DNA from: Gemmatimonadota bacterium | GTDB lineage: Bacteria > Gemmatimonadota > Gemmatimonadetes > Gemmatimonadales > GWC2-71-9 | Assembly (NCBI GenBank): GCA_009692115.1 | Contig: SHZU01000001.1 | Span: 421,598-485,597 of the forward strand | DNA length: 64,000 nucleotides | Reading direction: 5' to 3' | Part shown: one piece after another, positions 1 to 64,000 of the stretch | Layout of the letters: every line of letters begins with the position of its first letter | Position numbering within the stretch: the stretch's first letter is position 1 | The notes under the pieces: generated by a model | Told to the model about the DNA's origin: nothing | Databases searched by the model: none | What the model saw: the letters and a program-made list of their open reading frames with translations, nothing else | Translations under genes and position numbers: made by a program

Positions 1-843
1 CCGCTCCACCCCAAGGTGCTCTCGGAATACACCGCCACCGTGTCGGGCGGCGTCCATAGTGCCTATATCGATAGTCATTATGTGTATTTGAACGACGCCG
101 AAACCGCGTCGCTTCGGGTCATCGACTTTGCCGATCCCAAGAACCCCCGCGAAGTGGGCCGCTGGCAAGTCGAAACCAGCGTGATGCGGACCAGCGCGTC
201 GGGCCAGGTGGAGGGCCGGTCGCTCCACGACCTCCAGATTAAGGATGGACTCGCCTACTTGGCGTACTGGAAAGACGGGCTGGTGATCCTCGATGTCGGC
301 AACGGCCGGAAGGGCGGCAGCCCAGAGAACCCTAAGTTCGTGGCCCAGTACACCTATAATCACGCCGATTACTACCCCGCCGGAATGATCGCCGGAACCC
401 ACTCGGTGTTCCGGTTCGGGAAATACCTGGTGGTGGGCGACGAAGTTTTCCCCGGGTTTTTTGATCTGAACTCGCGGGCCCGAATCAAGACCTTGGGCCG
501 GCTCCACATTCTCGACGTCACCGACATCGAACACCCCAAAAAGGTGGCCGAATATTCGGTGCCGAACGCGGGGTCGCACAACATGTGGGTGGAAGATGAT
601 GTGATGTACGTCGGCAACTTCGAAGCCGGGGTCCGGGCCGTGGACATGAGCGGCGAACTCCGCGGCGACCTCTACGCCCAGGGCCGCGAAATCGGCTCGA
701 TCTGGACCGGGGCGGAAGGCGGCTACCGGGCCAACCTGCCGATGGCGTGGGGCGCCCAACCTCACAAGGGCTACGTCTACGCCACCGACATCAACAGCGG
801 CGTCTGGGTCGGGAAACTGACCCCCAAGCGCCTGGTACCCTAA
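1..843 (+). CDS. LVIVD-repeat beta-propeller protein, 5'-truncated by the window edge
   Basis: The frame is open from nt 1 with no stop before the listed GTG at 16. Stop is TAA 841-843. Recurrent units LRVIDFADPKNPREVG, LVILDVGNG, LHILDVTDIEHPKKVAEY and VRAVDMSG resemble LVIVD repeats. Confidence 0.6.
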   Translation, partial: PLHPKVLSEYTATVSGGVHSAYIDSHYVYLNDAETASLRVIDFADPKNPREVGRWQVETSVMRTSASGQVEGRSLHDLQIKDGLAYLAYWKDGLVILDVGNGRKGGSPENPKFVAQYTYNHADYYPAGMIAGTHSVFRFGKYLVVGDEVFPGFFDLNSRARIKTLGRLHILDVTDIEHPKKVAEYSVPNAGSHNMWVEDDVMYVGNFEAGVRAVDMSGELRGDLYAQGREIGSIWTGAEGGYRANLPMAWGAQPHKGYVYATDINSGVWVGKLTPKRLVP

Positions 844-872
844 CGCCTCCAATTCGTTCAGGAGCCAGGACC

Positions 873-2675
873 ATGACCCGATTCCGCTTGGTACTCGGTG
901 CCCTCGCGGGCCTCACGGCTGGGGCGCACGCGCAAACCGCCAACGGCCCGATTCCGGCTCCCGTCGCCAAGTACCAAGTCGCGATCCAGAAGGACGTGAT
1001 GGTCCCGATGCGCGACGGGATCCGGCTCGCCACCGATATCTACCGCCCCGAAGGCGCCGGCGACCGGCTCCCGGTCATTCTCATGAGGACGCCGTACAAC
1101 AAGGCAACCTACGGCGGGGCCACCGCGCCGGCCGCCTTCTTTGCCAGCCAGGGCTACACGGTGGTGACCCAGGACGTCCGCGGGCAGTACGGCTCGGAAG
1201 GATTCTACCGGGTCCAACTAGCCGACGCCCGCGACGGCTACGACGCGATCGACTGGATCGTCAAGCAGCCCTGGGCCACCGCGAACGTCGGCATGTACGG
1301 TTGCTCCTACCTCGGTGAAGTCCAGTACTTGCTCTCGGCGCGCCGGCACCCCGCGCTCAAGGCCATGATTCCGCAGGCGGCCAGCGGAGCCACCGGATCG
1401 GCCGGCGACTACTATACCAATTTCGGCACCTACGACGGCGGCGCGCTGACCCTGAGTTCAATCTTCGGATGGTTCGGCTTTGCGGGCCATCGGATCAGAG
1501 CCCCGGCCAACACCGCCGTCGGGATCTCGAATGTGCCCAAGATCAACTTTGCCGCGATGCTCAAGACCCTGCCGACGGCCACCTTGGCCGAGCGAGCCGG
1601 GTTTCCACTGAGCGATTTCAAGGACTTCGTGACCCACCCGCCCGCCGACCCGTACTGGGCCCCGATCGGATACTTGAAAGACACCGACGAGTTCGACACC
1701 CCGGCGCTCCACGTCAACTCGTGGCTCGACGTCACGCCGGAGCAAACCCTCCATGTCGCCAATTTGATGCGGATGAACGCGGCGACGGCGCGGGGACGCG
1801 ACAATCAGTTCGTCATCATGTCGCCGACGACGCACTGCGGCAGCGAGCGGGCCGGCAATCCTACCAAGGTGGGCGACCGCGAGTTCGGCGACAGCCGGCA
1901 GCCGTATTTCCAAATCTATCTCGATTGGTTCGATCACTGGCTCAAGGGCGTCGACAACGGCGTCACCAGACGGCCCAAGTTTCAGTACTATGTGATGGGC
2001 GAAAATCGGTGGCGGGAATCGCCGTCGTGGCCGGTGCCCGGCATGAAGCAGGTCAACTACTATCTGAGCGCCACCGGGGCGCTGGAGCCGCGTTTACCGG
2101 TCGGGGGCAGCCAGAACTTCGTCTACGATCCGGCCAATCCCCTGCCCTCTCGTGGCGGCACCATCTGCTGCACCGGCAACCCCGCTGACCAGCCCGGGAT
2201 TTTCGACCAAACCGATCTCGAAACGAGACCCGACCTCCTGGTCTACTCGACCCCGGTGTTAACCAAACCGGTAACCATGGCCGGCACCGTCAGTGCCACG
2301 ATCTATCTCGGATCCAACGCCAAAGACACCGACCTCGTGGCCAAGCTCATCGACGTTGATGAGCAGGGCCGGTCGTGGAACGTGGTGAGCGGGATCAAGC
2401 GGGTGCGGTACCGAAACGGGATGGCCACGCCGGCCTTTATGGAACCGGGTCAGATCTATCCGGTGACCATCAGCCTCAAAGCCACGGCCTACCGATTCCT
2501 CCCGGGGCACCGAATCCGGCTCTGGATCTCGAGCAGTGATTTCCCGATGTACGACCGGAACCTCAACACCGGCGGCGACAACGTCACCGAGACCACCTGG
2601 GTGAAGGCGACGAACACGTTGCACTACGGATCGAAGCAGGCGTCGGTGCTAGTGCTGCCGCTCCTGCCGGAATGA
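873..2675 (+). CDS. CocE/NonD family hydrolase (S15 X-Pro dipeptidyl-peptidase-like), secreted
   Basis: ATG at 873 is preceded by GGAG (861-864). Signal peptide MTRFRLVLGALAGLTAGAHAQ. Motifs LMRTPYNK and GCSYLG (GxSYxG nucleophile), and a C-terminal [12 protein letters not shown] domain. The upstream part of the 747.. ORF is Arg-rich and was rejected. Confidence 0.85.
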   Translation: MTRFRLVLGALAGLTAGAHAQTANGPIPAPVAKYQVAIQKDVMVPMRDGIRLATDIYRPEGAGDRLPVILMRTPYNKATYGGATAPAAFFASQGYTVVTQDVRGQYGSEGFYRVQLADARDGYDAIDWIVKQPWATANVGMYGCSYLGEVQYLLSARRHPALKAMIPQAASGATGSAGDYYTNFGTYDGGALTLSSIFGWFGFAGHRIRAPANTAVGISNVPKINFAAMLKTLPTATLAERAGFPLSDFKDFVTHPPADPYWAPIGYLKDTDEFDTPALHVNSWLDVTPEQTLHVANLMRMNAATARGRDNQFVIMSPTTHCGSERAGNPTKVGDREFGDSRQPYFQIYLDWFDHWLKGVDNGVTRRPKFQYYVMGENRWRESPSWPVPGMKQVNYYLSATGALEPRLPVGGSQNFVYDPANPLPSRGGTICCTGNPADQPGIFDQTDLETRPDLLVYSTPVLTKPVTMAGTVSATIYLGSNAKDTDLVAKLIDVDEQGRSWNVVSGIKRVRYRNGMATPAFMEPGQIYPVTISLKATAYRFLPGHRIRLWISSSDFPMYDRNLNTGGDNVTETTWVKATNTLHYGSKQASVLVLPLLPE

Positions 2676-2846
2676 ATCCCTTCCCGGCCGAGTTCGCGTC
2701 GCGTTAGGCATCGTGCGACGGTAGTTCACCGCGAAGTCCAACGTCGAGCTGGCGGATGAGCGCACCGACCCGCCCCCGCCCGACCCCGGGCCGTGCCATC
2801 CGACCCACGACCTCCCGAACAGCCGGCGATGACCCGATGGCGTCGG

Positions 2847-4268
2847 CTACGACCGCGGCTTCCGCGAGCTGATCACTGGTGCCGTCGGGAGCGCGGCGAG
2901 GTTCACCACCCGGCCGCCTTTGATGACCGAACCGATCCGCCGATAGTTCCGCGCGGCCTCGAGCGGGTTGGCGTCGAGGATCACGAGGTCGCCCGCCTTG
3001 CCCGGTTCCAGCGTGCCGAGTTCCTTATCGAGCTTGTAGGCCTTGGCCACGTTGCTGGTGACCGTCTTGAGGATCTCCATCGGCGCCATCCCGGCTTCCT
3101 CGAACACGGTGAGGGCGTTGAAGTGCCCCTCGCCGAGCTTGGTCCGGGAATCCACCGAGTCGGACACCAGGGTCCGGGAATCGACGACCCGGATCGGATC
3201 GTCGACGCCCGCGTCGGTTGAGACCATCAGCAGCGCGCCGGCCCGGCTCAGGTTCCTGATGTTCTCCGCCGCCATCTTCATGTAGGGCAGGAGCACGCTG
3301 GTCGAATCGGCCTTCTGTTGCGCGGCCATGGCTCGTTTGGTCAGGCCCAGCACGGAAACCCCGACGCCCTTCTCTACGATCTTCCTGATCGTGGCGGGTT
3401 GGATCGGATAGACCGGTCCCGAGATGCTGCCATGGGTCAGGATGTCGACACCGGCGTCGACCGCCATGTCGATGCTCTCGGGTGAGGTGACGTGGGCCTG
3501 GACCGTCATGCCGGCCCGATGACCCTCTTCCACGATCACCTGCTCTTGGCGGGGAGAAAAGGTGAGAAAATCCATGTCTTGGTGGCCACTCCCGCCGAAC
3601 TTGAGGAAGTCGACGCCGAGCCCGGTGTACTTCCGGATCGCGGCCCGGAGAGTGTCGGGCGGCATCCAGAGGAGGGCCCGACCGGTGCCCTGTTCCCACG
3701 TTTCGTTGATCCGTTTGGCAAACGACTTCGTCACCCAGGCGGCCGCGGGGGCGATGAAGTCCGGGCCGAGGGGACCGCTGAAACCGATGATGTTCCCGGC
3801 GAGATAGATCCGCGCCCCTTCCGCCTGGCCGGCGTTGATCTGGTCGCGGACCTTGATCAACGCCGCCCGCGGGCCCCAGGTGTCGAACACCGTCGTCTGG
3901 CCGGTCTTGAGCGCGATCTGGGCGCCTTCGAGCACGATCTTGTCGTACTGGTCCTCGAACAGAATCAGATGCTCGAGGTTGATATTGAGGTCGAGGTGCA
4001 GATTGGCGTCCATCATTCCGGGAATCACCCATTTCCCGCGGGCGTCCACCCGGGTCACGTCACCCGGAATCGCAACCGTGGCGGCGGGGCCGACCGCCGT
4101 CACTTTCCCGTTCCGGATCACGATGACGCCGTCGGCGATCGGTGCCCGGCCGGTGCCGTCGATGATCGTGGCGCCGGTCACGGCGAGATTTTGAGCCGCG
4201 ACCGGGCGGCCGGCGGACGCGAGCACGACGACGCCGAGCACGGCGGCTCGGCGAGGAAAGTGAGCCAT
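2847..4268 (-). CDS. Amidohydrolase family protein (metal-dependent hydrolase), secreted
   Basis: Signal peptide MAHFPRRAAVLGVVVLASAGRPVAAQ. N-terminal TIIDGTG...IRNGKV beta-sandwich, PGMMDANLHLD metal-site region, and C-terminal GTLEPGKAGDLVILDANP motif. Confidence 0.8.
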   Translation of the reverse strand: MAHFPRRAAVLGVVVLASAGRPVAAQNLAVTGATIIDGTGRAPIADGVIVIRNGKVTAVGPAATVAIPGDVTRVDARGKWVIPGMMDANLHLDLNINLEHLILFEDQYDKIVLEGAQIALKTGQTTVFDTWGPRAALIKVRDQINAGQAEGARIYLAGNIIGFSGPLGPDFIAPAAAWVTKSFAKRINETWEQGTGRALLWMPPDTLRAAIRKYTGLGVDFLKFGGSGHQDMDFLTFSPRQEQVIVEEGHRAGMTVQAHVTSPESIDMAVDAGVDILTHGSISGPVYPIQPATIRKIVEKGVGVSVLGLTKRAMAAQQKADSTSVLLPYMKMAAENIRNLSRAGALLMVSTDAGVDDPIRVVDSRTLVSDSVDSRTKLGEGHFNALTVFEEAGMAPMEILKTVTSNVAKAYKLDKELGTLEPGKAGDLVILDANPLEAARNYRRIGSVIKGGRVVNLAALPTAPVISSRKPRS

Positions 4269-4458
4269 GGTTGATCCTGGGTGAACGGTTGGTGGCCGAG
4301 CTTACGGATTCAAGCTACGCCGTCTCGGCTCGGCCGACCAGGCCGACGAGGACCGGGAAGAGCGGCGCGGGGCCACCATCACCGGCTCCGGGCTCGGCCA
4401 ACCTACCGGGCCGGGCTGGCGGTATGGAACGAATGATCCGGTTCCGCTCCCCAGCCCC

Positions 4459-5895
4459 TCAACGGACGAGACCGCGGGCCGGCCGCCCCGGGAACTCGCG
4501 GTCCTGAAGCGCACCATCGACAACCACCAGGACCCCATTCACGAGCACATAGCGGAAGCCGACCGAGGGAAGCGCCGGCTCCTGGTAGGTGGCCTTGTCG
4601 ATCACCGTCTTGGGATCGAACACCGTGATGTCCGCATCGGCCCCGACCCGGATCCGGCCCTTGTTCTTGAACATCGGCGCCACCCGCTCCAACCGCACCG
4701 CCGGCATCAGCGCCATCTTCCGGATCGCGTCCATCAAGCCGATCTGCTTGGTCTCCCGGACATAGTAGCCGAGGGTCCGGCCACTGGTGCCCGCGGTGCG
4801 CGGGTGACCCTTGCCCTGGCGGAGCCCGCCGTCGCTCGCGATCGCGGTGAGCGGACTCGTCATCGCCATCGCTTCCATCTCCGGCGTGTTCAGGAAGAGC
4901 ACCACCGAGGCCCCGGGCACCCGCTTGGCCGCGAAGGTTTCGCGGGTCAGTCGTTCGCCGGTGCTGACCAGCATCAGCTTGGCAAACATGCTGTCGGGCC
5001 CGCCCACGAACCGGTCGAGGAGCGGTGAACTGATTTCGGTGAGCCCCGCGCTATACGGATAGGCCTCCGCCGTGATGTCTTGCCCATTGGCACGCGCTTC
5101 GGCCACCAGGGCAAGGGTGGCAGGAGTCGACTCCAGGCTCGAACTGTTGAGATGCACGATATGGAGCGGCGCCCCGGTGATCGCACTGGCCGCGATCACC
5201 TCCATATAGGACTCCACCGAACTCCCCGGATCGGTGGTGCCCCACGACCGGGTATGGACGAACGCCGGGGCGTGATACTTGGCCGCGGCGCGGAACGCCT
5301 CGAGGACCTCGAACTTGCTGGCCCCCGGCGTATACTGGAGCCCGAAGCCGACGCCGACGCCACCGGCCGCCAAGCCGGCATCGATCCGCCGCTTGATCTC
5401 GGCGATCTGCTCGGCCGTGGCGGCGTCGCGCCCGCCGGCCCCGACCGGCAGGAAGAGGCCGGGGTCCTTCATCACCGCCATCCGGTGCGGAATGTGTCCG
5501 ACCGACGCCCCGAAGTTGATCCGCGCCGTGCCGGTGCGGGCGGCGTAGAAGCCCGGAATGTCCGCCACCCCGACCTCGAGTTCGAGGGCGGTGGTCACCC
5601 CGTCCATCGCGAAGATCCGGTAGTTCTCGTCGTCCTGGCCATGGGCATGGAGATCGATGAATCCCGGCGCCACGACCAGTCCTTTGGCGTCGATCATGGT
5701 CTTGCCCTTCAGGGGCCCCGCCGCGATTGCCACGATCTTGCCGCCCCGGATTCCAATCGACCGGACGGCGTCGAGTTTCGACTCGGGATCCATCACCCGA
5801 CCGCCTGAAATGACGACGTCAAACCCGGCCCGCTGCGCCATCGCGGCCGAGTTCGGGGATCCCAGAATGGCCAGGGCCAACAGGGCGTTACGCAT
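4459..5895 (-). CDS. D-aminoacylase-type amidohydrolase (N-acyl-D-amino-acid deacylase family)
   Basis: I chose ATG 5895 (MRNALLALAILGSPNSAAMAQ), which has GGAGAA 6 nt upstream. Motifs PGFIDLHAHGQDD and IASDGG, and C-terminal GRIRVGADADITVFDP. Paralogue of 32652..34088. Confidence 0.8.
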   Translation of the reverse strand: MRNALLALAILGSPNSAAMAQRAGFDVVISGGRVMDPESKLDAVRSIGIRGGKIVAIAAGPLKGKTMIDAKGLVVAPGFIDLHAHGQDDENYRIFAMDGVTTALELEVGVADIPGFYAARTGTARINFGASVGHIPHRMAVMKDPGLFLPVGAGGRDAATAEQIAEIKRRIDAGLAAGGVGVGFGLQYTPGASKFEVLEAFRAAAKYHAPAFVHTRSWGTTDPGSSVESYMEVIAASAITGAPLHIVHLNSSSLESTPATLALVAEARANGQDITAEAYPYSAGLTEISSPLLDRFVGGPDSMFAKLMLVSTGERLTRETFAAKRVPGASVVLFLNTPEMEAMAMTSPLTAIASDGGLRQGKGHPRTAGTSGRTLGYYVRETKQIGLMDAIRKMALMPAVRLERVAPMFKNKGRIRVGADADITVFDPKTVIDKATYQEPALPSVGFRYVLVNGVLVVVDGALQDREFPGRPARGLVR

Positions 5896-6053
5896 TCGCA
5901 ATTCTCCGGATGGAAAGGACTTCGGGAGCGCCACGGGCCAACGATACCCGATCAGTTATCCCATCGGAAGGCCATCGCCGATTGCGCCGGAACACCGGAA
6001 AGCCGGAACGCCCGGCGGCCGAATGCCGCGAGCGCCCGGCTCGAGGGGGGGTG

Positions 6054-6535
6054 TTACGGGGTTTGAGTGACGGTGACTCCGGCGTTATTGACAATCGTCC
6101 CGCCGATATTGCCCGTCAGCGTGACGGTGATCAGCGCCAGGGACCCGATGCCAGTCGTTCCCTGATCCGCCCGGATACCGGCCCCGGTGTTGGCCGACAC
6201 GGTGGTTTTCTTGACGGTCGCCACGAGGTCGCCGGTGCTGTTTTCGTCGAAGTCGATCCCGATCCCGGCATTGGTGCCGCTGGTCGACTGATCGACGGTT
6301 GCGGTCAGGATCCCGGCATCGTCCTCTCGGACGGCAATCCCGGCAGTTCCGTTGCCCGACGAGGTCGCCGGTTCGATCGTGGTCGAGAGATCGCCGGTGC
6401 CCTGTTCGCGGAGACTGATCCCACCGGTCAGGTTGCCGTTCGTCTCGGCGCCGCAATGGCGGTGGTCTGAGCCAGCGCCGGGCCGGCGGCCAACGCAAAT
6501 GCGGCGTGAACCCACAGGCGTGTCCGACACATCAT
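6054..6535 (-). pseudogene. Small secreted Gly/Thr-rich repeat (beta-solenoid-like) protein; signal peptide and body are in different frames
   Basis: GGAGG plus a 7-nt spacer, then ATGATG at 6535, encodes MMCRTRLWVHAAFALAAGPALAQTTA and stops at 6428. The 158-aa ORF (6054..6530) carries the repeat body in the -1 frame. About 27-aa units: GNLTGGISLREQGTGDLSTTIEPATSS / GNGTAGIAVREDDAGILTATVDQSTSG / TNAGIGIDFDENSTGDLVATVKKTTVS. Confidence 0.45.
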
Positions 6536-6567
6536 CGCCTAACCTCCCCCATCTCGAGCCATCCGGC

Positions 6568-8088
6568 TCAGGGGACCGGCTGGCGCCGGATGATCTGACG
6601 GGCGCTCTCCGGATTCCACTCCGGCCGCTCGGTGCGATTGGCCACCGCCAGCGCCGTCTCGAAAATCAGCCGGACCACCCGGGCTTGCTTCTCGGCGTCA
6701 ATCTTGTCCGGTGAGTCCGTGACCGCGTGATAATCCGGATGAAAACCATTGGTGAAAAACAGGATCGGCACCCCGTTCCGGGCAAAGTTGTAGTGGTCGG
6801 ACCGGAAATAGATCCGCTCCGTCGGCCACTGGTCCGGCAGCACCCCGACACCGAGGCCCCGGTTGGCGGCTGCGGTCCGGTCGACGGTGGCGCCGAGGTC
6901 CGAATGCTCCCGGCCGATCACGACGATCGAATCCCGCCAGTTTCGGCCCAGGTGATCCATGTTGATGTTGGCCACGATCCGCTCGATCGGGACGGTCGGG
7001 TGTTTCGCGTAGTACTCGCTGCCCCAGAGGCCCCGCTCTTCGCCGCTCACCGCCACGAACAACATCGATCGCCGGGGCCGGGCAGCCGGGTTCGCGAATG
7101 CCTCCGCCAGTTCCAGCAGACCGGTGGTGCCGGAGCCGTTGTCGTCGGCCCCGTTGCAGATCGAGTCCGCGGGCGTGACGCCGCGGCACCGCGAACCGAC
7201 GTGGTCGAAGTGGGCCGAGATGGCGACGTATTCGTCCCGGAGCGCCGGATCGGTTCCCCGGATGATCCCGACGACGTTAGGTACTTCGCTGCGTTCGTCG
7301 CGGGAGTAGGCCATCGCCGCGGTGGCGGTCCAGGCCGGCGCCGGAACGACCAGGACCTCGGGGGCGGCCCGAGCCGCCTCGATCGCGCCGGCCACCTCCG
7401 GGACCTGGGCGATCAGGGCCGACTCCCGGATCGCGATCACCGCGGGCCACCCGACCGACTCGGCCGTGGCGATCCCAGCGACCTGCCCGCGGAGCCGGTC
7501 GAAGGCACTGTCGCTGTTGACCGAGAAGATGACCAGCGCGGCTCCCGCGTTGGCGGCGGCGATCAGCACCTGACCGGTGTTCGGCGCCTTGCCCCGCCAG
7601 TCCGTCACCCAGTGGAGCACTCGCCCATCGACGGCCGCCCGGTCCAACTCGGTGGTCGGTCCGATCGGCCCACCACCCAGGGCGAGCCCTCGGGTGGTCA
7701 CCAGCTCGACCGGTGAGCCGGACACCAACTTCGCGTTGTCGGTGAAGGTGAAGACGGCCCGCCGGGTCCCGGTATCGACAATGGTGAACTTCGACGCGGC
7801 AGCATCCAAGGTTCGAAGCCGGATCGCATACCGCTGGAAGTAGCCGCCGTCCCCGGCCGGCACGAGCTTGTTGCGGGCGAACTCCCGCGCGATGTACTGC
7901 GCCGTGGTCTCGAGGCCCCGGCTCGGCGTGTCGCGGCCGCCCATGGAGTCGTCCGCGATGATGAAGACCCGGCGGCGGACATCCGCTTCGGTGATGGTGG
8001 CGGCGGCACGGGGCGCGCCGGACTGGGCCGTGGCAATGCCGACCGGCATCAGCGACGCGGCCAGGAGCAATCGAGTCAAAGTCGTCAT
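6568..8088 (-). CDS. M28 family metallopeptidase with PA-domain insert, secreted
   Basis: Signal peptide MTTLTRLLLAASLMPVGIATAQ. Motifs HFDHVG, DDNGSGTTGLLELAEAF, SGEERGLWGSEYY and DYHAVTDSPDKID. Confidence 0.85.
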   Translation of the reverse strand: MTTLTRLLLAASLMPVGIATAQSGAPRAAATITEADVRRRVFIIADDSMGGRDTPSRGLETTAQYIAREFARNKLVPAGDGGYFQRYAIRLRTLDAAASKFTIVDTGTRRAVFTFTDNAKLVSGSPVELVTTRGLALGGGPIGPTTELDRAAVDGRVLHWVTDWRGKAPNTGQVLIAAANAGAALVIFSVNSDSAFDRLRGQVAGIATAESVGWPAVIAIRESALIAQVPEVAGAIEAARAAPEVLVVPAPAWTATAAMAYSRDERSEVPNVVGIIRGTDPALRDEYVAISAHFDHVGSRCRGVTPADSICNGADDNGSGTTGLLELAEAFANPAARPRRSMLFVAVSGEERGLWGSEYYAKHPTVPIERIVANINMDHLGRNWRDSIVVIGREHSDLGATVDRTAAANRGLGVGVLPDQWPTERIYFRSDHYNFARNGVPILFFTNGFHPDYHAVTDSPDKIDAEKQARVVRLIFETALAVANRTERPEWNPESARQIIRRQPVP

Positions 8089-8094
8089 CGTTCT

Positions 8095-8583
8095 CTACCG
8101 CCTGCTGTCCCACAGCCGTTTGAGTAACTGGATCTGTCCGGTATGATAGGCATCGTGCATCGCCACTCCGATCAACATTTGCCCGAAGGGCCACCGCTTC
8201 CCCACCACCGGAATGTGTCCCAATTTGCCCGGCGAAAACGCAGCGATCGCCTCGGCGAGGAGCCGATGTTCCGCCGCCAGCAGCGCGCGGTCGGCCTTCC
8301 AGAGGGCCTCGTCGGCACGGCGCGGCACCACCGGGAAGTTAGCCGGGTGGCGCGGGAAGCGCGGAATCAGCCTGCGTACCAGGTGCCGCCGGATGGTGTA
8401 CTTCCAATAGGCGATGTACAGGGTGAGCCCCCAGATGCTGGCCCGACCGGGGGCCGGCGTCCAGTGGGCCGCGGCCGCGCTCACGCCTCGCACCGCGCCG
8501 ACCGGAGTCGGGCCGCCATGCCATGCCTGGCCTCGTGCCGGGGCGAGGGTATCTCCAATGGGTCCCACGGCTGCACGGGTCAT
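8095..8583 (-). CDS. DinB-family protein
   Basis: 162 aa. WHGGP near the N-terminus and C-terminal MHDAYHTGQIQLLKRL are typical of DinB_2 four-helix-bundle proteins. Lies 6 nt upstream of the M28 gene on the same strand. Confidence 0.7.
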   Translation of the reverse strand: MTRAAVGPIGDTLAPARGQAWHGGPTPVGAVRGVSAAAAHWTPAPGRASIWGLTLYIAYWKYTIRRHLVRRLIPRFPRHPANFPVVPRRADEALWKADRALLAAEHRLLAEAIAAFSPGKLGHIPVVGKRWPFGQMLIGVAMHDAYHTGQIQLLKRLWDSRR

Positions 8584-8751
8584 GGCTGACTCTCCAGTGG
8601 GGATGTTGCTTTGGATACTCGGAACCTACGCGGCGCGCAACCCGGTGTCGACTCAGGTCTGGCACTCGGGCGGATTGTCGGCGCGGCCGATATATTCGGC
8701 CGTGACCGAGACCCTCGCCCGCCGGGCATTCATCCTTCCAAGAATCCGACA

Positions 8752-10188
8752 ATGACGTCCACCACGTTCAGTGCGATGCTGTCCTGCCTGCTGATCGTAT
8801 TGGGCAGTGCGCCGGCCATGGGGCAGCAAGCCCGAGATCCGGATTCTGGCGCCAGGGTCGACCGCTTGGTCGAGGGCTATCGAGTCGGACGCCATGTGCC
8901 CGGCATCGCGATCGCGGTGGTCCGGAGCGGCACGGTCATCAAAGCGAAGGGATACGGCTTCGCCAATCTGGAGCTCAAGGCGCCGGTGACCCCCGCGACG
9001 GTGTTCGGCCTGGGCTCGATCTCGAAGCAGTTCACCGCCACGGCCATCATGCAGTTGGTCGAAGACGGCAAGGTCAGACTCGACGATCCGGTCACCCGCT
9101 ACCTCGACTCGCTGCCCCCGCACTGGGGCCGGATCACCGTCCGTCAGCTGCTGACCCACACCTCGGGGATTCCGGAGGAGCACTGGCTCCCGAACTTCGT
9201 CGAGTTCGACCGCTTCGAACACCATCAACTCGACGTCCTCCGAACCATCTTCGCCGACTCGCTTCAGTCGGAACCCGGCGCCGTCTGGGCCTATCGGAAC
9301 AGCGGCTACCGGATGCTCGGCATGATTGTCGAGAAGGCCTCGGGCGAGTCGTACTGGGCCTTCATGGAGCGCCGGATCTTCACCCCGCTCCGCATGACGG
9401 CCACCCGGAGCAGCGATCCAAAGTCGCTGATTCCGCACCGGGCCCGGGGCTACGGCAAGGAACGGGGGCGGGTGGTGAACCGAGACGCCGTGACCGAGTC
9501 GGCTGCGTTTTCAGAGGGCGCGCTGATGTCGTCGGTCCTCGATCTCGCCCGGTGGGACTCGTCCCTTTACCGCCCCCGGGTGCTCACCCCGGCGAGTCTC
9601 GACCAGATGTGGACGCCGGTCACGCTCACGAATGGGCAGTCGTATCCGTATGGATTTGGCTGGATGGTGGCCCCGACCAACGGACTCCGAACCGTGGGAC
9701 ACGGCGGGAGTCTCCCGGGGTTCCTCACCAACTTCTCGCGGTTCGTCGCCAAGGGGCTCACCGTCGTGGTGTTAGGCAACGCCGAGTGGGCCGATCCCGC
9801 GGCCCTCGCCCAGGCGATTGCCGGGATCTATGAACCGGAGCTCGCACCGAAACCGCCGGCGGCGATTGACGACGCCGATCCCGGGTTCAGTGCCGGCATC
9901 CGGACCTTGGCCGACGGCCTCAGACGGGGCGAGCTGGACTTAAGCCGGTTGGCACCCGACGCCAGAGACGAATGGTCGGCCGGCGCGGTGAACGAGGCGG
10001 CCGCGTTGCTTCGTCGGGGCGGCCGGATCCGGCAGTTCGAACTAGTGGGGCGGCTCGATCGCGGTGGCCTGGCCCGCCGGCGCTACCGGATGGTCATGGA
10101 TCGGGGGGCGTTGGTAGTGACGGTCCTGACTCGGGGCACGGACCCTCTGCTCTCGTTGACCCTCGAGGAGGCTCTCGCGAGTAGGTAG
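8752..10188 (+). CDS. Serine hydrolase, beta-lactamase/transpeptidase-like family, secreted
   Basis: ATG 8752 gives signal peptide MTSTTFSAMLSCLLIVLGSAPAMGQQ. SxxK motif is SISKQF, followed by YRNSGY and HGGSLPGF. Confidence 0.85.
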   Translation: MTSTTFSAMLSCLLIVLGSAPAMGQQARDPDSGARVDRLVEGYRVGRHVPGIAIAVVRSGTVIKAKGYGFANLELKAPVTPATVFGLGSISKQFTATAIMQLVEDGKVRLDDPVTRYLDSLPPHWGRITVRQLLTHTSGIPEEHWLPNFVEFDRFEHHQLDVLRTIFADSLQSEPGAVWAYRNSGYRMLGMIVEKASGESYWAFMERRIFTPLRMTATRSSDPKSLIPHRARGYGKERGRVVNRDAVTESAAFSEGALMSSVLDLARWDSSLYRPRVLTPASLDQMWTPVTLTNGQSYPYGFGWMVAPTNGLRTVGHGGSLPGFLTNFSRFVAKGLTVVVLGNAEWADPAALAQAIAGIYEPELAPKPPAAIDDADPGFSAGIRTLADGLRRGELDLSRLAPDARDEWSAGAVNEAAALLRRGGRIRQFELVGRLDRGGLARRRYRMVMDRGALVVTVLTRGTDPLLSLTLEEALASR

Positions 10189-10254
10189 GCCTGCTCTACG
10201 TCCCCGCCGGGGGGCAGAAGGAGGGTGACGCGGATCCGGATTGGATGGTGCGGA

Positions 10255-10536
10255 CTACTGGGCACGAACGCCCAACTCCCCCAGGGCCTTGGCCAGGAAC
10301 TCGTACTCCGCCTCACCGTTATAGAGCGCGGCCGACACTCGGAGATACCGGGCCCGGTGCATCGGCCACGAGAACACCACCACCTGGATCCGGTACGCCT
10401 CGAGGAGCCGGGTCATCAAGGGATCGGCCGTGAGCGCCGGGCGCCCGGGAACGGTGTCCGGCTGAATCGCGAGGGTGGCCATCGAGGCCCCGACCACGGC
10501 CGACGCAATGAGGATGCTGGTGACGAATCGAGCCAT
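10255..10536 (-). pseudogene. Probable C-terminal remnant of a class V aminotransferase / cysteine desulfurase-like gene
   Basis: The tail ...YLRVSAALYNGEAEYEFLAKALGELG resembles the C-terminus of class V PLP enzymes. No PLP domain lies upstream, and the N-terminus MARFVTSILIASAVVG is unrelated. Confidence 0.35.
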
Positions 10537-10606
10537 TGGATCTTGACTGGTTGCGAGTGAGGGCCACCTACGGGACCGGACCGAGGCGGGTTTCGTTGCT
10601 GCCAGT

Positions 10607-11992
10607 CTACTGTTTGTCTTCCAGGCCGGCCGGTGCCAGGCGAGCGAGCATGGTCGCCACCCACGACGGTTCTGCGTCGTTGATTTCCTTTCGTTCCTTG
10701 CGCGCGACCGCCTCGCGCACCATATGGGCACCCAAGAACCGAATCGGTTCTGGTGGGAACTTGCCCGCCGATCGCCCGATCAGCGGGTGTTCGCCCCACT
10801 CGTCGCGCCGGCCGAGTGCCATTGAGGCCAGAATCCGCCCTCCGATGACGCTGGGCCCGACCCCGTTGCCGCTCCAGCCGACGCCGTATGCGATATGGCG
10901 GCGTCCGCCCAGGTATCCAAGCAGCGGAAGGCTGTTGGGGGTTCGATCGATCGGGCCCGACCAATCGTGGGTGATCGGCACGTGGGCCAACGCCGGGTAG
11001 TAGCGCCGGAAGTCGGCCGTCACCTCGGCCGCCCGCGCCGCGCTTCGATCGAACGCCGGTCCGATCGAGCCGCCGTATGCGATCGACCATCCGCCCTTCC
11101 CGAACACCACCCGCCCGTCGCCGGAGATTCGATAGTAGTCCACCATGGTTTGGGAGTCGGTGATGCAAAGGTCCGGATGCCATCCGATCCGGGCGAGGTC
11201 GGCCGCCGCGGGCGCGGTGGCCACGATGTCGCTTGAAATCACGACGATCGACCGGGAGAGTTCCCGAATCCCGGCGGCCCAGGCGTTCGTGGCGATGACG
11301 AGACGCGGGGTGGTAACCGTCCCTGCGTCGGTCTCGACGATGACCGGTTCTTCGCGCGAGAACCTGCGGACCTTGGTGTGTTCGTGGATCCGGACCCCCC
11401 GGCTCAACGCCACCCGCCGGAGCCCCCGGGCCAGCGCGGCCGGCTGGACGATCGCAGCGGTCGCTTCAAACGTCCCGGCCCGGTGGGCCGGCGATCCGGC
11501 CCGCGCCGCCACCTCGGCGGCCTCAAGGTTCTGGAACGGCGCCACGCCGTGTCTGGCACACAGATCAAGCAGTCCACTCCACGCCCCGAGTTGGGCCCGG
11601 CTCGTGGCCGTCCACAGCCACCCGCCCTGGCGGAAGTCGGCGTCGATCGCGTGGGCGGCGCAGAAATCTCGAATGGTGCCGATCGCGTCTTCCGACGATT
11701 TCGCCACCCGCACCGCATCCGCCGGACCGATGATTGCCGCGAGTGACGACAACTTGGGCCACCAGGAGAGGACGAAGCCCCCGTTTCGGCCGGACGCCCC
11801 GCCTCCGCAGATATCCTGCTCCAGCACCATCACATCGCACGCCGGCTCCAACTCTTTGATCCGGAGGGCGGTCCACAGCCCGACGTACCCGCCGCCGATC
11901 ACGACCACGTCCGCCGATGCGGCACCGGCCAGCGGGAGTTGATCGGGGGCATCGCCGGCCGTCTGCTCGAGCCAGAGAGATCGGTGTTTCAT
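10607..11992 (-). CDS. FAD-dependent oxidoreductase (DAO family)
   Basis: N-terminal dinucleotide fold DVVVIGGGYVGLWTALRIKE and GASGRNGGF. 461 aa. Confidence 0.85.
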   Translation of the reverse strand: MKHRSLWLEQTAGDAPDQLPLAGAASADVVVIGGGYVGLWTALRIKELEPACDVMVLEQDICGGGASGRNGGFVLSWWPKLSSLAAIIGPADAVRVAKSSEDAIGTIRDFCAAHAIDADFRQGGWLWTATSRAQLGAWSGLLDLCARHGVAPFQNLEAAEVAARAGSPAHRAGTFEATAAIVQPAALARGLRRVALSRGVRIHEHTKVRRFSREEPVIVETDAGTVTTPRLVIATNAWAAGIRELSRSIVVISSDIVATAPAAADLARIGWHPDLCITDSQTMVDYYRISGDGRVVFGKGGWSIAYGGSIGPAFDRSAARAAEVTADFRRYYPALAHVPITHDWSGPIDRTPNSLPLLGYLGGRRHIAYGVGWSGNGVGPSVIGGRILASMALGRRDEWGEHPLIGRSAGKFPPEPIRFLGAHMVREAVARKERKEINDAEPSWVATMLARLAPAGLEDKQ

Positions 11993-12004
11993 GCGCTGAA
12001 GATA

Positions 12005-12408
12005 CCGATTCGGTCGGGCCTCGGCTCCACCGTTTCGCCGACAGCCTCGTTGCGGTCCGGCCGAAGCTGCCCGGCCTGATTCTCTACGTCCGCGACGGCG
12101 CGTCCGGCCGGCGCTGGCGGATTGCGTCGGGATGGTCCGATACCGTGCGCCGGGTCCGGCTCGACCCGAACCAACCGCTCCGGATTGCGAGCAACACCGA
12201 GACCTACGTGGCCGCGGCCATGCTCCGACTGGTGGAGCGAGGGACGCTCACGCTCTCCAACCCGCTGTCCCGCCACCTCCCGGCCCATCTGAATGCGATG
12301 CTGGTTGCCGATGGGTATCCGACCGACCGGATGACCATCGAGCAGGTGTTCAGCCATCGATCCGGCCTGGACGAGCACCCCGCCATCGCCTCCTGCGCGG
12401 CCGTGGCC
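12005..12408 (+). pseudogene. Internal fragment of a beta-lactamase-family serine hydrolase (decayed copy of 31546..32649)
   Basis: DSVGPRLHRFADSLVAVRPKLPGLILYVRDG...HPAIASCAAVA aligns residue for residue with the N-terminal third of 31546..32649. It has no start codon or signal peptide of its own. The active-site SNTKTY of the intact copy reads SNTETY here. Homology stops near 12408. Confidence 0.7.
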
Positions 12409-12624
12409 GACCGGGCGACGGAGGGACTGCACCAGCGCCACCAATACGATGAGGTAGGCCGGCCACATCGCGGCCCGTTGTCCCTCGATCAGCACGCTCG
12501 CGGCCACCAAGACAACCCCGATGGCTCCGAGCGCAAACGGGGCCCGGCGTCCCCTGACCCATTGCCACAGGATTGCCGCCACCACCAGCGCAATGATCCA
12601 TTCGAACGGTCACATCGTTCCGCC

Positions 12625-14031
12625 CTATCGCTTGATGTCGGCGCCGGCCGCCGCGGCCTGGCCCGGAGGCACCATCGGCTCGTGGCGCGGGTAGACGATC
12701 TGGCCGCCCTGGACCTGGACCCGGCCGTCCCGAATCACGATGTCCACCTTGGCGATGTCGTCGAGGCGCTCGTCGGGGTTGCCGTTCAGGACCAGCACAT
12801 CGGCGAGCTTGCCGACCTCGAGGGTCCCGAGCTTGTCTCCCATGTCGAGCATCTGGGCATTGACCCGGGTGGCAATGCCGAGCACCTCGGGCACGGTATA
12901 GCCAACCCGGACGAAGTTCCGCATCTCTTCGTGGTAGGGCCACGGGAGGTACCGGAACCAGTCGACCACCAAATCGGTGCCGATGCCTAACGTGACGCCG
13001 GCATCCTTCATCTTCTTGACCAGGGCCATGTTGGCCGAATCCGAGAAGGTGAACCGCCGGCTCTGCGATCCGAAATACCCGCCACTCAGCCGGAAGATGA
13101 TCTGATACGGAATCAGGGTCGCATCCGACTCGACACCCTTCTCGGCCATCAGCCGGATCGTTTCGTCGGTCCGGGGGAGCGGATGCTCGATCATATCGAC
13201 CCCGGCCCGGACCGCGCGCTCGATATAGAACGTCTCGGCGTCGGCGGTGATCTTGAGGCCGAGGTCGTGGGTCTCGGCGACGGCCGCCTGGATCTCTTCC
13301 TCGGAAAAGTGGCTGGTCACCTTGATGAAGTCGGCGCCCCGGGCCACCTGCTCGCGAACCGCGTTCCGCCAATCAGCGGGCCCCGTCGCCACCCGGACGC
13401 CGGCCAGGTACTGGCCGCCCGCAATGTCGGGCTCGTTGCCATGGCCGCCCTGCCCCGCAATCACGTTGCCAGCGGCAAAGATCCGGGGCCCGACCAGCCG
13501 GCCCTCGGTGACCCATTCCTTGAGCAGGAACGGCGTCTCGCCATCAGAGCCGGTGTCGCGGAGCGAGGTGATCCCGCTCTCGATGTAGTACCGGAGCCGC
13601 TCGGCCCCCCGAAGCGCACCGTCGGCCCGGCTTCGGGCCCTGGCGTCCGAGTCACCCGGCAGGCGGTAATCGATGTGGGTATGAAGGTCGATCAGGCCCG
13701 GCATCACGGTCTTGCCGGACACGTCGATGACCCGGGCATCCTTGGGCCAATCGGTGCTCGTCGGCGGCAGGATGGCCGAGATCTGATTGCGGGTGATGAC
13801 GACCGTGGCGGCCCGGGCCACGGCACCGGTCCCGTCCCAGAGCCGGCCGCCCTTGAGGACCAGGGTGCCCTTCGGGGCGTAGAGGCCCGCGGGGATCGGG
13901 ATCCGGCGCGGGTCGTCGGTGGTGTTGGTACTGGGCGCGATCCACCGCCGCCGTTCGGTGCGCGGAACCTGCGCCACGAGCGAGGGCAGCAACGACACCA
14001 GGAGGATCGAGGCAAGAAAGAAGCTACGCAT
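12625..14031 (-). CDS. Amidohydrolase family protein, secreted (paralogue of 39203..40594)
   Basis: Signal peptide MRSFFLASILLVSLLPSLVAQ. Motifs PGLIDLHTHIDY, GADFIKVTSHF, GVTLGIGTDL and GTLEVGKLADVLVLNGNP. Confidence 0.8.
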   Translation of the reverse strand: MRSFFLASILLVSLLPSLVAQVPRTERRRWIAPSTNTTDDPRRIPIPAGLYAPKGTLVLKGGRLWDGTGAVARAATVVITRNQISAILPPTSTDWPKDARVIDVSGKTVMPGLIDLHTHIDYRLPGDSDARARSRADGALRGAERLRYYIESGITSLRDTGSDGETPFLLKEWVTEGRLVGPRIFAAGNVIAGQGGHGNEPDIAGGQYLAGVRVATGPADWRNAVREQVARGADFIKVTSHFSEEEIQAAVAETHDLGLKITADAETFYIERAVRAGVDMIEHPLPRTDETIRLMAEKGVESDATLIPYQIIFRLSGGYFGSQSRRFTFSDSANMALVKKMKDAGVTLGIGTDLVVDWFRYLPWPYHEEMRNFVRVGYTVPEVLGIATRVNAQMLDMGDKLGTLEVGKLADVLVLNGNPDERLDDIAKVDIVIRDGRVQVQGGQIVYPRHEPMVPPGQAAAAGADIKR

Positions 14032-14138
14032 GAGATATTGGTGGTTGGAGACGCCGGTAAACTAGTCGCAACCGGGACCGCACGCCGGGGCCACCATGCT
14101 CGTGGCGCCTCTGACGCCGTGACGATAGGTTCTCTGCT

Positions 14139-14894
14139 ATGCCGAAACCCTTCGAAGGAAAAGTCGCGCTGATTACCGGTGGCAACTCCGGGATCGGCAA
14201 AGCCACGGCGCTCCAGTTTGCCGAGCAGGGGGCCCGCGTCGTGATCGCGGCCCGCCGAGCCGCGGAAGGCGAAGCGACCGTCGCCGAAATCCGCGGCAAT
14301 GGCGGCGAGGCGATATTCGTCGCGACCGACGTCGTCCAAGCGGCCGATGCCGAGGCGGTGGTCAAGAAAACGGTGGCCGCCTACGGGCGACTCGATTGCG
14401 CCTTCAACAACGCGGGCGTCTCCGGCGGGGCCCTCCTCCATGAGGTGACCGAGGCGGATTGGGACCGGATGATCGACGTGAACTTGAAGGGCGTCTGGCT
14501 CGGGATGAAGTACCAAATCATCCAGATGTTGAGCCAGGGCGGTGGCGCCATCGTCAACGATTCCTCGGTGGCTGGGCTCACCGGGTACGTCCGAAGCCCC
14601 GCCTACTCAGCAAGCAAGCACGGCGTCATCGGGTTGTCCAAGTCGGCGTCGCTCCAATACCGTGACCACGGGATCCGGATCAATGTCGTCTGCCCCGGCA
14701 TGATCATGACCCCGATGATCGAGCGGGCCTTTGCGATTCCGGGCGTGGAAGACTGGTTCCGCTCGAAGGTGCCCGGGCGGGGCGGGAACCCTGACGAGGT
14801 GGCGCAGGCGGTGACGTGGCTCTGTTCCGATGCCGCGTCCTATATCAATGGCGTGGCCCTCCCGATCGACGGCGGGCTGTCCTCCGGGCTCTAG
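14139..14894 (+). CDS. SDR family oxidoreductase
   Basis: KVALITGGNSGIGKATA (TGxxxGIG), NNAG, and YSASKHGVIGL (YxxxK). Confidence 0.85.
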   Translation: MPKPFEGKVALITGGNSGIGKATALQFAEQGARVVIAARRAAEGEATVAEIRGNGGEAIFVATDVVQAADAEAVVKKTVAAYGRLDCAFNNAGVSGGALLHEVTEADWDRMIDVNLKGVWLGMKYQIIQMLSQGGGAIVNDSSVAGLTGYVRSPAYSASKHGVIGLSKSASLQYRDHGIRINVVCPGMIMTPMIERAFAIPGVEDWFRSKVPGRGGNPDEVAQAVTWLCSDAASYINGVALPIDGGLSSGL

Positions 14895-15283
14895 CGTTGC
14901 GGGACGTAGGCGACGCAGTCAATCTCGACGCGGAGCCCTTCCTCGGGCAGCGCCACGGCTTGGATCGTGGTGCGGGCCGGCCGATGCACCCCGAACACGC
15001 GGGCATAGACGCCGTTCATCTCCGCGAGGTCGTTTATGTCGATCAAGAACACCCCGCACCGAAGCACGTGCTGGAGGTCCGAGCCTGCCGCCCGGAGGAT
15101 CGTCCGGACGTTCATGAGACACTGCTCGGTCTGCGACGCCGTATCGATGCCGACCCGCCGTCCGGTGGCCGGATCGTCGGCGCCTTGGCCGGAGACGAAG
15201 ATCAGGCGCTCGAACACCATCCCAGGCGAATAGGGTCCGGCCGCTTCGGGAAGATTCGGGGCGTGGATCGGCTGGTGGCGCAT
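14891..15283 (-). CDS. RidA/YjgF family reactive-intermediate deaminase
   Basis: ATG 15283 gives MRHQPIHAPNLPEAAGPYSPG..., the typical RidA N-terminus, and C-terminal RTTIQAVALPEEGLRVEIDCVA. The upstream extension to 15367 was rejected. Confidence 0.8.
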   Translation of the reverse strand: MRHQPIHAPNLPEAAGPYSPGMVFERLIFVSGQGADDPATGRRVGIDTASQTEQCLMNVRTILRAAGSDLQHVLRCGVFLIDINDLAEMNGVYARVFGVHRPARTTIQAVALPEEGLRVEIDCVAYVPQR

Positions 15284-15363
15284 TAGGTGTTCCGAGGTGA
15301 AAGAAGTTCGGGGGACGGGGAATAGTAACCCGAAGTCGAGCCGGGCCGAACCACCCGCTCCAA

Positions 15364-16521
15364 TCACTCCGAAAACGACCCGCCGGATTGCTCAACCTCG
15401 GCCAGGACCGCCGCCGTGTGTTCACCGAGGGCCGGCACCCGGTCCATTCTCGGCGGGGCACTGGCCAGGTTGTGCGGCGGGAGCAATGCGGGAATCGGCC
15501 CGAGAAACGACTCAAGTTCGGTCCACCGCCCCCGCGCGGCAAGTTGCGGATGGGCCACGACCGCGGCCACGTCGTTCACCACCGCGTTGGCGATCTCGCC
15601 CCGCTCGAGCCGCTCGATCACCGCGGCAACGGACAGCGTCCCGAAGATCGTCTCGATCAACAACTCGAGCTCCCGCCGATTGGCCAGCCGGTCGGTGTTA
15701 GCAGCGAAGCGCGGGTCGTCGGCTAACTCGGCCCGGCCCAAGACCACGTCGCAGAGCCGGCGCCATTCGCGGTCGTTCTGAATCGCGAACATCACGTTGC
15801 CGTCAGCGCAGCGGTAGGCGCCATACGGAACGATCATATTGTGACGGAGGCCGGCCCGAGGCGGCGGCGCCCCGGTGCCGAGTTGGACGTACAACTGGGG
15901 CGTCATCCATTCGACCAGGCACTCGAGCATCGAAATGTCGATCCGGTCGCCGCGACCGGTCCGATCACGCTGGCGGAGCGCGGCCAACACGCTCGAGTAG
16001 GCGTAGAGGCCGGCCGCGATATCGGCGACGCTGATCCCGACTTTGGCCGGCGCATCGGGCGTACCCGTTAGGCTGACGACACCCGCCTCCGCCTGGATCA
16101 GCATGTCGTAGGCTTTCTTGTCCCGGTACGGGCCATCGGGACCATACCCGGAGATCCCTGCCCAAATCAGCCGGGGCGCCACCGCCGCCAGAACCTCATA
16201 GCCGAGCCCGAGGCGCTCGACCGATCCGGGCGCCAAGTTGTGGACGAAAACGTCGGCGCGCCGCACCAGCCGTGTCATGGCCGCCCGCCCCGATGCGGTC
16301 TTGAGATCGAGGACGACGCTCTCCTTGCCCCGATTGAGCCACGCGAAGTAGGCCGACAGTCCATGCAGGGCTCCGTCGTAGCCGCGCGCGAAGTCGCCGC
16401 CGTCCGGCCGTTCGATCTTGATGACCCGGGCGCCCAAGTCGGCCAGTTGCCTGGAACAGAACGGCCCGGTCACCGCCTGTTCGAGCGCGACGACCGTGAG
16501 GCCCGAGAGTGGCATCGTCAC
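15364..16521 (-). CDS. Family III CoA-transferase (CaiB/BaiF)
   Basis: LSGLTVVALEQAVTGPFCSRQLADLGARVIKIERPDGGDFAR is a textbook CaiB/BaiF N-terminus. Confidence 0.85.
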   Translation of the reverse strand: MTMPLSGLTVVALEQAVTGPFCSRQLADLGARVIKIERPDGGDFARGYDGALHGLSAYFAWLNRGKESVVLDLKTASGRAAMTRLVRRADVFVHNLAPGSVERLGLGYEVLAAVAPRLIWAGISGYGPDGPYRDKKAYDMLIQAEAGVVSLTGTPDAPAKVGISVADIAAGLYAYSSVLAALRQRDRTGRGDRIDISMLECLVEWMTPQLYVQLGTGAPPPRAGLRHNMIVPYGAYRCADGNVMFAIQNDREWRRLCDVVLGRAELADDPRFAANTDRLANRRELELLIETIFGTLSVAAVIERLERGEIANAVVNDVAAVVAHPQLAARGRWTELESFLGPIPALLPPHNLASAPPRMDRVPALGEHTAAVLAEVEQSGGSFSE

Positions 16522-16527
16522 TGGCGC

Positions 16528-17676
16528 CTAGAAGATGTTGGTTTCGACCGCACCGCTCTGCTCCGCAAACCGGGTAATCCGCAACTCATCGACATCGATG
16601 GTCCGGGCCCGGCCTTCGAGGATTTCCTCCGCCATCAACAGCCCGGTGGCCGGCGCATGCATCACGCCGTGGCCGCTGAATCCGCTGGCGTCGACGTAGT
16701 TAGGCAGATCGGGGTGGCGGCCCATGATCGGCATGTGGTCTGGCGTAATCTCATAGAGGCCGGCCCAGCACTTCTTCTCAGCCAGCCGGGCGTCCTCGAG
16801 CGCCGGAAACCGGCTGACCCCCGCCTCGAGCACGGTGCCGAGCCAGTCCCAATCGACGTCGATCCGTTCACTCGACGGCTCGTCCTGGTTTGACAATCCG
16901 AAGAGCATGCCCCGCCCTTCTTTTCGGATGTAAAATCCGCTCGAGACGTCGAACGTGAACGGCATCCCATCCGGCAGGACTGGAAACTCCTCTGTCATAT
17001 AGATGCTCCGCCGATAGGGGAGCACCGGGACCTCGAGCCCCGCCAGCGCCGCCACTGCACCAGCCCACGGACCCGCGGCGTTGACCAGCATATCGCACCC
17101 GATCCGGCCGTTAGGCGTTTCCACGGCCGTGACCCGGTCGCCCGCTCGATGTACCGTGGTCACCGGCGAATCACACGCGACCGTGACGCCGAGTTCCTGG
17201 GCCCGCTTCACGTAGCCCATCGCCACGCCGTACGGATCGCAGTACCCGTCGAGCGGGCAGTAGGTCGCCCCGATGACGTCGTCGACCCGGGTTCCCGGCA
17301 CCAGCCGCTCGATGTCGGCAGGGCCGAGTAGTTCGGTCGGGACCCCTAGCCGCCGCTGGAGCTCGGCCTGCCCTTGAAACGCCGGCCACGCCGCCGGATC
17401 GGTGACCAAGAGGAGATAACCCACCTGGTGGAGTTCCGCGTACCCGCCAACCTCCTCGGTGAACCGGCTCAGCCGCTCGATACTGTACCGCGAGAGCCGG
17501 ATGTTCATTTCCGTGGCGAATTGGTGCCGGACCCCGGCCGCCGAGCGGGCGGTGCTGCCGGTGGCCGGCGCCTCCGACCGTTCCAGCACGATCACATCGG
17601 TGCACCCGCGGAGGGCCAGATGGTACGCGATCGAGCCGCCGATAATGCCGCCGCCGACGATGACGACTTGAGGCAT
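16528..17676 (-). CDS. FAD-dependent oxidoreductase, DAO family (D-amino-acid / sarcosine oxidase beta-like)
   Basis: ATG 17676 gives MPQVVIVGGGIIGGSIAYHLALRG...STARSAAGVRHQF. The 93-aa Arg/Pro-rich upstream extension of the listed ORF was rejected. Confidence 0.8.
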   Translation of the reverse strand: MPQVVIVGGGIIGGSIAYHLALRGCTDVIVLERSEAPATGSTARSAAGVRHQFATEMNIRLSRYSIERLSRFTEEVGGYAELHQVGYLLLVTDPAAWPAFQGQAELQRRLGVPTELLGPADIERLVPGTRVDDVIGATYCPLDGYCDPYGVAMGYVKRAQELGVTVACDSPVTTVHRAGDRVTAVETPNGRIGCDMLVNAAGPWAGAVAALAGLEVPVLPYRRSIYMTEEFPVLPDGMPFTFDVSSGFYIRKEGRGMLFGLSNQDEPSSERIDVDWDWLGTVLEAGVSRFPALEDARLAEKKCWAGLYEITPDHMPIMGRHPDLPNYVDASGFSGHGVMHAPATGLLMAEEILEGRARTIDVDELRITRFAEQSGAVETNIF

Positions 17677-17680
17677 CCGC

Positions 17681-18271
17681 TCACGCCTCCAACGCGGCCG
17701 CGATCCCGAGCAGGGCTTCCCGCATCCGGTGGGCCAGGTACGGACCATCGCGGGGCGGCAACGCCTTGGGTTCCGGGTCCGCGCCGATCTTGAGCACGGC
17801 CACCAGCGGTCCGGCCAGTCGGTGCAGGTCAGCGCGGAGGGCGTCGACCTCGGCGAGCGTCGTAATCGTCCGAGTGTCGGTAATCCCGGAAGCTCTGGCA
17901 ATCCCGGCGAGGTCGGCGCCGGACGCAGTGTGGGTTCGTTGATTGCCGGTTTCACCGAACCGCTCGTTGTCGAGCACCACGACCCGAAGGTTGGCCGGCT
18001 GTTCCACTCCGATCGTGGCGAAACTCCCGACGCCCATCAGCATCTCACCGTCGCCCGTCACCACCAGCACCGGGCGGGACGGCTGCGCGATCGCCAATCC
18101 GAGACCCACCATCGCGGCGCCACCCATGGCGCCCCACAACGGAAAGTCGAGCGGCGAATCCCCGGCGGCGGCCACGTCATAGGCCGAGGCCCCGAGTCCG
18201 GTGACGACCACCAGATTGCCGCGGTCCGTGAGCAGGCGCCGGACCGCGTCGCGCCGGGGAATGGCGGTCAT
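17681..18271 (-). CDS. TPP-dependent decarboxylase, beta subunit (sulfopyruvate/phosphonopyruvate decarboxylase ComE-like)
   Basis: TPP-binding motif VVTGDGEMLMGVGSFATIG...NLRVVVLDNERFGETGNQ. ATG 18271 overlaps the alpha-subunit stop (ATGA). Confidence 0.8.
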   Translation of the reverse strand: MTAIPRRDAVRRLLTDRGNLVVVTGLGASAYDVAAAGDSPLDFPLWGAMGGAAMVGLGLAIAQPSRPVLVVTGDGEMLMGVGSFATIGVEQPANLRVVVLDNERFGETGNQRTHTASGADLAGIARASGITDTRTITTLAEVDALRADLHRLAGPLVAVLKIGADPEPKALPPRDGPYLAHRMREALLGIAAALEA

Positions 18272-18798
18272 TTGGACGCCTCCGTAAACCGCTTGGCCCC
18301 AAGGAGCCGCTGCGACAACAGTACCGCGACCCGGCGGCGGCTCTGCCACGCCAGTTGGATCGCCCCATCGACCGTCGGAGCGACCTCGGCTCCGGTATCG
18401 GCGCGGAACACCGTGACCCCGCTAGCCGCCAGCACCGCCGGCGTGCTCGATCCCATCGGCACCTGCCAGGGATTGAACTCGCCCCACTCGCCCCGCATCG
18501 TGACGATGGTCACGAACGGGATCTGGCAGATTTGGGGCAGCGACAACATGTTGATGCAGTTGCCCACCCCGCTCGACTGAATCAACAGGACCGAGCGAAC
18601 CCCGCCGAGATACGCACCGGCCGCCAGGGCCACGCCTTCCTCTTCGGTCGTGAGCGTCACCGTCCGGATGGCCGGATCGGCCTGGCAGCGTTCGATCAGC
18701 CGTTGATGCCCGGCGTCCGGCACGACCGACACCAGTCCAATCCGATGAGTGCGAAACAGGGCGTGAATCTCGTCCGCCCATTCAATCTGGTCATTCAT
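18268..18798 (-). CDS. TPP-dependent decarboxylase, alpha subunit (ComD-like)
   Basis: VPDAGHQRLIE...TTEEEGVALAAGAYLGG...LIQSSGVGNCINMLSL...VTMRGEWGEFNPWQVPMG matches the pyrimidine-binding half of split sulfopyruvate-decarboxylase-type enzymes. Confidence 0.8.
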   Translation of the reverse strand: MNDQIEWADEIHALFRTHRIGLVSVVPDAGHQRLIERCQADPAIRTVTLTTEEEGVALAAGAYLGGVRSVLLIQSSGVGNCINMLSLPQICQIPFVTIVTMRGEWGEFNPWQVPMGSSTPAVLAASGVTVFRADTGAEVAPTVDGAIQLAWQSRRRVAVLLSQRLLGAKRFTEASK

Positions 18799-20234
18799 GT
18801 CGAGTGGAGCCCGATCGAGAAGTATTTGATGTCGAGAAACTCATCGATGCCCCAGTGGCCGCCCTCGCGGCCAATCCCGGACATTTTGACCCCACCAAAC
18901 GGCGCCTGCGCCGTCGATGGCACCCCATCGTTGATGCCGACGATCCCAAACTCGAGCGCCTCCGCCACCTGGTAGGCCCGCCGTAAATCTGCGGTCCAGA
19001 GATACGCCGCCAGCCCGAATGGCGAATCGTTGGCCAGCCGAATCGCCTCGGCCTCGGTCGTGAAAGTGAGCACCGGCGCTACCGGGCCGAACGTCTCTTC
19101 GTGCATGAGCTTCATCGCGGGCTGAATGCCCGTGAGCACGGTGGGCTGGTGGTAGAGGCCGGTCAGGGCCTTGCCGCCGGTCAGGACGGTGGCGCCGAGT
19201 CGGGCGGCATCCTCGAGATGCTCGACGATCTTGGCGAGGCCGGCCTGGTCCACCATCGGACCGATCTGGGTGGCCGGATCGAGCGGGTCGCCGACCTTGA
19301 GCGCAGCCACGGCGGCGGCCAACCGCGCGGTAAACGCCGGCGCGATCGACGCCTGGACGTAAATCCGATTGGTGCAGACGCAGGTCTGGCCCCCATTTCG
19401 GAACTTACACGCCATCACTTCCCGGACCGCGGCATCGAGCGGGGCGTCCTCAAAAATCAGGAACGGCGCATGCCCTCCAAGCTCAAGAGCCAGGCGCTTC
19501 ATGGTCCGAGCCGACTGCTCGTAGAGATGAACGCCGACCTCGGTCGACCCGGTGAAGGTGAGGACGCGAACCCGGAGATCGTCGAGCAGCACCCCGGACA
19601 CCGGCCGCGGATCGAGCGCCGTGAGGACTTGGAACGCATCCGGCGGCCCGCCCGCCTCGCGCCAGAGCGCCGCGAGTGCCAGCGCCGACAGCGGCGTCTG
19701 CTCGGCCGGCTTGACGATCACCACGCACCCCGCCGCCAAGGCCGGGGCGATCTTCCTGGTGACGGTCGCAATCGGGAAATTCCATGGCGTAATCGCATAG
19801 ACGATCCCGGTCGGCTGCTTGATCGCGTGAAGCCGCTTGTGGGCAAACTGGCTGGCGATGGTTTCCCCGCCGATCCGCTTGGCTTCCTCGGCATACCATT
19901 CGACGAACCCCGCACCGTACCGGACTTCCCCGACCGACTCGGTCACCGGCTTGCCCATTTCGACGGTCATCAACTCGGCCAGCACCGGCTCATGGGCCAC
20001 GATCAGCGCGTGCCACTTCTTCATCACCAGGGCCCGCTCGTAGGCGGTGGTTCGCTTCCATCGATCGAACCCGGTCGCGGCCTGATCGAGTGCCGAGCGG
20101 GCTTCAGCCGCGCCGCAATCCGGCACGGTGGCTACGACCCTTCTGTCAATCGGCGATCGGACCTCGAACGTCGCGGCCGCCCCGGTGCCGGCGGCCCGAA
20201 TCCGGTCGAAGAATATCGGATCGAGCATGGTCAC
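18795..20234 (-). CDS. NAD(P)+ aldehyde dehydrogenase, succinate-semialdehyde dehydrogenase (GabD)-like
   Basis: The long stretch GKPVTESVGEVRYGAGFVEWYAEEAKRIGGETI...KQPTGIVYAITPWNFPIATVTRKIAPALAAGCVVIVKPAEQTPLSALAL is collinear with GabD. The start is GTG 20234 or ATG 20228. Confidence 0.85.
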   Translation of the reverse strand: MTMLDPIFFDRIRAAGTGAAATFEVRSPIDRRVVATVPDCGAAEARSALDQAATGFDRWKRTTAYERALVMKKWHALIVAHEPVLAELMTVEMGKPVTESVGEVRYGAGFVEWYAEEAKRIGGETIASQFAHKRLHAIKQPTGIVYAITPWNFPIATVTRKIAPALAAGCVVIVKPAEQTPLSALALAALWREAGGPPDAFQVLTALDPRPVSGVLLDDLRVRVLTFTGSTEVGVHLYEQSARTMKRLALELGGHAPFLIFEDAPLDAAVREVMACKFRNGGQTCVCTNRIYVQASIAPAFTARLAAAVAALKVGDPLDPATQIGPMVDQAGLAKIVEHLEDAARLGATVLTGGKALTGLYHQPTVLTGIQPAMKLMHEETFGPVAPVLTFTTEAEAIRLANDSPFGLAAYLWTADLRRAYQVAEALEFGIVGINDGVPSTAQAPFGGVKMSGIGREGGHWGIDEFLDIKYFSIGLHST

Positions 20235-20713
20235 TCCTTGATCGTCGGGATCGGGCGAACCGGAGCATGGCCCCGCTTGTACACCAGAATGGTGCGCCGG
20301 AACGTCATCACTACGGTGCCGTCCTGTTTGTACCCGGTGGTCTTGATTTCAACGATGCCCATGGTGGGCCGGGAGCCCGAGTCCCGAGTGCTCAACACTT
20401 CGGTCTGGGCGTAAATCGTGTCACCCTCGAAGACCGGGGCCGGCATCCGAATATCCTGCCAACCCAGATTGACTGCGTTCTGGGAGATGTCGGACACCGT
20501 GAGGCCCACCACCAGCGCCAACGTAAACGTCGAGTTGACGAGCGGCTGGCCGAACTCGGTCTGGGCCGCGTAATGGCGGTCGAAGTGGATCGGGTTGCTG
20601 TTGTTGGTGAGGAGCGTAAACCAGGCATTGTCGGTACTGGTGACGGTCCGGCCAATGGCGTGCCGAACGACCAACCCGACCTGGAAGTCCTCGTAGGACC
20701 GAGCCTCACTCAT
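20231..20713 (-). CDS. MaoC-like (R)-specific enoyl-CoA hydratase/dehydratase (hot-dog fold)
   Basis: 160 aa. TDNAWFTLLTNNSNPIHFDRHYA and GWQDIRMPAPVFEGDTIYAQTEVL are typical of MaoC dehydratases, the mesaconyl-/itaconyl-CoA hydratase type of family. Confidence 0.8.
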   Translation of the reverse strand: MSEARSYEDFQVGLVVRHAIGRTVTSTDNAWFTLLTNNSNPIHFDRHYAAQTEFGQPLVNSTFTLALVVGLTVSDISQNAVNLGWQDIRMPAPVFEGDTIYAQTEVLSTRDSGSRPTMGIVEIKTTGYKQDGTVVMTFRRTILVYKRGHAPVRPIPTIKE

Positions 20714-21654
20714 CGCGTCGCCTCCGGGTGCAGAGCCTTGATAGCGTCGGCCCGGCGGAGGGTCGTCATCGCCATCCGGATGTTGGCCGCGTCGATCATC
20801 CTGCCGCCGATCGCCACCGCCCCCCGGCCCCCGGCCGTGGCCTGGTCATAGGCCGCGACCACCGAGCGAGCCCAATCGACCTCGGCCGGGAGCGGCGAGA
20901 ACGCGACGTTGACCGCCGCGATCTGGGCGGGATGAATGCATTGCTTGCCGTCGAACCCGAGCGCCCGGGCCGTCCGGCAGGCCCGTTCGAAACCAGCGGT
21001 GTCCTTGAAATCCGCATACGGCCCGTCGAGGGCCCGGAGCCCGTTGGCCCGGGCGGCCGCCACGATCCCGTGCATCACCGCGTGCCATCGGTGGCCGGGA
21101 TAGGCGGCGTCATCCTCGTCGGCCTCGCCAATGCTCGCGAGCGGCATCCGCATCGAGGCGGCATAGTCACCGGATCCGAAGATCAGCGATTCGAGCCGCT
21201 CGGAACTCGCGGCGATTTCCCGAAGCCAGAGGAACCCGCCGGCGGTTTCGATCTGAGCTTCGATCCCGATCCGGTGGCCGATCCCGGACCGGGCCTCGAT
21301 CTGGGTCAGCAGGGTGTCGACGAACTTGACGTCGTTGGGTCCGCGGGTCTTCGGCAACATCACGGCATCGATCGATTGGCCGGCGGATTCGACCACGTCG
21401 ACCAGATCGCGATAGGCATACATCGTGTCGAGGCCGTTGATCCGAACCAGCCGGGTTCGGGCCCCGAAGTCGAGCGTCGTCAGGGCCCGGACCACGTGGG
21501 CTCGGCTCCCCTCCTTTTGCTCCGGCGCTACCGCATCTTCCAAGTCGATACAGATCGCGTCGGCCCCGCTCCGGGCGGCCTTCTCGATCATGTCCGGTCG
21601 GGAGGCCGGGACATACAGCATGCTGCGGGACAACCGGTCCGGCGGTGTCGTCAT
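20710..21654 (-). CDS. HpcH/HpaI / CitE-like acyl-CoA lyase (citramalyl-/malyl-CoA lyase family)
   Basis: SRSMLYVPASRPDMIEKAARSGADAICIDLEDAV is a CitE-family N-terminus. I chose ATG 21654. The alternative TTG 21666 would overlap the ACAD stop by 4 nt. Confidence 0.8.
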   Translation of the reverse strand: MTTPPDRLSRSMLYVPASRPDMIEKAARSGADAICIDLEDAVAPEQKEGSRAHVVRALTTLDFGARTRLVRINGLDTMYAYRDLVDVVESAGQSIDAVMLPKTRGPNDVKFVDTLLTQIEARSGIGHRIGIEAQIETAGGFLWLREIAASSERLESLIFGSGDYAASMRMPLASIGEADEDDAAYPGHRWHAVMHGIVAAARANGLRALDGPYADFKDTAGFERACRTARALGFDGKQCIHPAQIAAVNVAFSPLPAEVDWARSVVAAYDQATAGGRGAVAIGGRMIDAANIRMAMTTLRRADAIKALHPEATR

Positions 21655-21662
21655 AGTTGGTC

Positions 21663-22832
21663 TCAAAACGAGCGGGGCATGCCGAGGACGTGCTCACCCA
21701 CGAACGAGAGGATCAAGTTGGTGGAAATCGGGGCCACTTGGTAGAGGCGGGTTTCCCGGAACTTCCGCTCGATGTCATACTCGGTGGCAAACCCGAACCC
21801 GCCGTAGGTTTGGAGACAGGCGTTCGCGGCCTGCCACGAGGCATCGGCGGCCAGCAACTTGGCCAGATTGGCTTCGGCCCCGCAGGGTTCCCCGGCATCA
21901 AAGAGGCGGGCCCCCTCGTACCGCATCAGATCCGCGGCCCGAACGTTGGCGTAGGCTTGGGCGATCGGAAACTGGACGCCCTGATTTTGGCCGATCGGCC
22001 GGTCGAAGACGATCCGCTCGGTAGCGTACGTCCGGGCCCGGTCGATGAACCAGTACCCGTCGCCCACGCACTCGGCGGCAATCAGAATCCGCTCGGCATT
22101 CATTCCGTCGAGGATGTATTTGAACCCTTGCCCTTCTTGCCCGATCAGGTTGTCGGCCGGGATTTCAAAATTCTCGAAGAACAGCTCGTTGGTCTCATGA
22201 TTCACCATGTTCTCGATCGGGCGGACGGTGAGCCCGTCGTTCCCACCTTGCTTGAGATCGACCAAGAACACCGACAGGCCCTCGGTCCGTTTGGTCACCC
22301 GTTCCAGCGGTGTGGTCCGGGCCAGCAACAGCATCAAGTCGGAATGCTGGACCCGGGAAATCCAGACCTTCTGGCCGTTGACGACGTAGCGATCGCCCCG
22401 GCGCTCGGCGAAGGTCTTGATCTTGGTGGTGTCGGTTCCGGCCGTCGGTTCGGTCACGGCAAATGATTGGAGACGAAGTCGCCCCGCCGCGATCTCGGGG
22501 AGGTAGCGCTGTTTCTGCTCGAGCGACCCGTGGCGGAGCACCGTCCCCATCACGTACATCTGGGCATGACAGGCGCCGGAGTTGGCACCGGCCCGATTGA
22601 TCTCCTCCAAGATGACCGACGCTTCGGTCAACGTGAGCCCGCCGCCGCCGAACTCCTCGGGAATGAGCGCGGCCAGCCAGCCGGCATCGGTCAAGGCCTG
22701 CACGAAGGCCTCGGGGTATCCCGACTGGCGCTCGATCTGCTGCCAGTAGGCGCTGTCGAACGGCGCGCAGACCGCGCGAACCCCTTCACGAATGTCACTG
22801 TACTCCCGGGCCCTCGGGTTGATTTCGCTCAT
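21663..22832 (-). CDS. Acyl-CoA dehydrogenase
   Basis: FAVTEPTAGTDTTKIKTFAERRGDRYVVNGQKVWISR and C-terminal YGGFGFATEYDIERKFRETRLYQVAPIS. Confidence 0.85.
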   Translation of the reverse strand: MSEINPRAREYSDIREGVRAVCAPFDSAYWQQIERQSGYPEAFVQALTDAGWLAALIPEEFGGGGLTLTEASVILEEINRAGANSGACHAQMYVMGTVLRHGSLEQKQRYLPEIAAGRLRLQSFAVTEPTAGTDTTKIKTFAERRGDRYVVNGQKVWISRVQHSDLMLLLARTTPLERVTKRTEGLSVFLVDLKQGGNDGLTVRPIENMVNHETNELFFENFEIPADNLIGQEGQGFKYILDGMNAERILIAAECVGDGYWFIDRARTYATERIVFDRPIGQNQGVQFPIAQAYANVRAADLMRYEGARLFDAGEPCGAEANLAKLLAADASWQAANACLQTYGGFGFATEYDIERKFRETRLYQVAPISTNLILSFVGEHVLGMPRSF

Positions 22833-24202
22833 CGATCAAGTCCGGCGAACGCCCCGGCCATGTCAACGCAGCCGTCAAGCGCCCCAACTGCCGCGATGGC
22901 ACGCTCCGCAGCCGCCATGCCGAGTCGGGGCGAGACCAGATCCCGAAGCTTGGCCTCCAGCGCTTCCGTCGTCACGGGGTTTTCCGGGTTGCCTTTCGGG
23001 AAGGCGGCCGACATTTCAGACCCGGTACCATCCTTCCGGGTAAACCGGATTCGAGTGCCCCACTCCGCTGGGTACCGAGCCGTGATCCCGGGATCGACCG
23101 ACACGAGGATCCGGTCGAGAAGGGGGCGGATGCGAGGGTCAGTCACGCCAGGCTCGGCAAACCGATCCGGAGTAAACTGACCGAGCCCCACCCGCCCTTC
23201 GACGAGCGCGGCGGCGACGCAGTAGGCCAGGCTGAACTTGGCCTGATAGGGCGTCTTCGGGTTCGGTTCTTTCACGATCTCGTATCCAGACGCATACGTG
23301 GCCACCTCGACCGACGCCACCCCGGCCCAGTCGGCCGCGGTGCGATACTCGAGCGCCAGATCGATGGCGGAGTGGGTGTGCCCGCAGCACGAATGAAGCT
23401 TGAAGCAATTCTCGCTGACTTTCCAGTGGGTCCCGAGGCCGTCGGTAATCCGCGTCGCATCGAAATCAGTGCTGGTAGCCCGGAAGAAACCCCGGGCGCC
23501 TTCGAGAATCCGGCTCGCGCCGGTAAACCCCTGGCGCGCGAGATCCGCGGACAGGACGCCGTTGAACGCGGCCTTGCCGGGGTGGAGATGTTTGCTCATC
23601 GCGCCGTCGGCATTGAACTCCCAGAGCCCGGCCGCCTGGGTGCCGGCGCTTCCCAGAGCGTCGAGCATCGCGGCCTCATCGAGCCGAAGCAGCGACCCGG
23701 CGGCCACCGCGGCCCCGAACGTGGCGGCGGTGCCCGTGGGGTGCCAGAAGCGGTAGTGGCTGGGGTTCACCGCCTCCCCGACCCGGAGGGCGGCCTCGTA
23801 GCCTAACGCAACGGCCAGCAGGAAGTCCCGCCCGCTCCGGTGCTCTCGCTCCGCCACGGCCAAGGCCGCGGGAATGACCGGGGCCGCGGCGTGAAGGGTC
23901 GAGCCCTTGTGGACATCGTCCAGCTCGAGAATATGGGAGGCCACCCCGTTGGCGAGCGCCGCGGTGGCCGCCGCCGTCCGGCCGGCACCAAACACGGTGG
24001 CTTCATCGGAACGGCCGAGCGTGGCCACCACCCGCTGCGTCATCCGGGCGGCCGGCTCCTTGGCGCCCGCCAGCACCGACCCGAGCCAGTCGAGCACCGC
24101 TCGGCTGGTATCGGCGAGTGCGGCCGGGGGAAGATCCTCAAATCTGGCCGCCGACGAGAACGCCGCCAACCGCCGGCTGACGGGCTGATCGGGCGCCGTC
24201 AT
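22829..24202 (-). CDS. MmgE/PrpD family protein (2-methylcitrate dehydratase superfamily)
   Basis: RLAAFSSAARFEDLPPAALADTSRAVLDWLGSVLAG is the canonical PrpD-family N-terminus. HSCCGHTHSAID region. 457 aa. Confidence 0.85.
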   Translation of the reverse strand: MTAPDQPVSRRLAAFSSAARFEDLPPAALADTSRAVLDWLGSVLAGAKEPAARMTQRVVATLGRSDEATVFGAGRTAAATAALANGVASHILELDDVHKGSTLHAAAPVIPAALAVAEREHRSGRDFLLAVALGYEAALRVGEAVNPSHYRFWHPTGTAATFGAAVAAGSLLRLDEAAMLDALGSAGTQAAGLWEFNADGAMSKHLHPGKAAFNGVLSADLARQGFTGASRILEGARGFFRATSTDFDATRITDGLGTHWKVSENCFKLHSCCGHTHSAIDLALEYRTAADWAGVASVEVATYASGYEIVKEPNPKTPYQAKFSLAYCVAAALVEGRVGLGQFTPDRFAEPGVTDPRIRPLLDRILVSVDPGITARYPAEWGTRIRFTRKDGTGSEMSAAFPKGNPENPVTTEALEAKLRDLVSPRLGMAAAERAIAAVGALDGCVDMAGAFAGLDR

Positions 24203-25146
24203 GCCGGAGGCGGCTTCACCATGGCGGCGTACTTCGCCCCGAGCCCGGACTCCGGCGACTGGGGCCCGAACACCGACACCAGACCGCGGACCAGATTCAT
24301 CCCGACCACCGAGATGTGGGACTCATCGGGGAAGATCCGGGTCGATAACTGCAGACCGGGATACTTCTTGGCTCGGAGCATGGTTTCCAGGCGGAGAACA
24401 TTGGTCACCATCCGGGACGAGGCGGCCGGCCCCATTTCTTCGAGACCGCCGACGCCGATGAACACGTTGGCGCGGAGGTCGCTGTGGGTCTTTCCGTACG
24501 CCTCGGCCAGCTTGAGGGCGTCTTCCCCACCCCACCAGAGCGACGGGCTCCCGATGATATAGCGGTTGAAGGTGTCGGGCTTGGTGAACAGCACGTAGGA
24601 TCCGAACAGGCCCCCCAACGAATCGCCCCAGTAGCCCCGGTCGGCGGGATCGGTCGAATAGCGGGCGTCGATGAACGGCATCAGTTCATCGCGGATGAAG
24701 GCGAGGAATTTGTCCGCTCCTCCGCTGGTGACCAGGGGCCGGAGCACCCCGGCCACCGGCATGCCTCCCCCGCCCTCGCGGTCCTTGACCAGTACCTGAG
24801 TCAGATCGCGGGACCGGATGAAGGTGGCTTGCATGATACTCGAAGCCCCCGGATACCCGATCCCGACCGCAATGTACCGCGGCGTGTCGTTCATCACCAT
24901 CAGCCGCAAGTGGTCCTCGTCGACGATGAACCCGTTGTGGACGTCGGTCATGTAGACGACCGGGAACCGAGTCGTCTCGCCGGGGATCATCGGGGGCAGC
25001 AGCACCCGGATTTCAAAGGAATCACCCACGGCCTTCGACACCAGCCGATGGGTCGTGACCGGCGCCACGGTGATGAGCGGCTGAGCAACCGCCGGCCCGG
25101 CGGCGAGGCCCACGAGCAGTCCCCCGGCGGCGAGGCAAATCTTCAT
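24199..25146 (-). CDS. Secreted alpha/beta-hydrolase, 'putative esterase' (IroE/enterochelin-esterase-like) family
   Basis: ATG 25146 has AGGAG upstream. Signal peptide MKICLAAGGLLVGLAAGPAVAQ. Nucleophile elbow GDSLGG. The stop overlaps the PrpD-family start (ATGA). The 177-aa upstream extension of the listed ORF was rejected. Confidence 0.7.
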   Translation of the reverse strand: MKICLAAGGLLVGLAAGPAVAQPLITVAPVTTHRLVSKAVGDSFEIRVLLPPMIPGETTRFPVVYMTDVHNGFIVDEDHLRLMVMNDTPRYIAVGIGYPGASSIMQATFIRSRDLTQVLVKDREGGGGMPVAGVLRPLVTSGGADKFLAFIRDELMPFIDARYSTDPADRGYWGDSLGGLFGSYVLFTKPDTFNRYIIGSPSLWWGGEDALKLAEAYGKTHSDLRANVFIGVGGLEEMGPAASSRMVTNVLRLETMLRAKKYPGLQLSTRIFPDESHISVVGMNLVRGLVSVFGPQSPESGLGAKYAAMVKPPPA

Positions 25147-25314
25147 GGTGATACCTTGAGGCTCCTGGTGGGGTCGTGATGTGGCTCCGCTCTGAGCAAG
25201 ACGCCACTGAGTCCAATCTATCCCCGGGCCGAGGGCCAAGCCACGGACCTTCACCGGCCGTCCTCGGGCGCCAGATCGCCGGAATCCTGACCCAAGCCCT
25301 GAGCGAGCCGTAAG

Positions 25315-25662
25315 TTGGCCGGCATCGAAGCCCGCCACCTCGGCGATTTGCTCGACGCCGACCTGGTGATCCTGCCGGTCCCGGTCCGGCTGGAACTGCT
25401 CGCCGGCTCGCCGCGCAAGGCTCACCGCCAATTGCGGGACCACCTGTCGGCCGTGCCCCGGGCGGTTCCCGAGAAAGCAACCTGGGTCCGGATCGACACC
25501 TGGGTCACCACCGCCGTCGAGGCCGGTCATCGGTTTGGCTTGGCCGACCTCCTGATCGCCGCCACCGCGGCCGATCACCAAGCCACACTCTGGTCTCTCG
25601 ATTCCGATTTTGTCAGGATGGAACGACTGGGCTTCGTGTCCCTCCATGCCCCCGGGAAGTAG
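25315..25662 (+). pseudogene. PIN-domain (VapC-like) toxin gene lacking its N-terminal strand
   Basis: The C-terminal two thirds of a PIN domain are present: RLELLAG, GLADLLIAATAADHQATLWSLDSDF. The first acidic residue (DTS-type strand) is missing. There is an in-frame stop at 25300-25302 and only a TTG start. No convincing antitoxin lies upstream. Confidence 0.45.
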
Positions 25663-25708
25663 CCGCGGCGGGGCCAACTAGCCTTCGATCCCAACGACCG
25701 GACCGGTC

Positions 25709-26689
25709 TTACGGCGGCGGCAAGTCGGGGACTCGCCCCGACCAGTTGTACCGCGCCACCAGGTCGCGGGCCTCCCGCTCTGAGAGTCCATGACTGGTCC
25801 AGTTCCCCTTGGTCAATTGGACCAATCCTTCGGGCTCGCCCAGCGCCTTGAGTTCGCGCATCATGTTGCTCGGGTAGTCCCCCCGGCAGCCCAGCGCATC
25901 GGCCACAACGGAGATGTAGCACCGAACCCCAACCTCGTCATTGGCCAAGTCGCACCACTCGCGCTGGCACGCGTGGGACTTCGTGACCACGAGATCGGCG
26001 CCGGTTGCCCGGAGCGCCGACCAGAGCTCGGCCCGAATCGACGTCCAGCGACTCGGCTCGATTCCGGTGATGCTCGGACCGCAATCGTAGTCGAGGTCCG
26101 GCGGGGCCTCGACCACGCCCAGGTATTCGACTCCCGGCACCGACCGGAGGATCGCGCCAACGTGATCGGTGTCTTCACGGGCCCGTCGCTGACCATGGTG
26201 GTGACCGCTCCGCCCGACGTGCCCGTGTAGCGCGGCCCGGTTCGGAACCGCGTGGTGCCAGGGGATCCGGTCCACATCAGCCAACTCAGCCAGAAACACC
26301 GCGGCACTGGTGGTTTCAAACGGGAGGGCCTGGCCGTCCCGACCGGTGACGACGTCGTTGAAGTGGACATCGCACGACGGGCACCAGTGAACGACCAGGG
26401 ACGGCCTGAACGCCCCGATCCGCTCGAGGGTCGTCGCCGACACGCCTTGTCCCTTGGCCACGTCGCCGTGGTGGTCCCAGGTCACCCCGCAGCAGAGCTG
26501 CACACCGGCGACCGCCACGAAGTCGAGACCTAACGCCTCGAACACCGCTACGACATCGGCGGCCAGATCGGGAGTGCGGAGGATGTTGCAGCCGAGATAG
26601 AGCACGATCTGATGCGGTCGTTCGGGCGGCTCCCACCGCTCGATCCAGCGGTCAATCGTAGGTCCAACGCTCCTCCGGGGCAACGCCAC
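25709..26689 (-). CDS. CCG-domain (Fe-S)-binding protein, HdrB/GlpC/LutA-like
   Basis: VLYLGCNILRTPD...VQLCCGVTW is a cysteine-rich CCG motif, and there is a second Cys-containing half (HWCPSCDVHF, YDCGPS). GTG start. Confidence 0.55.
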   Translation of the reverse strand: MALPRRSVGPTIDRWIERWEPPERPHQIVLYLGCNILRTPDLAADVVAVFEALGLDFVAVAGVQLCCGVTWDHHGDVAKGQGVSATTLERIGAFRPSLVVHWCPSCDVHFNDVVTGRDGQALPFETTSAAVFLAELADVDRIPWHHAVPNRAALHGHVGRSGHHHGQRRAREDTDHVGAILRSVPGVEYLGVVEAPPDLDYDCGPSITGIEPSRWTSIRAELWSALRATGADLVVTKSHACQREWCDLANDEVGVRCYISVVADALGCRGDYPSNMMRELKALGEPEGLVQLTKGNWTSHGLSEREARDLVARYNWSGRVPDLPPP

Positions 26690-26755
26690 CTTGACGACGC
26701 TCGGCTCCGGCGGTAGCCTGCCCCAGTAATCCTGCCAACAAAAAGGCCCAGCCGC

Positions 26756-27193
26756 ATGAGTATCTCGTCGGAGTTCAAGGAGTTTGCGCTCAAGGGAAGC
26801 GTGATGGACCTCGCCGTCGGCGTGATCATCGGCGGGGCCTTCGGCAAGATCGTGGGTTCGCTGGTCAGGGACATCATCATGCCGCTGGTCGGCAAAATCT
26901 TTGGCGGCCTCGACTTCTCCAACTATTTCATTGCACTCGCCACCCCGCCGGCCGACTTCCAGGGGCCGATGACATATGACGCGTTGTCCAAGGCGGGAGT
27001 TCCGCTGTTCGCTTACGGGAATTTTCTGACGGTCGCCATCAACTTCCTCATCCTGGCCTTCATCATTTTCATGATGGTCCGGCAGGTCAATCGGATGAAG
27101 CGGGCCGAGCCACCGGCGGCGCCCGCTCCGCCGGCCCCGACGCCCGAGGACGTCCTGCTCCTCCGTGAAATTCGCGACGTGCTGAGGAAGTAA
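26756..27193 (+). CDS. mscL: Large-conductance mechanosensitive channel
   Basis: [40 protein letters not shown] and [22 protein letters not shown] form the full MscL signature. 145 aa. Confidence 0.95.
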
Positions 27194-27198
27194 TCCAA

Positions 27199-29517
27199 GT
27201 GACTCGAATCCTGTTGGCCGTGGGCGGGTTGCTGCTCGCCGCCCGCCCCGCGCTCGGCCAGACCGACTACCGTCGCGCCGAGCAGTTTCTGACCTGGAAT
27301 GCGCTCCGCCACACCTATCACGATCAGGTCGCCCCGGCTTGGTACCCGGACAGCACTCGGTTCTGGTATCGGGTCAATACTCGGCGCGGCTTCGCGTTCG
27401 TCACCGTCAACCCCGCGACCGGGGGAAAGGCCGTGCTCTTCGACAACGCCCGGCTGGCGGCCGCTCTGTCGGTGGCCGCCGATACGGCCCTGGACCCGCG
27501 GAAGCTGCCGTTCCAAAGCTTTGCCTTTGACCGCGACGGCCGGGACGAGCGCGCCATCCGGGTCCGGATCGGGAAGCGGGGTTTCCGCTGCGAGCTGGGT
27601 GGCTATCGCTGCGCCGCCGCGGACACCCTCCCGAACCTCACCCGCTATGTCCGCTCGCCCGACGACCGGTGGGACGCCTTCGTCTCCGGCTCCAACCTCT
27701 GGCTCCGGCTGGTGGGTGGCGCCGATTCCATCAAGCTCACCACTGATGGCGCCGAGGGGTACGGCTACGGGCAGGGAGCGCCGCGGGCCGGACAGGTTCG
27801 GCTCAAGATTCCGTCGAGGCCCGAGGTGGTCTGGTCGCCCGACTCGAAGCGATTGGCGGTGTCCCGGGTCGATGAGCGGAAGGTCGGCACCGTCGACTTG
27901 ATCAGCATGACCTCGACTCGGCCCGTCCACTACCGGTTTCCCTACGGACTCCCCGGCGATTCGATCGTCGAGATGACCGAGTGGTACCTGGCCGACGTCG
28001 GGACGAAAGAGGTCCGCCGGATCGACGCGCCCCCGCAGCCCCTGATGTCGATGTACAGTTTCGGCGGCGGAAAGCTCCAGTGGTCCCCGTCGGGCGATCG
28101 GGTGCTCTTCACCCACGTCAACCGAGGGCCGAAGAAGGTCCGGCTGCTCGCCGCCAATCCGGCCACCGGTGCGGTGACCGAACTCCTGGCCGACAGCAGC
28201 GCCACCTACGTGATCGGCTCGATCGACCTCTTCTCCTTCGCCACCAATTGGAAGATCCTGAAGAACGGCGATCTGCTCTGGCTGGCGGAGCGGGACGGAT
28301 TCGCCCATCTCTACCGGCACGGAGCCGACGGGGCGTTCAAGAACCAGGTCACCGTCGGACCCTGGATCGTTGCCTCGCTCCTTGGCATTGATGAAACCCT
28401 GGGCCGGGTCTACTTCACGGCCAAGGGCCGGGAAGCCGACCGGCACCCCGACTACCTGGCGCTGTACTCCGTCAATCTCGACGGGACCGGTCTGACGCTG
28501 TTGTCACCCGAGAAGGCCAATCATCAAGTCGCGGCGGTGCCGTCGGGCAAGTTCTTTCTCGACACCTACTCGACGATCAGTGAAGCGCCCGTTTCGGTGA
28601 TTCGCGGCGCCGACGGCCGGGTGCTCTCCGAGGTCGAACGAGCCGACATCACGGATTTGCTGGCCACCGGCTGGCGGCCCGGCCAGGTCTTTACCGCCAA
28701 GGCCCGGGACGGCATCACCGATATCTGGGGCGTAATCTGGAAGCCGAGCCGGTTCGACTCGACCCAGAAGTACCCGGTGCTCGACCACATCTACCCGGGC
28801 CCGCTGATCAGCCCCGCGGTCAAGAGTTTCTACCCCAGTCGCGACCCCTTCACGTATCCGTTGAGTGGCCAAGTGCAGGCGGTGGCCGAGCTCGGCTTCG
28901 TCGTCGTGTCGATCGACGCGCTCGGCAACACCGGGCGGGCCAAGGCGCTGTATACGGCGGGGTGGGGCAACATGGGAGATAACGGCATTCCCGACCACCT
29001 CGCCGCCATCAAGCAGCTGGCCGTGCGGATGCCGCAGCTCGATCTCGACCGGGTCGGGATCTATGGGCATTCCGGCGGCGGGTTTGCCTCGACCGACGCG
29101 TTGCTCCGCTACCCCGATTTCTACAAGGTGGCGGTGTCGACGGCGGGCAACCACGACAACCGGACCTATTACTCAGGCTGGGGGGAACGGTTCCAGGGGC
29201 TCTTGGTACGTGATACGATCCGGAAGACCGACAACTTCGAAGCAGCGGCCAACAAGACCCACGCCGCCGCCCTCAAAGGCAAGCTGTTCCTGATGCACGG
29301 CGACTTGGACGACAACGTCCATCCGGCGCACACGATTGCTCTGGTCGATGCCTTGATCAAGGCCAACAAGAGCTTCGACCTGCTGATCGTGCCGGACGCC
29401 GATCACAACATGACCCAGCATCCCTATGTGATCCGGCGGACCTGGGACTACTTCGTCCGCCATCTACTGGGTCAAGAGCCGCCGGCGGACTACCTGATCG
29501 CGCCGCCCGCTCCGTAG
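27199..29517 (+). CDS. S9 family peptidase (DPP IV-like N-terminal propeller plus prolyl-oligopeptidase catalytic domain)
   Basis: GTG start 5 nt after the mscL stop. Signal peptide MTRILLAVGGLLLAARPALGQ. Catalytic GIYGHSGGGFAS, plus LMHGDLDDNVH and the DADH region. Confidence 0.85.
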   Translation: MTRILLAVGGLLLAARPALGQTDYRRAEQFLTWNALRHTYHDQVAPAWYPDSTRFWYRVNTRRGFAFVTVNPATGGKAVLFDNARLAAALSVAADTALDPRKLPFQSFAFDRDGRDERAIRVRIGKRGFRCELGGYRCAAADTLPNLTRYVRSPDDRWDAFVSGSNLWLRLVGGADSIKLTTDGAEGYGYGQGAPRAGQVRLKIPSRPEVVWSPDSKRLAVSRVDERKVGTVDLISMTSTRPVHYRFPYGLPGDSIVEMTEWYLADVGTKEVRRIDAPPQPLMSMYSFGGGKLQWSPSGDRVLFTHVNRGPKKVRLLAANPATGAVTELLADSSATYVIGSIDLFSFATNWKILKNGDLLWLAERDGFAHLYRHGADGAFKNQVTVGPWIVASLLGIDETLGRVYFTAKGREADRHPDYLALYSVNLDGTGLTLLSPEKANHQVAAVPSGKFFLDTYSTISEAPVSVIRGADGRVLSEVERADITDLLATGWRPGQVFTAKARDGITDIWGVIWKPSRFDSTQKYPVLDHIYPGPLISPAVKSFYPSRDPFTYPLSGQVQAVAELGFVVVSIDALGNTGRAKALYTAGWGNMGDNGIPDHLAAIKQLAVRMPQLDLDRVGIYGHSGGGFASTDALLRYPDFYKVAVSTAGNHDNRTYYSGWGERFQGLLVRDTIRKTDNFEAAANKTHAAALKGKLFLMHGDLDDNVHPAHTIALVDALIKANKSFDLLIVPDADHNMTQHPYVIRRTWDYFVRHLLGQEPPADYLIAPPAP

Positions 29518-29584
29518 CACCGTCGCCCCACTAGCCGATCGCCGTTGCCCGAACCATCTTCATCCACCTCAACCTAGCCTGCCA

Positions 29585-31282
29585 ATGCGCCGCCACACCC
29601 TGGTTCTTGCCCCGGCTCTCCTCTCGCTCGCCCTGGCAAGCACCGCCTCGGCCCAGTACATCATCGGTGCCCGCGACGACCAGGCGGCCCGGGTCGACAG
29701 CGTCTTCCGGGCCTTTGACCGGACCGACTCGCCCGGCTGCGCCCTCGGCGTCTATCAGGACGGGGCGATCCGCTACGCCCGGGGCTACGGCCTCGCCAGC
29801 CTCGAGTACAGCGTACCGCTCTCGCCTCGCACGGTCCTCGACGTCGGCTCGATCTCGAAACAGTTCACCGCGATGGCGATGCTGATCCTCGAGAAAGACG
29901 GCAAGCTCTCGCTCGACGATCCGATCCGAAAACTCTACCCCGAGATGCCTGCCTACGCCGACCGGATTACCTGGCGGCGGGCGCTGAGCCAGACCAGCGG
30001 GCTTCGCGATCTCTGGAGCATGTGGGGACAGACCGGCCGGACCTTTGCGGGGGACACCGTCGACGCACTCAACGTGATTTTCCACTCGGCCGAGCCCAAC
30101 TACGAGCCGGGCGAGCGCTACCTCTACACCAACACCGGATGGATCCTGGCCGCGCAGGCGGTTTACCGCCTCACGGGCAAGACCCTGGCCCAGTTCGCCG
30201 AGGAGCGGATCTTCACCCCACTGGGCATGCGGGACACCCGCTTCCTGGTGGACCGCGCCGCCATCATCCCGAACCTGGCCGAGAGCTATTCCTTCCGCGA
30301 GAAGAGCTACCGGGTCCAGCGTAATCCCTACGACGGCGCGATCATGGGAGCCGGCGGGATCCACACCACCGTCGAGGACTTCGGCCGCTGGCTCAACAAC
30401 TACGACGCCGCCACCGTCGGCGGGCGGGACGTTGTCACCACCATGACGACCGCCACCAAGTTGAACGACGGCTCGCCGGCCACCTCGGCGCCGGGTCTGG
30501 CGTACGCGGTCGGCCTCACGGTCGGGACGGCGCGCGGCCTCCGCGTCGTATCCCACGGCGGCAGCTGGGGAGGGTTCCGGGGCCACTTCCTCCGCTTCCC
30601 CGACCAGCACTTTGCCGTCGCGACGTTCTGCAACCTGACGACGTCGGGTCCGGATTCCCTGGCGCAGAAGGTAGCGGCGATTTACCTGAGCGACCGGATG
30701 CAGCCGGACACGGTGGGGGCCTGGGCCGAGGCGCTGGCGGGGGCCCCGCGGGTCGGGGTGCCCCCGGCGGAGCTCCGCCGGCTCGCGGGTGTCTGGCGAA
30801 ACGTCGAGCGCGGCGAGGTCCGGCGGACCCGGATGACCGGCGACACCCTCGTCTCGGTCGGCCAGACCCCCACTCCGTACGTTCCGTTAGGCGGCGACCG
30901 GTTCCGGACCGAGGGGGGGACAGAAGTCCGCTTCGAGGGTGAGGGGCCGACCCCCACCCGCATGGTGGTCCGCAATGCGGGGGGCCCGGTGACCTTTGCC
31001 CGGGCCGACACCGTCGCCCTCGACTCCCTCAAGCTCGCCGAGTACGCCGGCGACTATCGGAGCGACGAAGTGGAGGTGACCCACACCTGGAAGGTCGAGA
31101 AAGGGAAGTTGGCCGCCTACGCGGGTTACCGGCGGCTCGGGGTCTTGGAACCGAGCTACCAGGACGGTTTTACCCAGGGCGGGAGTGTGATCGACGTGGT
31201 GCGGGACCGGAAAGGGCGGATCACCGGGTTCCTGGTCGAGTCCGGGCGGGTGCGGCACCTGCGATTCACGCGGGTGCGGTAG
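29585..31282 (+). CDS. Serine hydrolase, beta-lactamase family, secreted
   Basis: Signal peptide MRRHTLVLAPALLSLALASTASAQ. SISKQFTAMAM (SxxK), YTNTGW, HGGSWGGF, and a C-terminal extra domain. Confidence 0.85.
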   Translation: MRRHTLVLAPALLSLALASTASAQYIIGARDDQAARVDSVFRAFDRTDSPGCALGVYQDGAIRYARGYGLASLEYSVPLSPRTVLDVGSISKQFTAMAMLILEKDGKLSLDDPIRKLYPEMPAYADRITWRRALSQTSGLRDLWSMWGQTGRTFAGDTVDALNVIFHSAEPNYEPGERYLYTNTGWILAAQAVYRLTGKTLAQFAEERIFTPLGMRDTRFLVDRAAIIPNLAESYSFREKSYRVQRNPYDGAIMGAGGIHTTVEDFGRWLNNYDAATVGGRDVVTTMTTATKLNDGSPATSAPGLAYAVGLTVGTARGLRVVSHGGSWGGFRGHFLRFPDQHFAVATFCNLTTSGPDSLAQKVAAIYLSDRMQPDTVGAWAEALAGAPRVGVPPAELRRLAGVWRNVERGEVRRTRMTGDTLVSVGQTPTPYVPLGGDRFRTEGGTEVRFEGEGPTPTRMVVRNAGGPVTFARADTVALDSLKLAEYAGDYRSDEVEVTHTWKVEKGKLAAYAGYRRLGVLEPSYQDGFTQGGSVIDVVRDRKGRITGFLVESGRVRHLRFTRVR

Positions 31283-31545
31283 CCGAGGCGTAAGGCAAGA
31301 CCGCGATCTCCTCGACGTGCGCGCACCAAACGCCGCCGCTACCAGCGTAGCGGGGTCCACCAAGCGTGATCTCCAAGTCGTCATGAGGACCGGAGGGTTA
31401 ACCGTCGCAGAGAGAATGGGGGATTACCGGCCAACGTCGTTCACTTGCTGATCGACGCCGCTGGGAAGCAGGGCCGGCGTGAGACTGGCACAGCCGGCTT
31501 TACCAGGCCCCGTCGCCGAGCGGCCGGGGGCCGTTAGATTCGAGC

Positions 31546-32649
31546 ATGATCGCGGTCCTGTTCGCCATCGCCACCGCGCAGGTGGCCCAACCCGATTCGA
31601 TCGGGCCTCGCCTCCAGCACTTCGCCGACAGCCTCGTCGCGGCCCGGCCCAAATTGCCCGGCCTCATCCTGTATGTGAAGGATGGCCGTTCCGGCCGCCA
31701 ATGGCGGATTGCCTCGGGGTGGTCGGATACGGCCCGCCGGGTCCGGCTCGATCCGGGCCAGCCCCTCCGGATCGCCAGCAACACTAAGACCTACGTGGCG
31801 GCGGCGGTGCTCCGACTGGTAGAACGGGGAACGCTCCAGCTATCGGATCCGCTCTCCCGCCATTTGCCGGCCGATCTGAACGCCATGCTGGTTGGCGACG
31901 GGTATGCCACCGATCGGATGACGATCGAACAGGTGTTGAGTCACCGGTCCGGGTTGAACGAACACCCGGCCGTGGCGTCTTACGCGGCCGTTGCCCTGGC
32001 GGCACCGAAGAAGCGGTGGACGCGGGAGGAACAGGTCCGGTGGTTGGTGGACAGCCTCCAGCCGGTCGGCGAGCCCGGTGAACGGTATCGCTACTCCGAT
32101 ACCGGTTACATCCTGCTCGGCGCGATCCTCGAGCGATATACCGGGAAGAACGTCGGTGTGGCGGTGCGGGAGTTGGTGGATTTCAAGAAGCTCGGGCTGG
32201 TCAGAACCTGGTTCGAAACCCTCGAGCCCGAACCGAACGGCGCGGGCCCCCGAGTGCACCAGTACATCGGCGGGTTTGACTCCTACGAATTGGATCCGTC
32301 GTTCGACCTCTACGGGGGCGGCGGAATCGACGCGCCCCTCGACGAAATGGGCGGATTCCTCGAGGAGCTGTTGTCCGGCCGGGTGTTCGCGCGGCCGGCC
32401 ACGCTCGAGACCATGCTCAAGGCGCGGAGTCCCGATCGCGGCGGCTACGGACTCGGGATCTTCCAGGTCGATACGCTGGGCCACCATGGCTACGGGCACG
32501 CGGGATTCTGGGGGACGGTCGGATACTACTTCCCGGCGAGCCGTCTGACGGTTGCGGCGGCGGTCACCGAACAAACCGAGGGCCGGGTTGCCTATGCCGC
32601 CGTTCCCGCCGTGCTGGCGATCCTCTTTCCGAAGGCACCCCGGAGCTGA
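31546..32649 (+). CDS. Serine hydrolase, beta-lactamase-related
   Basis: SNTKTY (SxxK), YSDTGY, GHAGFWG. This is the intact paralogue of the fragment at 12005..12408. Confidence 0.8.
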   Translation: MIAVLFAIATAQVAQPDSIGPRLQHFADSLVAARPKLPGLILYVKDGRSGRQWRIASGWSDTARRVRLDPGQPLRIASNTKTYVAAAVLRLVERGTLQLSDPLSRHLPADLNAMLVGDGYATDRMTIEQVLSHRSGLNEHPAVASYAAVALAAPKKRWTREEQVRWLVDSLQPVGEPGERYRYSDTGYILLGAILERYTGKNVGVAVRELVDFKKLGLVRTWFETLEPEPNGAGPRVHQYIGGFDSYELDPSFDLYGGGGIDAPLDEMGGFLEELLSGRVFARPATLETMLKARSPDRGGYGLGIFQVDTLGHHGYGHAGFWGTVGYYFPASRLTVAAAVTEQTEGRVAYAAVPAVLAILFPKAPRS

Positions 32650-32651
32650 GC

Positions 32652-34088
32652 TTATGGCTTGATCGGGCGCCGAACGGCCAGGCCTGGTACCGCACCCGCC
32701 ACCAACGCTTCGTCCCGCACCACGAACGTCCCGTTCACCACGACATGGACGATCCCCGTCGAGGCCACGGCGGGCTCGGCAAAGGTGGCCCGGTCGATCA
32801 CCCGGGCTGGATCGAAGATCGTGAGGTCGGCGTCGGCGCCGACGTTGATCCGGCCCTTGTTCCGCATCTGGGGCACCGAGGCCTCGAGCCGCTGGGCCGG
32901 AAGCAGCGTCATCTTCCGGATCGCCTCCATTAGGCTCAAGGTCTTTTTCTCTCGGACGTAGCGGCCGAGCACCCGGGCGTAGGTACCCGCCCCACGAGGG
33001 TGAGCCCGTCCGTTCACGTAGGTCACCCCGTCGCTCGCGATCGCGACCAGCGGATGGGCCACCGCGAAGTCGACCGCCGTCTCGGGAATCACGTGGGCGA
33101 TGATCGGTCCGCCCTCGGCCCGGCGGCGATAGAAACTCGCCGAGTCGAGCCGTTCGCCGGTAGCGACCCACTCGATGTCGCGATAATCCACGCCGAGCCG
33201 CTCGCGCCAACCCGGATCGAAGATCGCGGCACGGATGTCGGTCGAGGCGGCGGTATAGGGATAGACCTCGGTGCTGATGTCGACACCGTGCTTCCGGGCG
33301 CCCTCGATCATGGCGAGAATTTCGGGAACCTGGCCGATCCCACTGCTGCCGACGTGGACCATGTGGACCGGAGCCCCCGACACCGCCGCGGCCGCGATCA
33401 GCTCTTGGACCGCTTCGACGCTGCTCCCCGGCTCCTTGACCGAGGCAAACCGGTCGTGGACGAAGTTGACGACGCCCCGCTCCTCCGCCACCCGAAACAT
33501 TCGAACGATCTCGCCGCGGGTGGTGCCCGGCAGGTATTGAATCCCGTAGCCGATACCTAACGCACCCTGGTCGACTCCCGCTCGAACCCGGGCGACGATC
33601 TGTTCGATCTCGTCGGGCCGGGCGTTCCGATAGACCACCCCGGGCCCGTTCGGCAGCGTGTCCCGGATCACCTCGCCGCGAGCGCCGCCGTGCGACATGG
33701 TGGCGCCGTAGTTGATCACCGCGCGGCCCTCCCGTTCCCGGTACCAGCCAGCGACGTCGTCCGCGCCGCCTTCGAGTTCGAGTGCCGTGGTGACGCCGTC
33801 TTGGGCTTGGAGCCGGCTGCTGAACGGGTCCTGCCCGTGGGCGTGGAGGTCGATGAAGCCGGGGGCGATCACGAGTCCTTTGACATCGACCGTCACCCGG
33901 CCGGCCAGCGGGCCGGCCGAGATCGCGGCGATCCGGCGTCCGGTGATCCCGATCGAGCGGATGGCGTCGAGCTTCGACGCCGGGTCGATGACCCGGCCGC
34001 CGGTGAGGACGAGGTCGTAGCGCGGCGGCTGGGCCTGGGTGGAGGCCGGCAGGGCCGCGAGAGCAAGGGCGACGAAAACAGGGCGCAT
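32652..34088 (-). CDS. D-aminoacylase-type amidohydrolase (paralogue of 4459..5895)
   Basis: Signal peptide MRPVFVALALAALPASTQAQ. Motifs PGFIDLHAHGQDP, IASDGV, GRINVGADADLTIFDP. Confidence 0.8.
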   Translation of the reverse strand: MRPVFVALALAALPASTQAQPPRYDLVLTGGRVIDPASKLDAIRSIGITGRRIAAISAGPLAGRVTVDVKGLVIAPGFIDLHAHGQDPFSSRLQAQDGVTTALELEGGADDVAGWYREREGRAVINYGATMSHGGARGEVIRDTLPNGPGVVYRNARPDEIEQIVARVRAGVDQGALGIGYGIQYLPGTTRGEIVRMFRVAEERGVVNFVHDRFASVKEPGSSVEAVQELIAAAAVSGAPVHMVHVGSSGIGQVPEILAMIEGARKHGVDISTEVYPYTAASTDIRAAIFDPGWRERLGVDYRDIEWVATGERLDSASFYRRRAEGGPIIAHVIPETAVDFAVAHPLVAIASDGVTYVNGRAHPRGAGTYARVLGRYVREKKTLSLMEAIRKMTLLPAQRLEASVPQMRNKGRINVGADADLTIFDPARVIDRATFAEPAVASTGIVHVVVNGTFVVRDEALVAGAVPGLAVRRPIKP

Positions 34089-34108
34089 CAGGGGTCCGTT
34101 GATTGGGG

Positions 34109-34429
34109 TTACTCGCCGTACATTTCCGTGATCAGCCGCCGGAGTGCTTGGGCCTCATCCGGCGACAGGCGCCCGGCCTTGGCGCCAAGCCGCGACTTGC
34201 TAATCGTCCTGATTTGATCGACCGCCACCTCCGCTTTTCGTCCCCCGACCCGGCACGGCAACCGAGTCCGCCAGGCCGGGCGCAACTGGGTCGTGAGGGG
34301 ACAGATCGTGACGGTTTTGAGGACGGCGTTGAGGTCGTCGAGGCTCACCACGACCACTAGCCGAGTCTTGGACATTTCCGAACCCAGCACCGGATCGAGA
34401 TTCGCCCAGCGGACGTCGTACCGCTTCAC
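34109..34429 (-). CDS. mazF: MazF/PemK family mRNA interferase toxin
   Basis: VKRYDVRWANLDPVLGSEMSKTRLVVVVSLDDLN...ICPLTTQ...AVDQIRTISKSRL. GTG 34429 overlaps the antitoxin stop (GTGA at 34426-34429). Confidence 0.85.
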   Translation of the reverse strand: MKRYDVRWANLDPVLGSEMSKTRLVVVVSLDDLNAVLKTVTICPLTTQLRPAWRTRLPCRVGGRKAEVAVDQIRTISKSRLGAKAGRLSPDEAQALRRLITEMYGE

Positions 34430-34749
34430 CGCGTCCGCCGCCGCGGGCCTTTCGCCGCCGGGCGTTCCGCGACTCGGGCCACCGGATCGTCCCACGGAAC
34501 CGTATCGAGGCCGTCCATCGCGACGGCGTCCCAGCCCTCCCAGTCCTCCCCGGCCGCCGCCATGGCTTGCGCGGTCTCGGCCCAAGATAGTTTAGCCGGC
34601 CCGCCATGCAGCGGACGAAGCAGGATGCCGTCGCTTCGCTCCTCCATCACGACAGCCGCGTCGATCCGATACCGGGCCAGGGTGGCGGCCGGGATCCGGA
34701 CCCCGCGGGAGTTGCCGATCCGATTCACCTTCAGCTCGACCGGTTTCAT
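34426..34749 (-). CDS. mazE: AbrB/MazE/SpoVT-type antitoxin
   Basis: KVNRIGNSRGVRIPAATLARYRI is the swapped-hairpin SpoVT/AbrB motif. Lies immediately upstream of and overlaps mazF. Confidence 0.8.
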   Translation of the reverse strand: MKPVELKVNRIGNSRGVRIPAATLARYRIDAAVVMEERSDGILLRPLHGGPAKLSWAETAQAMAAAGEDWEGWDAVAMDGLDTVPWDDPVARVAERPAAKGPRRRTR

Positions 34750-34758
34750 GTTATAACA
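34749..34758. promoter_or_regulatory. 10-bp perfect palindrome TGTTATAACA abutting the mazE start codon (candidate operator or -10 region)
   Basis: It is the only AT-rich patch in the 96-bp mazE/mauB divergent spacer, and the palindrome was read directly. No Shine-Dalgarno sequence lies between it and the ATG. Confidence 0.3.
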
Positions 34759-34845
34759 GTAGCCACATTCGTGGGATCGGGCCAGCCGGTCTGCCCAAGG
34801 ACTCAGCTCGGCTTGCGGGCCGGTTCCGACTCACGGTAACCTTAG

Positions 34846-36051
34846 ATGAACCCCGTCCCGCTCCTCGGCTCGCAGTCAGGTATCCCCATGGGAACGTCTC
34901 CGTTGCCAGACATCCGTCGATCGGCCGTTGCCGGACTCATGGCCGCCGCCTTCGCCTCCGGACCGGTCGCGGCGCAGCTCAAGCCCGAACCGCTGACCAC
35001 CGCCGCCTTGCCGGCCGCGAGCCCGCACTGGGTCTGGGTCAACGACATCGTCTTCCACCACATGGCCGACGGTAAGGCCTTCCTGATCGACGGCAACGCC
35101 GGAAAAATGCTCGGCATGCTGAGTACCGGCTTCGGCTTCACCGGGCTTAAGCTCGTCCCGGACGGTTCGGTGATCGTCTCGCCGGAGACGTACTTCTCGC
35201 GCGGAACCCGGGGAACCCGAACCGACGTCGTGACCCTCTACGACGCCAAGACGCTCAACTTCCAGGCCGAGATCGGGATCCCGGCCAAGCGGGCCGGCCA
35301 GCTCCCGATGACCTCGACGAGCGGGATCACCGACGACGGCCGGTTTCTCCTGGTGTACAATTTTACGCCGGCTCAGACCGTCTCGGTCGTCGACCTCAAG
35401 TCCCGGAAGTTCGTGGGCGAGGTGGACATCCCGGGTTGCGCCGAGGTGTACCCAACGGGCCCGCGAAGCTTTTTCTCGTTGTGCGGCGACGGCACCGCGT
35501 TCCAGGTCACGCTCGACGAGACCGGCAAGCCCGCGGCGCGGAGCCGCTCGGCCAAGTTCTTCGACGCGCTCAAGGACCCGGTCACCGAGAAGGGGATCCG
35601 GGACGGGAACACTTGGCTCTTCGCCACCTTCGCCGGTGACATGGTGCCGGTCGAGGCCACGGCGTCGGGCCTCAAGGCCCAGGCCCGCTGGCCCTTGAGC
35701 ACCCCGGCCGAACGGCAGCAGAACTGGAAGCCCGGGGGCATGCAACACCTCGCGATCCATGCCAAGAGTCGCCGTCTCTACAGCTTGATGCACCAGGGCG
35801 GTCCCGACACCCATAAAGACCCGGGCGTCGAAGTCTGGGTTCACGATCTGGCGGCCGGCGGCAAGAAGGTCCAGCGGATCCCGCTCGAGAAGCCGCTCAC
35901 CTCCATCGCGGCGACCAGTGATGCCAAGCCACTCCTCTTCGGGATCAACATCGGGATCCCGGAACTCCGGGTGTTCGACGCCATGAGCGGGAAGCTCCTC
36001 CGCACCGTGGCCGAGATCGGGTTTACACCGAGTACCTTGGTCACCCGCTGA
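34846..36051 (+). CDS. mauB: TTQ-dependent amine dehydrogenase heavy (large) subunit, seven-bladed propeller
   Basis: Collinear with methylamine dehydrogenase heavy chains: HWVWVNDIVFHHMADGKAFLIDGNAGKMLGMLSTGF, SRGTRGTRTDVVTLYD, DGRFLLVYNFTPAQTVSVVDL, NWKPGGMQ. The alternative start is ATG 34888. Confidence 0.9.
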   Translation: MNPVPLLGSQSGIPMGTSPLPDIRRSAVAGLMAAAFASGPVAAQLKPEPLTTAALPAASPHWVWVNDIVFHHMADGKAFLIDGNAGKMLGMLSTGFGFTGLKLVPDGSVIVSPETYFSRGTRGTRTDVVTLYDAKTLNFQAEIGIPAKRAGQLPMTSTSGITDDGRFLLVYNFTPAQTVSVVDLKSRKFVGEVDIPGCAEVYPTGPRSFFSLCGDGTAFQVTLDETGKPAARSRSAKFFDALKDPVTEKGIRDGNTWLFATFAGDMVPVEATASGLKAQARWPLSTPAERQQNWKPGGMQHLAIHAKSRRLYSLMHQGGPDTHKDPGVEVWVHDLAAGGKKVQRIPLEKPLTSIAATSDAKPLLFGINIGIPELRVFDAMSGKLLRTVAEIGFTPSTLVTR

Positions 36052-36052
36052 A

Positions 36053-36592
36053 ATGGAAATAGCCCTCGACCCCGCGGTCGGCTGGATCGTTGCCCTCTCA
36101 CTCGGCCTTCTGCTCGGCGCGGCGGCGCTCCACAAGCTCCGCGAGCCGGCCCGGTTCCGGTCGGCACTGGCCGGATACCGGATCCTGCCGGAAGGGGCCC
36201 TCGGCCTGGCCGGCATCGTGGTGATCGGCACTGAACTCGGGAGCACCGTCCTGTTGGTGCTTCCCGCAACCCGGCCCCTTGGCGGCGGCCTCGCGGCGAC
36301 ACTGCTGGCCGGCTATGGCGCAGCCATCGCTCTCAACCTGCTCCGCGGCCGGACCCGAATCGACTGCGGCTGTCTCGGGTTCGGCACGAGCGAGAGAATC
36401 GCCTGGTGGATGGTGGGACGAAACGGCGTCCTGGCAGCGGCGGCCCTGGCCGTCCGGCTGCCGTCCGGCGCGCGAACGCTCGAGGGACTCGACTGGTTGA
36501 CTGTAGCCGGAACGGTTGCGGCCATCGCGGCACTCTTCTCCGCCGCGAGCCGGCTCGCCTCGCTCCCATCGCTCCGGAGCGGGGCGGCATGA
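36053..36592 (+). CDS. mauE: MauE-type membrane protein (amine dehydrogenase small-subunit maturation/export)
   Basis: Four-TM protein, LGLLLGAAALHKLREPARFRSALAGYRILP with a CGC motif (IDCGCLGFG). ATG lies 1 nt after the mauB stop, and the position in the cluster fits. Confidence 0.8.
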   Translation: MEIALDPAVGWIVALSLGLLLGAAALHKLREPARFRSALAGYRILPEGALGLAGIVVIGTELGSTVLLVLPATRPLGGGLAATLLAGYGAAIALNLLRGRTRIDCGCLGFGTSERIAWWMVGRNGVLAAAALAVRLPSGARTLEGLDWLTVAGTVAAIAALFSAASRLASLPSLRSGAA

Positions 36593-37200
36593 GTCCGGCC
36601 GGCTGGGTGGCAATCGGCGCGCTCTGGGTGGTGGTACTGGCCCTCGGCCTCACGGTGCTCGCGCTGGCGCGGCAAATCGGCGTGCTCCACGAGCGGCTCC
36701 AGCCGGTTGGCGCGCTGTCCTTGCAGAAGGGCCTCCAGGCTGGGGAGCCCGCACCGGAAATTTTGGTGGACACGCTCACGGGCCGTTCACTCCAGATCGG
36801 CGGGCGCCATGAGCGCGGGGCCGACACCTTGGTAATGTTCGTCTCGCCCACCTGCCCGATCTGCAAGACGCTCCTCCCCGCCCTCCGCGCCATTCGGCGG
36901 CGGGAAGCGCCTCGGGTGGAGGTGGTGCTCGCGAGCGACGGCCCGCGCGCCGAACACGAGGCGTTCGTCGCCGCGGAATCGCTGGACGAGTTCCCCTACG
37001 TGCTGTCCGAGCGGCTCGGTCTCGGATACGGGGCGGGACGGCTGCCCCACGCCGTGCTGCTCGACGCGGCGGGGACGGTCCGGGCAACCGGCTTGGTCAA
37101 TTCCCGGGAACACCTCGACAGTCTCTTCGAGGCCAAGGATCGCGGGGTGGCGTCGCTCCAGGAGTTCCTCGAGCGGTCGGCGCGGCGCGAAGTCGCCTGA
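36589..37200 (+). CDS. mauD: MauD-type thioredoxin-fold protein
   Basis: ATG 36589 overlaps the mauE stop (ATGA). N-terminal TM anchor and a CPIC (CxxC) motif within VMFVSPTCPICKTLLP. Confidence 0.8.
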   Translation: MSPAGWVAIGALWVVVLALGLTVLALARQIGVLHERLQPVGALSLQKGLQAGEPAPEILVDTLTGRSLQIGGRHERGADTLVMFVSPTCPICKTLLPALRAIRRREAPRVEVVLASDGPRAEHEAFVAAESLDEFPYVLSERLGLGYGAGRLPHAVLLDAAGTVRATGLVNSREHLDSLFEAKDRGVASLQEFLERSARREVA

Positions 37201-37219
37201 AAACAACGGAGATCTCGAC

Positions 37220-37729
37220 ATGGCTCGATACGACGACGTGGTCGAACGGTTGACCCGGCACCTGGCCCAAACGGTGTCGCGCCGGAGCGTGCTCCGGTCG
37301 TTAGGCGGCTTCCTGGCGGGCGCCGCGGCGGTGCCGCTGCTCCCGATTGCCCGGGGCGTCCGGCCGGCCGCCGGCGCCGCGGCCCCGGACGAGAGCTCGT
37401 GCGATTACTGGCGCTACTGTTCCATCGACGGCTTCCTCTGCGCCTGCTGCGGTGGTTCCGCCACCGCCTGCCCGCCGGGCACCGAAGCGGCGACGCTGAC
37501 GTGGGTCGGCACCTGCCGGAATGCCTCCGACGGCCGGAACTACATCGTGTCGTACAACGACTGTTGCGGCAAGAGCTCCTGCGGGCGGTGCCTCTGCAAC
37601 CGCAACGAGGGCGACCGCCCGCTGTACCAGCCGAGTCTGGCCAACGACTACAACTGGTGCGTGGGAAGCAAGAGCGGGTCGCCGTATCACTGCACCGTGT
37701 CCCGGATCGTGGGAGTCGCGCCCGAGTGA
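37220..37729 (+). CDS. mauA: TTQ-dependent amine dehydrogenase light (small) subunit precursor
   Basis: Twin-Arg leader SRRSVLRSLGGFLAG. CDYWRYCSIDGFLCACCGGSATACPPGT...LTWVGTC...DCCG...NDYNWCVG...YHCTVSRIVG is collinear with MADH light chains. The two TTQ tryptophans (W95, W146) are conserved with the canonical 51-residue spacing. GGAG lies about 10 nt upstream. Confidence 0.92.
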   Translation: MARYDDVVERLTRHLAQTVSRRSVLRSLGGFLAGAAAVPLLPIARGVRPAAGAAAPDESSCDYWRYCSIDGFLCACCGGSATACPPGTEAATLTWVGTCRNASDGRNYIVSYNDCCGKSSCGRCLCNRNEGDRPLYQPSLANDYNWCVGSKSGSPYHCTVSRIVGVAPE

Positions 37730-38151
37730 GGCGACGCGTGTGGCCAGCGGCGCTCGGGTGGCTGGCCGCGGCCTGCGCGCACCCCGCACCGAGCGGGGAA
37801 CTCACGCTGGCCGAGCAGAACTACTTCATCCACTGCATGGGGTGCCACGGGGAAAACGGGGCCGGCCTCGAGGGCCAGGTCCCTGACCTCCGAAAGGACC
37901 TGGCCCGGCTCGCGGCGCTTCCCGGCGGGCGGGCCTACATCCTTCGGGTGCCGGGCGTGACCCAGACCAGCCTCGAACCAGAGCGCACGGCTGAGGTCCT
38001 GAACTACACCCTGCGCCAGTTCGGCGGTGCGGAGGTGGCCCGGCGGATCACGCCGTTCACCGCGGCGGAGGTGGCCGCGGCCCGGGCCATCCCGCTGCTG
38101 GAGATCTCCGCCACACGGGCCGGCGTGATCGAGGGCCGCGGGCTCCCGTAA
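37726..38151 (+). CDS. Small monoheme c-type cytochrome with signal peptide
   Basis: GTG 37726 overlaps the mauA stop (GTGA). Single CMGCH heme site. N-terminus VRRRVWPAALGWLAAAC is a possible lipobox. 141 aa. Confidence 0.7.
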   Translation: MRRRVWPAALGWLAAACAHPAPSGELTLAEQNYFIHCMGCHGENGAGLEGQVPDLRKDLARLAALPGGRAYILRVPGVTQTSLEPERTAEVLNYTLRQFGGAEVARRITPFTAAEVAAARAIPLLEISATRAGVIEGRGLP

Positions 38152-38160
38152 CCCAGGCCA

Positions 38161-38191
38161 ATCAGTAGCGTTTCGCCGGGGCTTGGTCGGT
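38161..38191. repeat. 31-bp direct repeat, copy A (ATCAGTAGCGTTTCGCCGGGGCTTGGTCGGT)
   Basis: Identical to 39202..39232, read directly. Copy A is intergenic, 10 nt after the cytochrome c stop. Confidence 0.9.
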
Positions 38192-38264
38192 TTGCTCCCC
38201 GGATGTCCCCGTTCAGGCGGAGTTGTTCAGCCTCCCAGGCTCGCTGTCCAACGCCCCTAGCCGG

Positions 38265-38744
38265 CTACCGATTGAGCCACCAAAAACCCCCGTTCAGGAC
38301 GGTCGCGAACGCCACCCAGGCGAGATAGGGCGCCAACAACAATGCGGCCCCTCGTGACACCGCCGCGAACCGGCGCATGGTCACTCCGATCAGCACCAGC
38401 AGAACGACGATGTCGAACAGTGCGAGGAGCGGCTGCCTCAGGCCGAAGAACAGCCACGACCAGGCGAGATTGAGGCCCAGCTGAACCCCGAAGACCATCA
38501 AGGTGCTCCGCACCTCGGGCCGCGAAAACCCCTGTCGCCAAACGAGCCAGCTGGCCACTCCCATCATCAGGTAGAGCGTGGTCCACACCGGGCCGAACAC
38601 CCAGGAGGGCGGCGCGAAGGACGGCCGCACCAAGGCGGGATACCAGGTGCGGACGGAGTCCATCGTGGCGAACGATCCCAATCCGCCCCCCACCAGCGGC
38701 AGCAGCACGGCCAGGATCAAGACCACGATGCCGCGCAGCTTCAC
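38265..38744 (-). CDS. tspO: TspO/MBR tryptophan-rich sensory protein
   Basis: WYPALVRPSFAPPSWVFGPVWTTLYLMMGVASWLVW...NLAWSWLFFG...APYLAWVAFATVLN. GTG 38744 overlaps the upstream stop (GTGA). Confidence 0.85.
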   Translation of the reverse strand: MKLRGIVVLILAVLLPLVGGGLGSFATMDSVRTWYPALVRPSFAPPSWVFGPVWTTLYLMMGVASWLVWRQGFSRPEVRSTLMVFGVQLGLNLAWSWLFFGLRQPLLALFDIVVLLVLIGVTMRRFAAVSRGAALLLAPYLAWVAFATVLNGGFWWLNR

Positions 38745-39148
38745 GCCCAGGCCCTCGCGCCCAGCACCACCGCGGCGCTGACCGTCGCCGACAGGACGGC
38801 CCCCCATGCCAAGTCCACCACGGCAACCGTGACCGGGAAGTCCCGCAGCAGCGCCAGGGCGGTCAGGTCGAACGCGGCGTAGGCGGCGAGACCAAAGAAC
38901 GCGCCATAGGCGACGGCGCGACCCACGGATTGCCGCTCCACCGCCGGCGCCGCCACGAACACGACCAGCGCCGCGACGAAGATGAGGTAGAAGAGCACCG
39001 CGGGAAGCCATTGAACGTTCGGGCGCATGAGGTGGCCGATCTGGTGCTGATAGAAGTTCTTGGCCACCAGGCCGATCCACAGCAGATCGAGGGCGAAGAA
39101 CGTCACCACCCCAACCCCGTACATTTTGAGGAAGCTCGAGACCGTCAC
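38741..39148 (-). CDS. DUF2177-like small membrane protein
   Basis: 135 aa, 4 TM. FALDLLWIGLVAKNFYQHQIG resembles the DUF2177 N-terminus. Translationally coupled to tspO. Confidence 0.55.
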   Translation of the reverse strand: MTVSSFLKMYGVGVVTFFALDLLWIGLVAKNFYQHQIGHLMRPNVQWLPAVLFYLIFVAALVVFVAAPAVERQSVGRAVAYGAFFGLAAYAAFDLTALALLRDFPVTVAVVDLAWGAVLSATVSAAVVLGARAWA

Positions 39149-39201
39149 GTCAACACCGTCTGGCCCCTCGGGGCCGGTTGAGATGGGAAACCGCGTGACA
39201 C

Positions 39202-39232
39202 ATCAGTAGCGTTTCGCCGGGGCTTGGTCGGT
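39202..39232. repeat. 31-bp direct repeat, copy B (covers the last 9 codons plus the stop of the amidohydrolase gene)
   Basis: Identical to 38161..38191. On the minus strand it encodes ...TDQAPAKRY*. Confidence 0.9.
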
Positions 39233-40594
39233 CCGGCTCCGCTTCGGCATCAGGGCCGTCCCGCCCTGCACCACAATCTCCCCGTCCCGAATGACCCATT
39301 CGACCCGAGTCAGATCGTCGAGGTTGGTGTCGGGGTTCCCCCGAACCACCAGGACATCGGCCAGCTTCCCCACTTCCACGGTCCCGAGCTTGTCGTCCAT
39401 GTCGAGCAGCATCGCATTGGTCTTGGTGGCAATGCCAAGCACCTCGGGAATCGAGAAGCCGACCGAGACGAGGTTCTTGAGTTCGATCAGGTACGGCGCG
39501 GGCAGCCGCCGGTACCAGTCAGTCACCAGGTCCGTCCCGACGCCTAACGTGATCCCGGCCTTCTTGAGTCGGCGAAGCACGCCGAGATTCGCGTCTTTGC
39601 CGAAGGTGAACCGGCGCGACGTCGACCCGAAGTAACCGCCGTCGTCATCGAAGATGTACATGTAGGGCACGAGCGTCGGATCGGAGGCGACGCCCTTGGC
39701 GGCCATTTTCTGGATCACTTCGTCCGTGCGCGGGAGCGGGTGCTCGATCATGTCGACCCCGGCGTCGACCGCCCAGTCGATGTAGAACGTCTCGCAATCG
39801 CAGGTGATCTTGAGGCCGAGCGCGTGGGCTTCCTCCACCGCGGCCTTGATTTCGTCGCGGCTGAAGTGACTGGTCACCTTGATGAAGTCCGCGCCTTTGT
39901 CGAATTGTTCGCGGACCGCCTTCCGCCAATCGTCCGCGCCGCTCGCAATCCGGAAATTCCCGTGGTCCGGGGTCGACCCCAACCCCTCGGCGCTATGGCC
40001 GCCCGGCCCGGTGATCAGCCGTCCGGCGGCAAAGATCCGCGGTCCGGTCAGCCGATGGTCGGACACCCAGGCCCGGAGGCGGAAGATGCCGTCGAGCGAC
40101 CCGACGTCGCGGGTCGTGGTAATCCCGCTCTCGATATAGAACCGCATCCGCTCCATCCCGCGGAGCATCCCGTCGGCCATGTCATCCACCAGCGGAGGCG
40201 GGATCGTCGCGATCTGGCCGTCGGTCAGGTGGGTGTGGAGATCGATCAGTCCGGGCATCACCGTCATGCCCTTGACGTCGATGATCCGGGCGCCGGCCGG
40301 CCAGTTGGTGACACCCGGCGCCGAGACCCGGGTGATTTTGTTCCGCTCGATCACCACGTTCATCTCGCGGGCGGGCGCGCCGGTGCCGTCGAAGACCCGC
40401 CCGCCGGTCAAGACGATCGAGCCGTCGGGGCCCCGCGGCGCATTCCCGACCAGCACCCGTCTCGGGTCGTCGGTGGTTTGGCTGGTGGGGGCCAGAAAAC
40501 GGCGTCGATCGGCGGCTCGGTCCTGGGCCACCAACGGCAGCGCCGCCAGCACCAGAAGGCCGGCGACCGCTGACAATCGGGCGAAGAACAGCAT
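39203..40594 (-). CDS. Amidohydrolase family protein, secreted (paralogue of 12625..14031)
   Basis: Signal peptide MLFFARLSAVAGLLVLAALPLVAQ. Motifs PGLIDLHTHLTD, GADFIKVTSHF, GITLGVGTDL, GTVEVGKLADVLVVRGNP. Confidence 0.8.
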   Translation of the reverse strand: MLFFARLSAVAGLLVLAALPLVAQDRAADRRRFLAPTSQTTDDPRRVLVGNAPRGPDGSIVLTGGRVFDGTGAPAREMNVVIERNKITRVSAPGVTNWPAGARIIDVKGMTVMPGLIDLHTHLTDGQIATIPPPLVDDMADGMLRGMERMRFYIESGITTTRDVGSLDGIFRLRAWVSDHRLTGPRIFAAGRLITGPGGHSAEGLGSTPDHGNFRIASGADDWRKAVREQFDKGADFIKVTSHFSRDEIKAAVEEAHALGLKITCDCETFYIDWAVDAGVDMIEHPLPRTDEVIQKMAAKGVASDPTLVPYMYIFDDDGGYFGSTSRRFTFGKDANLGVLRRLKKAGITLGVGTDLVTDWYRRLPAPYLIELKNLVSVGFSIPEVLGIATKTNAMLLDMDDKLGTVEVGKLADVLVVRGNPDTNLDDLTRVEWVIRDGEIVVQGGTALMPKRSRTDQAPAKRY

Positions 40595-40711
40595 GGATTC
40601 CTCAGATTCGGTATCGGCCTATTCTACACCCGCGGTGCAGTAACGGCGAGCGGAATCCCGCGCTATGTTTCAAAGGATTCGTCAGACCACCCTTCGCCGG
40701 AGCACCCCCCG

Positions 40712-42364
40712 ATGACCAAAACCCGCCGGTCCACCAGGCTCTGGGCGGCATTGTCGGTGACCGCGCTGCCCCTGGCAGCGCAGACCCCGGCGGCCGTGCT
40801 CGACAGCACCTTCGCCCAGTGGGGCAGTACTCACGGGCCGGGTTGCACGGTCGGCGTCGACTTCGCCGGCACCCGGACCACCCGGGCGTACGGCATGGCC
40901 AACCTTGAATCCGGGGTTCCGCTCCGCCCCGGCTCAGTCCTCGAGTCCGGCTCGGTGGCCAAACAGTTCACCTCGGCGGCCGTGGCCTTGCTGGCGCTCC
41001 GGGGCCGCCTCTCGCTCGATGACGACATCCGCCGTCAGCTGCCCGAGGTGCCCAACTTCGGCACGCCGATTACGATCCGCAACTTGCTGCAACACACCAG
41101 CGGGCTCCGCGACCAGTGGGCCCTGCTGTCCATCCAGGGGTTTCCGCCCGGAACCGAAGTGCACACGCTGGCCCGGATCCTCGACCTCGTGCAGCACCAG
41201 CAGCGGCTCAATTTCTCCCCGGGCAGCGAATACCTCTACAGCAACACCGGCTACGCGCTCGCGGCGATCATCGTCCAACGGGTATCGGGCAAATCCCTCG
41301 CCGACTTCTCGCGCGACGAGTTGTTCACGCCCCTCGGCATGACCCGAACCGAGTGGCGGGCCGACTATCGGAAGGTGGTGGCCGACCGAGCCACGGCGTA
41401 CGCCCCCACCGGCGGCGGGTGGCTCCAGGACATGCCGTTTACCAATGTCCACGGTAACGGCGGCCTCCTCACCACCGTGGACGACCTGCTCCGATGGAAC
41501 GAGGCGCTTACCAAAGGCACCATCCCCGGCGGCGCGGCGCTGGTGGCCCTGCTCGAAACCCCGGGCAAGCTCACCGACGGTTCGCCGATCGGCTACGGGC
41601 TCGGGCTCAGCATCGGAACCTTCCACGGCCTTCGGGCCGTCAACCACGGCGGCGCCACGGCGGGGTACCGGACGTTTCTCGCGCGCTGGCCGACCCGCGA
41701 CCTCTCCGTCGCGGTGTTGTGCAATGCCGCAAGTGCCGATGCCGGCGGAGCCGCCAGCCGGATCGCGATCCGGCTCCTCGGACTCCCCGCCGTCGAGGCG
41801 CCACCGGGCCCGGCGGTGGCGATCGAGGCCGCCGAACTGCCGGCCATGGCCGGCGTCTACCGAGACTCGACCTCCGACCAAACCGTCACCTTCCGGGTTG
41901 CCGACGGCGGGCTGACCGCGAGCAACGGCGGCCCCCAGGCGTCGCTGGTCCATCTGGGCAACGGGCGGTTCTGGCATGCGGCGGCCGGCGAATTCCGGTT
42001 CGAGCGCCAGGGGGATCGATGGGAAGTGGTCCAGTACGCTGATGCGTGGCGGCGCTTCCGCTTGGAGCCGGCCGGAGGGGCCGCCGCCCCGCTCACCGAT
42101 TACGCCGGGGAATATCGGAGCCCGGAATTGGAAGTGACCTACCGGATCGAGGCAGAGGGCCGGTCCCTCCTGCTCCGGTCTCGCCCGGACGATCGAGAGT
42201 CCTTTCAGCCGGCCTACCGCGACGGCTTTCGGAATGGCGGGCAAACCCTGCGCTTCATGCGTGACCAGAAAGGCCGGGTCACCGGCTTTCGGATGTTTGC
42301 GGGCCGAGCCCGCGATGTCCGGTTCGAACGTGCTCCGATCACTGCCACCAGAGACCCGAGGTAG
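40712..42364 (+). CDS. Serine hydrolase, beta-lactamase family, secreted
   Basis: Signal peptide ...LWAALSVTALPLAAQ. SVAKQFTSAAV (SxxK), YSNTGY, HGGATAGY. Confidence 0.85.
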   Translation: MTKTRRSTRLWAALSVTALPLAAQTPAAVLDSTFAQWGSTHGPGCTVGVDFAGTRTTRAYGMANLESGVPLRPGSVLESGSVAKQFTSAAVALLALRGRLSLDDDIRRQLPEVPNFGTPITIRNLLQHTSGLRDQWALLSIQGFPPGTEVHTLARILDLVQHQQRLNFSPGSEYLYSNTGYALAAIIVQRVSGKSLADFSRDELFTPLGMTRTEWRADYRKVVADRATAYAPTGGGWLQDMPFTNVHGNGGLLTTVDDLLRWNEALTKGTIPGGAALVALLETPGKLTDGSPIGYGLGLSIGTFHGLRAVNHGGATAGYRTFLARWPTRDLSVAVLCNAASADAGGAASRIAIRLLGLPAVEAPPGPAVAIEAAELPAMAGVYRDSTSDQTVTFRVADGGLTASNGGPQASLVHLGNGRFWHAAAGEFRFERQGDRWEVVQYADAWRRFRLEPAGGAAAPLTDYAGEYRSPELEVTYRIEAEGRSLLLRSRPDDRESFQPAYRDGFRNGGQTLRFMRDQKGRVTGFRMFAGRARDVRFERAPITATRDPR

Positions 42365-42367
42365 TCC

Positions 42368-43188
42368 ATGTCACCGAAATCCGATATCGGGAGCGTCCTG
42401 CTGTGCACGGCCCTCGCCGTGCTTTTCCCCGGTTTGGCCGGGGTCGCGTCGGCCCAGAACCTCGTTCGGTCCAGATTACCACCGAGCGGCTGGCACCCGG
42501 GATGTATGTCCTCTTCGGCGAGGGGGGCAACATCGGCCTCGCGGTGGGGCCCGATGCCGTGTTCGTGGTCGACGATCAATTCGCGCCGCTCACCCCGAAG
42601 ATCCTCGCGGCCATCGCCACGATTACCGACAAACCGGTCCGCTTCCTCGTCAACACCCACTGGCACTTCGATCATTCCGGCGGCAACGAGAACATGGCGA
42701 AGGCCGGCGCGCTCCCGGTCGTGACCTTCAATGACGTCCTGACCTTCCATCTCAACGGCGGGGAGATCACCGCGATCCACCTGGCGGCGGCCCACACCGA
42801 CGGTGATGCCGCGATCTACTTTCGAGGCCCCAATGTCGTGCACATGGGCGACGTCTATGTTCGGTACGGGTTCCCATTCATCGGCCTGTCGAGCGGGGGG
42901 TCCCTCAGCGGGATGATCACAGCCGTCGACATGATGTTCGGGATCATCAACGACAGCACCAAGATCATCCCGGGCCACGGCAAAGTCGCCAATCGGGCCA
43001 ACCTCCGCGCCTACCGCGACGTGCTCGCGACGATCCACGAACGGGTCCGGAAGCAGGCCGCGGCCGGAGCCAGTCTCGACCGGATCATCGCATCAAAGCC
43101 GACCCGGGAGTTCGACGCCACCTGGGCTGGGTTCATCAAAGCGGATGATTTCGTTCGGTTTGCGTATGCGGGCGTGCCGCACCGCTGA
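42368..43188 (+). pseudogene. MBL-fold metallo-hydrolase with its signal peptide in a different frame from the catalytic body
   Basis: ATG 42368 has GAGG 7-10 nt upstream and encodes MSPKSDIGSVLLCTALAVLFPGLAGVASAQNLVR. The body (ORF 42403..43188) carries VQITTERLAPGMYVL...NTHWHFDHSGGN (HxHxDH) in the -1 frame. The junction is near 42462-42470 (ctcgttcggtccag). Confidence 0.65.
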
Positions 43189-43928
43189 TCACCGGGGCCA
43201 GCAGTGGCATCGGATTCGCCACCGCCAAGGCGTTTTCGGCCAAGGGCGTGAGCGTGGTCCTCGGCGCCCGCCGCGAGGAGGAGTTGGCCGCGCTCGCCGC
43301 CGAGATCAAGGCAAGCGGGGGGCAGGCTGCCTACCTCAAGACGGACGTCTCCATCGCGAGCGACGTGGAACGGTTGGTTGATCACGCGGTTCAGACCTTC
43401 GGGCGCCTCGATTTCGGCATCAACAACGCCGGCATCGAGGGCGCCTTCGCCCCGATCGTCGATTTCGACGAAGCCGCGTGGGATCAGGTCATGGGCATCA
43501 ACCTGAAGGGCACCTTCCTCGGCGTGAAGTACGAGGCGAGGGCCATCCTGAAAAGCGGGCGGGGCGGCGCCATCGTCAACGTCGGCTCGGTCAACTCATT
43601 CCTCGGGTTTGGAGGCGGAACCGGCTACGCGACGTCGAAGCACGGCCAGGTCGGACTCACCACGAGCGCATCCGCCGAACTCGCGCCCCAAGGAATCCGG
43701 GTCAACCTCGTCTGTCCTGGGCTGATCGATACGCCAATGCATCACCGGATCCGGGGAGTGGCCAGCGATGAGCTAGTTGACACCATGATTCAGGGGCGGG
43801 TTCATCTGAAGCGGGTCGGCCGACCAGAGGAGATTGCCGCCTCGATCGTCTTCCTCTGCTCCGACGACGCGAGCTATATCACCGGCACCACCCTGACGCC
43901 CGACGGCGGCTTCACCATGACGCTCTAG
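43185..43928 (+). CDS. SDR family oxidoreductase without a canonical start codon ahead of its Rossmann motif
   Basis: LITGASSGIGFATAKAF begins at CTG 43185, inside the MBL stop codon. The frame has a stop at 43146-43148 and no ATG/GTG/TTG until GTG 43248, which would delete TGxxxGIG. NNAG and YATSKHGQVGL (YxxxK) are present. Confidence 0.55.
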   Translation: MITGASSGIGFATAKAFSAKGVSVVLGARREEELAALAAEIKASGGQAAYLKTDVSIASDVERLVDHAVQTFGRLDFGINNAGIEGAFAPIVDFDEAAWDQVMGINLKGTFLGVKYEARAILKSGRGGAIVNVGSVNSFLGFGGGTGYATSKHGQVGLTTSASAELAPQGIRVNLVCPGLIDTPMHHRIRGVASDELVDTMIQGRVHLKRVGRPEEIAASIVFLCSDDASYITGTTLTPDGGFTMTL

Positions 43929-44399
43929 AGCGAGGTGTGCTCGGCCCAGACCTCGTTCATATAGGCCGACACGTCGATGGTCAATCCCTCCACGGCGCCC
44001 ACGGGGTGCCAGCGAAGCCGGGCGTCCAGGTCGACCACCCAATAGGCAAGGACACCGGAGCGCTGATACCGGCGCCGTTTGGTGATTCGGTCAAACCGGG
44101 CGGTGGACGGCGAAACCACTTCGGCAATCAGAATCGGGGGCACGACGAACAGATCAGGCTGAACCAACTGGCCGGCCCGAAGATCGAGGTCCGCCGGGGA
44201 TAGAATGACGGTGCCAAGACTGTGGCCGGACGTACGGGTCGAGTAAGAAGAGGAGGCGTTTCACCCCGGTTTGGTGAACCCAGCGCGGAGCCGGGCTCAC
44301 CAGCAACTCCCCGTCAACCAGTTCGTACCGGTTGCCGTCGTCGGGAAGCGCGAGAACCTGCTCGCGGGTCCATGTCTTGGCGAGATTCGGCATGCCCAT
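43925..44399 (-). pseudogene. Uma2-family (DUF820) endonuclease gene, frameshifted
   Basis: The N-terminal half MGMPNLAKTWTREQVLALPDDGNRYELVDGELLVSPAP... lies in one frame (ORF 44154..44495). The C-terminal half ...SLGTVILSPADLDLRAGQLVQPDLFVVPP...AEVVSPST lies in the +1 frame (ORF 43925..44167). The junction is near 44215-44225. Confidence 0.6.
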
Positions 44400-44532
44400 A
44401 CGGTACGCTCGGCGGTCGGGGTGAGGCAAGTGGAGCCCATGGCACCAACCTGGCACCAGCCATGGCCGCACCGGTAACCCACTCGCCGCCGGCATTACCG
44501 AATCAGCGCAATCCAGTGGGGTGCTCCGCGGC

Positions 44533-45978
44533 CTATCGGATCCCGACCTGCCCCTTCACCGCCGCAATCAACTTGGCCGAGTCGTAGCCGACTCCGTCCT
44601 TGAAAACCGTAACCGTGCGGTAGATCGCGGCCGGGTTCGCCGCCAAGTCACCCTGCATGACTACGAGGTCGGCCAGTTTGCCGGCTTCGACGGTTCCGAG
44701 TTCGGCCAGCAGGCCGAGGACCTTGGCGCCATTCCCGGTCATGATCTGCACGGCCTCCGGCACGGTGAAACCCGCCCCGATCAAGAGCTCGAGATTCCGC
44801 TGGTTGCCGAATCCGGCGATCGCCCCGAACGCGGGATCGACGCCCGCCGCGAGCACCCCGCCCGCCCGGACGAACGCCAGCTCGTACTGCTGCGATTTCG
44901 GATAGATCTCCCGCATCTTCGGATAGATCTCGCCGATCGGATTCGGCAAGTCGAGCTGGCGGCGGCGCGCCTGCTCCAGCTCGGCGATCCACGGCGCCAT
45001 GGCCTCGAGGGTCCGGGCGTCCGGCCCCGGCCGGTTCGGCACCAGTTGCTCATTGACCGCCGTGGTCGTCATCGGCACGCCCCGGGCAATCATCCGCCGG
45101 AACGTTTCGGCAATCCGCGGGTCTTTCATGTCGAGCCGGCCCAGGGTCTCGAAGTGGGTCGCCGGGCAGCGACCGGGCTGCTTGCTCGGATCGTAATCCG
45201 AGTTGGTCCGAAGGCCATGCTCGATGTTGTCGATGCCCAGCTCAACCGCTTCGGTGAAGCTGATCGAGCAGAGATGGCCGGTGACCTTCATTCGGTTGCG
45301 GTGGGCCTCATCGACCACCGCGCGGAAGATCTCCGGCGAAATCTGGGTGTACACCTTGATCCATTCGGCCCCCTCTTCGGCCCAGGTCTTCACCACCCGG
45401 CGAGCCGCCGCTTCATCCGCGAGCGCGTGCATGCCGAGCAGGTCGAGGCGGGGGTCCATGGCGCTGGAAATAAGATACGGCCCGGTCACGTGCATCCGGG
45501 GCCCCGGCACCTCGCCCCGGTCGATCCCGCCCTTCAAATTGAGCTCGGCGTACGGCGAGAAGCTGCCCGTCGTTCGAACCGTGGTGACGCCGCTCGCCAA
45601 ATAGAGCCGGGGAAACGAAAAGTTCGACTGAATCTCGCTGCCACCGGGCGTGGTGTAGAACATGTGGTCGTGCATCCCGATCAGCCCGGGAATGACGGTG
45701 TGGCCGGGGAGGTCGAGCACTCGCGCTCCGGGGGGAACGGCCACCGAACCGACGGCGCCAACCGCCTGAATCCGGTTACCCGACATGACAATCGTCTGGC
45801 CGGGTTTCGGCGGCCGGCCGGTCCCGTCGATGATGGTGACGTTGGTGAGCGCCACGACCGGAGCGTCGACGGCAACGTACTGGCTAGCAACGGAGCCAAC
45901 CGCCGGACGCTGGGCACCAAGCGCGGCCGGACTCAGCAGGAACACCGCGACCCCAAAGAACAACGTTCGCATGGTCAT
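44533..45978 (-). CDS. Amidohydrolase family protein, secreted
   Basis: Signal peptide MTMRTLFFGVAVFLLSPAALGAQ. Motifs TIIDGTG, PGLIGMHDHMF, GTVEAGKLADLVVMQGD. Confidence 0.8.
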   Translation of the reverse strand: MTMRTLFFGVAVFLLSPAALGAQRPAVGSVASQYVAVDAPVVALTNVTIIDGTGRPPKPGQTIVMSGNRIQAVGAVGSVAVPPGARVLDLPGHTVIPGLIGMHDHMFYTTPGGSEIQSNFSFPRLYLASGVTTVRTTGSFSPYAELNLKGGIDRGEVPGPRMHVTGPYLISSAMDPRLDLLGMHALADEAAARRVVKTWAEEGAEWIKVYTQISPEIFRAVVDEAHRNRMKVTGHLCSISFTEAVELGIDNIEHGLRTNSDYDPSKQPGRCPATHFETLGRLDMKDPRIAETFRRMIARGVPMTTTAVNEQLVPNRPGPDARTLEAMAPWIAELEQARRRQLDLPNPIGEIYPKMREIYPKSQQYELAFVRAGGVLAAGVDPAFGAIAGFGNQRNLELLIGAGFTVPEAVQIMTGNGAKVLGLLAELGTVEAGKLADLVVMQGDLAANPAAIYRTVTVFKDGVGYDSAKLIAAVKGQVGIR

Positions 45979-46079
45979 TCGCCTCGCCAGTCAGAGTCAA
46001 TTTGGTTGGAGAACTCTACCAGCAATCGAACCGCGAGTCCACGGCTTGCGGTTCGTGGTCCGGACGACCACCGTTCACC

Positions 46080-47846
46080 ATGCCCCGCGCCGCCCTGATT
46101 TCCCTTCCGGTCTACCTCCTCCTCGTGGGTTCGATGCCGTCGGGCAGGGCTTCGGCCCAACCGAGCGGTCCGGACGACCCGGGACGCTATCGAATCCGGC
46201 GGGAATTCGCAGTGCGGGTCAGCACAGCGGACGGCGTCGCGCTCGTCACCGACGTCTATCGACCCGAGACCCCAAAGCGGGTCCCGGCGCTGCTGGTCCG
46301 AACCCCGTACATGCGAACCGGATTGTCGAGCTACCAGCAGGGCCACTACTGGGCCTCGCGCGGATACGCCTATGTCGTCCAGGACGTCCGGGGCCGAGGC
46401 GATTCCGAGGGCCGGTTCGAACCGCTGGTCAACGAGGGGCGGGACGGCTACCGGGCCCAGAGCTGGATCGCCCGCCAGCCCTGGTCCGACGGCCAAGTCG
46501 GCACTCTGGGCGGCTCGTACTCGGGATGGACCCAGGTGTTCCCGGCCATCCTCAACAATCCCGCCCTCAAAGCGATGATCCCGATGGTCACGCCCTCCGA
46601 TCCCGGGGGCTTCTGGCCGATGCGCCACGGCGGAATTTCCTTCGGGATGCTCGAATGGGCCATGGTCGTCGAAGGCCGGACCGTCCGAAGTTTCCCTGAT
46701 GACGAGTCCGAGCTCACGGACGCGTACCGAAGCCTGCCGTTGCAAACCATCGACGAGAAGATCGGCGCCCGGTCGGCAACCTGGCGGAGCTATCTCCGGA
46801 ACCTCGAGAATCCCGAGTTTTGGAAGCCGCGGAGCTACCAGCACCGATTGCCGGAGTCCCGAGTCCCGATGTTCCATGTCACCGGCTGGTACGACGGCAC
46901 TCTCGGCGGCAGCCTCGAGAACTTCGCCGCCATGCGGACCCGCGCCACTCCCAACACCCGCGAGAACCAGTACCTGATGGTCGGCCCCTGGCGCCATTGG
47001 GTCGATTCGGACGCCCGGGCCAGCACGATCGGGGGCATGGACTTTGGGCCTGGGGCGGTCGTCGACACCCGGCGGCTCTATCAACTCTGGTTCGATCGCT
47101 ATCTCAAGCACGAATCCAACGAAGTCGCCGGCTGGCCCCACGTTAGGCTCTTTGTCCTGGGCGAGAATCGCTGGATCGGTGGAGACGACTGGCCACTCCC
47201 CGGCACCCGATTCGTTCCGTACTACCTCCGAGGCGCCGGCTGGCTGGCCCCGGACCCCCTCCCCCCAGGCGAAGGGTCGAGCCGCTACGACTACGATCCC
47301 AAGGACCCGACCCCGTTCTTCTGGTCGAGGAACGTCGACTCGGGCGGTCCGGACGACTATCGCAGCGTCGAGAGCCGGTCCGACGTGCTCACCTACACGA
47401 TGGAATCACCGGCCGAGAAACTCACCGTGTGCGGGCCGATCACGGCGACGGTCGTTGCGAGTTCGTCGGCCAAGGATACCGACTGGGTCGCCCGGCTCAC
47501 CCTGGTCCGGGCTGACGGCTATTCCCAGCGCCTCACCGAGGGCTGGGTCCGAGCCCGGGCCCGCCGCGGCAACTTTCGGAACGATCCGTTGACGCCGGGC
47601 AAACCGGAGACCTACCAGATCGATATGTGGGGTACCTGCGTCGCGGTCCGTCCCGGCGAGCGGCTCCGACTCGCGATCATGTCGGGGGCGTATCCTCTGC
47701 TCACCCGGAACCTCAACACCGGCGGCGACCTCGGCCTCGAAACCGAACCCGTGGTCGCCCACCAGACCGTCTATCACGAAGTCGGCCGGCTCTCATTCGT
47801 GACCCTGCCGATCGTCGACCGGGCCCGGGGAATCGAGACCCCATGA
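46080..47846 (+). CDS. CocE/NonD family hydrolase, secreted
   Basis: ATG 46080 gives MPRAALISLPVYLLLVGSMPSGRASAQ. Motifs LVRTPYMR and GGSYSG, and a C-terminal domain with YPLLTRNLNTGG. Confidence 0.85.
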   Translation: MPRAALISLPVYLLLVGSMPSGRASAQPSGPDDPGRYRIRREFAVRVSTADGVALVTDVYRPETPKRVPALLVRTPYMRTGLSSYQQGHYWASRGYAYVVQDVRGRGDSEGRFEPLVNEGRDGYRAQSWIARQPWSDGQVGTLGGSYSGWTQVFPAILNNPALKAMIPMVTPSDPGGFWPMRHGGISFGMLEWAMVVEGRTVRSFPDDESELTDAYRSLPLQTIDEKIGARSATWRSYLRNLENPEFWKPRSYQHRLPESRVPMFHVTGWYDGTLGGSLENFAAMRTRATPNTRENQYLMVGPWRHWVDSDARASTIGGMDFGPGAVVDTRRLYQLWFDRYLKHESNEVAGWPHVRLFVLGENRWIGGDDWPLPGTRFVPYYLRGAGWLAPDPLPPGEGSSRYDYDPKDPTPFFWSRNVDSGGPDDYRSVESRSDVLTYTMESPAEKLTVCGPITATVVASSSAKDTDWVARLTLVRADGYSQRLTEGWVRARARRGNFRNDPLTPGKPETYQIDMWGTCVAVRPGERLRLAIMSGAYPLLTRNLNTGGDLGLETEPVVAHQTVYHEVGRLSFVTLPIVDRARGIETP

Positions 47847-48760
47847 TCCCCTCCGCGCTGATCCTGCTCGGACTCCTCGAGCCCGGATCCGATTCCGTCC
47901 TGGCCCGGACTAAGCAGGTCGCCGCCAAGCACGCCGACACCAGCGCCGCCCGAGCCCAAGGATTCGGCCCCCTGCAGATCGGGCGGATCGCCGACCTGAC
48001 GCCGTTCCAGGGACAACACTGGCTCCACCGGTGGCGGGTGTTCAGCGGCTCACCCGACCTCGCAAGCCCGAGCTTCGTGATGTTCGCGCCGGTCGACGGC
48101 GTCTGGCGCCCGGCCGGCTTGGCCTATACCCGGCGAATGACGCGGGGCGCCCGGTTGCCGGACGACCTGGCCGGCACCAAGGCGCCCTGGCATCTCCATC
48201 AGCCCTGCGCCGTGGTCCCCGGTGAAGGCGAAGCGCTCGCGGACGGTGAGGCCGATTGTCTCGCCCGCGGCGGCGCCCCGCGGCAACCCGAAATCACCAT
48301 GGTCCACGCCTGGACGATCCCAAATCCGGAAGGGCCGTTCGCGCACGACAACGTGGCTTTGCCCTACTGGGTCACCGGGCTCAAACTTCCCGTTGCGGCC
48401 GATCTCTCGACGCCGAGCCGGGCCCGTCGTACCCGGGCGCTCGGCCTCGCCCTCGGCGAATCGTTCGGCGCGATTATGCCCTACGCCCGCCTGGTCGAGG
48501 CGGCCACCACCTTGCCGGGGCTCGCCGATTCACTCGCCGTGCACCGCGCCGCCATCCGAGCATTGGTGCCCAAACTTCGAACCGCCGACCAGTCCGGCAA
48601 TCGAGCCGCCCGAAATGCCCTGGCCGACCAGTTGATCGGCGAGTTGGACGCGCTTCGGCGGTGGTATGCGGCCGGCGCGCCAAGTCCGGCCATCAAGTCG
48701 CAGCTTGAACGTCAGTACGGGCGGGCGCTCGGCGAAGCGCCCGGTCACCACATGCACTAG
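47843..48760 (+). CDS. Hypothetical protein, translationally coupled to the CocE/NonD gene
   Basis: ATG 47843 overlaps the upstream stop (ATGA). 305 aa with a hydrophobic N-terminus. His/Trp motifs QGQHWLHRW, WHLHQPC and MVHAW, and a helical Ala/Arg-rich C-terminal third. I recognised no family. Confidence 0.45.
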   Translation: MIPSALILLGLLEPGSDSVLARTKQVAAKHADTSAARAQGFGPLQIGRIADLTPFQGQHWLHRWRVFSGSPDLASPSFVMFAPVDGVWRPAGLAYTRRMTRGARLPDDLAGTKAPWHLHQPCAVVPGEGEALADGEADCLARGGAPRQPEITMVHAWTIPNPEGPFAHDNVALPYWVTGLKLPVAADLSTPSRARRTRALGLALGESFGAIMPYARLVEAATTLPGLADSLAVHRAAIRALVPKLRTADQSGNRAARNALADQLIGELDALRRWYAAGAPSPAIKSQLERQYGRALGEAPGHHMH

Positions 48761-48823
48761 CTAAACCGGGGGGCCGACGAAGTCTATGAACCAAGCAACG
48801 GGCGTCTCGCGCCGACTGGAAGC

Positions 48824-49364
48824 ATGACCGTGGCCCGGGAAAGTCATGCGGCGGTGCGGCTCCAGGACGGCCGGGTCCTGATCGTGGGCGGCCATCACCT
48901 TGTACACCTCGGCCGAGACCTATGATCCGGCCTCCGGCACCTTCCGTCACGTGGGCGACATGCTGGCCCGGCGTCACAAACACGACGTCGGGCTGCTTCG
49001 CGATGGTCGGGTGCTGATTACCGGGGGAGCTGACGAGCGCGACAGGGGGGGCTACCGAACCACAGCACTATTCGAGCCCCGAACCGGCGTCTTCACGGCC
49101 GGCCCGGATCTGCAGCGCCCCCGGTACAAACACCAAGGCACCGGGGTGCTATTGCCGAATGGCCAGGTGCTGTTGGCGGGTGGCGCACCGGACGCGGAGA
49201 CCTACGAACCGGGCAGTCGGACCTTCACGATCGTGGTCGGCGACGTCCGGATGGCCGGCCAGTTCTCGGCGGTGGCCCCGCTCAAAGGCGGCGGGGCGCT
49301 GGTCACCGGCGGTTACGGAAACGGGACCGGCCCACGGGCGGCGGCCTGGGTGTTCCGCCCGTGA
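48824..49364 (+). pseudogene. Kelch-repeat protein fragment, frameshifted
   Basis: MTVARESHAAVRLQDGRVLIVGGHH runs from 48824 and stops at 48930. It continues in the +1 frame as LYTSAETYDPASGTF...DGRVLITGG...NGQVLLAGG...GGALVTGG (ORF 48900..49364). Only about 4 blades are present, too few for a closed propeller. Confidence 0.45.
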
Positions 49365-49380
49365 GCCCTGGAACCCCTGC

Positions 49381-50922
49381 CTAACGGGAGTCCGCTTTCC
49401 TGGTAAATACCGTGCCCTCCGCATAGGGCGTCGCGAAGGGCGGCCCCCGCATTTCGAGCGCGGCCACCTTCGCGTTCGGATCGACCCGGAAGATCGCGAA
49501 GCTGTTGATCTCCGGGGTCCGATTCGTGTTCCAGATCACCCCGTGGGTATCGAGGTGCCAGTGCTCGAGCTTGGCCGATTGCTCGGCGCTCCGCTTGAGG
49601 ACCAATCCGCCGCCCTCCTGCTCGATCCGAAGCTCCCCGTAGAAGGGATTGTCGTAGACCCCGACGTACCGGTCGAGCGCCAACGACGGCTTGGTGCCCG
49701 TCACCCGCTGGGACACCAAGGTGGCGCGAATCGAATCGCTCAGCTGCCGCTGCTGCTTGGCCTGGGTCAGGTAGAGCCCGCTCCAGTCGCGGTCCGGGGC
49801 CCCGATGAACCGGTCGAGGATCTTGAACGGGAGCGCGTTCTGGAGATTCTGCCCGTCGGTGTTGGTGAGCACTACGACCCCGACGTCGGCTTCCGGAAGC
49901 CACGCCATCTGGGACAACATCCCGTCGATCCCGCCGCCGTGGGACACCAGCAGCTTCCCGTAGTAGTCACGAAGCCAGAGGCCGAGGCCGTAGGTGTCGA
50001 AGTGAACCATCGGGAGGAGCGTGTCGCGGCCTGAGCTCGCGATCATCTGCGAGGTCTCCATCTGGTCCTGGAATCGCTTGCTGAGGAGTTGCTTGCCCCC
50101 GTACCGCCCATCGCGGAGATGGAACCGGAGGTACTGCCCCATCTCGGCGACGTTGGAGTAGATCGAACCGGCCGGGGCCACATTGTCGAGGTTCCGGTGG
50201 TTGATCGGGACCGGCTTACCATCGACCAGCGCGTGCGGCCGGGCGACGTCGGGGCCGGTCAGTTCTTTGGTGCTCGTCACGCTGGTCGTCATGCCGAGCG
50301 GGGTGAAGATCCGCTGCCGAACGAAGGAGTCCCAGGTCGTGCCGGCCACCTTGCCAGCGATTTGGCCCGCGGCAAGGAAATTGATGTTGTTGTAGCCGAA
50401 GGTCGAGCGGAAACTGGTGGCCGGCGGCTGTTGCAGGGTCCGGCGGAGAATCTCGTCCCGCCCAAAGCCACTTCCCATCCAGACCGCATCACCCCGGAAA
50501 TAGCCGCTCCGGTGGGTGACCAGATCGCGGATCGTCAACTCCCGGGTGATGTAGGGATCGGACATCGCAAAGTCCGGGAGGTACTTCATCATCTTGTCGT
50601 CGAGGCTCAACTTCTTCTCGTCCTGCAACATCCCGAGGGCCACAACCGTGAACGACTTCGAATTGGAGCCGATGGCAAACAGGGTCCGGGCGTCGACCTG
50701 GTCCGGCTTGCCGACTTCGCGGACGCCGAAGCCCTTGGCGTAGATCACCGAATCGCCCTTGACGATGGCCACGGCGAGGCCGGCCACCCCCCAATCTTGT
50801 CGCGCCTTGTCGATATAAGCGTCGAGGCCGCGAAGGGGGTCGGGTTGCTGGGCGGCGGCCGGCGCGGCCGACACGAGGAGCAACGCCACCGTGGCGGCAG
50901 AGAATCTGAAGGGGATCGGCAT
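49381..50922 (-). CDS. Serine hydrolase, beta-lactamase family, secreted
   Basis: Signal peptide MPIPFRFSAATVALLLVSAAPAAAQ. SNSKSFT (SxxK), YNNINF, HGGGIDG. Confidence 0.85.
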   Translation of the reverse strand: MPIPFRFSAATVALLLVSAAPAAAQQPDPLRGLDAYIDKARQDWGVAGLAVAIVKGDSVIYAKGFGVREVGKPDQVDARTLFAIGSNSKSFTVVALGMLQDEKKLSLDDKMMKYLPDFAMSDPYITRELTIRDLVTHRSGYFRGDAVWMGSGFGRDEILRRTLQQPPATSFRSTFGYNNINFLAAGQIAGKVAGTTWDSFVRQRIFTPLGMTTSVTSTKELTGPDVARPHALVDGKPVPINHRNLDNVAPAGSIYSNVAEMGQYLRFHLRDGRYGGKQLLSKRFQDQMETSQMIASSGRDTLLPMVHFDTYGLGLWLRDYYGKLLVSHGGGIDGMLSQMAWLPEADVGVVVLTNTDGQNLQNALPFKILDRFIGAPDRDWSGLYLTQAKQQRQLSDSIRATLVSQRVTGTKPSLALDRYVGVYDNPFYGELRIEQEGGGLVLKRSAEQSAKLEHWHLDTHGVIWNTNRTPEINSFAIFRVDPNAKVAALEMRGPPFATPYAEGTVFTRKADSR

Positions 50923-50959
50923 GGTCAGGTCCTGGTTTGGGCGAGTGTTGATCGGTAAC

Positions 50960-51394
50960 TTAGACCCGCTCGTCGTCAGCGCGCCAGTTCTTCACGGCGC
51001 GCTTGATGTCGGTGGGCTTGGCAAATTCACCCGCCAAGGTCCGGCGGACGAGGTCGGCAAGCTCGCCATCCGACGCAAACCGAAGGGCGACGAACTGCGG
51101 CAGCCGCAGTTCACTCAGGCGGCCCTTGAGGTCGTCCGGCAGCACGCGGTTCATCCGCTCCCGTTCCTCCGCTCGGATCACCCGATCCTGGGCCTTGACC
51201 GCAAACACCCTGGCAAAGAACGCGGTCAGGAACAACGCCACCGCCGAGACGACCTGCACCGCGGACGCCAGCGAGAAGGCCGTCACCAGCTGTCGTACCG
51301 ACCAGACCAGCACGATGAAGATCAGCAGGAACAGTCCCCGGTGAAACAGGGGCACCATCTTGGAGTGATTGGAGAAATTCTGCGGCTCGGCCAT
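50960..51394 (-). CDS. Hypothetical two-TM membrane protein
   Basis: 144 aa. NHSKMVPLFHRGLFLLIFIVLVW plus a second TM, then a charged C-terminal domain. The family is not firmly recognised. Confidence 0.45.
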   Translation of the reverse strand: MAEPQNFSNHSKMVPLFHRGLFLLIFIVLVWSVRQLVTAFSLASAVQVVSAVALFLTAFFARVFAVKAQDRVIRAEERERMNRVLPDDLKGRLSELRLPQFVALRFASDGELADLVRRTLAGEFAKPTDIKRAVKNWRADDERV

Positions 51395-51543
51395 CGGATA
51401 CCCCAGGGCAATGGATACAGGACAGGGAATACAGGTATTTACGCCTGAACCCTCCTGGCGGCAATCCCCGGGTGGAGGCCATTGGCGCGGAGCCCGGGTT
51501 GGCGCTACCTCTAGTCACCCTTTCCCCAACCGGTCACCTCTTG

Positions 51544-52269
51544 ATGCATCCAGTTTTTGCGGAAGCAGTCGGCACGATGATCCTCGTGCTCCTTGGCAAC
51601 GGCGTCGTGGCCAACGTGGTACTCCAGAAAACCAAGGGCCAGAACAGCGGCTGGATCGTGATCACGGCCGGCTGGGCGGCGGCGGTGACCGTCGCGGTCT
51701 ATCTCGTGGGTTCGATCAGCGGCGCCCACCTCAATCCGGCCGTGACCGTCGCGCTCGCCGCGCTCGGCCGGTTTCCGTGGGATCAGGTCCCCCTCTATGT
51801 CGGCGCCCAGATCGTCGGGGCGTTCGTCGGCGCGGTGCTGGTGTGGCTGGCCTACCTGCCCCATTGGGCCGCCACCGACAATGCCGCCGACAAGCTCGCG
51901 GTGTTCAGCACCGGACCCGCCATCCGGCACCAGGGGGCCAACTTCGCGGCGGAAGTGATCGCCACCTTCGTGCTGATGCTCGGGCTCCTCGCCATCATGC
52001 GACCCGAGAACCTGGTGCCGAACACCGGGTTCGACAAAGGCTTCTCGCCGTTCTTGGTGGGGCTCCTGGTGGCGTCCGTCGGGATGTCGCTGGGCGGCGC
52101 CACCGGCTACGCCATCAACCCGGCCCGCGACCTGGGCCCCCGGATCGCCCACGCCCTGCTCCCGATTCCCGGCAAGGGCTCGAGCGACTGGGGCTACGCC
52201 TGGATCCCGATCGCCGGCCCGATCGTCGGCGCGGTGCTTGGTGCCGTGTTCTTCAATCTCCACTGGTGA
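51544..52269 (+). CDS. glpF: Aquaglyceroporin / glycerol uptake facilitator (MIP family)
   Basis: ATG 51544. Two NPA boxes (HLNPAVTVA, INPARDLGPR). Lies directly upstream of glpK. Confidence 0.9.
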   Translation: MHPVFAEAVGTMILVLLGNGVVANVVLQKTKGQNSGWIVITAGWAAAVTVAVYLVGSISGAHLNPAVTVALAALGRFPWDQVPLYVGAQIVGAFVGAVLVWLAYLPHWAATDNAADKLAVFSTGPAIRHQGANFAAEVIATFVLMLGLLAIMRPENLVPNTGFDKGFSPFLVGLLVASVGMSLGGATGYAINPARDLGPRIAHALLPIPGKGSSDWGYAWIPIAGPIVGAVLGAVFFNLHW

Positions 52270-52284
52270 ACGGGACCACCCTCG

Positions 52285-53772
<1,488 letters not shown>

Positions 53773-53886
53773 GGATGCGTCGGCACTTCGCGGGACTCGG
53801 TGCCCTGTGCCTCTTGCTTGGCACGGCGCCTTTGGCGGCCCAGGAGCAATCCGACATTTTCCTCGGCCGGGTCACCGATTCACTGG

Positions 53887-54349
53887 GCACGACCGTGGTG
53901 GCGGCAATGCCGAGCGCGAGCGAGCTCGCCGTCATCAGCGCGAAGCCGGGCCGTTTGAGTAGCCCGCGAACTCCGTACCGAACATCCTGGAACAACCCGT
54001 CGAAGAGAAATGACAGTTTCATGCCTTGGCCTCTGTTTTTCTCGATCCGGTGCAGGGTCGCCCGGATTCTGGTGCGATCGCCGAAGCGCCGCTGGGCCTC
54101 GAGCTTGGCCGCCTCGGCCGAGAGCCCGCGTTCTTGGAGCTCAGCGGCCCGCATGTCGACGTGGAAGGCAAGCTCGTCATCGACGTCACGGTGGAAGCGA
54201 GTGGTGGGATACCGCCAGTAGCGCTGCCACCCGGCGTCCTCTTCGATCCACCACATCACGCCGTAGCCGTGAGTGGCCCGCGACGCGAGTGCCTCCATGA
54301 TCAACAAATGAACGGTGCCCTTGAGCATCGGAACCGAATCACCCGCCAT
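53887..54349 (-). pseudogene. Chimeric remnant: PadR-type regulator N-terminus fused to the 'permease prefix' and first TM of an ADOP/MacB-like ABC permease
   Basis: MLKGTVHLLIMEALASRATHGYGV (PadR winged-helix start) runs directly into WQRYWRY...FHRDVDDELAFHVDMRAAELQERGLSAEAAKLEAQRRFGD...FQDVRYGVRGLLKRPGFALMTASSLALGIAATTVV (permease prefix plus TM1). Recognisable sequence then ends, and the ORF tail overlaps the glpK 3' end. Confidence 0.55.
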
Positions 54350-54417
54350 GGCCTCTCCCTCTGAAGTACTAGGGGAAGCCATGACCCTTCCCCTAGTAGT
54401 GCAAGGGGTCGGCCAGC

Positions 54418-55353
54418 TTAGCGACTCGTGCCGTCAACCGACCGGAGGAAATCCCGCACCGCCCCGAGCAGGAACTCGGGGTTGTCGTTCTGGGACAGAT
54501 GCCCGCTCCCGGGGATCACCTTGAACAGAGCACCCGGGATCAGTTTCGAAAACCGTTCGGTCGACGCGGGCGTCGCTTCGTCGAACTCACCGGCCAGGAA
54601 GAACGCCGGGGCCGTGATGCCCTTGAGCCACTCGGTGCCGTCGAAGTGCTTGAGGGTGCCGGTCGCCGTGAACTCGCTCGGCCCCCACATATAGGAATAG
54701 ACGAGGTCGCCGTGGCTACTGGTGTCGGCCCCCGGAATATCGAGAGGCTTCCGGTAAAGGAACTGCCGGTAGTATGCGAGCACGGCCGCCTGGTAGGCCG
54801 GCGAATCGGTGGTGTGATTGGTTTCGTGGGTCGCGATGGCCTGTTGCGTCGAATCCGGAAGCGTCTTGATCAGCGAATCGGCGTCCTGTTCCCACTGGGC
54901 CGTCGTGACGAGCGGGCTCAGGAAGGTCACGCTCTTGACCCCCGTTGGATTCGTGCCCATGTAGGCCTGGAGTAGCATCGCGCCCCAGGACTGCCCCAGG
55001 AGGTGGACTTCCGTGAGGCCAAGGGAATCACGAAGCGCTTGAAGCTCCTGGACCGCGCGATCGACCGTGAAGAGCGTCGTGTCGGTGGGATGATCCGCCT
55101 TGCCGGCGCCGAGTTGGTCGTACCGGATCACCGGCCGTTCGTCCCCCAAGGCCCCGAACGGCTTATCGCCGTAGCTCCCCGAGCCGGGACCGCCGTGGAT
55201 CACGACCAGGGGAATGCCGGGACCGTTGCCCATCCGAGCATAGTAGATCTTGCCGCCCGGAACGGACACGAAGCCCTCGATGGGCGGCAGGGGTTTCGTG
55301 CAGCTCGATGCCAGACCGAACAGCGCGAACGTCAGGACGTACCGGTGAATCAT
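54418..55353 (-). CDS. Alpha/beta hydrolase, proline iminopeptidase family, probable lipoprotein
   Basis: ATG 55353 gives MIHRYVLTFALFGLASSC (lipobox). Motifs HGGPGSG, GQSWGA (GxSxG), and the GSGH catalytic His region. Confidence 0.8.
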   Translation of the reverse strand: MIHRYVLTFALFGLASSCTKPLPPIEGFVSVPGGKIYYARMGNGPGIPLVVIHGGPGSGSYGDKPFGALGDERPVIRYDQLGAGKADHPTDTTLFTVDRAVQELQALRDSLGLTEVHLLGQSWGAMLLQAYMGTNPTGVKSVTFLSPLVTTAQWEQDADSLIKTLPDSTQQAIATHETNHTTDSPAYQAAVLAYYRQFLYRKPLDIPGADTSSHGDLVYSYMWGPSEFTATGTLKHFDGTEWLKGITAPAFFLAGEFDEATPASTERFSKLIPGALFKVIPGSGHLSQNDNPEFLLGAVRDFLRSVDGTSR

Positions 55354-55419
55354 CAGGGCTCCAGCGCGAGGTTCCGCAAAGGTAGCGAGTTGCGTAACCA
55401 CCTGGGCCTGACGTAGCCT

Positions 55420-55680
55420 ATGAGCATGCCTGACGCCGTTCCGCCCGCGGTCATTACCGTCTCCCACCTCGGGAAGCGATACGGCGCCACGGTGGCGGTA
55501 GACGACGTGTCACTGACGGTGCTCCAGGGCGAAATCTTCGGACTGATCGGTCCGAACGGCGCCGGCAAAACCACCACGATGGAATGCGTCCACGGCCTCC
55601 GGAAACCGGACCGCGGCACCATCTCCGTACTGGGCCTCGATCCGGGGCGCGATGCGACGGCGCTTCGGCAACGAGAGTCT
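55420..55680 (+). pseudogene. ABC-transporter ATPase stub (Walker A only), in frame with the following DinB gene
   Basis: ITVSHLGKRYGATVAVDDVSLTVLQGEIFGLIGPNGAGKTTTMECVHGLRKPDRGTISVLGLD, then homology stops. No Q-loop, signature motif or Walker B. Confidence 0.55.
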
Positions 55681-55698
55681 TCCGATGGGAGTATATCG

Positions 55699-56220
55699 AT
55701 GGCCGACGCGCGTGACTACCTGAACCGCCAATTCGACACGGCCTGGCAGTTGACGAGCTTCCACCTCGACGGCCTGACGACCGAGGAATGCCTCTGGCGC
55801 CCTGCCCGCGAGGGCTTACACGTCCACCGCGATTCCGACGGAACCTGGCGCGCCGATTGGCCCGATCGCGAAACCTATGACCTCGGCCCGCCCAGCATCG
55901 GATGGATAACCTGGCACCTCGGTTTCTGGTGGTCCATGGCGCTTGACCATTCGTTCGGCCCCGGGACTCTCACCCGCGAAGATGTCCACTGGCCCGGCAC
56001 GGCCGAAGGCGTCCGCGAGTGGGTGGCCGGACTGGAGAAGCAGTGGCGGGCGCGCCTCTTTGAGATGACCGACGACGACCTCCGATCGACGCGGCGGACC
56101 CGATGGCCGTTCCAGGATCGTCCGTTCGGCGACGTCGTTGCCTGGGCCAACGTTGAACTCACCAAGAACGCCGCTGAGATCGGCTACGCACGCTTCCTCT
56201 TTGCCGTTTGCGGCCGGTAA
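55699..56220 (+). CDS. DinB-family protein
   Basis: Internal ATG 55699 gives MADARDYLNRQFDTAWQLTSFHLDGLTTEECLWRP...WITWHLGFWW...ELTKNAAEIGYARF. Confidence 0.65.
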   Translation: MADARDYLNRQFDTAWQLTSFHLDGLTTEECLWRPAREGLHVHRDSDGTWRADWPDRETYDLGPPSIGWITWHLGFWWSMALDHSFGPGTLTREDVHWPGTAEGVREWVAGLEKQWRARLFEMTDDDLRSTRRTRWPFQDRPFGDVVAWANVELTKNAAEIGYARFLFAVCGR

Positions 56221-56224
56221 TTCA

Positions 56225-57922
56225 ATGCTCTCGCTCGCCTTCGGATTCGTGGCCCTGACGGCCACGGCCCACCTCGCGCCGCCCGATTCGATCACGATCC
56301 AATTCGACGCCCGGATCCCGATGCGGGATGGTGTCACCCTCGCTGCCGACATTTACCGCCCCGCGAACCCGGGCCGCTACCCCGTCGTCCTGATGCGAAC
56401 GCCGTACAACAAGAACGGCGACGCCATCCTGAAAGAGGCCCGGGCCTTTGCGGGGCGAGGCTACGTCTACGTCGCGGTCGACGTCCGGGGCCGGGGTGAC
56501 TCCGACGGAGACTGGCGGCCCTACTTCTTCGAGGGAGACGACGGGTACGACGCGATCGAGTGGTGCGCCTCGCAGAGCTGGTCCACCGGAAAGATCGGCA
56601 CCATCGGCCGCTCCTACGTCGGCTACAACCAGTGGGTGGCCGCGGTCCGGAAACCGCCCCACTTGGCGGCCATCATCGCGCTGGCGCCGATGGCCGACCC
56701 GTTCGAAGACGTCTGGATCACCGGCCCGGGCGGCGTGCCGACGCCGACGATGATTTCCTGGTACCACCTCACGGCCCGGAACGTCATGCAGAACATGGAC
56801 GCCGTTGACTGGGACCGCCTCAACTGGCACCTCCCGCTCCTCACCATGGACGAGGCGGCGGGCCGGGGGCCGAACCCCCGATGGCGCGACATGATCACCC
56901 ACTCCACCCGTGACGCCTGGTGGGATCCGCTCCGCTACCAGAACCAATTCGACAAGGTCGACGTGCCCGCGCTGCACATTACCGGCTGGTACGACGACAC
57001 CCAACGCGCCACTCCGATGAACTATGTCGGGATGCGAACCCGCGGCGCCACGCCCGAAACCCGCGACCGGCAGAAACTCGTGATCGGTCCCTGGCCCCAC
57101 GCCATCAACTCGACCCGGAAGCTCGGCCGCCTCGACTTCGGACCGACCGCGGTGATCGACCTCTTTCAGCTCCAAGTCGACTGGTTCGATCGCTGGCTCA
57201 AAGGCAAGGCGCCCGCCAAGCCCGACCCGCGGGTGCACCTGTTCTCGATGCAAACCAACCGCTGGTTCACCGCCGACGACTGGCCGATCCCCGGCACCGT
57301 CTTCACCAAGCACTATCTCCGGGCCACCGGCCGGCTCACGACCACCGCACCGGGCGATGATCCGCCCGATCGCTACCGGTATGATCCCGCCAACCCGACA
57401 CCTTTCCTGACCGAACCATCGTTCGCCCAACTGGGCGGTCCGGACGACTACGCCAAGGCGGCGCTCCGGAAGGACCTGCTCAACTACACGACGGCCCGGT
57501 TCACGAAGCCGGCCCTGCTCTGCGGCCCGATCTCCGCCCGGATCTTCGCGGCCTCGTCGGCCGTTGACACTGATTTCATGGTCAAGCTGCTCGACGTCTG
57601 GCCTAACGGATATGTCCAACGGCTCAACGACGGGATGGTGCGGGCCCGGTTCCGGAATGGGTGGGAGCGTCCCGAACTGCTCGAGCCGGGCAAGGTCTAC
57701 CAGTACGACATCGACGTCTGGAGCACCTGCCAGACCGTGCTCCCGGGGCACCGGCTCCGGGTTGAAGTCGCCTCGGCCGCGTTCCCGAAGTTCGACCGGA
57801 ACCCGAACACCGGCGAGGCAATCGGGATGTCGGCCCGGATCCAAGCGGCCGACCAGACGATCTATCACGACCGGGAGCGCCCCTCGTACGTAATCCTTCC
57901 GTTCGTACCACCCCAGCGATAG
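56225..57922 (+). CDS. CocE/NonD family hydrolase, secreted
   Basis: ATG 56225 gives MLSLAFGFVALTATAHL. Motifs LMRTPYNK and GRSYVG, and C-terminal FPKFDRNPNTG. Confidence 0.85.
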   Translation: MLSLAFGFVALTATAHLAPPDSITIQFDARIPMRDGVTLAADIYRPANPGRYPVVLMRTPYNKNGDAILKEARAFAGRGYVYVAVDVRGRGDSDGDWRPYFFEGDDGYDAIEWCASQSWSTGKIGTIGRSYVGYNQWVAAVRKPPHLAAIIALAPMADPFEDVWITGPGGVPTPTMISWYHLTARNVMQNMDAVDWDRLNWHLPLLTMDEAAGRGPNPRWRDMITHSTRDAWWDPLRYQNQFDKVDVPALHITGWYDDTQRATPMNYVGMRTRGATPETRDRQKLVIGPWPHAINSTRKLGRLDFGPTAVIDLFQLQVDWFDRWLKGKAPAKPDPRVHLFSMQTNRWFTADDWPIPGTVFTKHYLRATGRLTTTAPGDDPPDRYRYDPANPTPFLTEPSFAQLGGPDDYAKAALRKDLLNYTTARFTKPALLCGPISARIFAASSAVDTDFMVKLLDVWPNGYVQRLNDGMVRARFRNGWERPELLEPGKVYQYDIDVWSTCQTVLPGHRLRVEVASAAFPKFDRNPNTGEAIGMSARIQAADQTIYHDRERPSYVILPFVPPQR

Positions 57923-57928
57923 GAGGAG

Positions 57929-58696
57929 ATGGCGAGCATGGCAGGCTCCGGAGCACTTGCGGGAAGAGTCGCCCTGATCACGGGGGCCGCCCAGGGCATG
58001 GGCCGGGCGGTGGCCGAGCGCTTGGCGGCCGAAGGAGCGACCCTGGTCCTGGCCGATCTTCGAGCGGACGGGCTCACGGCAGTAGAGACATCACTCCGGA
58101 AGCGGGGCCTTACGGCGCGGTCCACGGCACTCGACATCGCCGATCCAACACAGGTGGCCGCGCTGGTGGCCGGCATCTTGGCGGACCTGGGCCGGATCGA
58201 CATCCTCGTCAACGCGGCGGGCATCCTCCATCCCACCCGATTCGACGCCATGGACGTCGCCGAGTGGGACCGAGTCCTCAACGTGAACCTCCGGGGCACG
58301 TTCCTGGTGATGCACGCCGTCTATCCCCACATGAAGGCTCGGGCCCGAGGCAGTATCGTCAACTTTTCCTCGACGGCTGGGCTCACGGTCAGCACGCTCG
58401 GCGGCGCCCACTACACCGCGTCCAAACATGCGGTCATCGGCCTCACCAAGGCGGTCGCGGCGGAGGGCGGGCCCTTCGGCGTCCGGGTCAACGCGGTCTG
58501 CCCGGGCTTGATCGACACGGAGATGGTCCGGACCACGATCGCGCCGGACGACATCCGGCGATATGAGGCCGGGTTCCCGATCCACCGGCTCGGCAAGCCG
58601 GAGGAGGTGGCGGAACTGGTGCTGTTCCTTTGCTCGGACCGTTCCGCCTACATCACCGGCACCGCGATGAACATCAGCGGCGGCGACCTGCTGTAG
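57929..58696 (+). CDS. SDR family oxidoreductase
   Basis: RVALITGAAQGMGRAVA, NAAG, YTASKHAVIGL. Confidence 0.85.
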   Translation: MASMAGSGALAGRVALITGAAQGMGRAVAERLAAEGATLVLADLRADGLTAVETSLRKRGLTARSTALDIADPTQVAALVAGILADLGRIDILVNAAGILHPTRFDAMDVAEWDRVLNVNLRGTFLVMHAVYPHMKARARGSIVNFSSTAGLTVSTLGGAHYTASKHAVIGLTKAVAAEGGPFGVRVNAVCPGLIDTEMVRTTIAPDDIRRYEAGFPIHRLGKPEEVAELVLFLCSDRSAYITGTAMNISGGDLL

Positions 58697-58893
58697 CGAT
58701 GACGGTTGGCCGGTCGTTTTCTCCCACTGCTTGACAGCCACTCGTTCCGACCGACGTTTCGGTCATCCCACACCGAGGCTCGCCATGACGAACCGGTTTC
58801 CAACCCTTGCCGCCGCTGCTCTGGCCGCCGCGGCCAATCCAATGGCGGCCCGTCGAGACATGGTCATCGGATAGCTCCTCGTTTGCTCGTGGT

Positions 58894-60441
58894 CTAGCGT
58901 GACGCCCGGCAGGCGAAGTTCGCCTCGTCATCCGAACTGCCCTTCCCCTTGAACACCGCAACCTCGGGATAGGGACAGAGCGGTCGAGTCCGGGTCGGCT
59001 GGCGATCAGCGCCGATCTTCGACGCCACCACCCGGACCGGCGGCGCCCCCCGCTCCACCCAGTCGGCGATGGCCGTTGGCCAATTGGCGCGATCGGGGCC
59101 GGAACCGCCGGCACAGTGCAACACGCCCGGCATCATGAACAGCCGGACGGCGGCCGCGGCGGCCGCGTTTCGCGCCGTGGCCTTCTGGTAGTACCGGATC
59201 GAGGCCAGGGCGTTCAACGCCGGATCGGACCAGCCGTGCCAGATGATCAGCTTGCCGCCCCGGGCGGTGAATTTGTCGAGATCAACATTGTCGGCGTTCA
59301 GGTACGTGGCCGCCTTCGCCACGTCGGCCCGGACCTTCGAGAGATCGTAGCGACCGTAGTTCCAGGTGCTGTCGTTGAAGACGAGGTACTTGAAGAACTC
59401 GCTCCCGAACGCCCATTGGACGCTCGGCGCCCTGGCCGACCCGGAGACCGGCATCAGTTGACCGGCGCCGGTGATCCAGGCCGGCCAGCCGCCACCGGCG
59501 CCCTCATCGCCGAAGGGCTGGCCCGGGTAGATGAGGCCGTCCTGGTCGGCGATCGGGCGGTAGATCATTTCCACGGCGGCTCGCTGAGCCTTCGTGAGGC
59601 AGTCGTCACCAGCCTTGTCCTCGGGGCACGACGGAATGACGGCGAGCTTGAAGTCGCAGGCCCGGGGATCGTCGAGCACGCCGTCGCCGACGCCGTCCCT
59701 TATGTCGCACGCCGCGAGGACCCGGGTCTCGATCATTTTCATCGCCGCGGGGGACACCAGGGGCGGAGTGAGCTTCGCGGGATCGGGGTACATCGCCTTC
59801 ATGTTCTTGAGGAAGGAGGTCACGATCTCGGTAAAGTTGTACGATGGGGCGCCCGCGATGATCCCGTCGAAATCCTCGGGATACCGCTGGGCCTCCATCA
59901 TCGCCTGACGGCCGCCGTTGGAGCACCCCATGAAGTACGACTTGACGGGTGCCCGCCCGTAGTAGGCCTGGATCAGCGCCTTGGCCGTCTCCGCCGTGCG
60001 ATGGACGGCCAGGTGGCCGTAGTTGATCCGCCGCTCGTCGTTGCCGAGGGCCCAGCCGGCCTGGATCGGGCTGCCTTCGTGACCGGTATCGGTGCCGGCG
60101 GTGGCATAGCCGTTGTCGACCTCGGTTGCGGCTTGGTTGTCCACCGCGCCGACGAACCCTCCGCCGCCGCCCATGAGGAACCGTCCGTTCCAGCCGGTCG
60201 GGAGGAGGGCGACGAACTTGATCTCCTTCCCGATCACGCCGCTCACCCGGCAATGCGGCGCGCGGGACGAACCCTTGGCGGCGGGCGGTGCGATGGCGAC
60301 GGCGTCGACGATGCGGACGTCCACCAGGGTCGCGGTCTTGAGGGATTCGCAACTCACGGCCGGCGCCGACGAGGGCTGCGACCACGCCGGCACGGCGCCG
60401 AGAACCAACAGGGAGACGGCCAACGGGAGTCGGGTGCGCAT
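58894..60441 (-). CDS. Tannase / feruloyl esterase family hydrolase, secreted
   Basis: ATG 60441 gives MRTRLPLAVSLLVLGAVPAWSQ. WNGRFLMGGGGGF and YFMGCSNGGRQAMMEAQRYPEDFDGIIAGAP (GCSxGG). The 167-aa upstream extension of the listed ORF overlaps the permease gene and was rejected. Confidence 0.8.
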   Translation of the reverse strand: MRTRLPLAVSLLVLGAVPAWSQPSSAPAVSCESLKTATLVDVRIVDAVAIAPPAAKGSSRAPHCRVSGVIGKEIKFVALLPTGWNGRFLMGGGGGFVGAVDNQAATEVDNGYATAGTDTGHEGSPIQAGWALGNDERRINYGHLAVHRTAETAKALIQAYYGRAPVKSYFMGCSNGGRQAMMEAQRYPEDFDGIIAGAPSYNFTEIVTSFLKNMKAMYPDPAKLTPPLVSPAAMKMIETRVLAACDIRDGVGDGVLDDPRACDFKLAVIPSCPEDKAGDDCLTKAQRAAVEMIYRPIADQDGLIYPGQPFGDEGAGGGWPAWITGAGQLMPVSGSARAPSVQWAFGSEFFKYLVFNDSTWNYGRYDLSKVRADVAKAATYLNADNVDLDKFTARGGKLIIWHGWSDPALNALASIRYYQKATARNAAAAAAVRLFMMPGVLHCAGGSGPDRANWPTAIADWVERGAPPVRVVASKIGADRQPTRTRPLCPYPEVAVFKGKGSSDDEANFACRASR

Positions 60442-60473
60442 AAGGATTTTTGGGAAGTTGGTCAAGGTGAAAT

Positions 60474-61952
60474 CTACGGCCGGGCGCGGCGCCGAAGCAG
60501 GTACACCGGAACGCCGAGCGCGACGATCGCAAAACCGGGCCAGGTGGTGGCGTTCCGGTAGATGAACAGCATGACCAGCAGCACGGCGGCCGCCCCGATG
60601 TAGAGTGCCGGCACCAGCGGATACCCGAATGCCTTGTACGGCCTCGGTACCTCCGGCCGGGTCCGGCGGAGGCGGAACAACCCGAGCAGCGTCAGGATAT
60701 AAAAGAGGAGCGCGGCCGAGACCACGTAGTCCAGCAGGTTGCTGTAGAGGTTGCCATACGCCTGGGTCGCCGGGCTGTAGGTCCGCGGCAGCACGAGGAA
60801 GCAGGCCCAGGCGCCCTGCAGCACCAGCGCCCACGCAGGCACCTGCGCCCGGTTGAGCCGGCCGGCGGCCGCGAAGAACACGCCGTCCTTCGCCATGGCA
60901 TAGGTGGCGCGGGCTCCCGAGAGGATCAGCCCGTTGGCACAACCGAACGTCGAGACGATGATCCCGAGCGCCATGATCAGGGCCCCGCGCCCCGGCAAGA
61001 CCGATTCGAGGGTCGCGGTGGCCACCCGGTCGGACGGCGCCTGCTGGATCTGATCAAACGGGAGGGTGACCAGGTAAGCCACGTTGGCCAGTAGATAGAG
61101 CACGATCACCAACCCCGCCCCGGCCGCCAACGAAAGCGGAATGTTCCGGCGGGGATCCTTCACCTCCCCGGCGGTGAAGGTGATGTTGTTCCAGGAATCG
61201 GCCGCGAAGAGCGACCCCACCTGCGCCACGCAGATCGTCACGAAGAGCCCAAATCCGGTGGCGGGCGTGAGGCCCGCCGCCACCGGCACCTGGCCGCGCG
61301 TGGTCCAGAGGTCACCGAAGTTCCCGTTCACGGCGAACTGGTTCCAGCCGAAGGCGATTCCCAGCACCACCAGGGCCGCCAGCGCTACCGTCTTGGCCGA
61401 AGTGAAGACGTTCTGGATCAGCCGGCCGAGCTTGAGCCCCCTGGTATTGGCCCAGGTCAGCACAGCGATCACTATGAGCGCCACTAGCTGGGTGGTCGAG
61501 AGCGAGATCGCATAGCCCTCAGTCAGGTGGATCGGCTGGATCAGGTACCGTTCCTCCGAGATCCCGCCGACCCAGACGCCCAAGTACCGGGCAAAGCCCA
61601 CCGACACGGCGGCGATGGTACCCGCCTGGATCACGAGGAACAGTGTCCAGCCGTAGAGAAAGCCCCAGATCGGGGAGAACGCCTCCCGGAGATAGACGTA
61701 CTGCCCGCCGGCCTTGGGCATCATCGCGGCGAGTTCGCCGTACGAAAGCGCGGCGGCCAGGGTGAGCGCCGCGGTGATGCCCCACGACACCAGCAAGAGC
61801 CCCGGACTCCCGAGCACCCGCGCCATCTCGGCCGAAACCAGGAAAATCCCTGATCCGATCATCGAGCCCATGACCACCATGGTCGAGTCGAAGGCGCCGA
61901 GGCCCCGTTCGAATTCGGTTTCGAGGCCGGCGTCCGGGGCGGCGATGCTCAT
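60474..61952 (-). CDS. APC-superfamily amino acid permease
   Basis: GAFDSTMVVMGSMIGSGIFLVSAEMAR...ELAAMMPKAGGQYVYLREAF, with about 12 TM segments. I prefer ATG 61952 over TTG 61967. Confidence 0.85.
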   Translation of the reverse strand: MSIAAPDAGLETEFERGLGAFDSTMVVMGSMIGSGIFLVSAEMARVLGSPGLLLVSWGITAALTLAAALSYGELAAMMPKAGGQYVYLREAFSPIWGFLYGWTLFLVIQAGTIAAVSVGFARYLGVWVGGISEERYLIQPIHLTEGYAISLSTTQLVALIVIAVLTWANTRGLKLGRLIQNVFTSAKTVALAALVVLGIAFGWNQFAVNGNFGDLWTTRGQVPVAAGLTPATGFGLFVTICVAQVGSLFAADSWNNITFTAGEVKDPRRNIPLSLAAGAGLVIVLYLLANVAYLVTLPFDQIQQAPSDRVATATLESVLPGRGALIMALGIIVSTFGCANGLILSGARATYAMAKDGVFFAAAGRLNRAQVPAWALVLQGAWACFLVLPRTYSPATQAYGNLYSNLLDYVVSAALLFYILTLLGLFRLRRTRPEVPRPYKAFGYPLVPALYIGAAAVLLVMLFIYRNATTWPGFAIVALGVPVYLLRRRARP

Positions 61953-62054
61953 AGAGGCTCGTTTCAAGATCGTTGTCTGGGGTGCCCCCCAACCTACCGG
62001 CTCCGACGAGGCACGTCCACCACGGTCATCGCCTGGCTCCTCGCCACGGGGCGG

Positions 62055-62690
62055 TCACGGGACCACCGGTAGCAGCACGTGGGACGGATAGGCGGCTGAA
62101 TGGTGGACGACATTTCGGGCCACCACCATCGCGGTATCGCGGGAGTTGTCGCCCCCGGTGTTGAGGTTCCGGTCGAACCGGGGGAAATTACTACTCGACA
62201 CCTCCACCCGGATCCGATGTCCCGGTCCGAAGTAGTTGCTGGTGGCGTGGACGTTCACCGTGATCGGATACACCTGCCCGGGCGTCATCAGGACCGGTTT
62301 GTCCCACCCCTCCCGGTACCGGGCTCGGAGAATTCCCTCCTGCACGTTGTAGGCGGTCCCGTCGGGATACACGTCGATCAACTTGACCGTAAAGTCGGTG
62401 TCCTTCGCGGATGACGACACGTAGAGTTTCGCCTCGACCGGGCCGGTGACCTCGATGCCCCGCTCGAGCGGCGGCGTCGAGTACACCAACACGTCGTGAC
62501 GCATCTGGACGTCCGACTGGTCGAACGAACCGGGCGGCGCGTCGGCTGTGCCGGTGCAACAGAGGGCGCGGCCCGGGGTGGCTCGCGGACCAGCCCGCCG
62601 GTCCCGAACCGGCTATTGGCCCGCCCGTCGCTGGTGAGATAGAACTTGGTGAACTGGACCGTGGGAAGGGGCCACGCCGCCTCCGCCCAG
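62055..62690 (-). pseudogene. 3' remnant of a fourth CocE/NonD hydrolase gene (C-terminal domain only, with a frameshift/deletion)
   Basis: ORF 62055..62504 reads ...[42 protein letters not shown]...[14 protein letters not shown]. Upstream, in another frame, WPLPTVQFTKFYLTSDGRAN. The catalytic domain is absent. Confidence 0.6.
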
Positions 62691-62717
62691 AAGCGCCCCG
62701 CCGCCGGCCGCGATCCG

Positions 62718-62835
62718 ATGGCCGGCTTCGACGAGTACGTGACCGCCGCCATGAAGCAGTGGAAGGTTCCCGGGCTCGCCATCGCGGCCGTCAGGGGCGA
62801 CTCGGTCCTCATGCTCAAGGGGTACGGGGTCCGGA
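62718..62835 (+). pseudogene. N-terminal stub of a beta-lactamase-family serine hydrolase
   Basis: GFDEYVTAAMKQWKVPGLAIAAVRGDSVLMLKGYGVR parallels LDAYIDKARQDWGVAGLAVAIVKGDSVIYAKGFGVR of 49381..50922. It ends before the SxxK motif. Confidence 0.45.
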
Positions 62836-62844
62836 CCAGCCGCC

Positions 62845-63087
62845 CAACGAGAATGTCCGGTTCGAGTTGAGTAGCCGGGGCGATCCGGATCACCCCGGGA
62901 GACCAGGCTCGGGATCCAGGAACGACGCCAGCGACGCCAGGATTTTCGCGGCGAGCGTTTGATGGGGAAGCCCCGCCTGCGGGGTCACGAGCAAAACCCC
63001 GTGCAGCACCTCGTACCGGTTCCCATCGTCCGGAAGGGCGTCCAAATCGCCCACGGTGTACTGGCGCGGGGCGGCAGACATGACCAT
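62845..63087 (-). pseudogene. Second Uma2-family endonuclease fragment (N-terminal half, interrupted)
   Basis: MSAAPRQYTVGDLDALPDDGNRYEVLHGVLLVTPQAGLPHQ... stops at 62890. EPDILV-type continuation appears in another frame, then runs into the serine-hydrolase stub on the other strand. Confidence 0.45.
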
Positions 63088-63158
63088 AATCTGAAGACTC
63101 GGCGTTGAGGAGCGCAACTCGGCCCCGAGAACTTCCACCAAGGCAAACCGAGGTTCCG

Positions 63159-64000
63159 ATGAGATCTCATTCCATTAAAGTTCCTCGCCGCGAGTTCCTG
63201 CTGGCCGCCGCCGGCGGCGCCGCTTTCCGATGGCCTCGCCTCGCCTGGCCTGCCGCCCGGGCCGATCTCATCCTCTATGACGGCGACGTTCATCTCGTTG
63301 ACCGGACCTTCCGCCGAGTCGAAGCCATCGCCATCGGCGGAGGCCGAGTCCTCGGCACGGGAACCACCGCTGAGATGCGGCGCCTGGGAGGCCACGGCAC
63401 CGAATCGGTGAATCTTCGCGGCCGGACCCTCTTGCCCGGCTCAAACGACTCGCACCTCCATGCCTTGTGGTGGGGGTTCAGCCAGCCCCCCTTCAACGTC
63501 GACGTGAGCTACCCGGCCGTGAAGTCGATCGCCGACATCGTCGAGGCGGTTCGGAAAGCGGCCGCCGCCCGCCAGCCGGGCGAATGGATCCAGGGACGCG
63601 GCTGGGATCAACCGTACTTCGCCGAGGGACGGGCGCCCACTCGGCAGGATCTCGACCAAGCAGCTCCCAACAATCCGGTGGTGCTGACCGAGTTCTCCGG
63701 CCACGCCCTCTGGGCCAACTCCAAGGCGCTCGCGGCCGCCGGCATTACCAGGGAAACGGTCCCGCCTCCGGCCGGCGTCATCGTGAAGGACGCGGCGGGG
63801 GAGCCAACCGGCGTCTTCTTCGAAGGAGCCGCCGGCTTGGTGCGCCGGGTGATTCCGCCCTACTCTGCCGCCGAGCGGCTCCGAGGATTCGAGAACGCCA
63901 CCGCCTTGATGGCCTCCAACGGCATTACCAGCTTCACCGAACCCGGGATCGACGGCCAAGTCCTGGAGTTGTACACCGAGATGGCGGCAGCGGGGCGCCT
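63159..64000 (+). CDS. Amidohydrolase_3 (YtcJ-like) family protein with Tat-type leader, 3'-truncated by the window edge
   Basis: Not in the supplied ORF track because no stop falls in the window. I translated it by hand: ATG 63159 gives MRSHSIKVPRREFLLAAAGGAAF...ADLILYDGDVHLVD...RTLLPGSNDSHLHALWWG...GRGWDQPYF...VLTEFSGHALWANSKAL. The frame stays open to nt 64000. Confidence 0.75.
   Translation, partial: MRSHSIKVPRREFLLAAAGGAAFRWPRLAWPAARADLILYDGDVHLVDRTFRRVEAIAIGGGRVLGTGTTAEMRRLGGHGTESVNLRGRTLLPGSNDSHLHALWWGFSQPPFNVDVSYPAVKSIADIVEAVRKAAAARQPGEWIQGRGWDQPYFAEGRAPTRQDLDQAAPNNPVVLTEFSGHALWANSKALAAAGITRETVPPPAGVIVKDAAGEPTGVFFEGAAGLVRRVIPPYSAAERLRGFENATALMASNGITSFTEPGIDGQVLELYTEMAAAGR

Follow-up and report, generated by a model that had tools for sequence, protein, structure and literature searches.

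The window, a 64,000-nucleotide stretch of a contig from a soil Gemmatimonadota bacterium, carries eleven open reading frames on its minus strand between positions 14891 and 25146 (Table 1). Public gene calls made independently for this contig yielded an identical gene set. Families were assigned with Pfam and NCBIfam, which confirmed every one of the eleven families named in the initial annotation.

Table 1. Features of the operon and its upstream region, in the direction of transcription.
Feature	Position	Strand	Basis
Divergent intergenic region, operon to VapC/PIN gene	25147..25314	.	Sequence and gene calls
Predicted secreted esterase, first gene	24199..25146	-	PF00756, E 8e-14
MmgE/PrpD protein, methylsuccinate-isomerase-like two-base epimerase	22829..24202	-	Pfam MmgE_PrpD_N and _C
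Acyl-CoA dehydrogenase (ACAD)	21663..22832	-	Three ACAD Pfam domains
CitE/HpcH-type acyl-CoA lyase	20710..21654	-	PF03328
Single-hotdog MaoC hydratase, RipB/Ich-like	20231..20713	-	MaoC; PF19315 MC_hydratase
SSADH-like NAD(P)-dependent aldehyde dehydrogenase (ALDH)	18795..20228	-	Aldedh
PYR-domain alpha subunit of the TPP enzyme, ComD/RhiE-like	18268..18798	-	TPP_enzyme_N-like
PP-domain beta subunit of the TPP enzyme, ComE/RhiF-like	17681..18271	-	PF02775 (TPP_enzyme_C)
DAO-family FAD amine or amino-acid dehydrogenase/oxidase	16528..17676	-	PF01266, E 4e-73
Family III CoA-transferase	15364..16515	-	PF02515, E 8e-118
RidA, an imine/enamine deaminase of the Rid family, last gene	14891..15283	-	TIGR00004

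Of the six 4-nt start/stop overlaps claimed initially, the five ATGA overlaps (24199, 22829, 20710, 18795, and 18268) are read in the sequence. The sixth, a GTGA at 20231, hinges on GTG 20234 as the start of the ALDH gene; ATG 20228, with AAGGAG as a Shine-Dalgarno sequence 5 nt ahead of it, is the likelier start, and this codon, which is also the start of the public call, results in a 2-nt gap. A seventh overlap via TTG 21666 is possible, but the public call starts at ATG 21654. The gaps of 4 nt between the TPP beta and DAO genes and of 80 nt between the CoA-transferase and RidA genes agree with the earlier description, whereas the 6-nt gap given for the DAO/CoA-transferase junction holds with GTG 16521 and becomes 12 nt with ATG 16515.

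Upstream, the operon is neighbored by a divergent VapC/PIN gene, and downstream by a convergent SDR gene; as described before, no regulator gene is adjacent among the gene calls on both flanks. The intergenic region upstream is the likely promoter region, and a consensus scan found no sigma-70 consensus in it. Since consensus promoter and terminator scans returned nothing exceeding shuffled expectation, we infer a single transcript solely from spacing and conserved synteny. The operon also adjoins a gene for a prolidase-like amidohydrolase, and the window is rich in proline-specific peptidases. Genes for such peptidases lie beside several related Gemmatimonadota clusters as well and may constitute genomic background.

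A P. aeruginosa cluster for breaking down itaconate is said to have been described by Sasikaran in 2014. The itaconate–methylsuccinate degradation cluster PA0878–PA0883 of P. aeruginosa and its C. necator counterpart (Ict, Ich, Ccl, Mcd, Msi; Gonner et al. 2025, PMC12290011) comprise the same five enzyme roles as the CoA module of our operon, and the enzyme families initially named for the P. aeruginosa locus are indeed present there. The MmgE/PrpD protein shares 41% identity with PA0881 (Msi) and keeps all seven residues named for Msi (H90, E93, H104, Y150, H154, K204, and K268; PMC12290011); its match to IDS epimerase in the PDB is weaker (134 bits). Over 386 aa, the ACAD shares 71% identity with PA0879, the characterised methylsuccinyl-C4-CoA dehydrogenase (Mcd), and the CoA-transferase is 58% identical to PA0882, the characterised Ict (PMC12290011). 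We regard the former as a probable (RS)-methylsuccinyl-C4-CoA dehydrogenase, the latter as a probable succinyl-CoA:methylsuccinate/itaconate CoA-transferase, and both identities bear out the earlier view of the module as itaconate/methylsuccinate type. The CoA-transferase stays under the NCBIfam cut-offs for glutarate, oxalate, and mesaconate transferases. Since 2025, the Msi and Mcd roles have had an experimental assignment (Gonner et al. 2025, PMC12290011), and thus the lower half of the route discussed below is not new.

The hydratase matches the NCBIfam model RipB_Ich with 182 bits (cut-off 340), as against 75 bits for 2-methylfumaryl-CoA hydratase; its top PDB match is a beta-methylmalyl-CoA dehydratase, and a comparison with PA0878 found no similarity. 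It is therefore predicted to be a RipB/Ich-like protein acting as mesaconyl-C4-CoA hydratase or itaconyl-CoA hydratase. The lyase matches citE (197 bits) and RipC_Ccl (177 bits), both under cut-off. It shares 33% identity with PA0883, and its closest PDB relatives are Mcl1-type malyl-CoA/beta-methylmalyl-CoA lyases (5ugr, 261 bits; 4l9y, 243 bits). An assignment as Ccl consequently loses ground, as the protein is closer to the Mcl1-type enzymes. We propose an (S)-citramalyl-CoA lyase activity, and the proximity to Mcl1-type lyases makes cleavage to propionyl-CoA and glyoxylate via the C1 ester conceivable as well.

In comparison with PA0878–PA0883, the operon thus possesses a hydratase of the small RipB type instead of the PA0878 type and a more distant, Mcl1-like lyase. 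It is devoid of the VOC protein and the TRAP transporter, and has TPP enzyme, ALDH, DAO, RidA, and esterase genes inserted. Its host belongs to the Gemmatimonadota, whereas Msi is reported to be distributed to 96% in Pseudomonadota (PMC12290011). The Yersinia pestis RipABC system resembles the operon in that RipB/Ich is the best family for the hydratase and the lyase also matches RipC_Ccl, yet both proteins remain under the equivalog cut-offs. Moreover, the CoA-transferase belongs to family III (P. aeruginosa type) and not to the RipA type, and RipABC is devoid of the Mcd and Msi for which the operon has similar proteins.

The unusual part of the operon is the split ComDE-like TPP enzyme, here termed TPPab. 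Sulfopyruvate decarboxylase alpha and beta are the top named models of its subunits, with 119 bits for alpha (TIGR03845, cut-off 148) and 115 bits for beta (TIGR03846, cut-off 221), and the scores also lie below the curated cut-offs for phosphonopyruvate decarboxylases. PDB matches are RhiE for alpha (9iz3_A, E 2e-9) and RhiF for beta (E 6e-15). The GDGE...DN diphosphate-binding residues of beta are invariant across 29 homologues, and alpha is paired with beta in every one of 160-odd related loci. With the ComDE sulfopyruvate and RhiEF/Ppd phosphonopyruvate decarboxylases, its best-scoring named families, TPPab shares the two-subunit PYR/PP architecture and the overlapping gene pair. However, it keeps genomic company with ALDH, DAO, and CoA-pathway genes, not with genes for coenzyme M, sulfonates, or phosphonates, and its proposed substrate would bear a carboxylate instead of a sulfonate or phosphonate.

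Among the remaining genes, the ALDH reaches 569.5 bits with the SSADH model TIGR01780 (subfamily cut-off 646), all seven named PDB matches are succinate-semialdehyde dehydrogenases (E about 1e-147), and the motif FRNGGQTCVC is read in its sequence. The DAO protein is of the SoxB/proline-dehydrogenase-beta-like type and reaches no NCBIfam equivalog. Its first PDB match is 1y56_B, deposited as 'sarcosine oxidase', which we take to be the P. horikoshii L-proline dehydrogenase complex, followed by dimethylglycine dehydrogenases. Since the substrates of these nearest relatives (proline dehydrogenase beta, dimethylglycine dehydrogenase) are secondary or cyclic amines, and since a homologue (41%) adjoins an ornithine-cyclodeaminase (OCD)-family gene and an S9 peptidase, the DAO protein may not be a plain amino-acid oxidase. 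RidA exceeds its cut-off (111 versus 106.25 bits) and displays the PART motif with the conserved arginine. DauA, an FAD D-arginine dehydrogenase, is accelerated by Rid proteins and thereby offers a parallel of a DAO-family flavoenzyme releasing an imino acid together with a Rid-family deaminase; nevertheless, DauA is a weak relative of the operon's DAO protein (72 bits), and RidA is not conserved in sister clusters. The esterase has a signal-like N-terminus (MKICLAAGGLLVGLAAGPAVAQP), and among solved structures, the siderophore esterases BES, PfeE, and IroE come closest to it.

TPPab and the CoA module occur side by side in three phyla. The association is kept despite differing gene orders in six Gemmatimonadota loci, on at least six megaplasmids or contigs of Deinococcus, and on one unclassified contig. 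In seven further loci from Burkholderiales, Roseomonas, and other Proteobacteria, TPPab adjoins Mcd-like and Ict-like genes, and the ACAD copies adjoining it in other phyla are 64–91% identical to ours. Of the 74 TPPb loci flanked on each side by 4 kb or more, 17 hold a module gene; methylsuccinate isomerase is reported in only 1.6% of species (PMC12290011). TPPab precedes or follows an ALDH gene at 13 loci, and DAO–TPPab–ALDH triads also recur elsewhere. At other loci, its neighbors encode an aminotransferase, a 2-hydroxyacid dehydrogenase, a NadB-like flavoprotein, a Mo-aldehyde oxidase, an acyl-CoA ligase, and TctC/TRAP carboxylate transporters. Deinococcus clusters carry the same DAO subfamily (41–45% identical) and, as lactam opener, PxpA with a fused PxpBC, while HyuA/HyuB take this place in the metagenomic contig L094 and in Chloroflexi. 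These two systems are non-homologous; the family descriptions of both include 5-oxoprolinases, presumably their main common activity.

ALDH and DAO are frequent but non-universal partners: both are missing in the Gemmatimonadota loci L091 and L009, although these clusters are otherwise intact. Esterase and RidA genes were not detected beside the TPP enzyme in any related cluster non-identical to the window and are specific to the window's lineage. Hence, the term 'eleven-gene pathway' overstates the core; the esterase gene is presumably co-transcribed, and a pathway role for it is not supported.

On this basis, we consider the chances evenly balanced that the operon encodes one route leading from a branched C6 amino or 2-oxo dicarboxylate to methylsuccinate (or itaconate) and on to its degradation. 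The lower half is well supported by homology. Here, the Msi-like protein would racemise free methylsuccinate, the Ict-like transferase would activate it at C4 with succinyl-CoA as donor, and the Mcd-like ACAD would oxidise the product to mesaconyl-C4-CoA. Hydration by the RipB/Ich-like enzyme, the step at which itaconyl-CoA would enter, would be followed by cleavage to acetyl-CoA and pyruvate by the CitE/Mcl-type lyase. The upper half we infer. TPPab would decarboxylate a methyl- or methylene-branched 2-oxo C6 dicarboxylate (a 3- or 4-substituted 2-oxoglutarate), and the ALDH would oxidise the resulting succinic-semialdehyde analogue to methylsuccinate or itaconate. In the source organism, the DAO flavoenzyme would provide the 2-oxo acid from the matching amino acid, with RidA accelerating hydrolysis of the imine that is set free. 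Relatives probably begin one step earlier, with PxpABC or HyuAB opening a 5-oxoproline-type lactam to yield the amino acid. 4-Methyl- or 4-methylene-glutamate as starting substrate is a guess.

This sequence of amine oxidation, TPP decarboxylation, aldehyde oxidation, and CoA pathway, suggested by the initial annotation, finds support in the recurrence of TPPab beside the CoA module and in the triads; the non-universal ALDH and DAO genes detract from it. The literature searched revealed no paper describing this gene combination, as supposed earlier. The recently described degradation of methylsuccinate and itaconate is joined here to an uncharacterised front end that probably makes these acids from a branched glutamate-like compound; if true, methylsuccinate in nature could stem from it. 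A cyanobacterial TCA bypass, reportedly described by Zhang and Bryant in 2011, couples, as proposed for our operon, a TPP-dependent decarboxylation that turns a 2-oxo dicarboxylate into an aldehyde of the succinic-semialdehyde type to SSADH-type oxidation. Its decarboxylase, however, is single-chain and acetolactate-synthase-like and acts on unbranched 2-oxoglutarate in central metabolism with no link to a CoA pathway.

Several observations speak against a coupled route. The TPPab pair is found at 55–65% identity in many unrelated contexts, no single clade unites the module-associated copies in a rough NJ tree, the Deinococcus-cluster ALDH is only 39% identical and best matches betaine-aldehyde dehydrogenase instead of SSADH, and the proposed steps offer no place for an SDR conserved in the clusters of Deinococcus, L094, and Chloroflexi. 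It is conceivable, though in our view unlikely, that two unrelated functions without a shared metabolite are co-located, namely the itaconate/methylsuccinate module and a module converting an amino acid via 2-oxo acid and aldehyde to an acid, e.g., (D-)glutamate via 2-oxoglutarate and succinic semialdehyde to succinate. The ALDH is nearest to genuine SSADHs, which would fit, as would the many TPPab contexts devoid of the CoA module and the clusters doing without ALDH and DAO. However, the two halves are interleaved, with the CoA-transferase gene downstream of DAO and, in Deinococcus, TPPab–PxpA between Msi and Mcd. The association was rebuilt in differing gene orders in three phyla, L091 retains TPPab within the CoA module despite lacking ALDH and DAO, and the TCA cycle would make a decarboxylating route from 2-oxoglutarate to succinate redundant.

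Distinctly unlikely, in our estimate, is that the entry substrate would be a lactam or cyclic imino acid (e.g., a methyl-substituted proline or 5-oxoproline) in place of an open-chain amino dicarboxylate, with the DAO protein serving as a proline-type dehydrogenase and the remainder of the main route unchanged. The relationship of the DAO protein to 1y56_B, its homologue beside the OCD-family and S9 peptidase genes, the lactamases of sister clusters, and the proline-specific peptidases and prolidase-like amidohydrolase near the operon would accord with such a substrate. Nonetheless, ring oxidation of a proline analogue gives no 2-oxo dicarboxylate directly, and the operon lacks the transaminase or dehydrogenase needed. 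No lactamase is found in the window, and the peptidases may be background, as they recur beside related clusters.

Very improbable is a lysine/2-aminoadipate branch, in which TPPab would convert 2-oxoadipate, derived from 2-aminoadipate, to glutarate semialdehyde, followed by glutarate and a glutaryl-CoA that is dehydrogenated and hydrated. The best NCBIfam model of the CoA-transferase is succinate-glutarate CoA-transferase, and the second-best of the ACAD is non-decarboxylating glutaryl-CoA dehydrogenase, but these scores fall far below the cut-offs (284 versus 750 and 210 versus 470 bits), while the same proteins are so much closer to Ict and Mcd. Furthermore, we know of no role for a CitE/Mcl-type lyase or an MmgE/PrpD protein in glutaryl-CoA degradation.

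Finally, it is hardly credible that TPPab genuinely decarboxylates sulfopyruvate or phosphonopyruvate in an operon handling organosulfonate or phosphonate, as its best-scoring models and an ACAD match to 3-sulfinopropanoyl-CoA desulfinase (194 bits, cut-off 600) might suggest, since all these scores lie under the curated cut-offs, public gene calls covering about 8–64 kb of the window include no xsc, sulfite-handling, PEP-mutase, or phosphonatase genes, and the downstream enzymes have methylsuccinate enzymes as their orthologues.

Eleven ORFs lie on the minus strand of the window, which has 67% G+C and stems from a Gemmatimonadota metagenome-assembled genome. Its contig is also present in public assemblies, and MAGs of Gemmatimonadales/Gemmatimonadota are its closest named relatives. 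They are called concordantly by the independent public gene calls and by our codon-position log-likelihood gene caller, which we used for high-GC loci and which reproduced public calls. Pfam and NCBIfam searches agree with the initial annotation on all eleven family assignments, and its observation as a whole (families, coordinates and junctions) is confirmed. Of the start/stop overlaps it had listed, the ATGA junctions at 24199, 22829, 20710, 18795 and 18268 are read directly from the sequence, while two others lean on rarer starts: ATG 20228 with its AAGGAG Shine-Dalgarno motif is more plausible than GTG 20234 at the MaoC/aldehyde dehydrogenase (ALDH) junction, and ATG 21654 more plausible than TTG 21666 at the junction between the acyl-CoA dehydrogenase (ACAD) and CitE-type lyase genes. 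The gap between the genes of the TPP beta subunit (TPPb) and the DAO flavoprotein measures 4 nt, that between the DAO and CoA-transferase genes 6 or 12 nt, and 80 nt precede RidA. Public gene calls and family searches of the flanks bear out the earlier statement that no regulator gene adjoins the operon; a divergent VapC/PIN gene lies upstream and a convergent SDR gene downstream. The stop codons of RidA (minus) and SDR (plus) share 4 nt (14891-14894), which leaves no space for an intergenic terminator, and promoter and terminator consensus scans were uninformative. From the spacing and the conserved synteny of nine genes, we infer that the eleven genes would form a single transcript.

Features of the window and gene orders of related loci (TPPab, both TPP subunits; Msi, Mcd, Ict and Ich, isomerase-, dehydrogenase-, CoA-transferase- and hydratase-type members of the CoA module)
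Feature or locus	Position	Strand	Content or gene order	Remark
Operon	14891-25146	minus	esterase PF00756 with signal-like N-terminus; MmgE/PrpD; ACAD; HpcH/CitE lyase; MaoC hydratase; SSADH-like ALDH; TPP alpha and beta; DAO flavoprotein; family III CoA-transferase; Rid	Pfam/NCBIfam
Second DAO-family gene and secreted amidohydrolase	10607-11992/12625-14031	minus/minus		just downstream of operon
Probable PF00144 pseudogene remnant	11980-12381	plus	shortened paralogue of N-terminus of 31546-32649	81% over 134 aa; SxxK lysine replaced by Glu (SNTET)
ORF overlapping this paralogue	11989-12585	minus	198 aa	called in some public records
SDR gene	14139-14894	plus		
VapC/PIN gene	25315-25662	plus		toxin-antitoxin type; 34 bits, below equivalog cut-off of 80
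PF00144 beta-lactamase-like gene	31546-32649	plus		
PemK/MazF toxin gene	34109-34749	minus	with small upstream ORF	toxin-antitoxin type
mau-like set	34846-37729	plus	methylamine dehydrogenase heavy chain, MauE, AhpC/TSA-like (MauD-like), light chain	
Secreted peptidases and hydrolases	1-64000		proline-specific peptidases (S9 DPP-IV, S15 X-Pro dipeptidyl peptidases), amidohydrolases, PF00144 serine hydrolases	dense; examples 27199-29517, 46080-47846, 56225-57922, 29585-31282, 40712-42364
L090 (Gemmatimonadota)			Msi-Mcd-lyase-Ich-ALDH-TPPab-DAO-Ict	window order without esterase and RidA
L091 (Gemmatimonadota)			Msi-Mcd-lyase-Ich-TPPab-Ict	without ALDH and DAO
L009 (Gemmatimonadota)			lyase-Ich-TPPab-DAO-Ict	
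L011 (Gemmatimonadota)			ALDH-TPPab-Msi-Ict	
L094 (Gemmatimonadota)	1-4932 (SDR-HyuAB block joined to methylsuccinate module)		SDR-HyuA-HyuB-Msi-Mcd-Ich-ALDH-TPPab-lyase	
Deinococcus, six species/MAGs			Msi-TPPab-PxpA-Mcd-Ict-(lyase)-Ich-ALDH-PxpBC-SDR-DAO	mostly megaplasmids
Proteobacteria			TPPab/Mcd/Ict	L052, L062, L064, L083, L084, L140, L144

The initial annotation had proposed one linear route running into an itaconate/methylsuccinate-type CoA module. For the CoA half the pathway type was right, and this half has already been characterised: the five-gene cluster PA0878-PA0883 of P. aeruginosa and its C. necator counterpart were assigned by experiment in 2025, Ict as succinyl-CoA:itaconate/(R)-methylsuccinate CoA-transferase, Ich as hydratase and Ccl as lyase (PMC12290011). 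Gonner et al. (2025) concluded that the 'itaconate cluster' of saprophytes is in truth a methylsuccinate pathway (PMC12290011). We took the P. aeruginosa cluster from its annotated record (L089) and compared the window proteins with it by BLASTP. [quoted passage not shown] Over 376 aa, the CoA-transferase shares 58% identity with PA0882 (Ict); as a yardstick, the characterised C. necator Ict and PA0882 share 60%. The MmgE/PrpD protein shows 41% identity overall to the methylsuccinate isomerase PA0881 (Msi) and keeps all seven named Msi residues (H88, E91, H102, Y148, H152, K202 and K266), among them the His/Tyr pair of the two-base mechanism that has been proposed (PMC12290011); it is predicted to act on the Msi substrate.

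BLASTP gave no match between the PA0878-type itaconyl-CoA hydratase and the window MaoC protein, which fits the RipB/Ich model of the Yersinia type best (182 bits, short of the 340 cut-off). With PA0883 the lyase shares 33% identity, and it scores 177 bits with the RipC_Ccl model (cut-off 375); its closest solved proteins are malyl-CoA/beta-methylmalyl-CoA lyases of the Mcl1 type (261 and 243 bits), compared with 123 bits for RipC and 105 bits for PA0883. Judged by these similarities, the lower half is a hybrid form of the known pathway, with Ict and Mcd of P. aeruginosa type, an Msi-like isomerase, a Yersinia-type hydratase and an Mcl-type lyase. The methylsuccinate pathway is thereby carried beyond Pseudomonadota, with a third, hybrid enzyme set. 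Since the characterised Ict and Mcd act specifically at C4, we expect acetyl-CoA and pyruvate as products, formed via (S)-citramalyl-CoA; a C1 route to propionyl-CoA and glyoxylate seems less probable. A glutarate/2-aminoadipate reading was dropped, since the ACAD and the CoA-transferase are far nearer to Mcd and Ict.

For both subunits of the split TPP enzyme, the best-scoring models are those of the sulfopyruvate decarboxylase ComD/ComE, with 119.3 bits for the alpha subunit (TPPa; TIGR03845, cut-off 147.95) and 115.4 bits for TPPb (TIGR03846, cut-off 221.5). Scores against the phosphonopyruvate decarboxylase model TIGR03297 (65 and 101 bits) are far below its cut-off of 312.5, and the solved RhiEF is weakly similar to the two subunits (E 2e-9 and 6e-15). 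No sulfonate, coenzyme M or phosphonate genes and no PEP mutase were found in the public gene calls, which cover about 8-64 kb of the window. A sulfonate or phosphonate function was dropped on the grounds of scores below the curated cut-offs and of gene context. The GDG...DN diphosphate-Mg motif of TPPb (G73, D74, G75, E76, D101, N102) is invariant across 29 homologues, and the enzyme should therefore be catalytically competent; TPPa carries TTEEEG, the Glu of which may, by analogy, be the activating Glu of the PYR domain. The family is very large: at least 7,900 protein-database sequences match at E 1e-10 or better (all but 27 of 8,000 scored candidates), and many carry no more than the generic labels thiamine pyrophosphate-dependent or acetolactate synthase-like.

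The novelty lies in the conserved joining of the methylsuccinate pathway to this split TPP decarboxylase in at least three phyla, and, within the same clusters, a variable set of amine-, lactam- and aldehyde-processing partners. We sampled 80 genomic and 80 metagenomic loci around TPPb relatives, added several contigs by exact-protein look-up and three annotated Deinococcus plasmid regions, and mapped the window proteins onto all of these. Of the 74 TPPb loci flanked on either side by at least 4 kb, 17 bear a module gene; only 1.6% of species possess Msi (PMC12290011). The core genes of the Deinococcus clusters are 60-78% identical to those of the window, and at least two of these clusters (L088, L015) have an AraC regulator upstream. 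In Proteobacteria (Burkholderiales, Roseomonas and others), TPPab has Mcd-like (64-77%) and Ict-like (46-54%) genes as neighbours, and often an ALDH as well. When TPPb was placed in a rough NJ tree, the copies that accompany the methylsuccinate module did not form one clade and fell into separate parts. Together with the differing gene orders, this argues for functional coupling rather than inherited synteny. The eleven-gene route is right in outline, and its conserved core is smaller than eleven genes, esterase and RidA being confined to the lineage of the window.

Cultured carriers with complete plasmid sequences are D. taeanensis TS293, Deinococcus sp. QL22 and D. altitudinis LMG 24022. On D. 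taeanensis p_TS293_3 (L088) and the QL22 plasmid (L173), clusters of 11-12 genes are flanked by several IS/transposase genes; the gene table of the former lists no lyase gene, and in the latter the fused PxpBC seems decayed, with two small hypothetical ORFs in its stead. The D. taeanensis TPPa and TPPb proteins have the accessions WP_225523718 and WP_225523719.

Outside these clusters, TPPab adjoins genes for aminotransferases, D-2-hydroxyacid dehydrogenases, NadB-like flavoproteins and enolase-superfamily dehydratases, all of which yield 2-oxo acids, as well as aldehyde users (ALDHs or molybdenum aldehyde oxidases), acyl-CoA ligases, enoyl-CoA hydratases and TctC/TRAP carboxylate transporters. 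DAO-TPPab-ALDH triads, with DAO and ALDH about 30% identical to those of the window, occur in Ktedonobacterales and on metagenomic contigs (L012, L096, L098). Triads and neighbour genes back the proposed succession of 2-oxo acid, decarboxylation and aldehyde oxidation, and the gene contexts fit a general role of TPPab as the putative decarboxylase in a module that shortens anionic 2-oxo acids by one carbon. This offers a first functional lead for the very large family of split TPP enzymes. Six Burkholderiales loci (L020, L021, L031, L036, L071, L072) combine a NadB/fumarate-reductase-like flavoprotein, a fused TRAP permease, TPPab and an Ldh_2-family dehydrogenase, a context that probably represents a different 2-oxo-dicarboxylate route or a true sulfolactate/sulfopyruvate route.

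Within the upper half (DAO, TPPab, ALDH), the ALDH scores 569.5 bits with the succinic semialdehyde dehydrogenase (SSADH) model TIGR01780, close to but below the cut-off of 646.35, and 529.5 bits with the equivalog NF008415 (cut-off 828); its seven named top PDB matches are all SSADHs. The DAO protein reaches no equivalog cut-off. Its closest solved relatives are dimethylglycine dehydrogenases and 1y56_B, deposited as 'sarcosine oxidase', which we take to be the P. horikoshii L-proline dehydrogenase complex. The DAO of the Deinococcus clusters belongs to the same subfamily (41-45% identical) and forms an overlapping pair with SDR, a pair that, as on D. ficus pDFI1 (L174), also occurs by itself, accompanied by an AraC regulator and a DMT transporter. 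On a Haladaptatus plasmid (L175), a DAO homologue adjoins an ornithine-cyclodeaminase-family gene and an S9 peptidase. These last two contexts hint at cyclic or secondary amines as possible substrates of the DAO subfamily.

Sister clusters hold a lactam-opening enzyme, either of PxpABC type or of the non-homologous HyuAB type, and the window holds neither. Both families include 5-oxoprolinases, and the presence of one or the other in otherwise equivalent clusters suggests that the relatives begin from a 5-oxoproline-like lactam. In Chloroflexi (L005, L006, L007), a TPPab-SDR-HyuA-HyuB block is conserved without the CoA module, its HyuAB being caprolactamase/oxoprolinase-like. The conserved SDR of the sister clusters has no place in the scheme proposed here. 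The window SDR was not adopted as a member of the system, as it is 34-35% identical to the SDRs of the Deinococcus and L094 clusters, which share 65% with each other.

In the window, the DAO-family protein would be the entry enzyme. Traced back from methylsuccinate, the TPPab substrate would be 3- or 4-methyl-2-oxoglutarate; itaconate would lead back to the methylene analogue of 2-oxoglutarate, and citramalate to 4-hydroxy-4-methyl-2-oxoglutarate. We favour the saturated methyl compound because Mcd and Ict are the commonest TPPab partners in Proteobacteria. 3-/4-Methylglutamate and 4-methyleneglutamate are known natural products, and our guess is that one of them might be the entry substrate. 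Identity to assayed enzymes and repeated gene association are the basis on which this architecture of upper and lower half is predicted. Our literature searches found no paper describing the breakdown of these amino acids to methylsuccinate, or this gene combination. Tentatively, and with slightly more doubt than confidence, we propose that TPPab defines an undescribed catabolic front end, which would convert a branched glutamate or 5-oxoproline analogue via a branched 2-oxoglutarate to a branched succinic semialdehyde.

Where methylsuccinate comes from in the environment was unclear until gut bacteria were recently found to form it by reducing itaconate, and direct evidence of that source in soils is lacking (PMC12290011). 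That Gemmatimonadota, Deinococcus and some Proteobacteria conserve a feeder module within the same operon speaks for a biological precursor and makes the question of origin testable. If the proposal is true, methylsuccinate or itaconate would have a natural aerobic source in the TPPab front end, which would explain the spread of methylsuccinate degradation genes among soil bacteria; decarboxylation of 2-oxo-dicarboxylates would then be the first non-sulfonate, non-phosphonate function of the TPPab subfamily.

RidA, found among the compared loci solely in the window's own lineage, scores 111 bits with TIGR00004 (cut-off 106.25), and its PART motif bears the conserved active-site Arg, presumably the counterpart of RidA Arg105. 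The esterase stands closest to siderophore esterases and has no counterpart in any sister cluster; for these reasons its interpretation as a pathway lactonase was dropped, and we consider it either a co-transcribed passenger or an accessory particular to this lineage.

The second DAO-family gene and the amidohydrolase are both kept beside the operon on two other contigs of the lineage (L001, L002). The former scores 497 bits with a 'putative aminophosphonate oxidoreductase' model (cut-off 633), and the latter resembles a Caulobacter Xaa-Pro dipeptidase (184 bits, cut-off 500). The shortened PF00144 paralogue is probably a pseudogene remnant, and the ORF overlapping it has no family match. In the public gene calls, which span about 8-64 kb, the prevailing genes are those of secreted peptidases, amidohydrolases and beta-lactamase-like hydrolases. 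The unusually dense set of secreted proline-specific peptidases, amidohydrolases and PF00144 serine hydrolases in the window suggests a peptide-scavenging genomic region. The mau-like set is unexpected in a Gemmatimonadota contig dominated by peptide hydrolases.

What the first reader, a model, noticed from the sequence alone, without database searches (positions are those of the whole stretch)
34846..38151. Minimal TTQ amine dehydrogenase cluster (mauB-E-D-A plus monoheme cytochrome c) with no mauG, amicyanin or mauF in the window
Seen in sequence: the heavy-chain propeller, the MauE-like membrane protein, the CPIC thioredoxin-fold MauD and the light-chain precursor are tightly packed. The gap is 1 nt at mauB/mauE, there are ATGA and GTGA overlaps at mauE/mauD and mauA/cytochrome c, and a 19-nt gap at mauD/mauA. 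They are followed by a 141-aa protein with one CMGCH site.

The light chain keeps both TTQ tryptophans (W95 in LTWVGTC, W146 in YNWCVG, 51 residues apart) and has a twin-arginine leader. I count 14 cysteines in it, against the 12 (six disulfides) I recall for the Paracoccus light chain. The extras are in CACCGG and KSSCGRC.

Established knowledge: classical mau loci (Paracoccus mauRFBEDACJGMN, Methylobacterium mauFBEDACJGLMN) include the diheme MauG that completes TTQ, and amicyanin (mauC). From memory, the Alcaligenes faecalis aromatic amine dehydrogenase locus is aauBEDA followed by a small monoheme cytochrome c ORF, which is the arrangement seen here.

Inference: this is more likely an aromatic or primary amine dehydrogenase of the aau type than a methylamine dehydrogenase. 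Its genomic context suggests a non-proteobacterial host, which would be unusual for TTQ enzymes. How TTQ is matured without a linked MauG is an open question.
Basis: partly seen in the sequence, partly recalled or inferred. Interest (0 to 1): 0.75.

Follow-up and report, generated by a model that had tools for sequence, protein, structure and literature searches.

The report
Aromatic-type TTQ amine dehydrogenase operon, Gemmatimonadota
This is an intact five-gene operon for a quinoprotein amine dehydrogenase, of the same kind as the known Alcaligenes aromatic amine dehydrogenase locus, sitting in a Gemmatimonadota genome; the whole clade lacks the usual cofactor-maturing enzyme MauG and instead carries a small cytochrome c that has lost its normal methionine haem ligand.

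Summary
The 64-kb window holds no MauG, amicyanin or mauF/J/M/N.

The real Alcaligenes faecalis aau locus has the same order, and its orf-2 is a homologue of the window's cytochrome (E 3e-23). The flanks are 91-95% identical to a Gemmatimonadota MAG.

The missing MauG is a clade-wide trait. Among 71 related loci, 68 carry this cytochrome, one carries a distant MauG-like gene and none carries amicyanin. Among 25 Paracoccus-type loci, all carry MauG and none carries the cytochrome. The two extra cysteines always occur together (335 both, 19 neither, 0 one), so they probably form a seventh disulfide. They are the common state, not a peculiarity.

New here: the linked cytochrome is a Thermus c552-like protein that has lost the loop carrying the axial methionine.

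Verdict: a new member of a known kind, reached by horizontal transfer of a five-gene cassette. The cytochrome is most likely the electron acceptor. A role in TTQ maturation is not excluded.

The parts
34846..36051 (+). Heavy (alpha) chain, seven-bladed propeller of a TTQ amine dehydrogenase (aauB/mauB-like). The alternative start is 34888. The leader is DIRRSAVAGLMAAAFASGPVAAQ.
   Evidence: PF06433 E 4e-57. Best solved relative is A. faecalis AADH 2h3x_A at 191 bits, against 178 bits for MADH. TIGR02658 scores 207 bits against a cut-off of 454. Homology to L004 begins at 34854.
36053..36592 (+). MauE/AauE membrane protein with a CGC motif (aa 105-107, nt 36365-36373). Predicted DsbB-like disulfide oxidase.
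   Evidence: PF07291 E 1e-24. Motif position. The DsbB-like function and the CXC active site were shown for MauE homologues in bioRxiv 10.64898/2026.03.05.709764.
36589..37200 (+). MauD/AauD, a membrane-anchored thioredoxin-fold protein with CPIC (aa 89-92, nt 36853-36864). Predicted DsbA-like partner of MauE for the light-chain disulfides.
   Evidence: TIGR02661 MauD E 1e-52, 178 bits against a cut-off of 189. Weak AhpC/Redoxin/Thioredoxin_2 hits. ATGA overlap with mauE.
37220..37729 (+). Light (beta) chain precursor. It has a twin-arginine leader (SRR aa 20-22), TTQ tryptophans W95 and W146, catalytic Asp114, and 14 Cys including the co-varying pair C77/C121.
   Evidence: PF02975 E 4.5e-51. 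PDB alignments. Column conservation over 354 sequences.
37726..38151 (+). Monohaem c-type cytochrome, orthologue of A. faecalis aau orf-2. CMGCH at aa 37-41 (nt 37834-37848). Thermus c552-like fold lacking the axial-Met loop. N-terminus ...WLAAAC fits a lipoprotein signal. An alternative start at 37738 gives 137 aa.
   Evidence: AF2 model with pLDDT 89. Foldseek best match is T. thermophilus c552. Profile search against PDB gives E 1e-16, with a 16-18 residue deletion covering the Met. No conserved Met or His in 77 homologues.

Best explanation
A self-contained, horizontally acquired five-gene operon (aauB-E-D-A-orf2 type) in a Gemmatimonadota genome. It encodes a periplasmic alpha2-beta2 TTQ-dependent primary-amine dehydrogenase.

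Shown by sequence: the heavy-chain propeller and the twin-arginine light chain keep both TTQ tryptophans, the catalytic Asp and all core cysteines. All five genes are intact and under purifying selection.

Inferred from established knowledge of the family: MauE (a DsbB-like membrane oxidase with a CXC motif) and MauD (a DsbA-like CxxC protein) form the seven disulfides of the light chain. The enzyme oxidises a primary amine to its aldehyde plus ammonia. Relatives sit beside genes for phenylacetate and hydroxyphenylacetate catabolism, so an aromatic or aralkyl amine is the likeliest substrate.

Inferred from position: the small cytochrome c overlaps the light-chain gene, so the two are probably translationally coupled, and it occupies the slot that amicyanin (mauC) holds in classical clusters. 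It is therefore most likely the dedicated first electron acceptor passing electrons to the respiratory chain.

TTQ completion must be done by something other than a linked MauG. That could be an unlinked CCP/MauG-family peroxidase or an unknown route. This step is not resolved.
For: Domains and motifs.

Same gene order and an orthologous orf-2 in A. faecalis.

The cassette is conserved as a unit in different genomic contexts. L002, L003, L005 and L121 share only window 34963-38150.

The cytochrome follows the light chain in 68 of 71 related loci. All three cytochrome homologues that were looked up from the cytochrome side also sit after B-E-D-A.

Conserved neighbours in relatives: aldehyde dehydrogenase in 34 loci, TonB receptor in 32, PaaK-like ligase in 26, plus HpaB and LigAB.

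Differences from L004 concentrate at third codon positions in all five genes, for example 5%, 5% and 27% in the light chain.

Gemmatimonadota assignment: the flanks are 91-95% identical to MAG OTE_70_metabat_16. Close homologues are labelled Gemmatimonadales.
Against: No catabolic genes (aldehyde dehydrogenase, regulator, transporter) adjoin the cassette in this window, so the substrate is a guess.

The cytochrome lacks any conserved sixth haem ligand, which is unusual for a simple electron carrier.

From memory of the literature, azurin is the reported acceptor in A. faecalis. PDB entries for the AADH heavy chain include 2h3x, 2h47 and 2iaa.

About 14 related loci carry an additional Met-containing cytochrome next to the Met-less one, and 6 carry a dihaem one. 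Either could be the real carrier.

The taxonomy rests on MAG binning.
Confidence: 0.75

Rival explanations
1. The Met-less monohaem cytochrome c is not (only) an electron carrier. It is the TTQ-maturation factor of aau-type clusters and functionally replaces MauG. Its open or weakly ligated haem would react with H2O2 or O2 and oxidise the light-chain tryptophans.
For: The distribution is complementary. The cytochrome occurs in 68/71 aau-like loci and 0/25 MADH-type loci. MauG occurs in 25/25 MADH-type loci and 1/71 aau-like loci, and that one lies 9.8 kb away. mauF/J/M/N are also absent. The axial Met loop is deleted, and no Met or His is conserved in 77 homologues; the window's protein has no Met or His at all after CMGCH. 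Some loci keep a canonical Met-containing paralogue or a dihaem cytochrome beside it. The five-gene cassette moves as a unit between unrelated contexts. From memory, azurin is the acceptor in A. faecalis, which leaves orf-2 without a role.
Against: MauG chemistry uses two haems and a bis-Fe(IV) state (PMC11951088); a single haem has no known precedent for this. Co-occurrence is equally expected for a dedicated redox partner. The rest of these genomes could not be searched for unlinked MauG/CCP genes. No coordinates were available to inspect the distal pocket.
Confidence: 0.2
2. It is a classical methylamine dehydrogenase whose mauG, amicyanin and other accessory genes simply lie elsewhere in the genome, so the locus is an ordinary split mau system.
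For: Public annotation calls the relatives 'methylamine dehydrogenase light chain'. The best single PDB score is the P. versutus MADH precursor, but only because that entry includes the leader. Tyr156 is MADH-like; the A. faecalis clade has Phe there.
Against: All three scored proteins fall below the MADH equivalog cut-offs. The MauG-linked clade is separated with 100/100 bootstraps. The signature motifs DGFLC, WVGTC, SYNDCCGK and NWC match the aau-like group, not MADH's DGNIC, WVASC, AYRDCCG and IWC. Relatives sit in aromatic-acid catabolic contexts.
Confidence: 0.05
3. The cassette is a silent or decaying horizontal acquisition with no function in this host.
For: It has no adjacent regulator or catabolic genes. 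A toxin-antitoxin pair sits immediately upstream. It is more diverged from L004 (85.6%) than the flanks are (91-95%).
Against: All five ORFs are intact. Every catalytic and structural residue is kept. Substitutions are strongly biased to third codon positions. The same cassette persists in several Gemmatimonadota-labelled contigs.
Confidence: 0.03

Closest known systems
Alcaligenes faecalis aromatic amine (aralkylamine) dehydrogenase locus aauBEDA-orf2 (EC 1.4.9.2)
   Same: Identical gene order B-E-D-A followed by a small monohaem cytochrome c. The cytochromes are homologous (E 3e-23) and share the RVPG motif without an axial Met. The light chain has 14 Cys. There is no mauF/C/J/G/M/N within 10 kb.
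   Different: The light-chain core is only 54% identical and lies in a different subclade, nearest Steroidobacteraceae-type Gammaproteobacteria. The window has Tyr156 where AADH has Phe. It has no adjacent aldehyde dehydrogenase, orf-1 porin-like gene or AraC regulator. The host is Gemmatimonadota. The cytochrome has a lipoprotein-like leader.
Paracoccus denitrificans/versutus methylamine dehydrogenase cluster mauRFBEDACJGMN (EC 1.4.9.1)
   Same: Homologous B, E, D and A genes in the same order. Same TTQ tryptophans, catalytic Asp and 12 core cysteines. The light chain has a twin-arginine leader.
   Different: No mauF, amicyanin, mauJ, mauG, mauM or mauN. Two extra cysteines. Scores fall below the MADH equivalog cut-offs. 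A cytochrome c occupies the place of amicyanin.
Thermus thermophilus cytochrome c552 (PDB 1c52, 1dt1)
   Same: Best structural and profile match of the linked cytochrome: TM about 0.6, profile E 1e-16. Shared motifs are CxGCH, GGRxYL, AxVLN and PFTAxEV.
   Different: The aau-linked family lacks the 16-18 residue loop that carries the axial Met of c552. The aligned positions hold G, V, T, S or A.
MauG (dihaem c-type enzyme that completes TTQ)
   Same: A c-type haem protein encoded next to the light-chain gene. The haem of the window protein is probably not His/Met-ligated, as is true of both MauG haems.
   Different: No sequence homology. One haem instead of two. 141 aa against about 380. No evidence here of peroxidase-type chemistry.

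Membership tests
TTQ-dependent amine dehydrogenases (MADH/AADH superfamily) | Light chain matches PF02975 and heavy chain matches PF06433 above the gathering scores | tested here: met
   172.5 bits (cut-off 25) and 194.1 bits (cut-off 21)
TTQ-dependent amine dehydrogenases (MADH/AADH superfamily) | Both cofactor tryptophans present and 51 residues apart, with the catalytic Asp and 12 core cysteines conserved | tested here: met
   W95 and W146 are invariant in 354 and 353 of 354 sequences. D114 is invariant in 354/354. The core Cys are invariant. The mapping to MADH Trp57/Trp108/Asp76 is from memory of the numbering.
TTQ-dependent amine dehydrogenases (MADH/AADH superfamily) | A mature TTQ cofactor is actually formed | not testable with these tools
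   Needs protein chemistry
Methylamine dehydrogenase proper (NCBIfam equivalogs TIGR02658/TIGR02659; mauFBEDACJGMN) | Scores above the curated equivalog cut-offs | tested here: not met
   Heavy chain 207.5 against 454.45, light chain 169.1 against 196.85, MauD 178.4 against 188.6
Methylamine dehydrogenase proper (NCBIfam equivalogs TIGR02658/TIGR02659; mauFBEDACJGMN) | Linked mauG, amicyanin and mauF/J/M/N | tested here: not met
   None in the 64-kb window. By contrast MauG is linked in 25/25 MADH-type loci.
Methylamine dehydrogenase proper (NCBIfam equivalogs TIGR02658/TIGR02659; mauFBEDACJGMN) | Light chain falls inside the MauG-linked clade | tested here: not met
   The split is supported in 100/100 NJ bootstraps, and the window lies outside the clade
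aau-type aromatic/aralkylamine dehydrogenase cluster (A. faecalis aauBEDA-orf2) | Gene order B-E-D-A followed by a monohaem cytochrome c homologous to orf-2 | tested here: met
   Window cytochrome against A. faecalis orf-2: E 3e-23.
aau-type aromatic/aralkylamine dehydrogenase cluster (A. faecalis aauBEDA-orf2) | Light-chain sequence signatures and tree position alongside A. faecalis AADH | tested here: met
   DGFLC, CCGG, W[VI]GTC, CCGKxxCGRC and NWC are shared. The window lies in the same radiation, but in a different subclade, at 54% identity.
aau-type aromatic/aralkylamine dehydrogenase cluster (A. faecalis aauBEDA-orf2) | Oxidises aromatic amines (phenylethylamine, tyramine) and uses azurin as acceptor | not testable with these tools
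   Only indirect evidence: relatives neighbour PaaK-like, HpaB, LigAB and aldehyde dehydrogenase genes. There is no such neighbour and no cupredoxin in this window.
Class I c-type cytochromes, Thermus c552-like | CxxCH motif and class I fold | tested here: met
   CMGCH. AF2 pLDDT 89 with Foldseek best match 1dt1/1c52. Profile E 1e-16.
Class I c-type cytochromes, Thermus c552-like | Axial methionine as the sixth haem ligand | tested here: not met
   The loop carrying the Met is deleted. No Met or His column is conserved in 77 homologues. The window protein has none after CMGCH.

The most novel reading that the evidence does not exclude
In the large aau-like radiation of TTQ dehydrogenases, the strictly linked Met-less monohaem cytochrome c is the enzyme, or an essential part of the route, that completes TTQ. 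That would be a MauG-independent, single-haem pathway for making a protein-derived quinone cofactor. The five genes at 34846-38151 would then be sufficient to make active enzyme in any host that can attach haem c.
Probability: 0.2. Interest if true: 0.8.

Novelty: new member of a known kind. Interest (0 to 1): 0.42.

Why it matters
The locus itself is an ordinary aau-type operon in an uncommon phylum. It shows that TTQ enzymes have moved as a compact five-gene cassette from Gammaproteobacteria-like donors into Gemmatimonadota.

The broader value lies in what the comparison exposes. Current accounts treat TTQ biogenesis as MauG-dependent; the review PMC11951088 lists only MauG and does not mention AADH. 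Yet none of the 71 aau-like loci sampled here carries a closely linked MauG (the one MauG-like hit lies 9.8 kb away), and nearly all carry a conserved cytochrome c lacking its axial methionine, whose function has never been assigned.

This window offers a minimal version, bounded by unrelated genes, on which the question 'what makes TTQ without MauG?' can be tested directly by expressing five genes, with and without the cytochrome.

Tried and rejected
- **Literature.** The original description of the aau cluster (doi 10.1099/00221287-147-8-2195) is not held. Searches for aau, AADH and MauG returned only general reviews. What I say about that paper and about azurin is therefore from memory.
- **Promoter and terminator scan of 34300-38600.** Nothing above chance.
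- **The listing of cluster members for taxonomy.** No names were returned.
- **First NJ tree script.** It timed out and was redone with numpy.
- **The idea that 14 Cys is diagnostic of the aau type.** Rejected, because 15 of 31 MauG-linked loci also have 14.
- **MauG just outside the cassette.** Rejected for ±10 kb in 71 loci. The only hit (L075, 9.8 kb away, 30% identity) looks like an unrelated CCP-family gene.
- **A cupredoxin among the window's small ORFs.** Rejected.
- **Regex classification of extra cytochromes.** It is noisy in high-GC alternative frames. Only L013 and L037 were read directly.


Full report
**1. What is in the sequence**

Five same-strand ORFs fill 34846-38151.

- The heavy chain (34846-36051) matches PF06433 at E 4e-57.
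- MauE (36053-36592, one base after the heavy-chain stop) matches PF07291 at E 1e-24. It has a CGC motif at aa 105-107.
- MauD (36589-37200, ATGA overlap) has CPIC at aa 89-92 and matches TIGR02661 at E 1e-52.
- The light chain (37220-37729, 19-nt gap) matches PF02975 at E 4.5e-51.
- A 141-aa ORF (37726-38151, GTGA overlap) has a single CMGCH and only a sub-threshold PF00034 hit.

The light chain has an SRR twin-arginine leader, Trp at 95 and 146, and 14 cysteines.

A six-frame scan found only one CxxCH in a coding-like frame in the whole 64 kb, the one at 37834. I took MauG, amicyanin, MauF, MauJ, MauM and MauN from a locus whose light chain is 100% identical to the P. versutus query. tblastn with these finds nothing in the window. 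No small ORF is a cupredoxin.

One detail differs from public gene calls. They start the heavy chain at 34939, which removes the RR-containing signal peptide. Homology to the nearest relative begins at 34854, so 34846 or 34888 is the better start.

**2. Whose genome it is**

The exact proteins occur on ENA and NCBI MAG contigs of 206-518 kb.

I scanned one genome per GTDB species. The best locus (L004, light chain 92% identical) is 'MAG: Gemmatimonadota bacterium OTE_70_metabat_16'. All other loci are 49-72% identical. Nearly all of them are Gamma- or Alphaproteobacteria, apart from three Spirochaet*-labelled MAGs.

L004 is syntenic with the window on both sides of the cassette:
- amidohydrolase at 32659-34115, 91% identical;
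- TspO, amidohydrolase, beta-lactamase and metallo-beta-lactamase genes at 38220-43631, 93-95% identical.

The cassette itself is 85.6% identical. The rest of the window is rich in secreted peptidases, amidohydrolases and PF00144 proteins. Close homologues carry Gemmatimonadales labels. The host assignment is therefore supported, with the usual caveat that it rests on MAG binning.

Three other contigs share only window 34963-38150, at 68-77% nt identity, and have entirely different flanks. They are L002, L003 and L005; L005 is labelled Gammaproteobacteria. L121, labelled Gemmatimonadales, carries the same five genes in yet another context. In the light-chain tree the window's group is nested among Steroidobacteraceae-like gammaproteobacterial sequences. 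I infer that the five genes travel as a cassette and entered Gemmatimonadota by horizontal transfer.

**3. Which kind of TTQ enzyme**

I fetched the real A. faecalis locus. Its order is: aldehyde dehydrogenase, a Phenol_MetA_deg protein, aauB, aauE, aauD, aauA, a 166-aa ORF, an AraC regulator, a 267-aa ORF, hemE. This matches my memory of the 2001 description (orf-1, aauBEDA, orf-2, orf-3, orf-4, hemE). The paper itself could not be read.

The 166-aa ORF is homologous to the window's cytochrome (38% identity, E 3e-23).

The window's proteins fall below NCBI's MADH equivalog cut-offs:

| Protein | Score (bits) | Cut-off (bits) |
|---|---|---|
| Heavy chain | 207 | 454 |
| Light chain | 169 | 197 |
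| MauD | 178 | 189 |

As a contrast group I fetched 34 metagenome loci close to the P. versutus MADH light chain. Counting only loci with at least 3.5 kb downstream of the light chain:

| Group | Loci | MauG | Amicyanin | Window-type cytochrome |
|---|---|---|---|---|
| MADH-type | 25 | 25 | 16 | 0 |
| Window-like (including A. faecalis) | 71 | 1 | 0 | 68 |

The single MauG-like hit in the window-like group is in L075. It lies 9.8 kb away and is 30% identical.

MauF, J, M and N behave like MauG. Three cytochrome homologues chosen from the cytochrome side all sit directly after B-E-D-A.

In an NJ tree of 77 representative light-chain cores, the MauG-linked sequences form a long-branched clade in 100 of 100 bootstraps. 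The window and A. faecalis lie in the other, much more diverse radiation. The signature motifs agree. The window has DGFLC, WVGTC, SYNDCCGK and NWC. MADH has DGNIC, WVASC, AYRDCCG and IWC.

The window is thus an aau-type cluster. However, its core is only 54% identical to A. faecalis AADH, the same as to MADH, and it sits in a different subclade.

**4. The cysteines**

The two extras relative to Paracoccus are C77 (CAC**C**GG) and C121 (KSS**C**GRC). Across 354 light chains, both are present in 335, both are absent in 19, and one alone is never seen. They have been lost independently as S/S in Paracoccus-type sequences and as Y/W in L062, L063 and L066. This perfect co-variation indicates that they pair with each other as a seventh disulfide.

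Fourteen Cys is the majority state. A. faecalis has it, and so do 15 of 31 MauG-linked loci. It is therefore neither unusual nor diagnostic of the aau type. The six disulfides of Paracoccus MADH are confirmed by the 12 Cys in L086 and by the text quoted.

**5. The cytochrome**

This is the least understood part. It has no NCBIfam model, and most homologues have no precomputed Pfam hit.

An AF2 model built on 60 homologues has a mean pLDDT of 89. Its best PDB matches are Thermus thermophilus cytochrome c552 entries (TM about 0.6). A profile of the family hits c552 at E 1e-16.

The alignments show that the family lacks a 16-18 residue loop of c552...LLYGLQGQIEVKGMKYNGV**M**SS.... From memory, this loop carries the axial Met69. 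The corresponding positions in the family are P-G-V/S/A-A/S/T.

In 77 homologues no Met, His, Lys or Cys column is conserved apart from CxxCH. The window's own protein has no Met or His at all after CMGCH. The conserved features are:
- Y-x3-CxGCH;
- GR[ED][YF]L[IV][RQ]VPG;
- LNW;
- P[FY][TS]xxE;
- two Arg residues.

About 14 related loci have a second monohaem cytochrome c between the light chain and the Met-less cytochrome. In the two read directly (L013, L037) it is c552-like and Met-containing. Six loci have a c4-like dihaem cytochrome after it.

Differences between the window and L004 are 4%, 3% and 21% at codon positions 1, 2 and 3. The cytochrome is therefore under purifying selection, like the other four genes.

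**6. How it most likely works**

*Shown:* an intact TTQ dehydrogenase pair with all catalytic residues. Asp70, Asp114, Tyr156 and Thr159 align with MADH Asp32, Asp76, Tyr119 and Thr122, by numbering from memory.

*Inferred from the family:*
- The light chain is exported with its twin-arginine leader.
- MauE re-oxidises MauD, and MauD introduces the seven disulfides. MauE homologues complement DsbB through a CXC motif, according to bioRxiv 10.64898/2026.03.05.709764.
- The enzyme converts a primary amine to an aldehyde and ammonia.

*Substrate:* relatives are flanked by aldehyde dehydrogenase (34 loci), TonB-dependent receptors (32), PaaK-like ligases (26), HpaB and LigAB. This points to phenylethylamine- or tyramine-type substrates for the clade. 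This window has no such neighbours, so for this genome the substrate is only a guess.

*Cytochrome:* its start overlaps the light-chain stop, and it occupies the position of amicyanin in classical clusters. The most economical reading is that it is a dedicated electron acceptor, probability about 0.6.

The rival reading is that it takes part in TTQ maturation in place of MauG. Three things favour it: the complementary distribution, the missing axial ligand, and the extra canonical cytochromes in some loci. From memory, azurin being the A. faecalis acceptor also favours it. Against it, there is no precedent for single-haem chemistry of this kind, and co-occurrence would be equally expected for a redox partner. 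I put it at about 0.2.

An unlinked CCP/MauG-family enzyme remains possible and could not be tested here.

**7. Comparison with what is known, and novelty**

From memory, the absence of mauF/G/L/M/N from the aau cluster and the presence of orf-2 were reported in 2001. The locus is therefore a new member of a known kind.

Three points are new here, as far as the literature I could search shows:
- the scale and cleanness of the MauG-versus-cytochrome dichotomy;
- the loss of the Met loop in the orf-2 family;
- the cassette's presence and mobility in Gemmatimonadota.

A 2025 review of protein-derived cofactors lists TTQ formation only as 'Enzymatic (MauG)' and never mentions AADH (PMC11951088). 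The question of how aau-type enzymes get their cofactor therefore appears still open.

**8. Verdict**

- Observation: confirmed.
- Novelty: low as a gene cluster.
- Interest: moderate (0.42). The compact cassette and its odd cytochrome make an old open question directly testable.

Noticed in passing
window 34109-34749 (- strand): A PemK/MazF-type toxin (34109-34429) and a 107-aa partner (34426-34749) lie immediately upstream of the cassette. The syntenic Gemmatimonadota MAG locus L004 has only about 130 bp here, so the pair is an insertion or deletion difference between close relatives.
   Followed up: partly
window 32659-43631 vs L004: The cassette is more diverged from L004 (85.6% nt) than the flanking genes on either side (91-95%). 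This may reflect recombination or faster evolution of the acquired genes.
   Followed up: no
L017 8738-13839; L018 8768-13836; L031 2765-6735: Some gammaproteobacterial loci carry two TTQ dehydrogenases in tandem (B-A then B-E-D-A-cytochrome, or B-A-B-A-cytochrome). They share one MauE/MauD pair and one Met-less cytochrome.
   Followed up: no
L037 10519-11007; L013 5701-6303 (similar ORFs in about 12 other loci): A second monohaem cytochrome c, c552-like and retaining the Met loop (GTMPA / AQMPDF), sits between the light chain and the Met-less cytochrome in sphingomonad and some Steroidobacteraceae loci.
   Followed up: partly
L008 10942-11511, L014 11010-11612, L038 4906-5469, L051 10917-11531, L055 10884-11507: In Halieaceae/Kineobactrum-type loci, a c4-like dihaem cytochrome of about 190-200 aa directly follows the Met-less cytochrome.
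   Followed up: no
L050, L057, L083: Three MAGs labelled Spirochaetales/Spirochaetaceae also carry the light chain plus the Met-less cytochrome, and their light chains group together in the tree. This is another possible non-proteobacterial home for the cassette, or a binning artefact.
   Followed up: no
window 34846-34939: Public gene calls start the heavy chain at 34939 (370 aa). That removes the n-region and the RR of the signal peptide, so the longer ORF is the better model.
   Followed up: yes
window 600-33000 and 39200-62600: The window is unusually dense in predicted secreted hydrolases. It holds at least five PF00144 beta-lactamase-family proteins, at least six amidohydrolases, three S15 X-Pro dipeptidyl peptidases, a DPP-IV/S9 peptidase and an M28 peptidase.
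   Followed up: no
window 14115-25677 (mostly - strand): A block encodes an aldehyde dehydrogenase (18795-20348), a family III CoA-transferase, an acyl-CoA dehydrogenase, an HpcH/HpaI-type lyase, MmgE/PrpD, a MaoC hydratase and two DAO-type flavoproteins. It lies about 15 kb upstream of the cassette, with no evident link to it.
   Followed up: no
L003 1-376 and 1595-7611: In a relative with a 70%-identical light chain, the cassette lies beside a quinohaemoprotein amine dehydrogenase alpha subunit, an aldehyde dehydrogenase, an AraC regulator, a TonB receptor and a PaaK-like ligase. Two different quinoprotein amine dehydrogenases therefore share one catabolic island.
   Followed up: no
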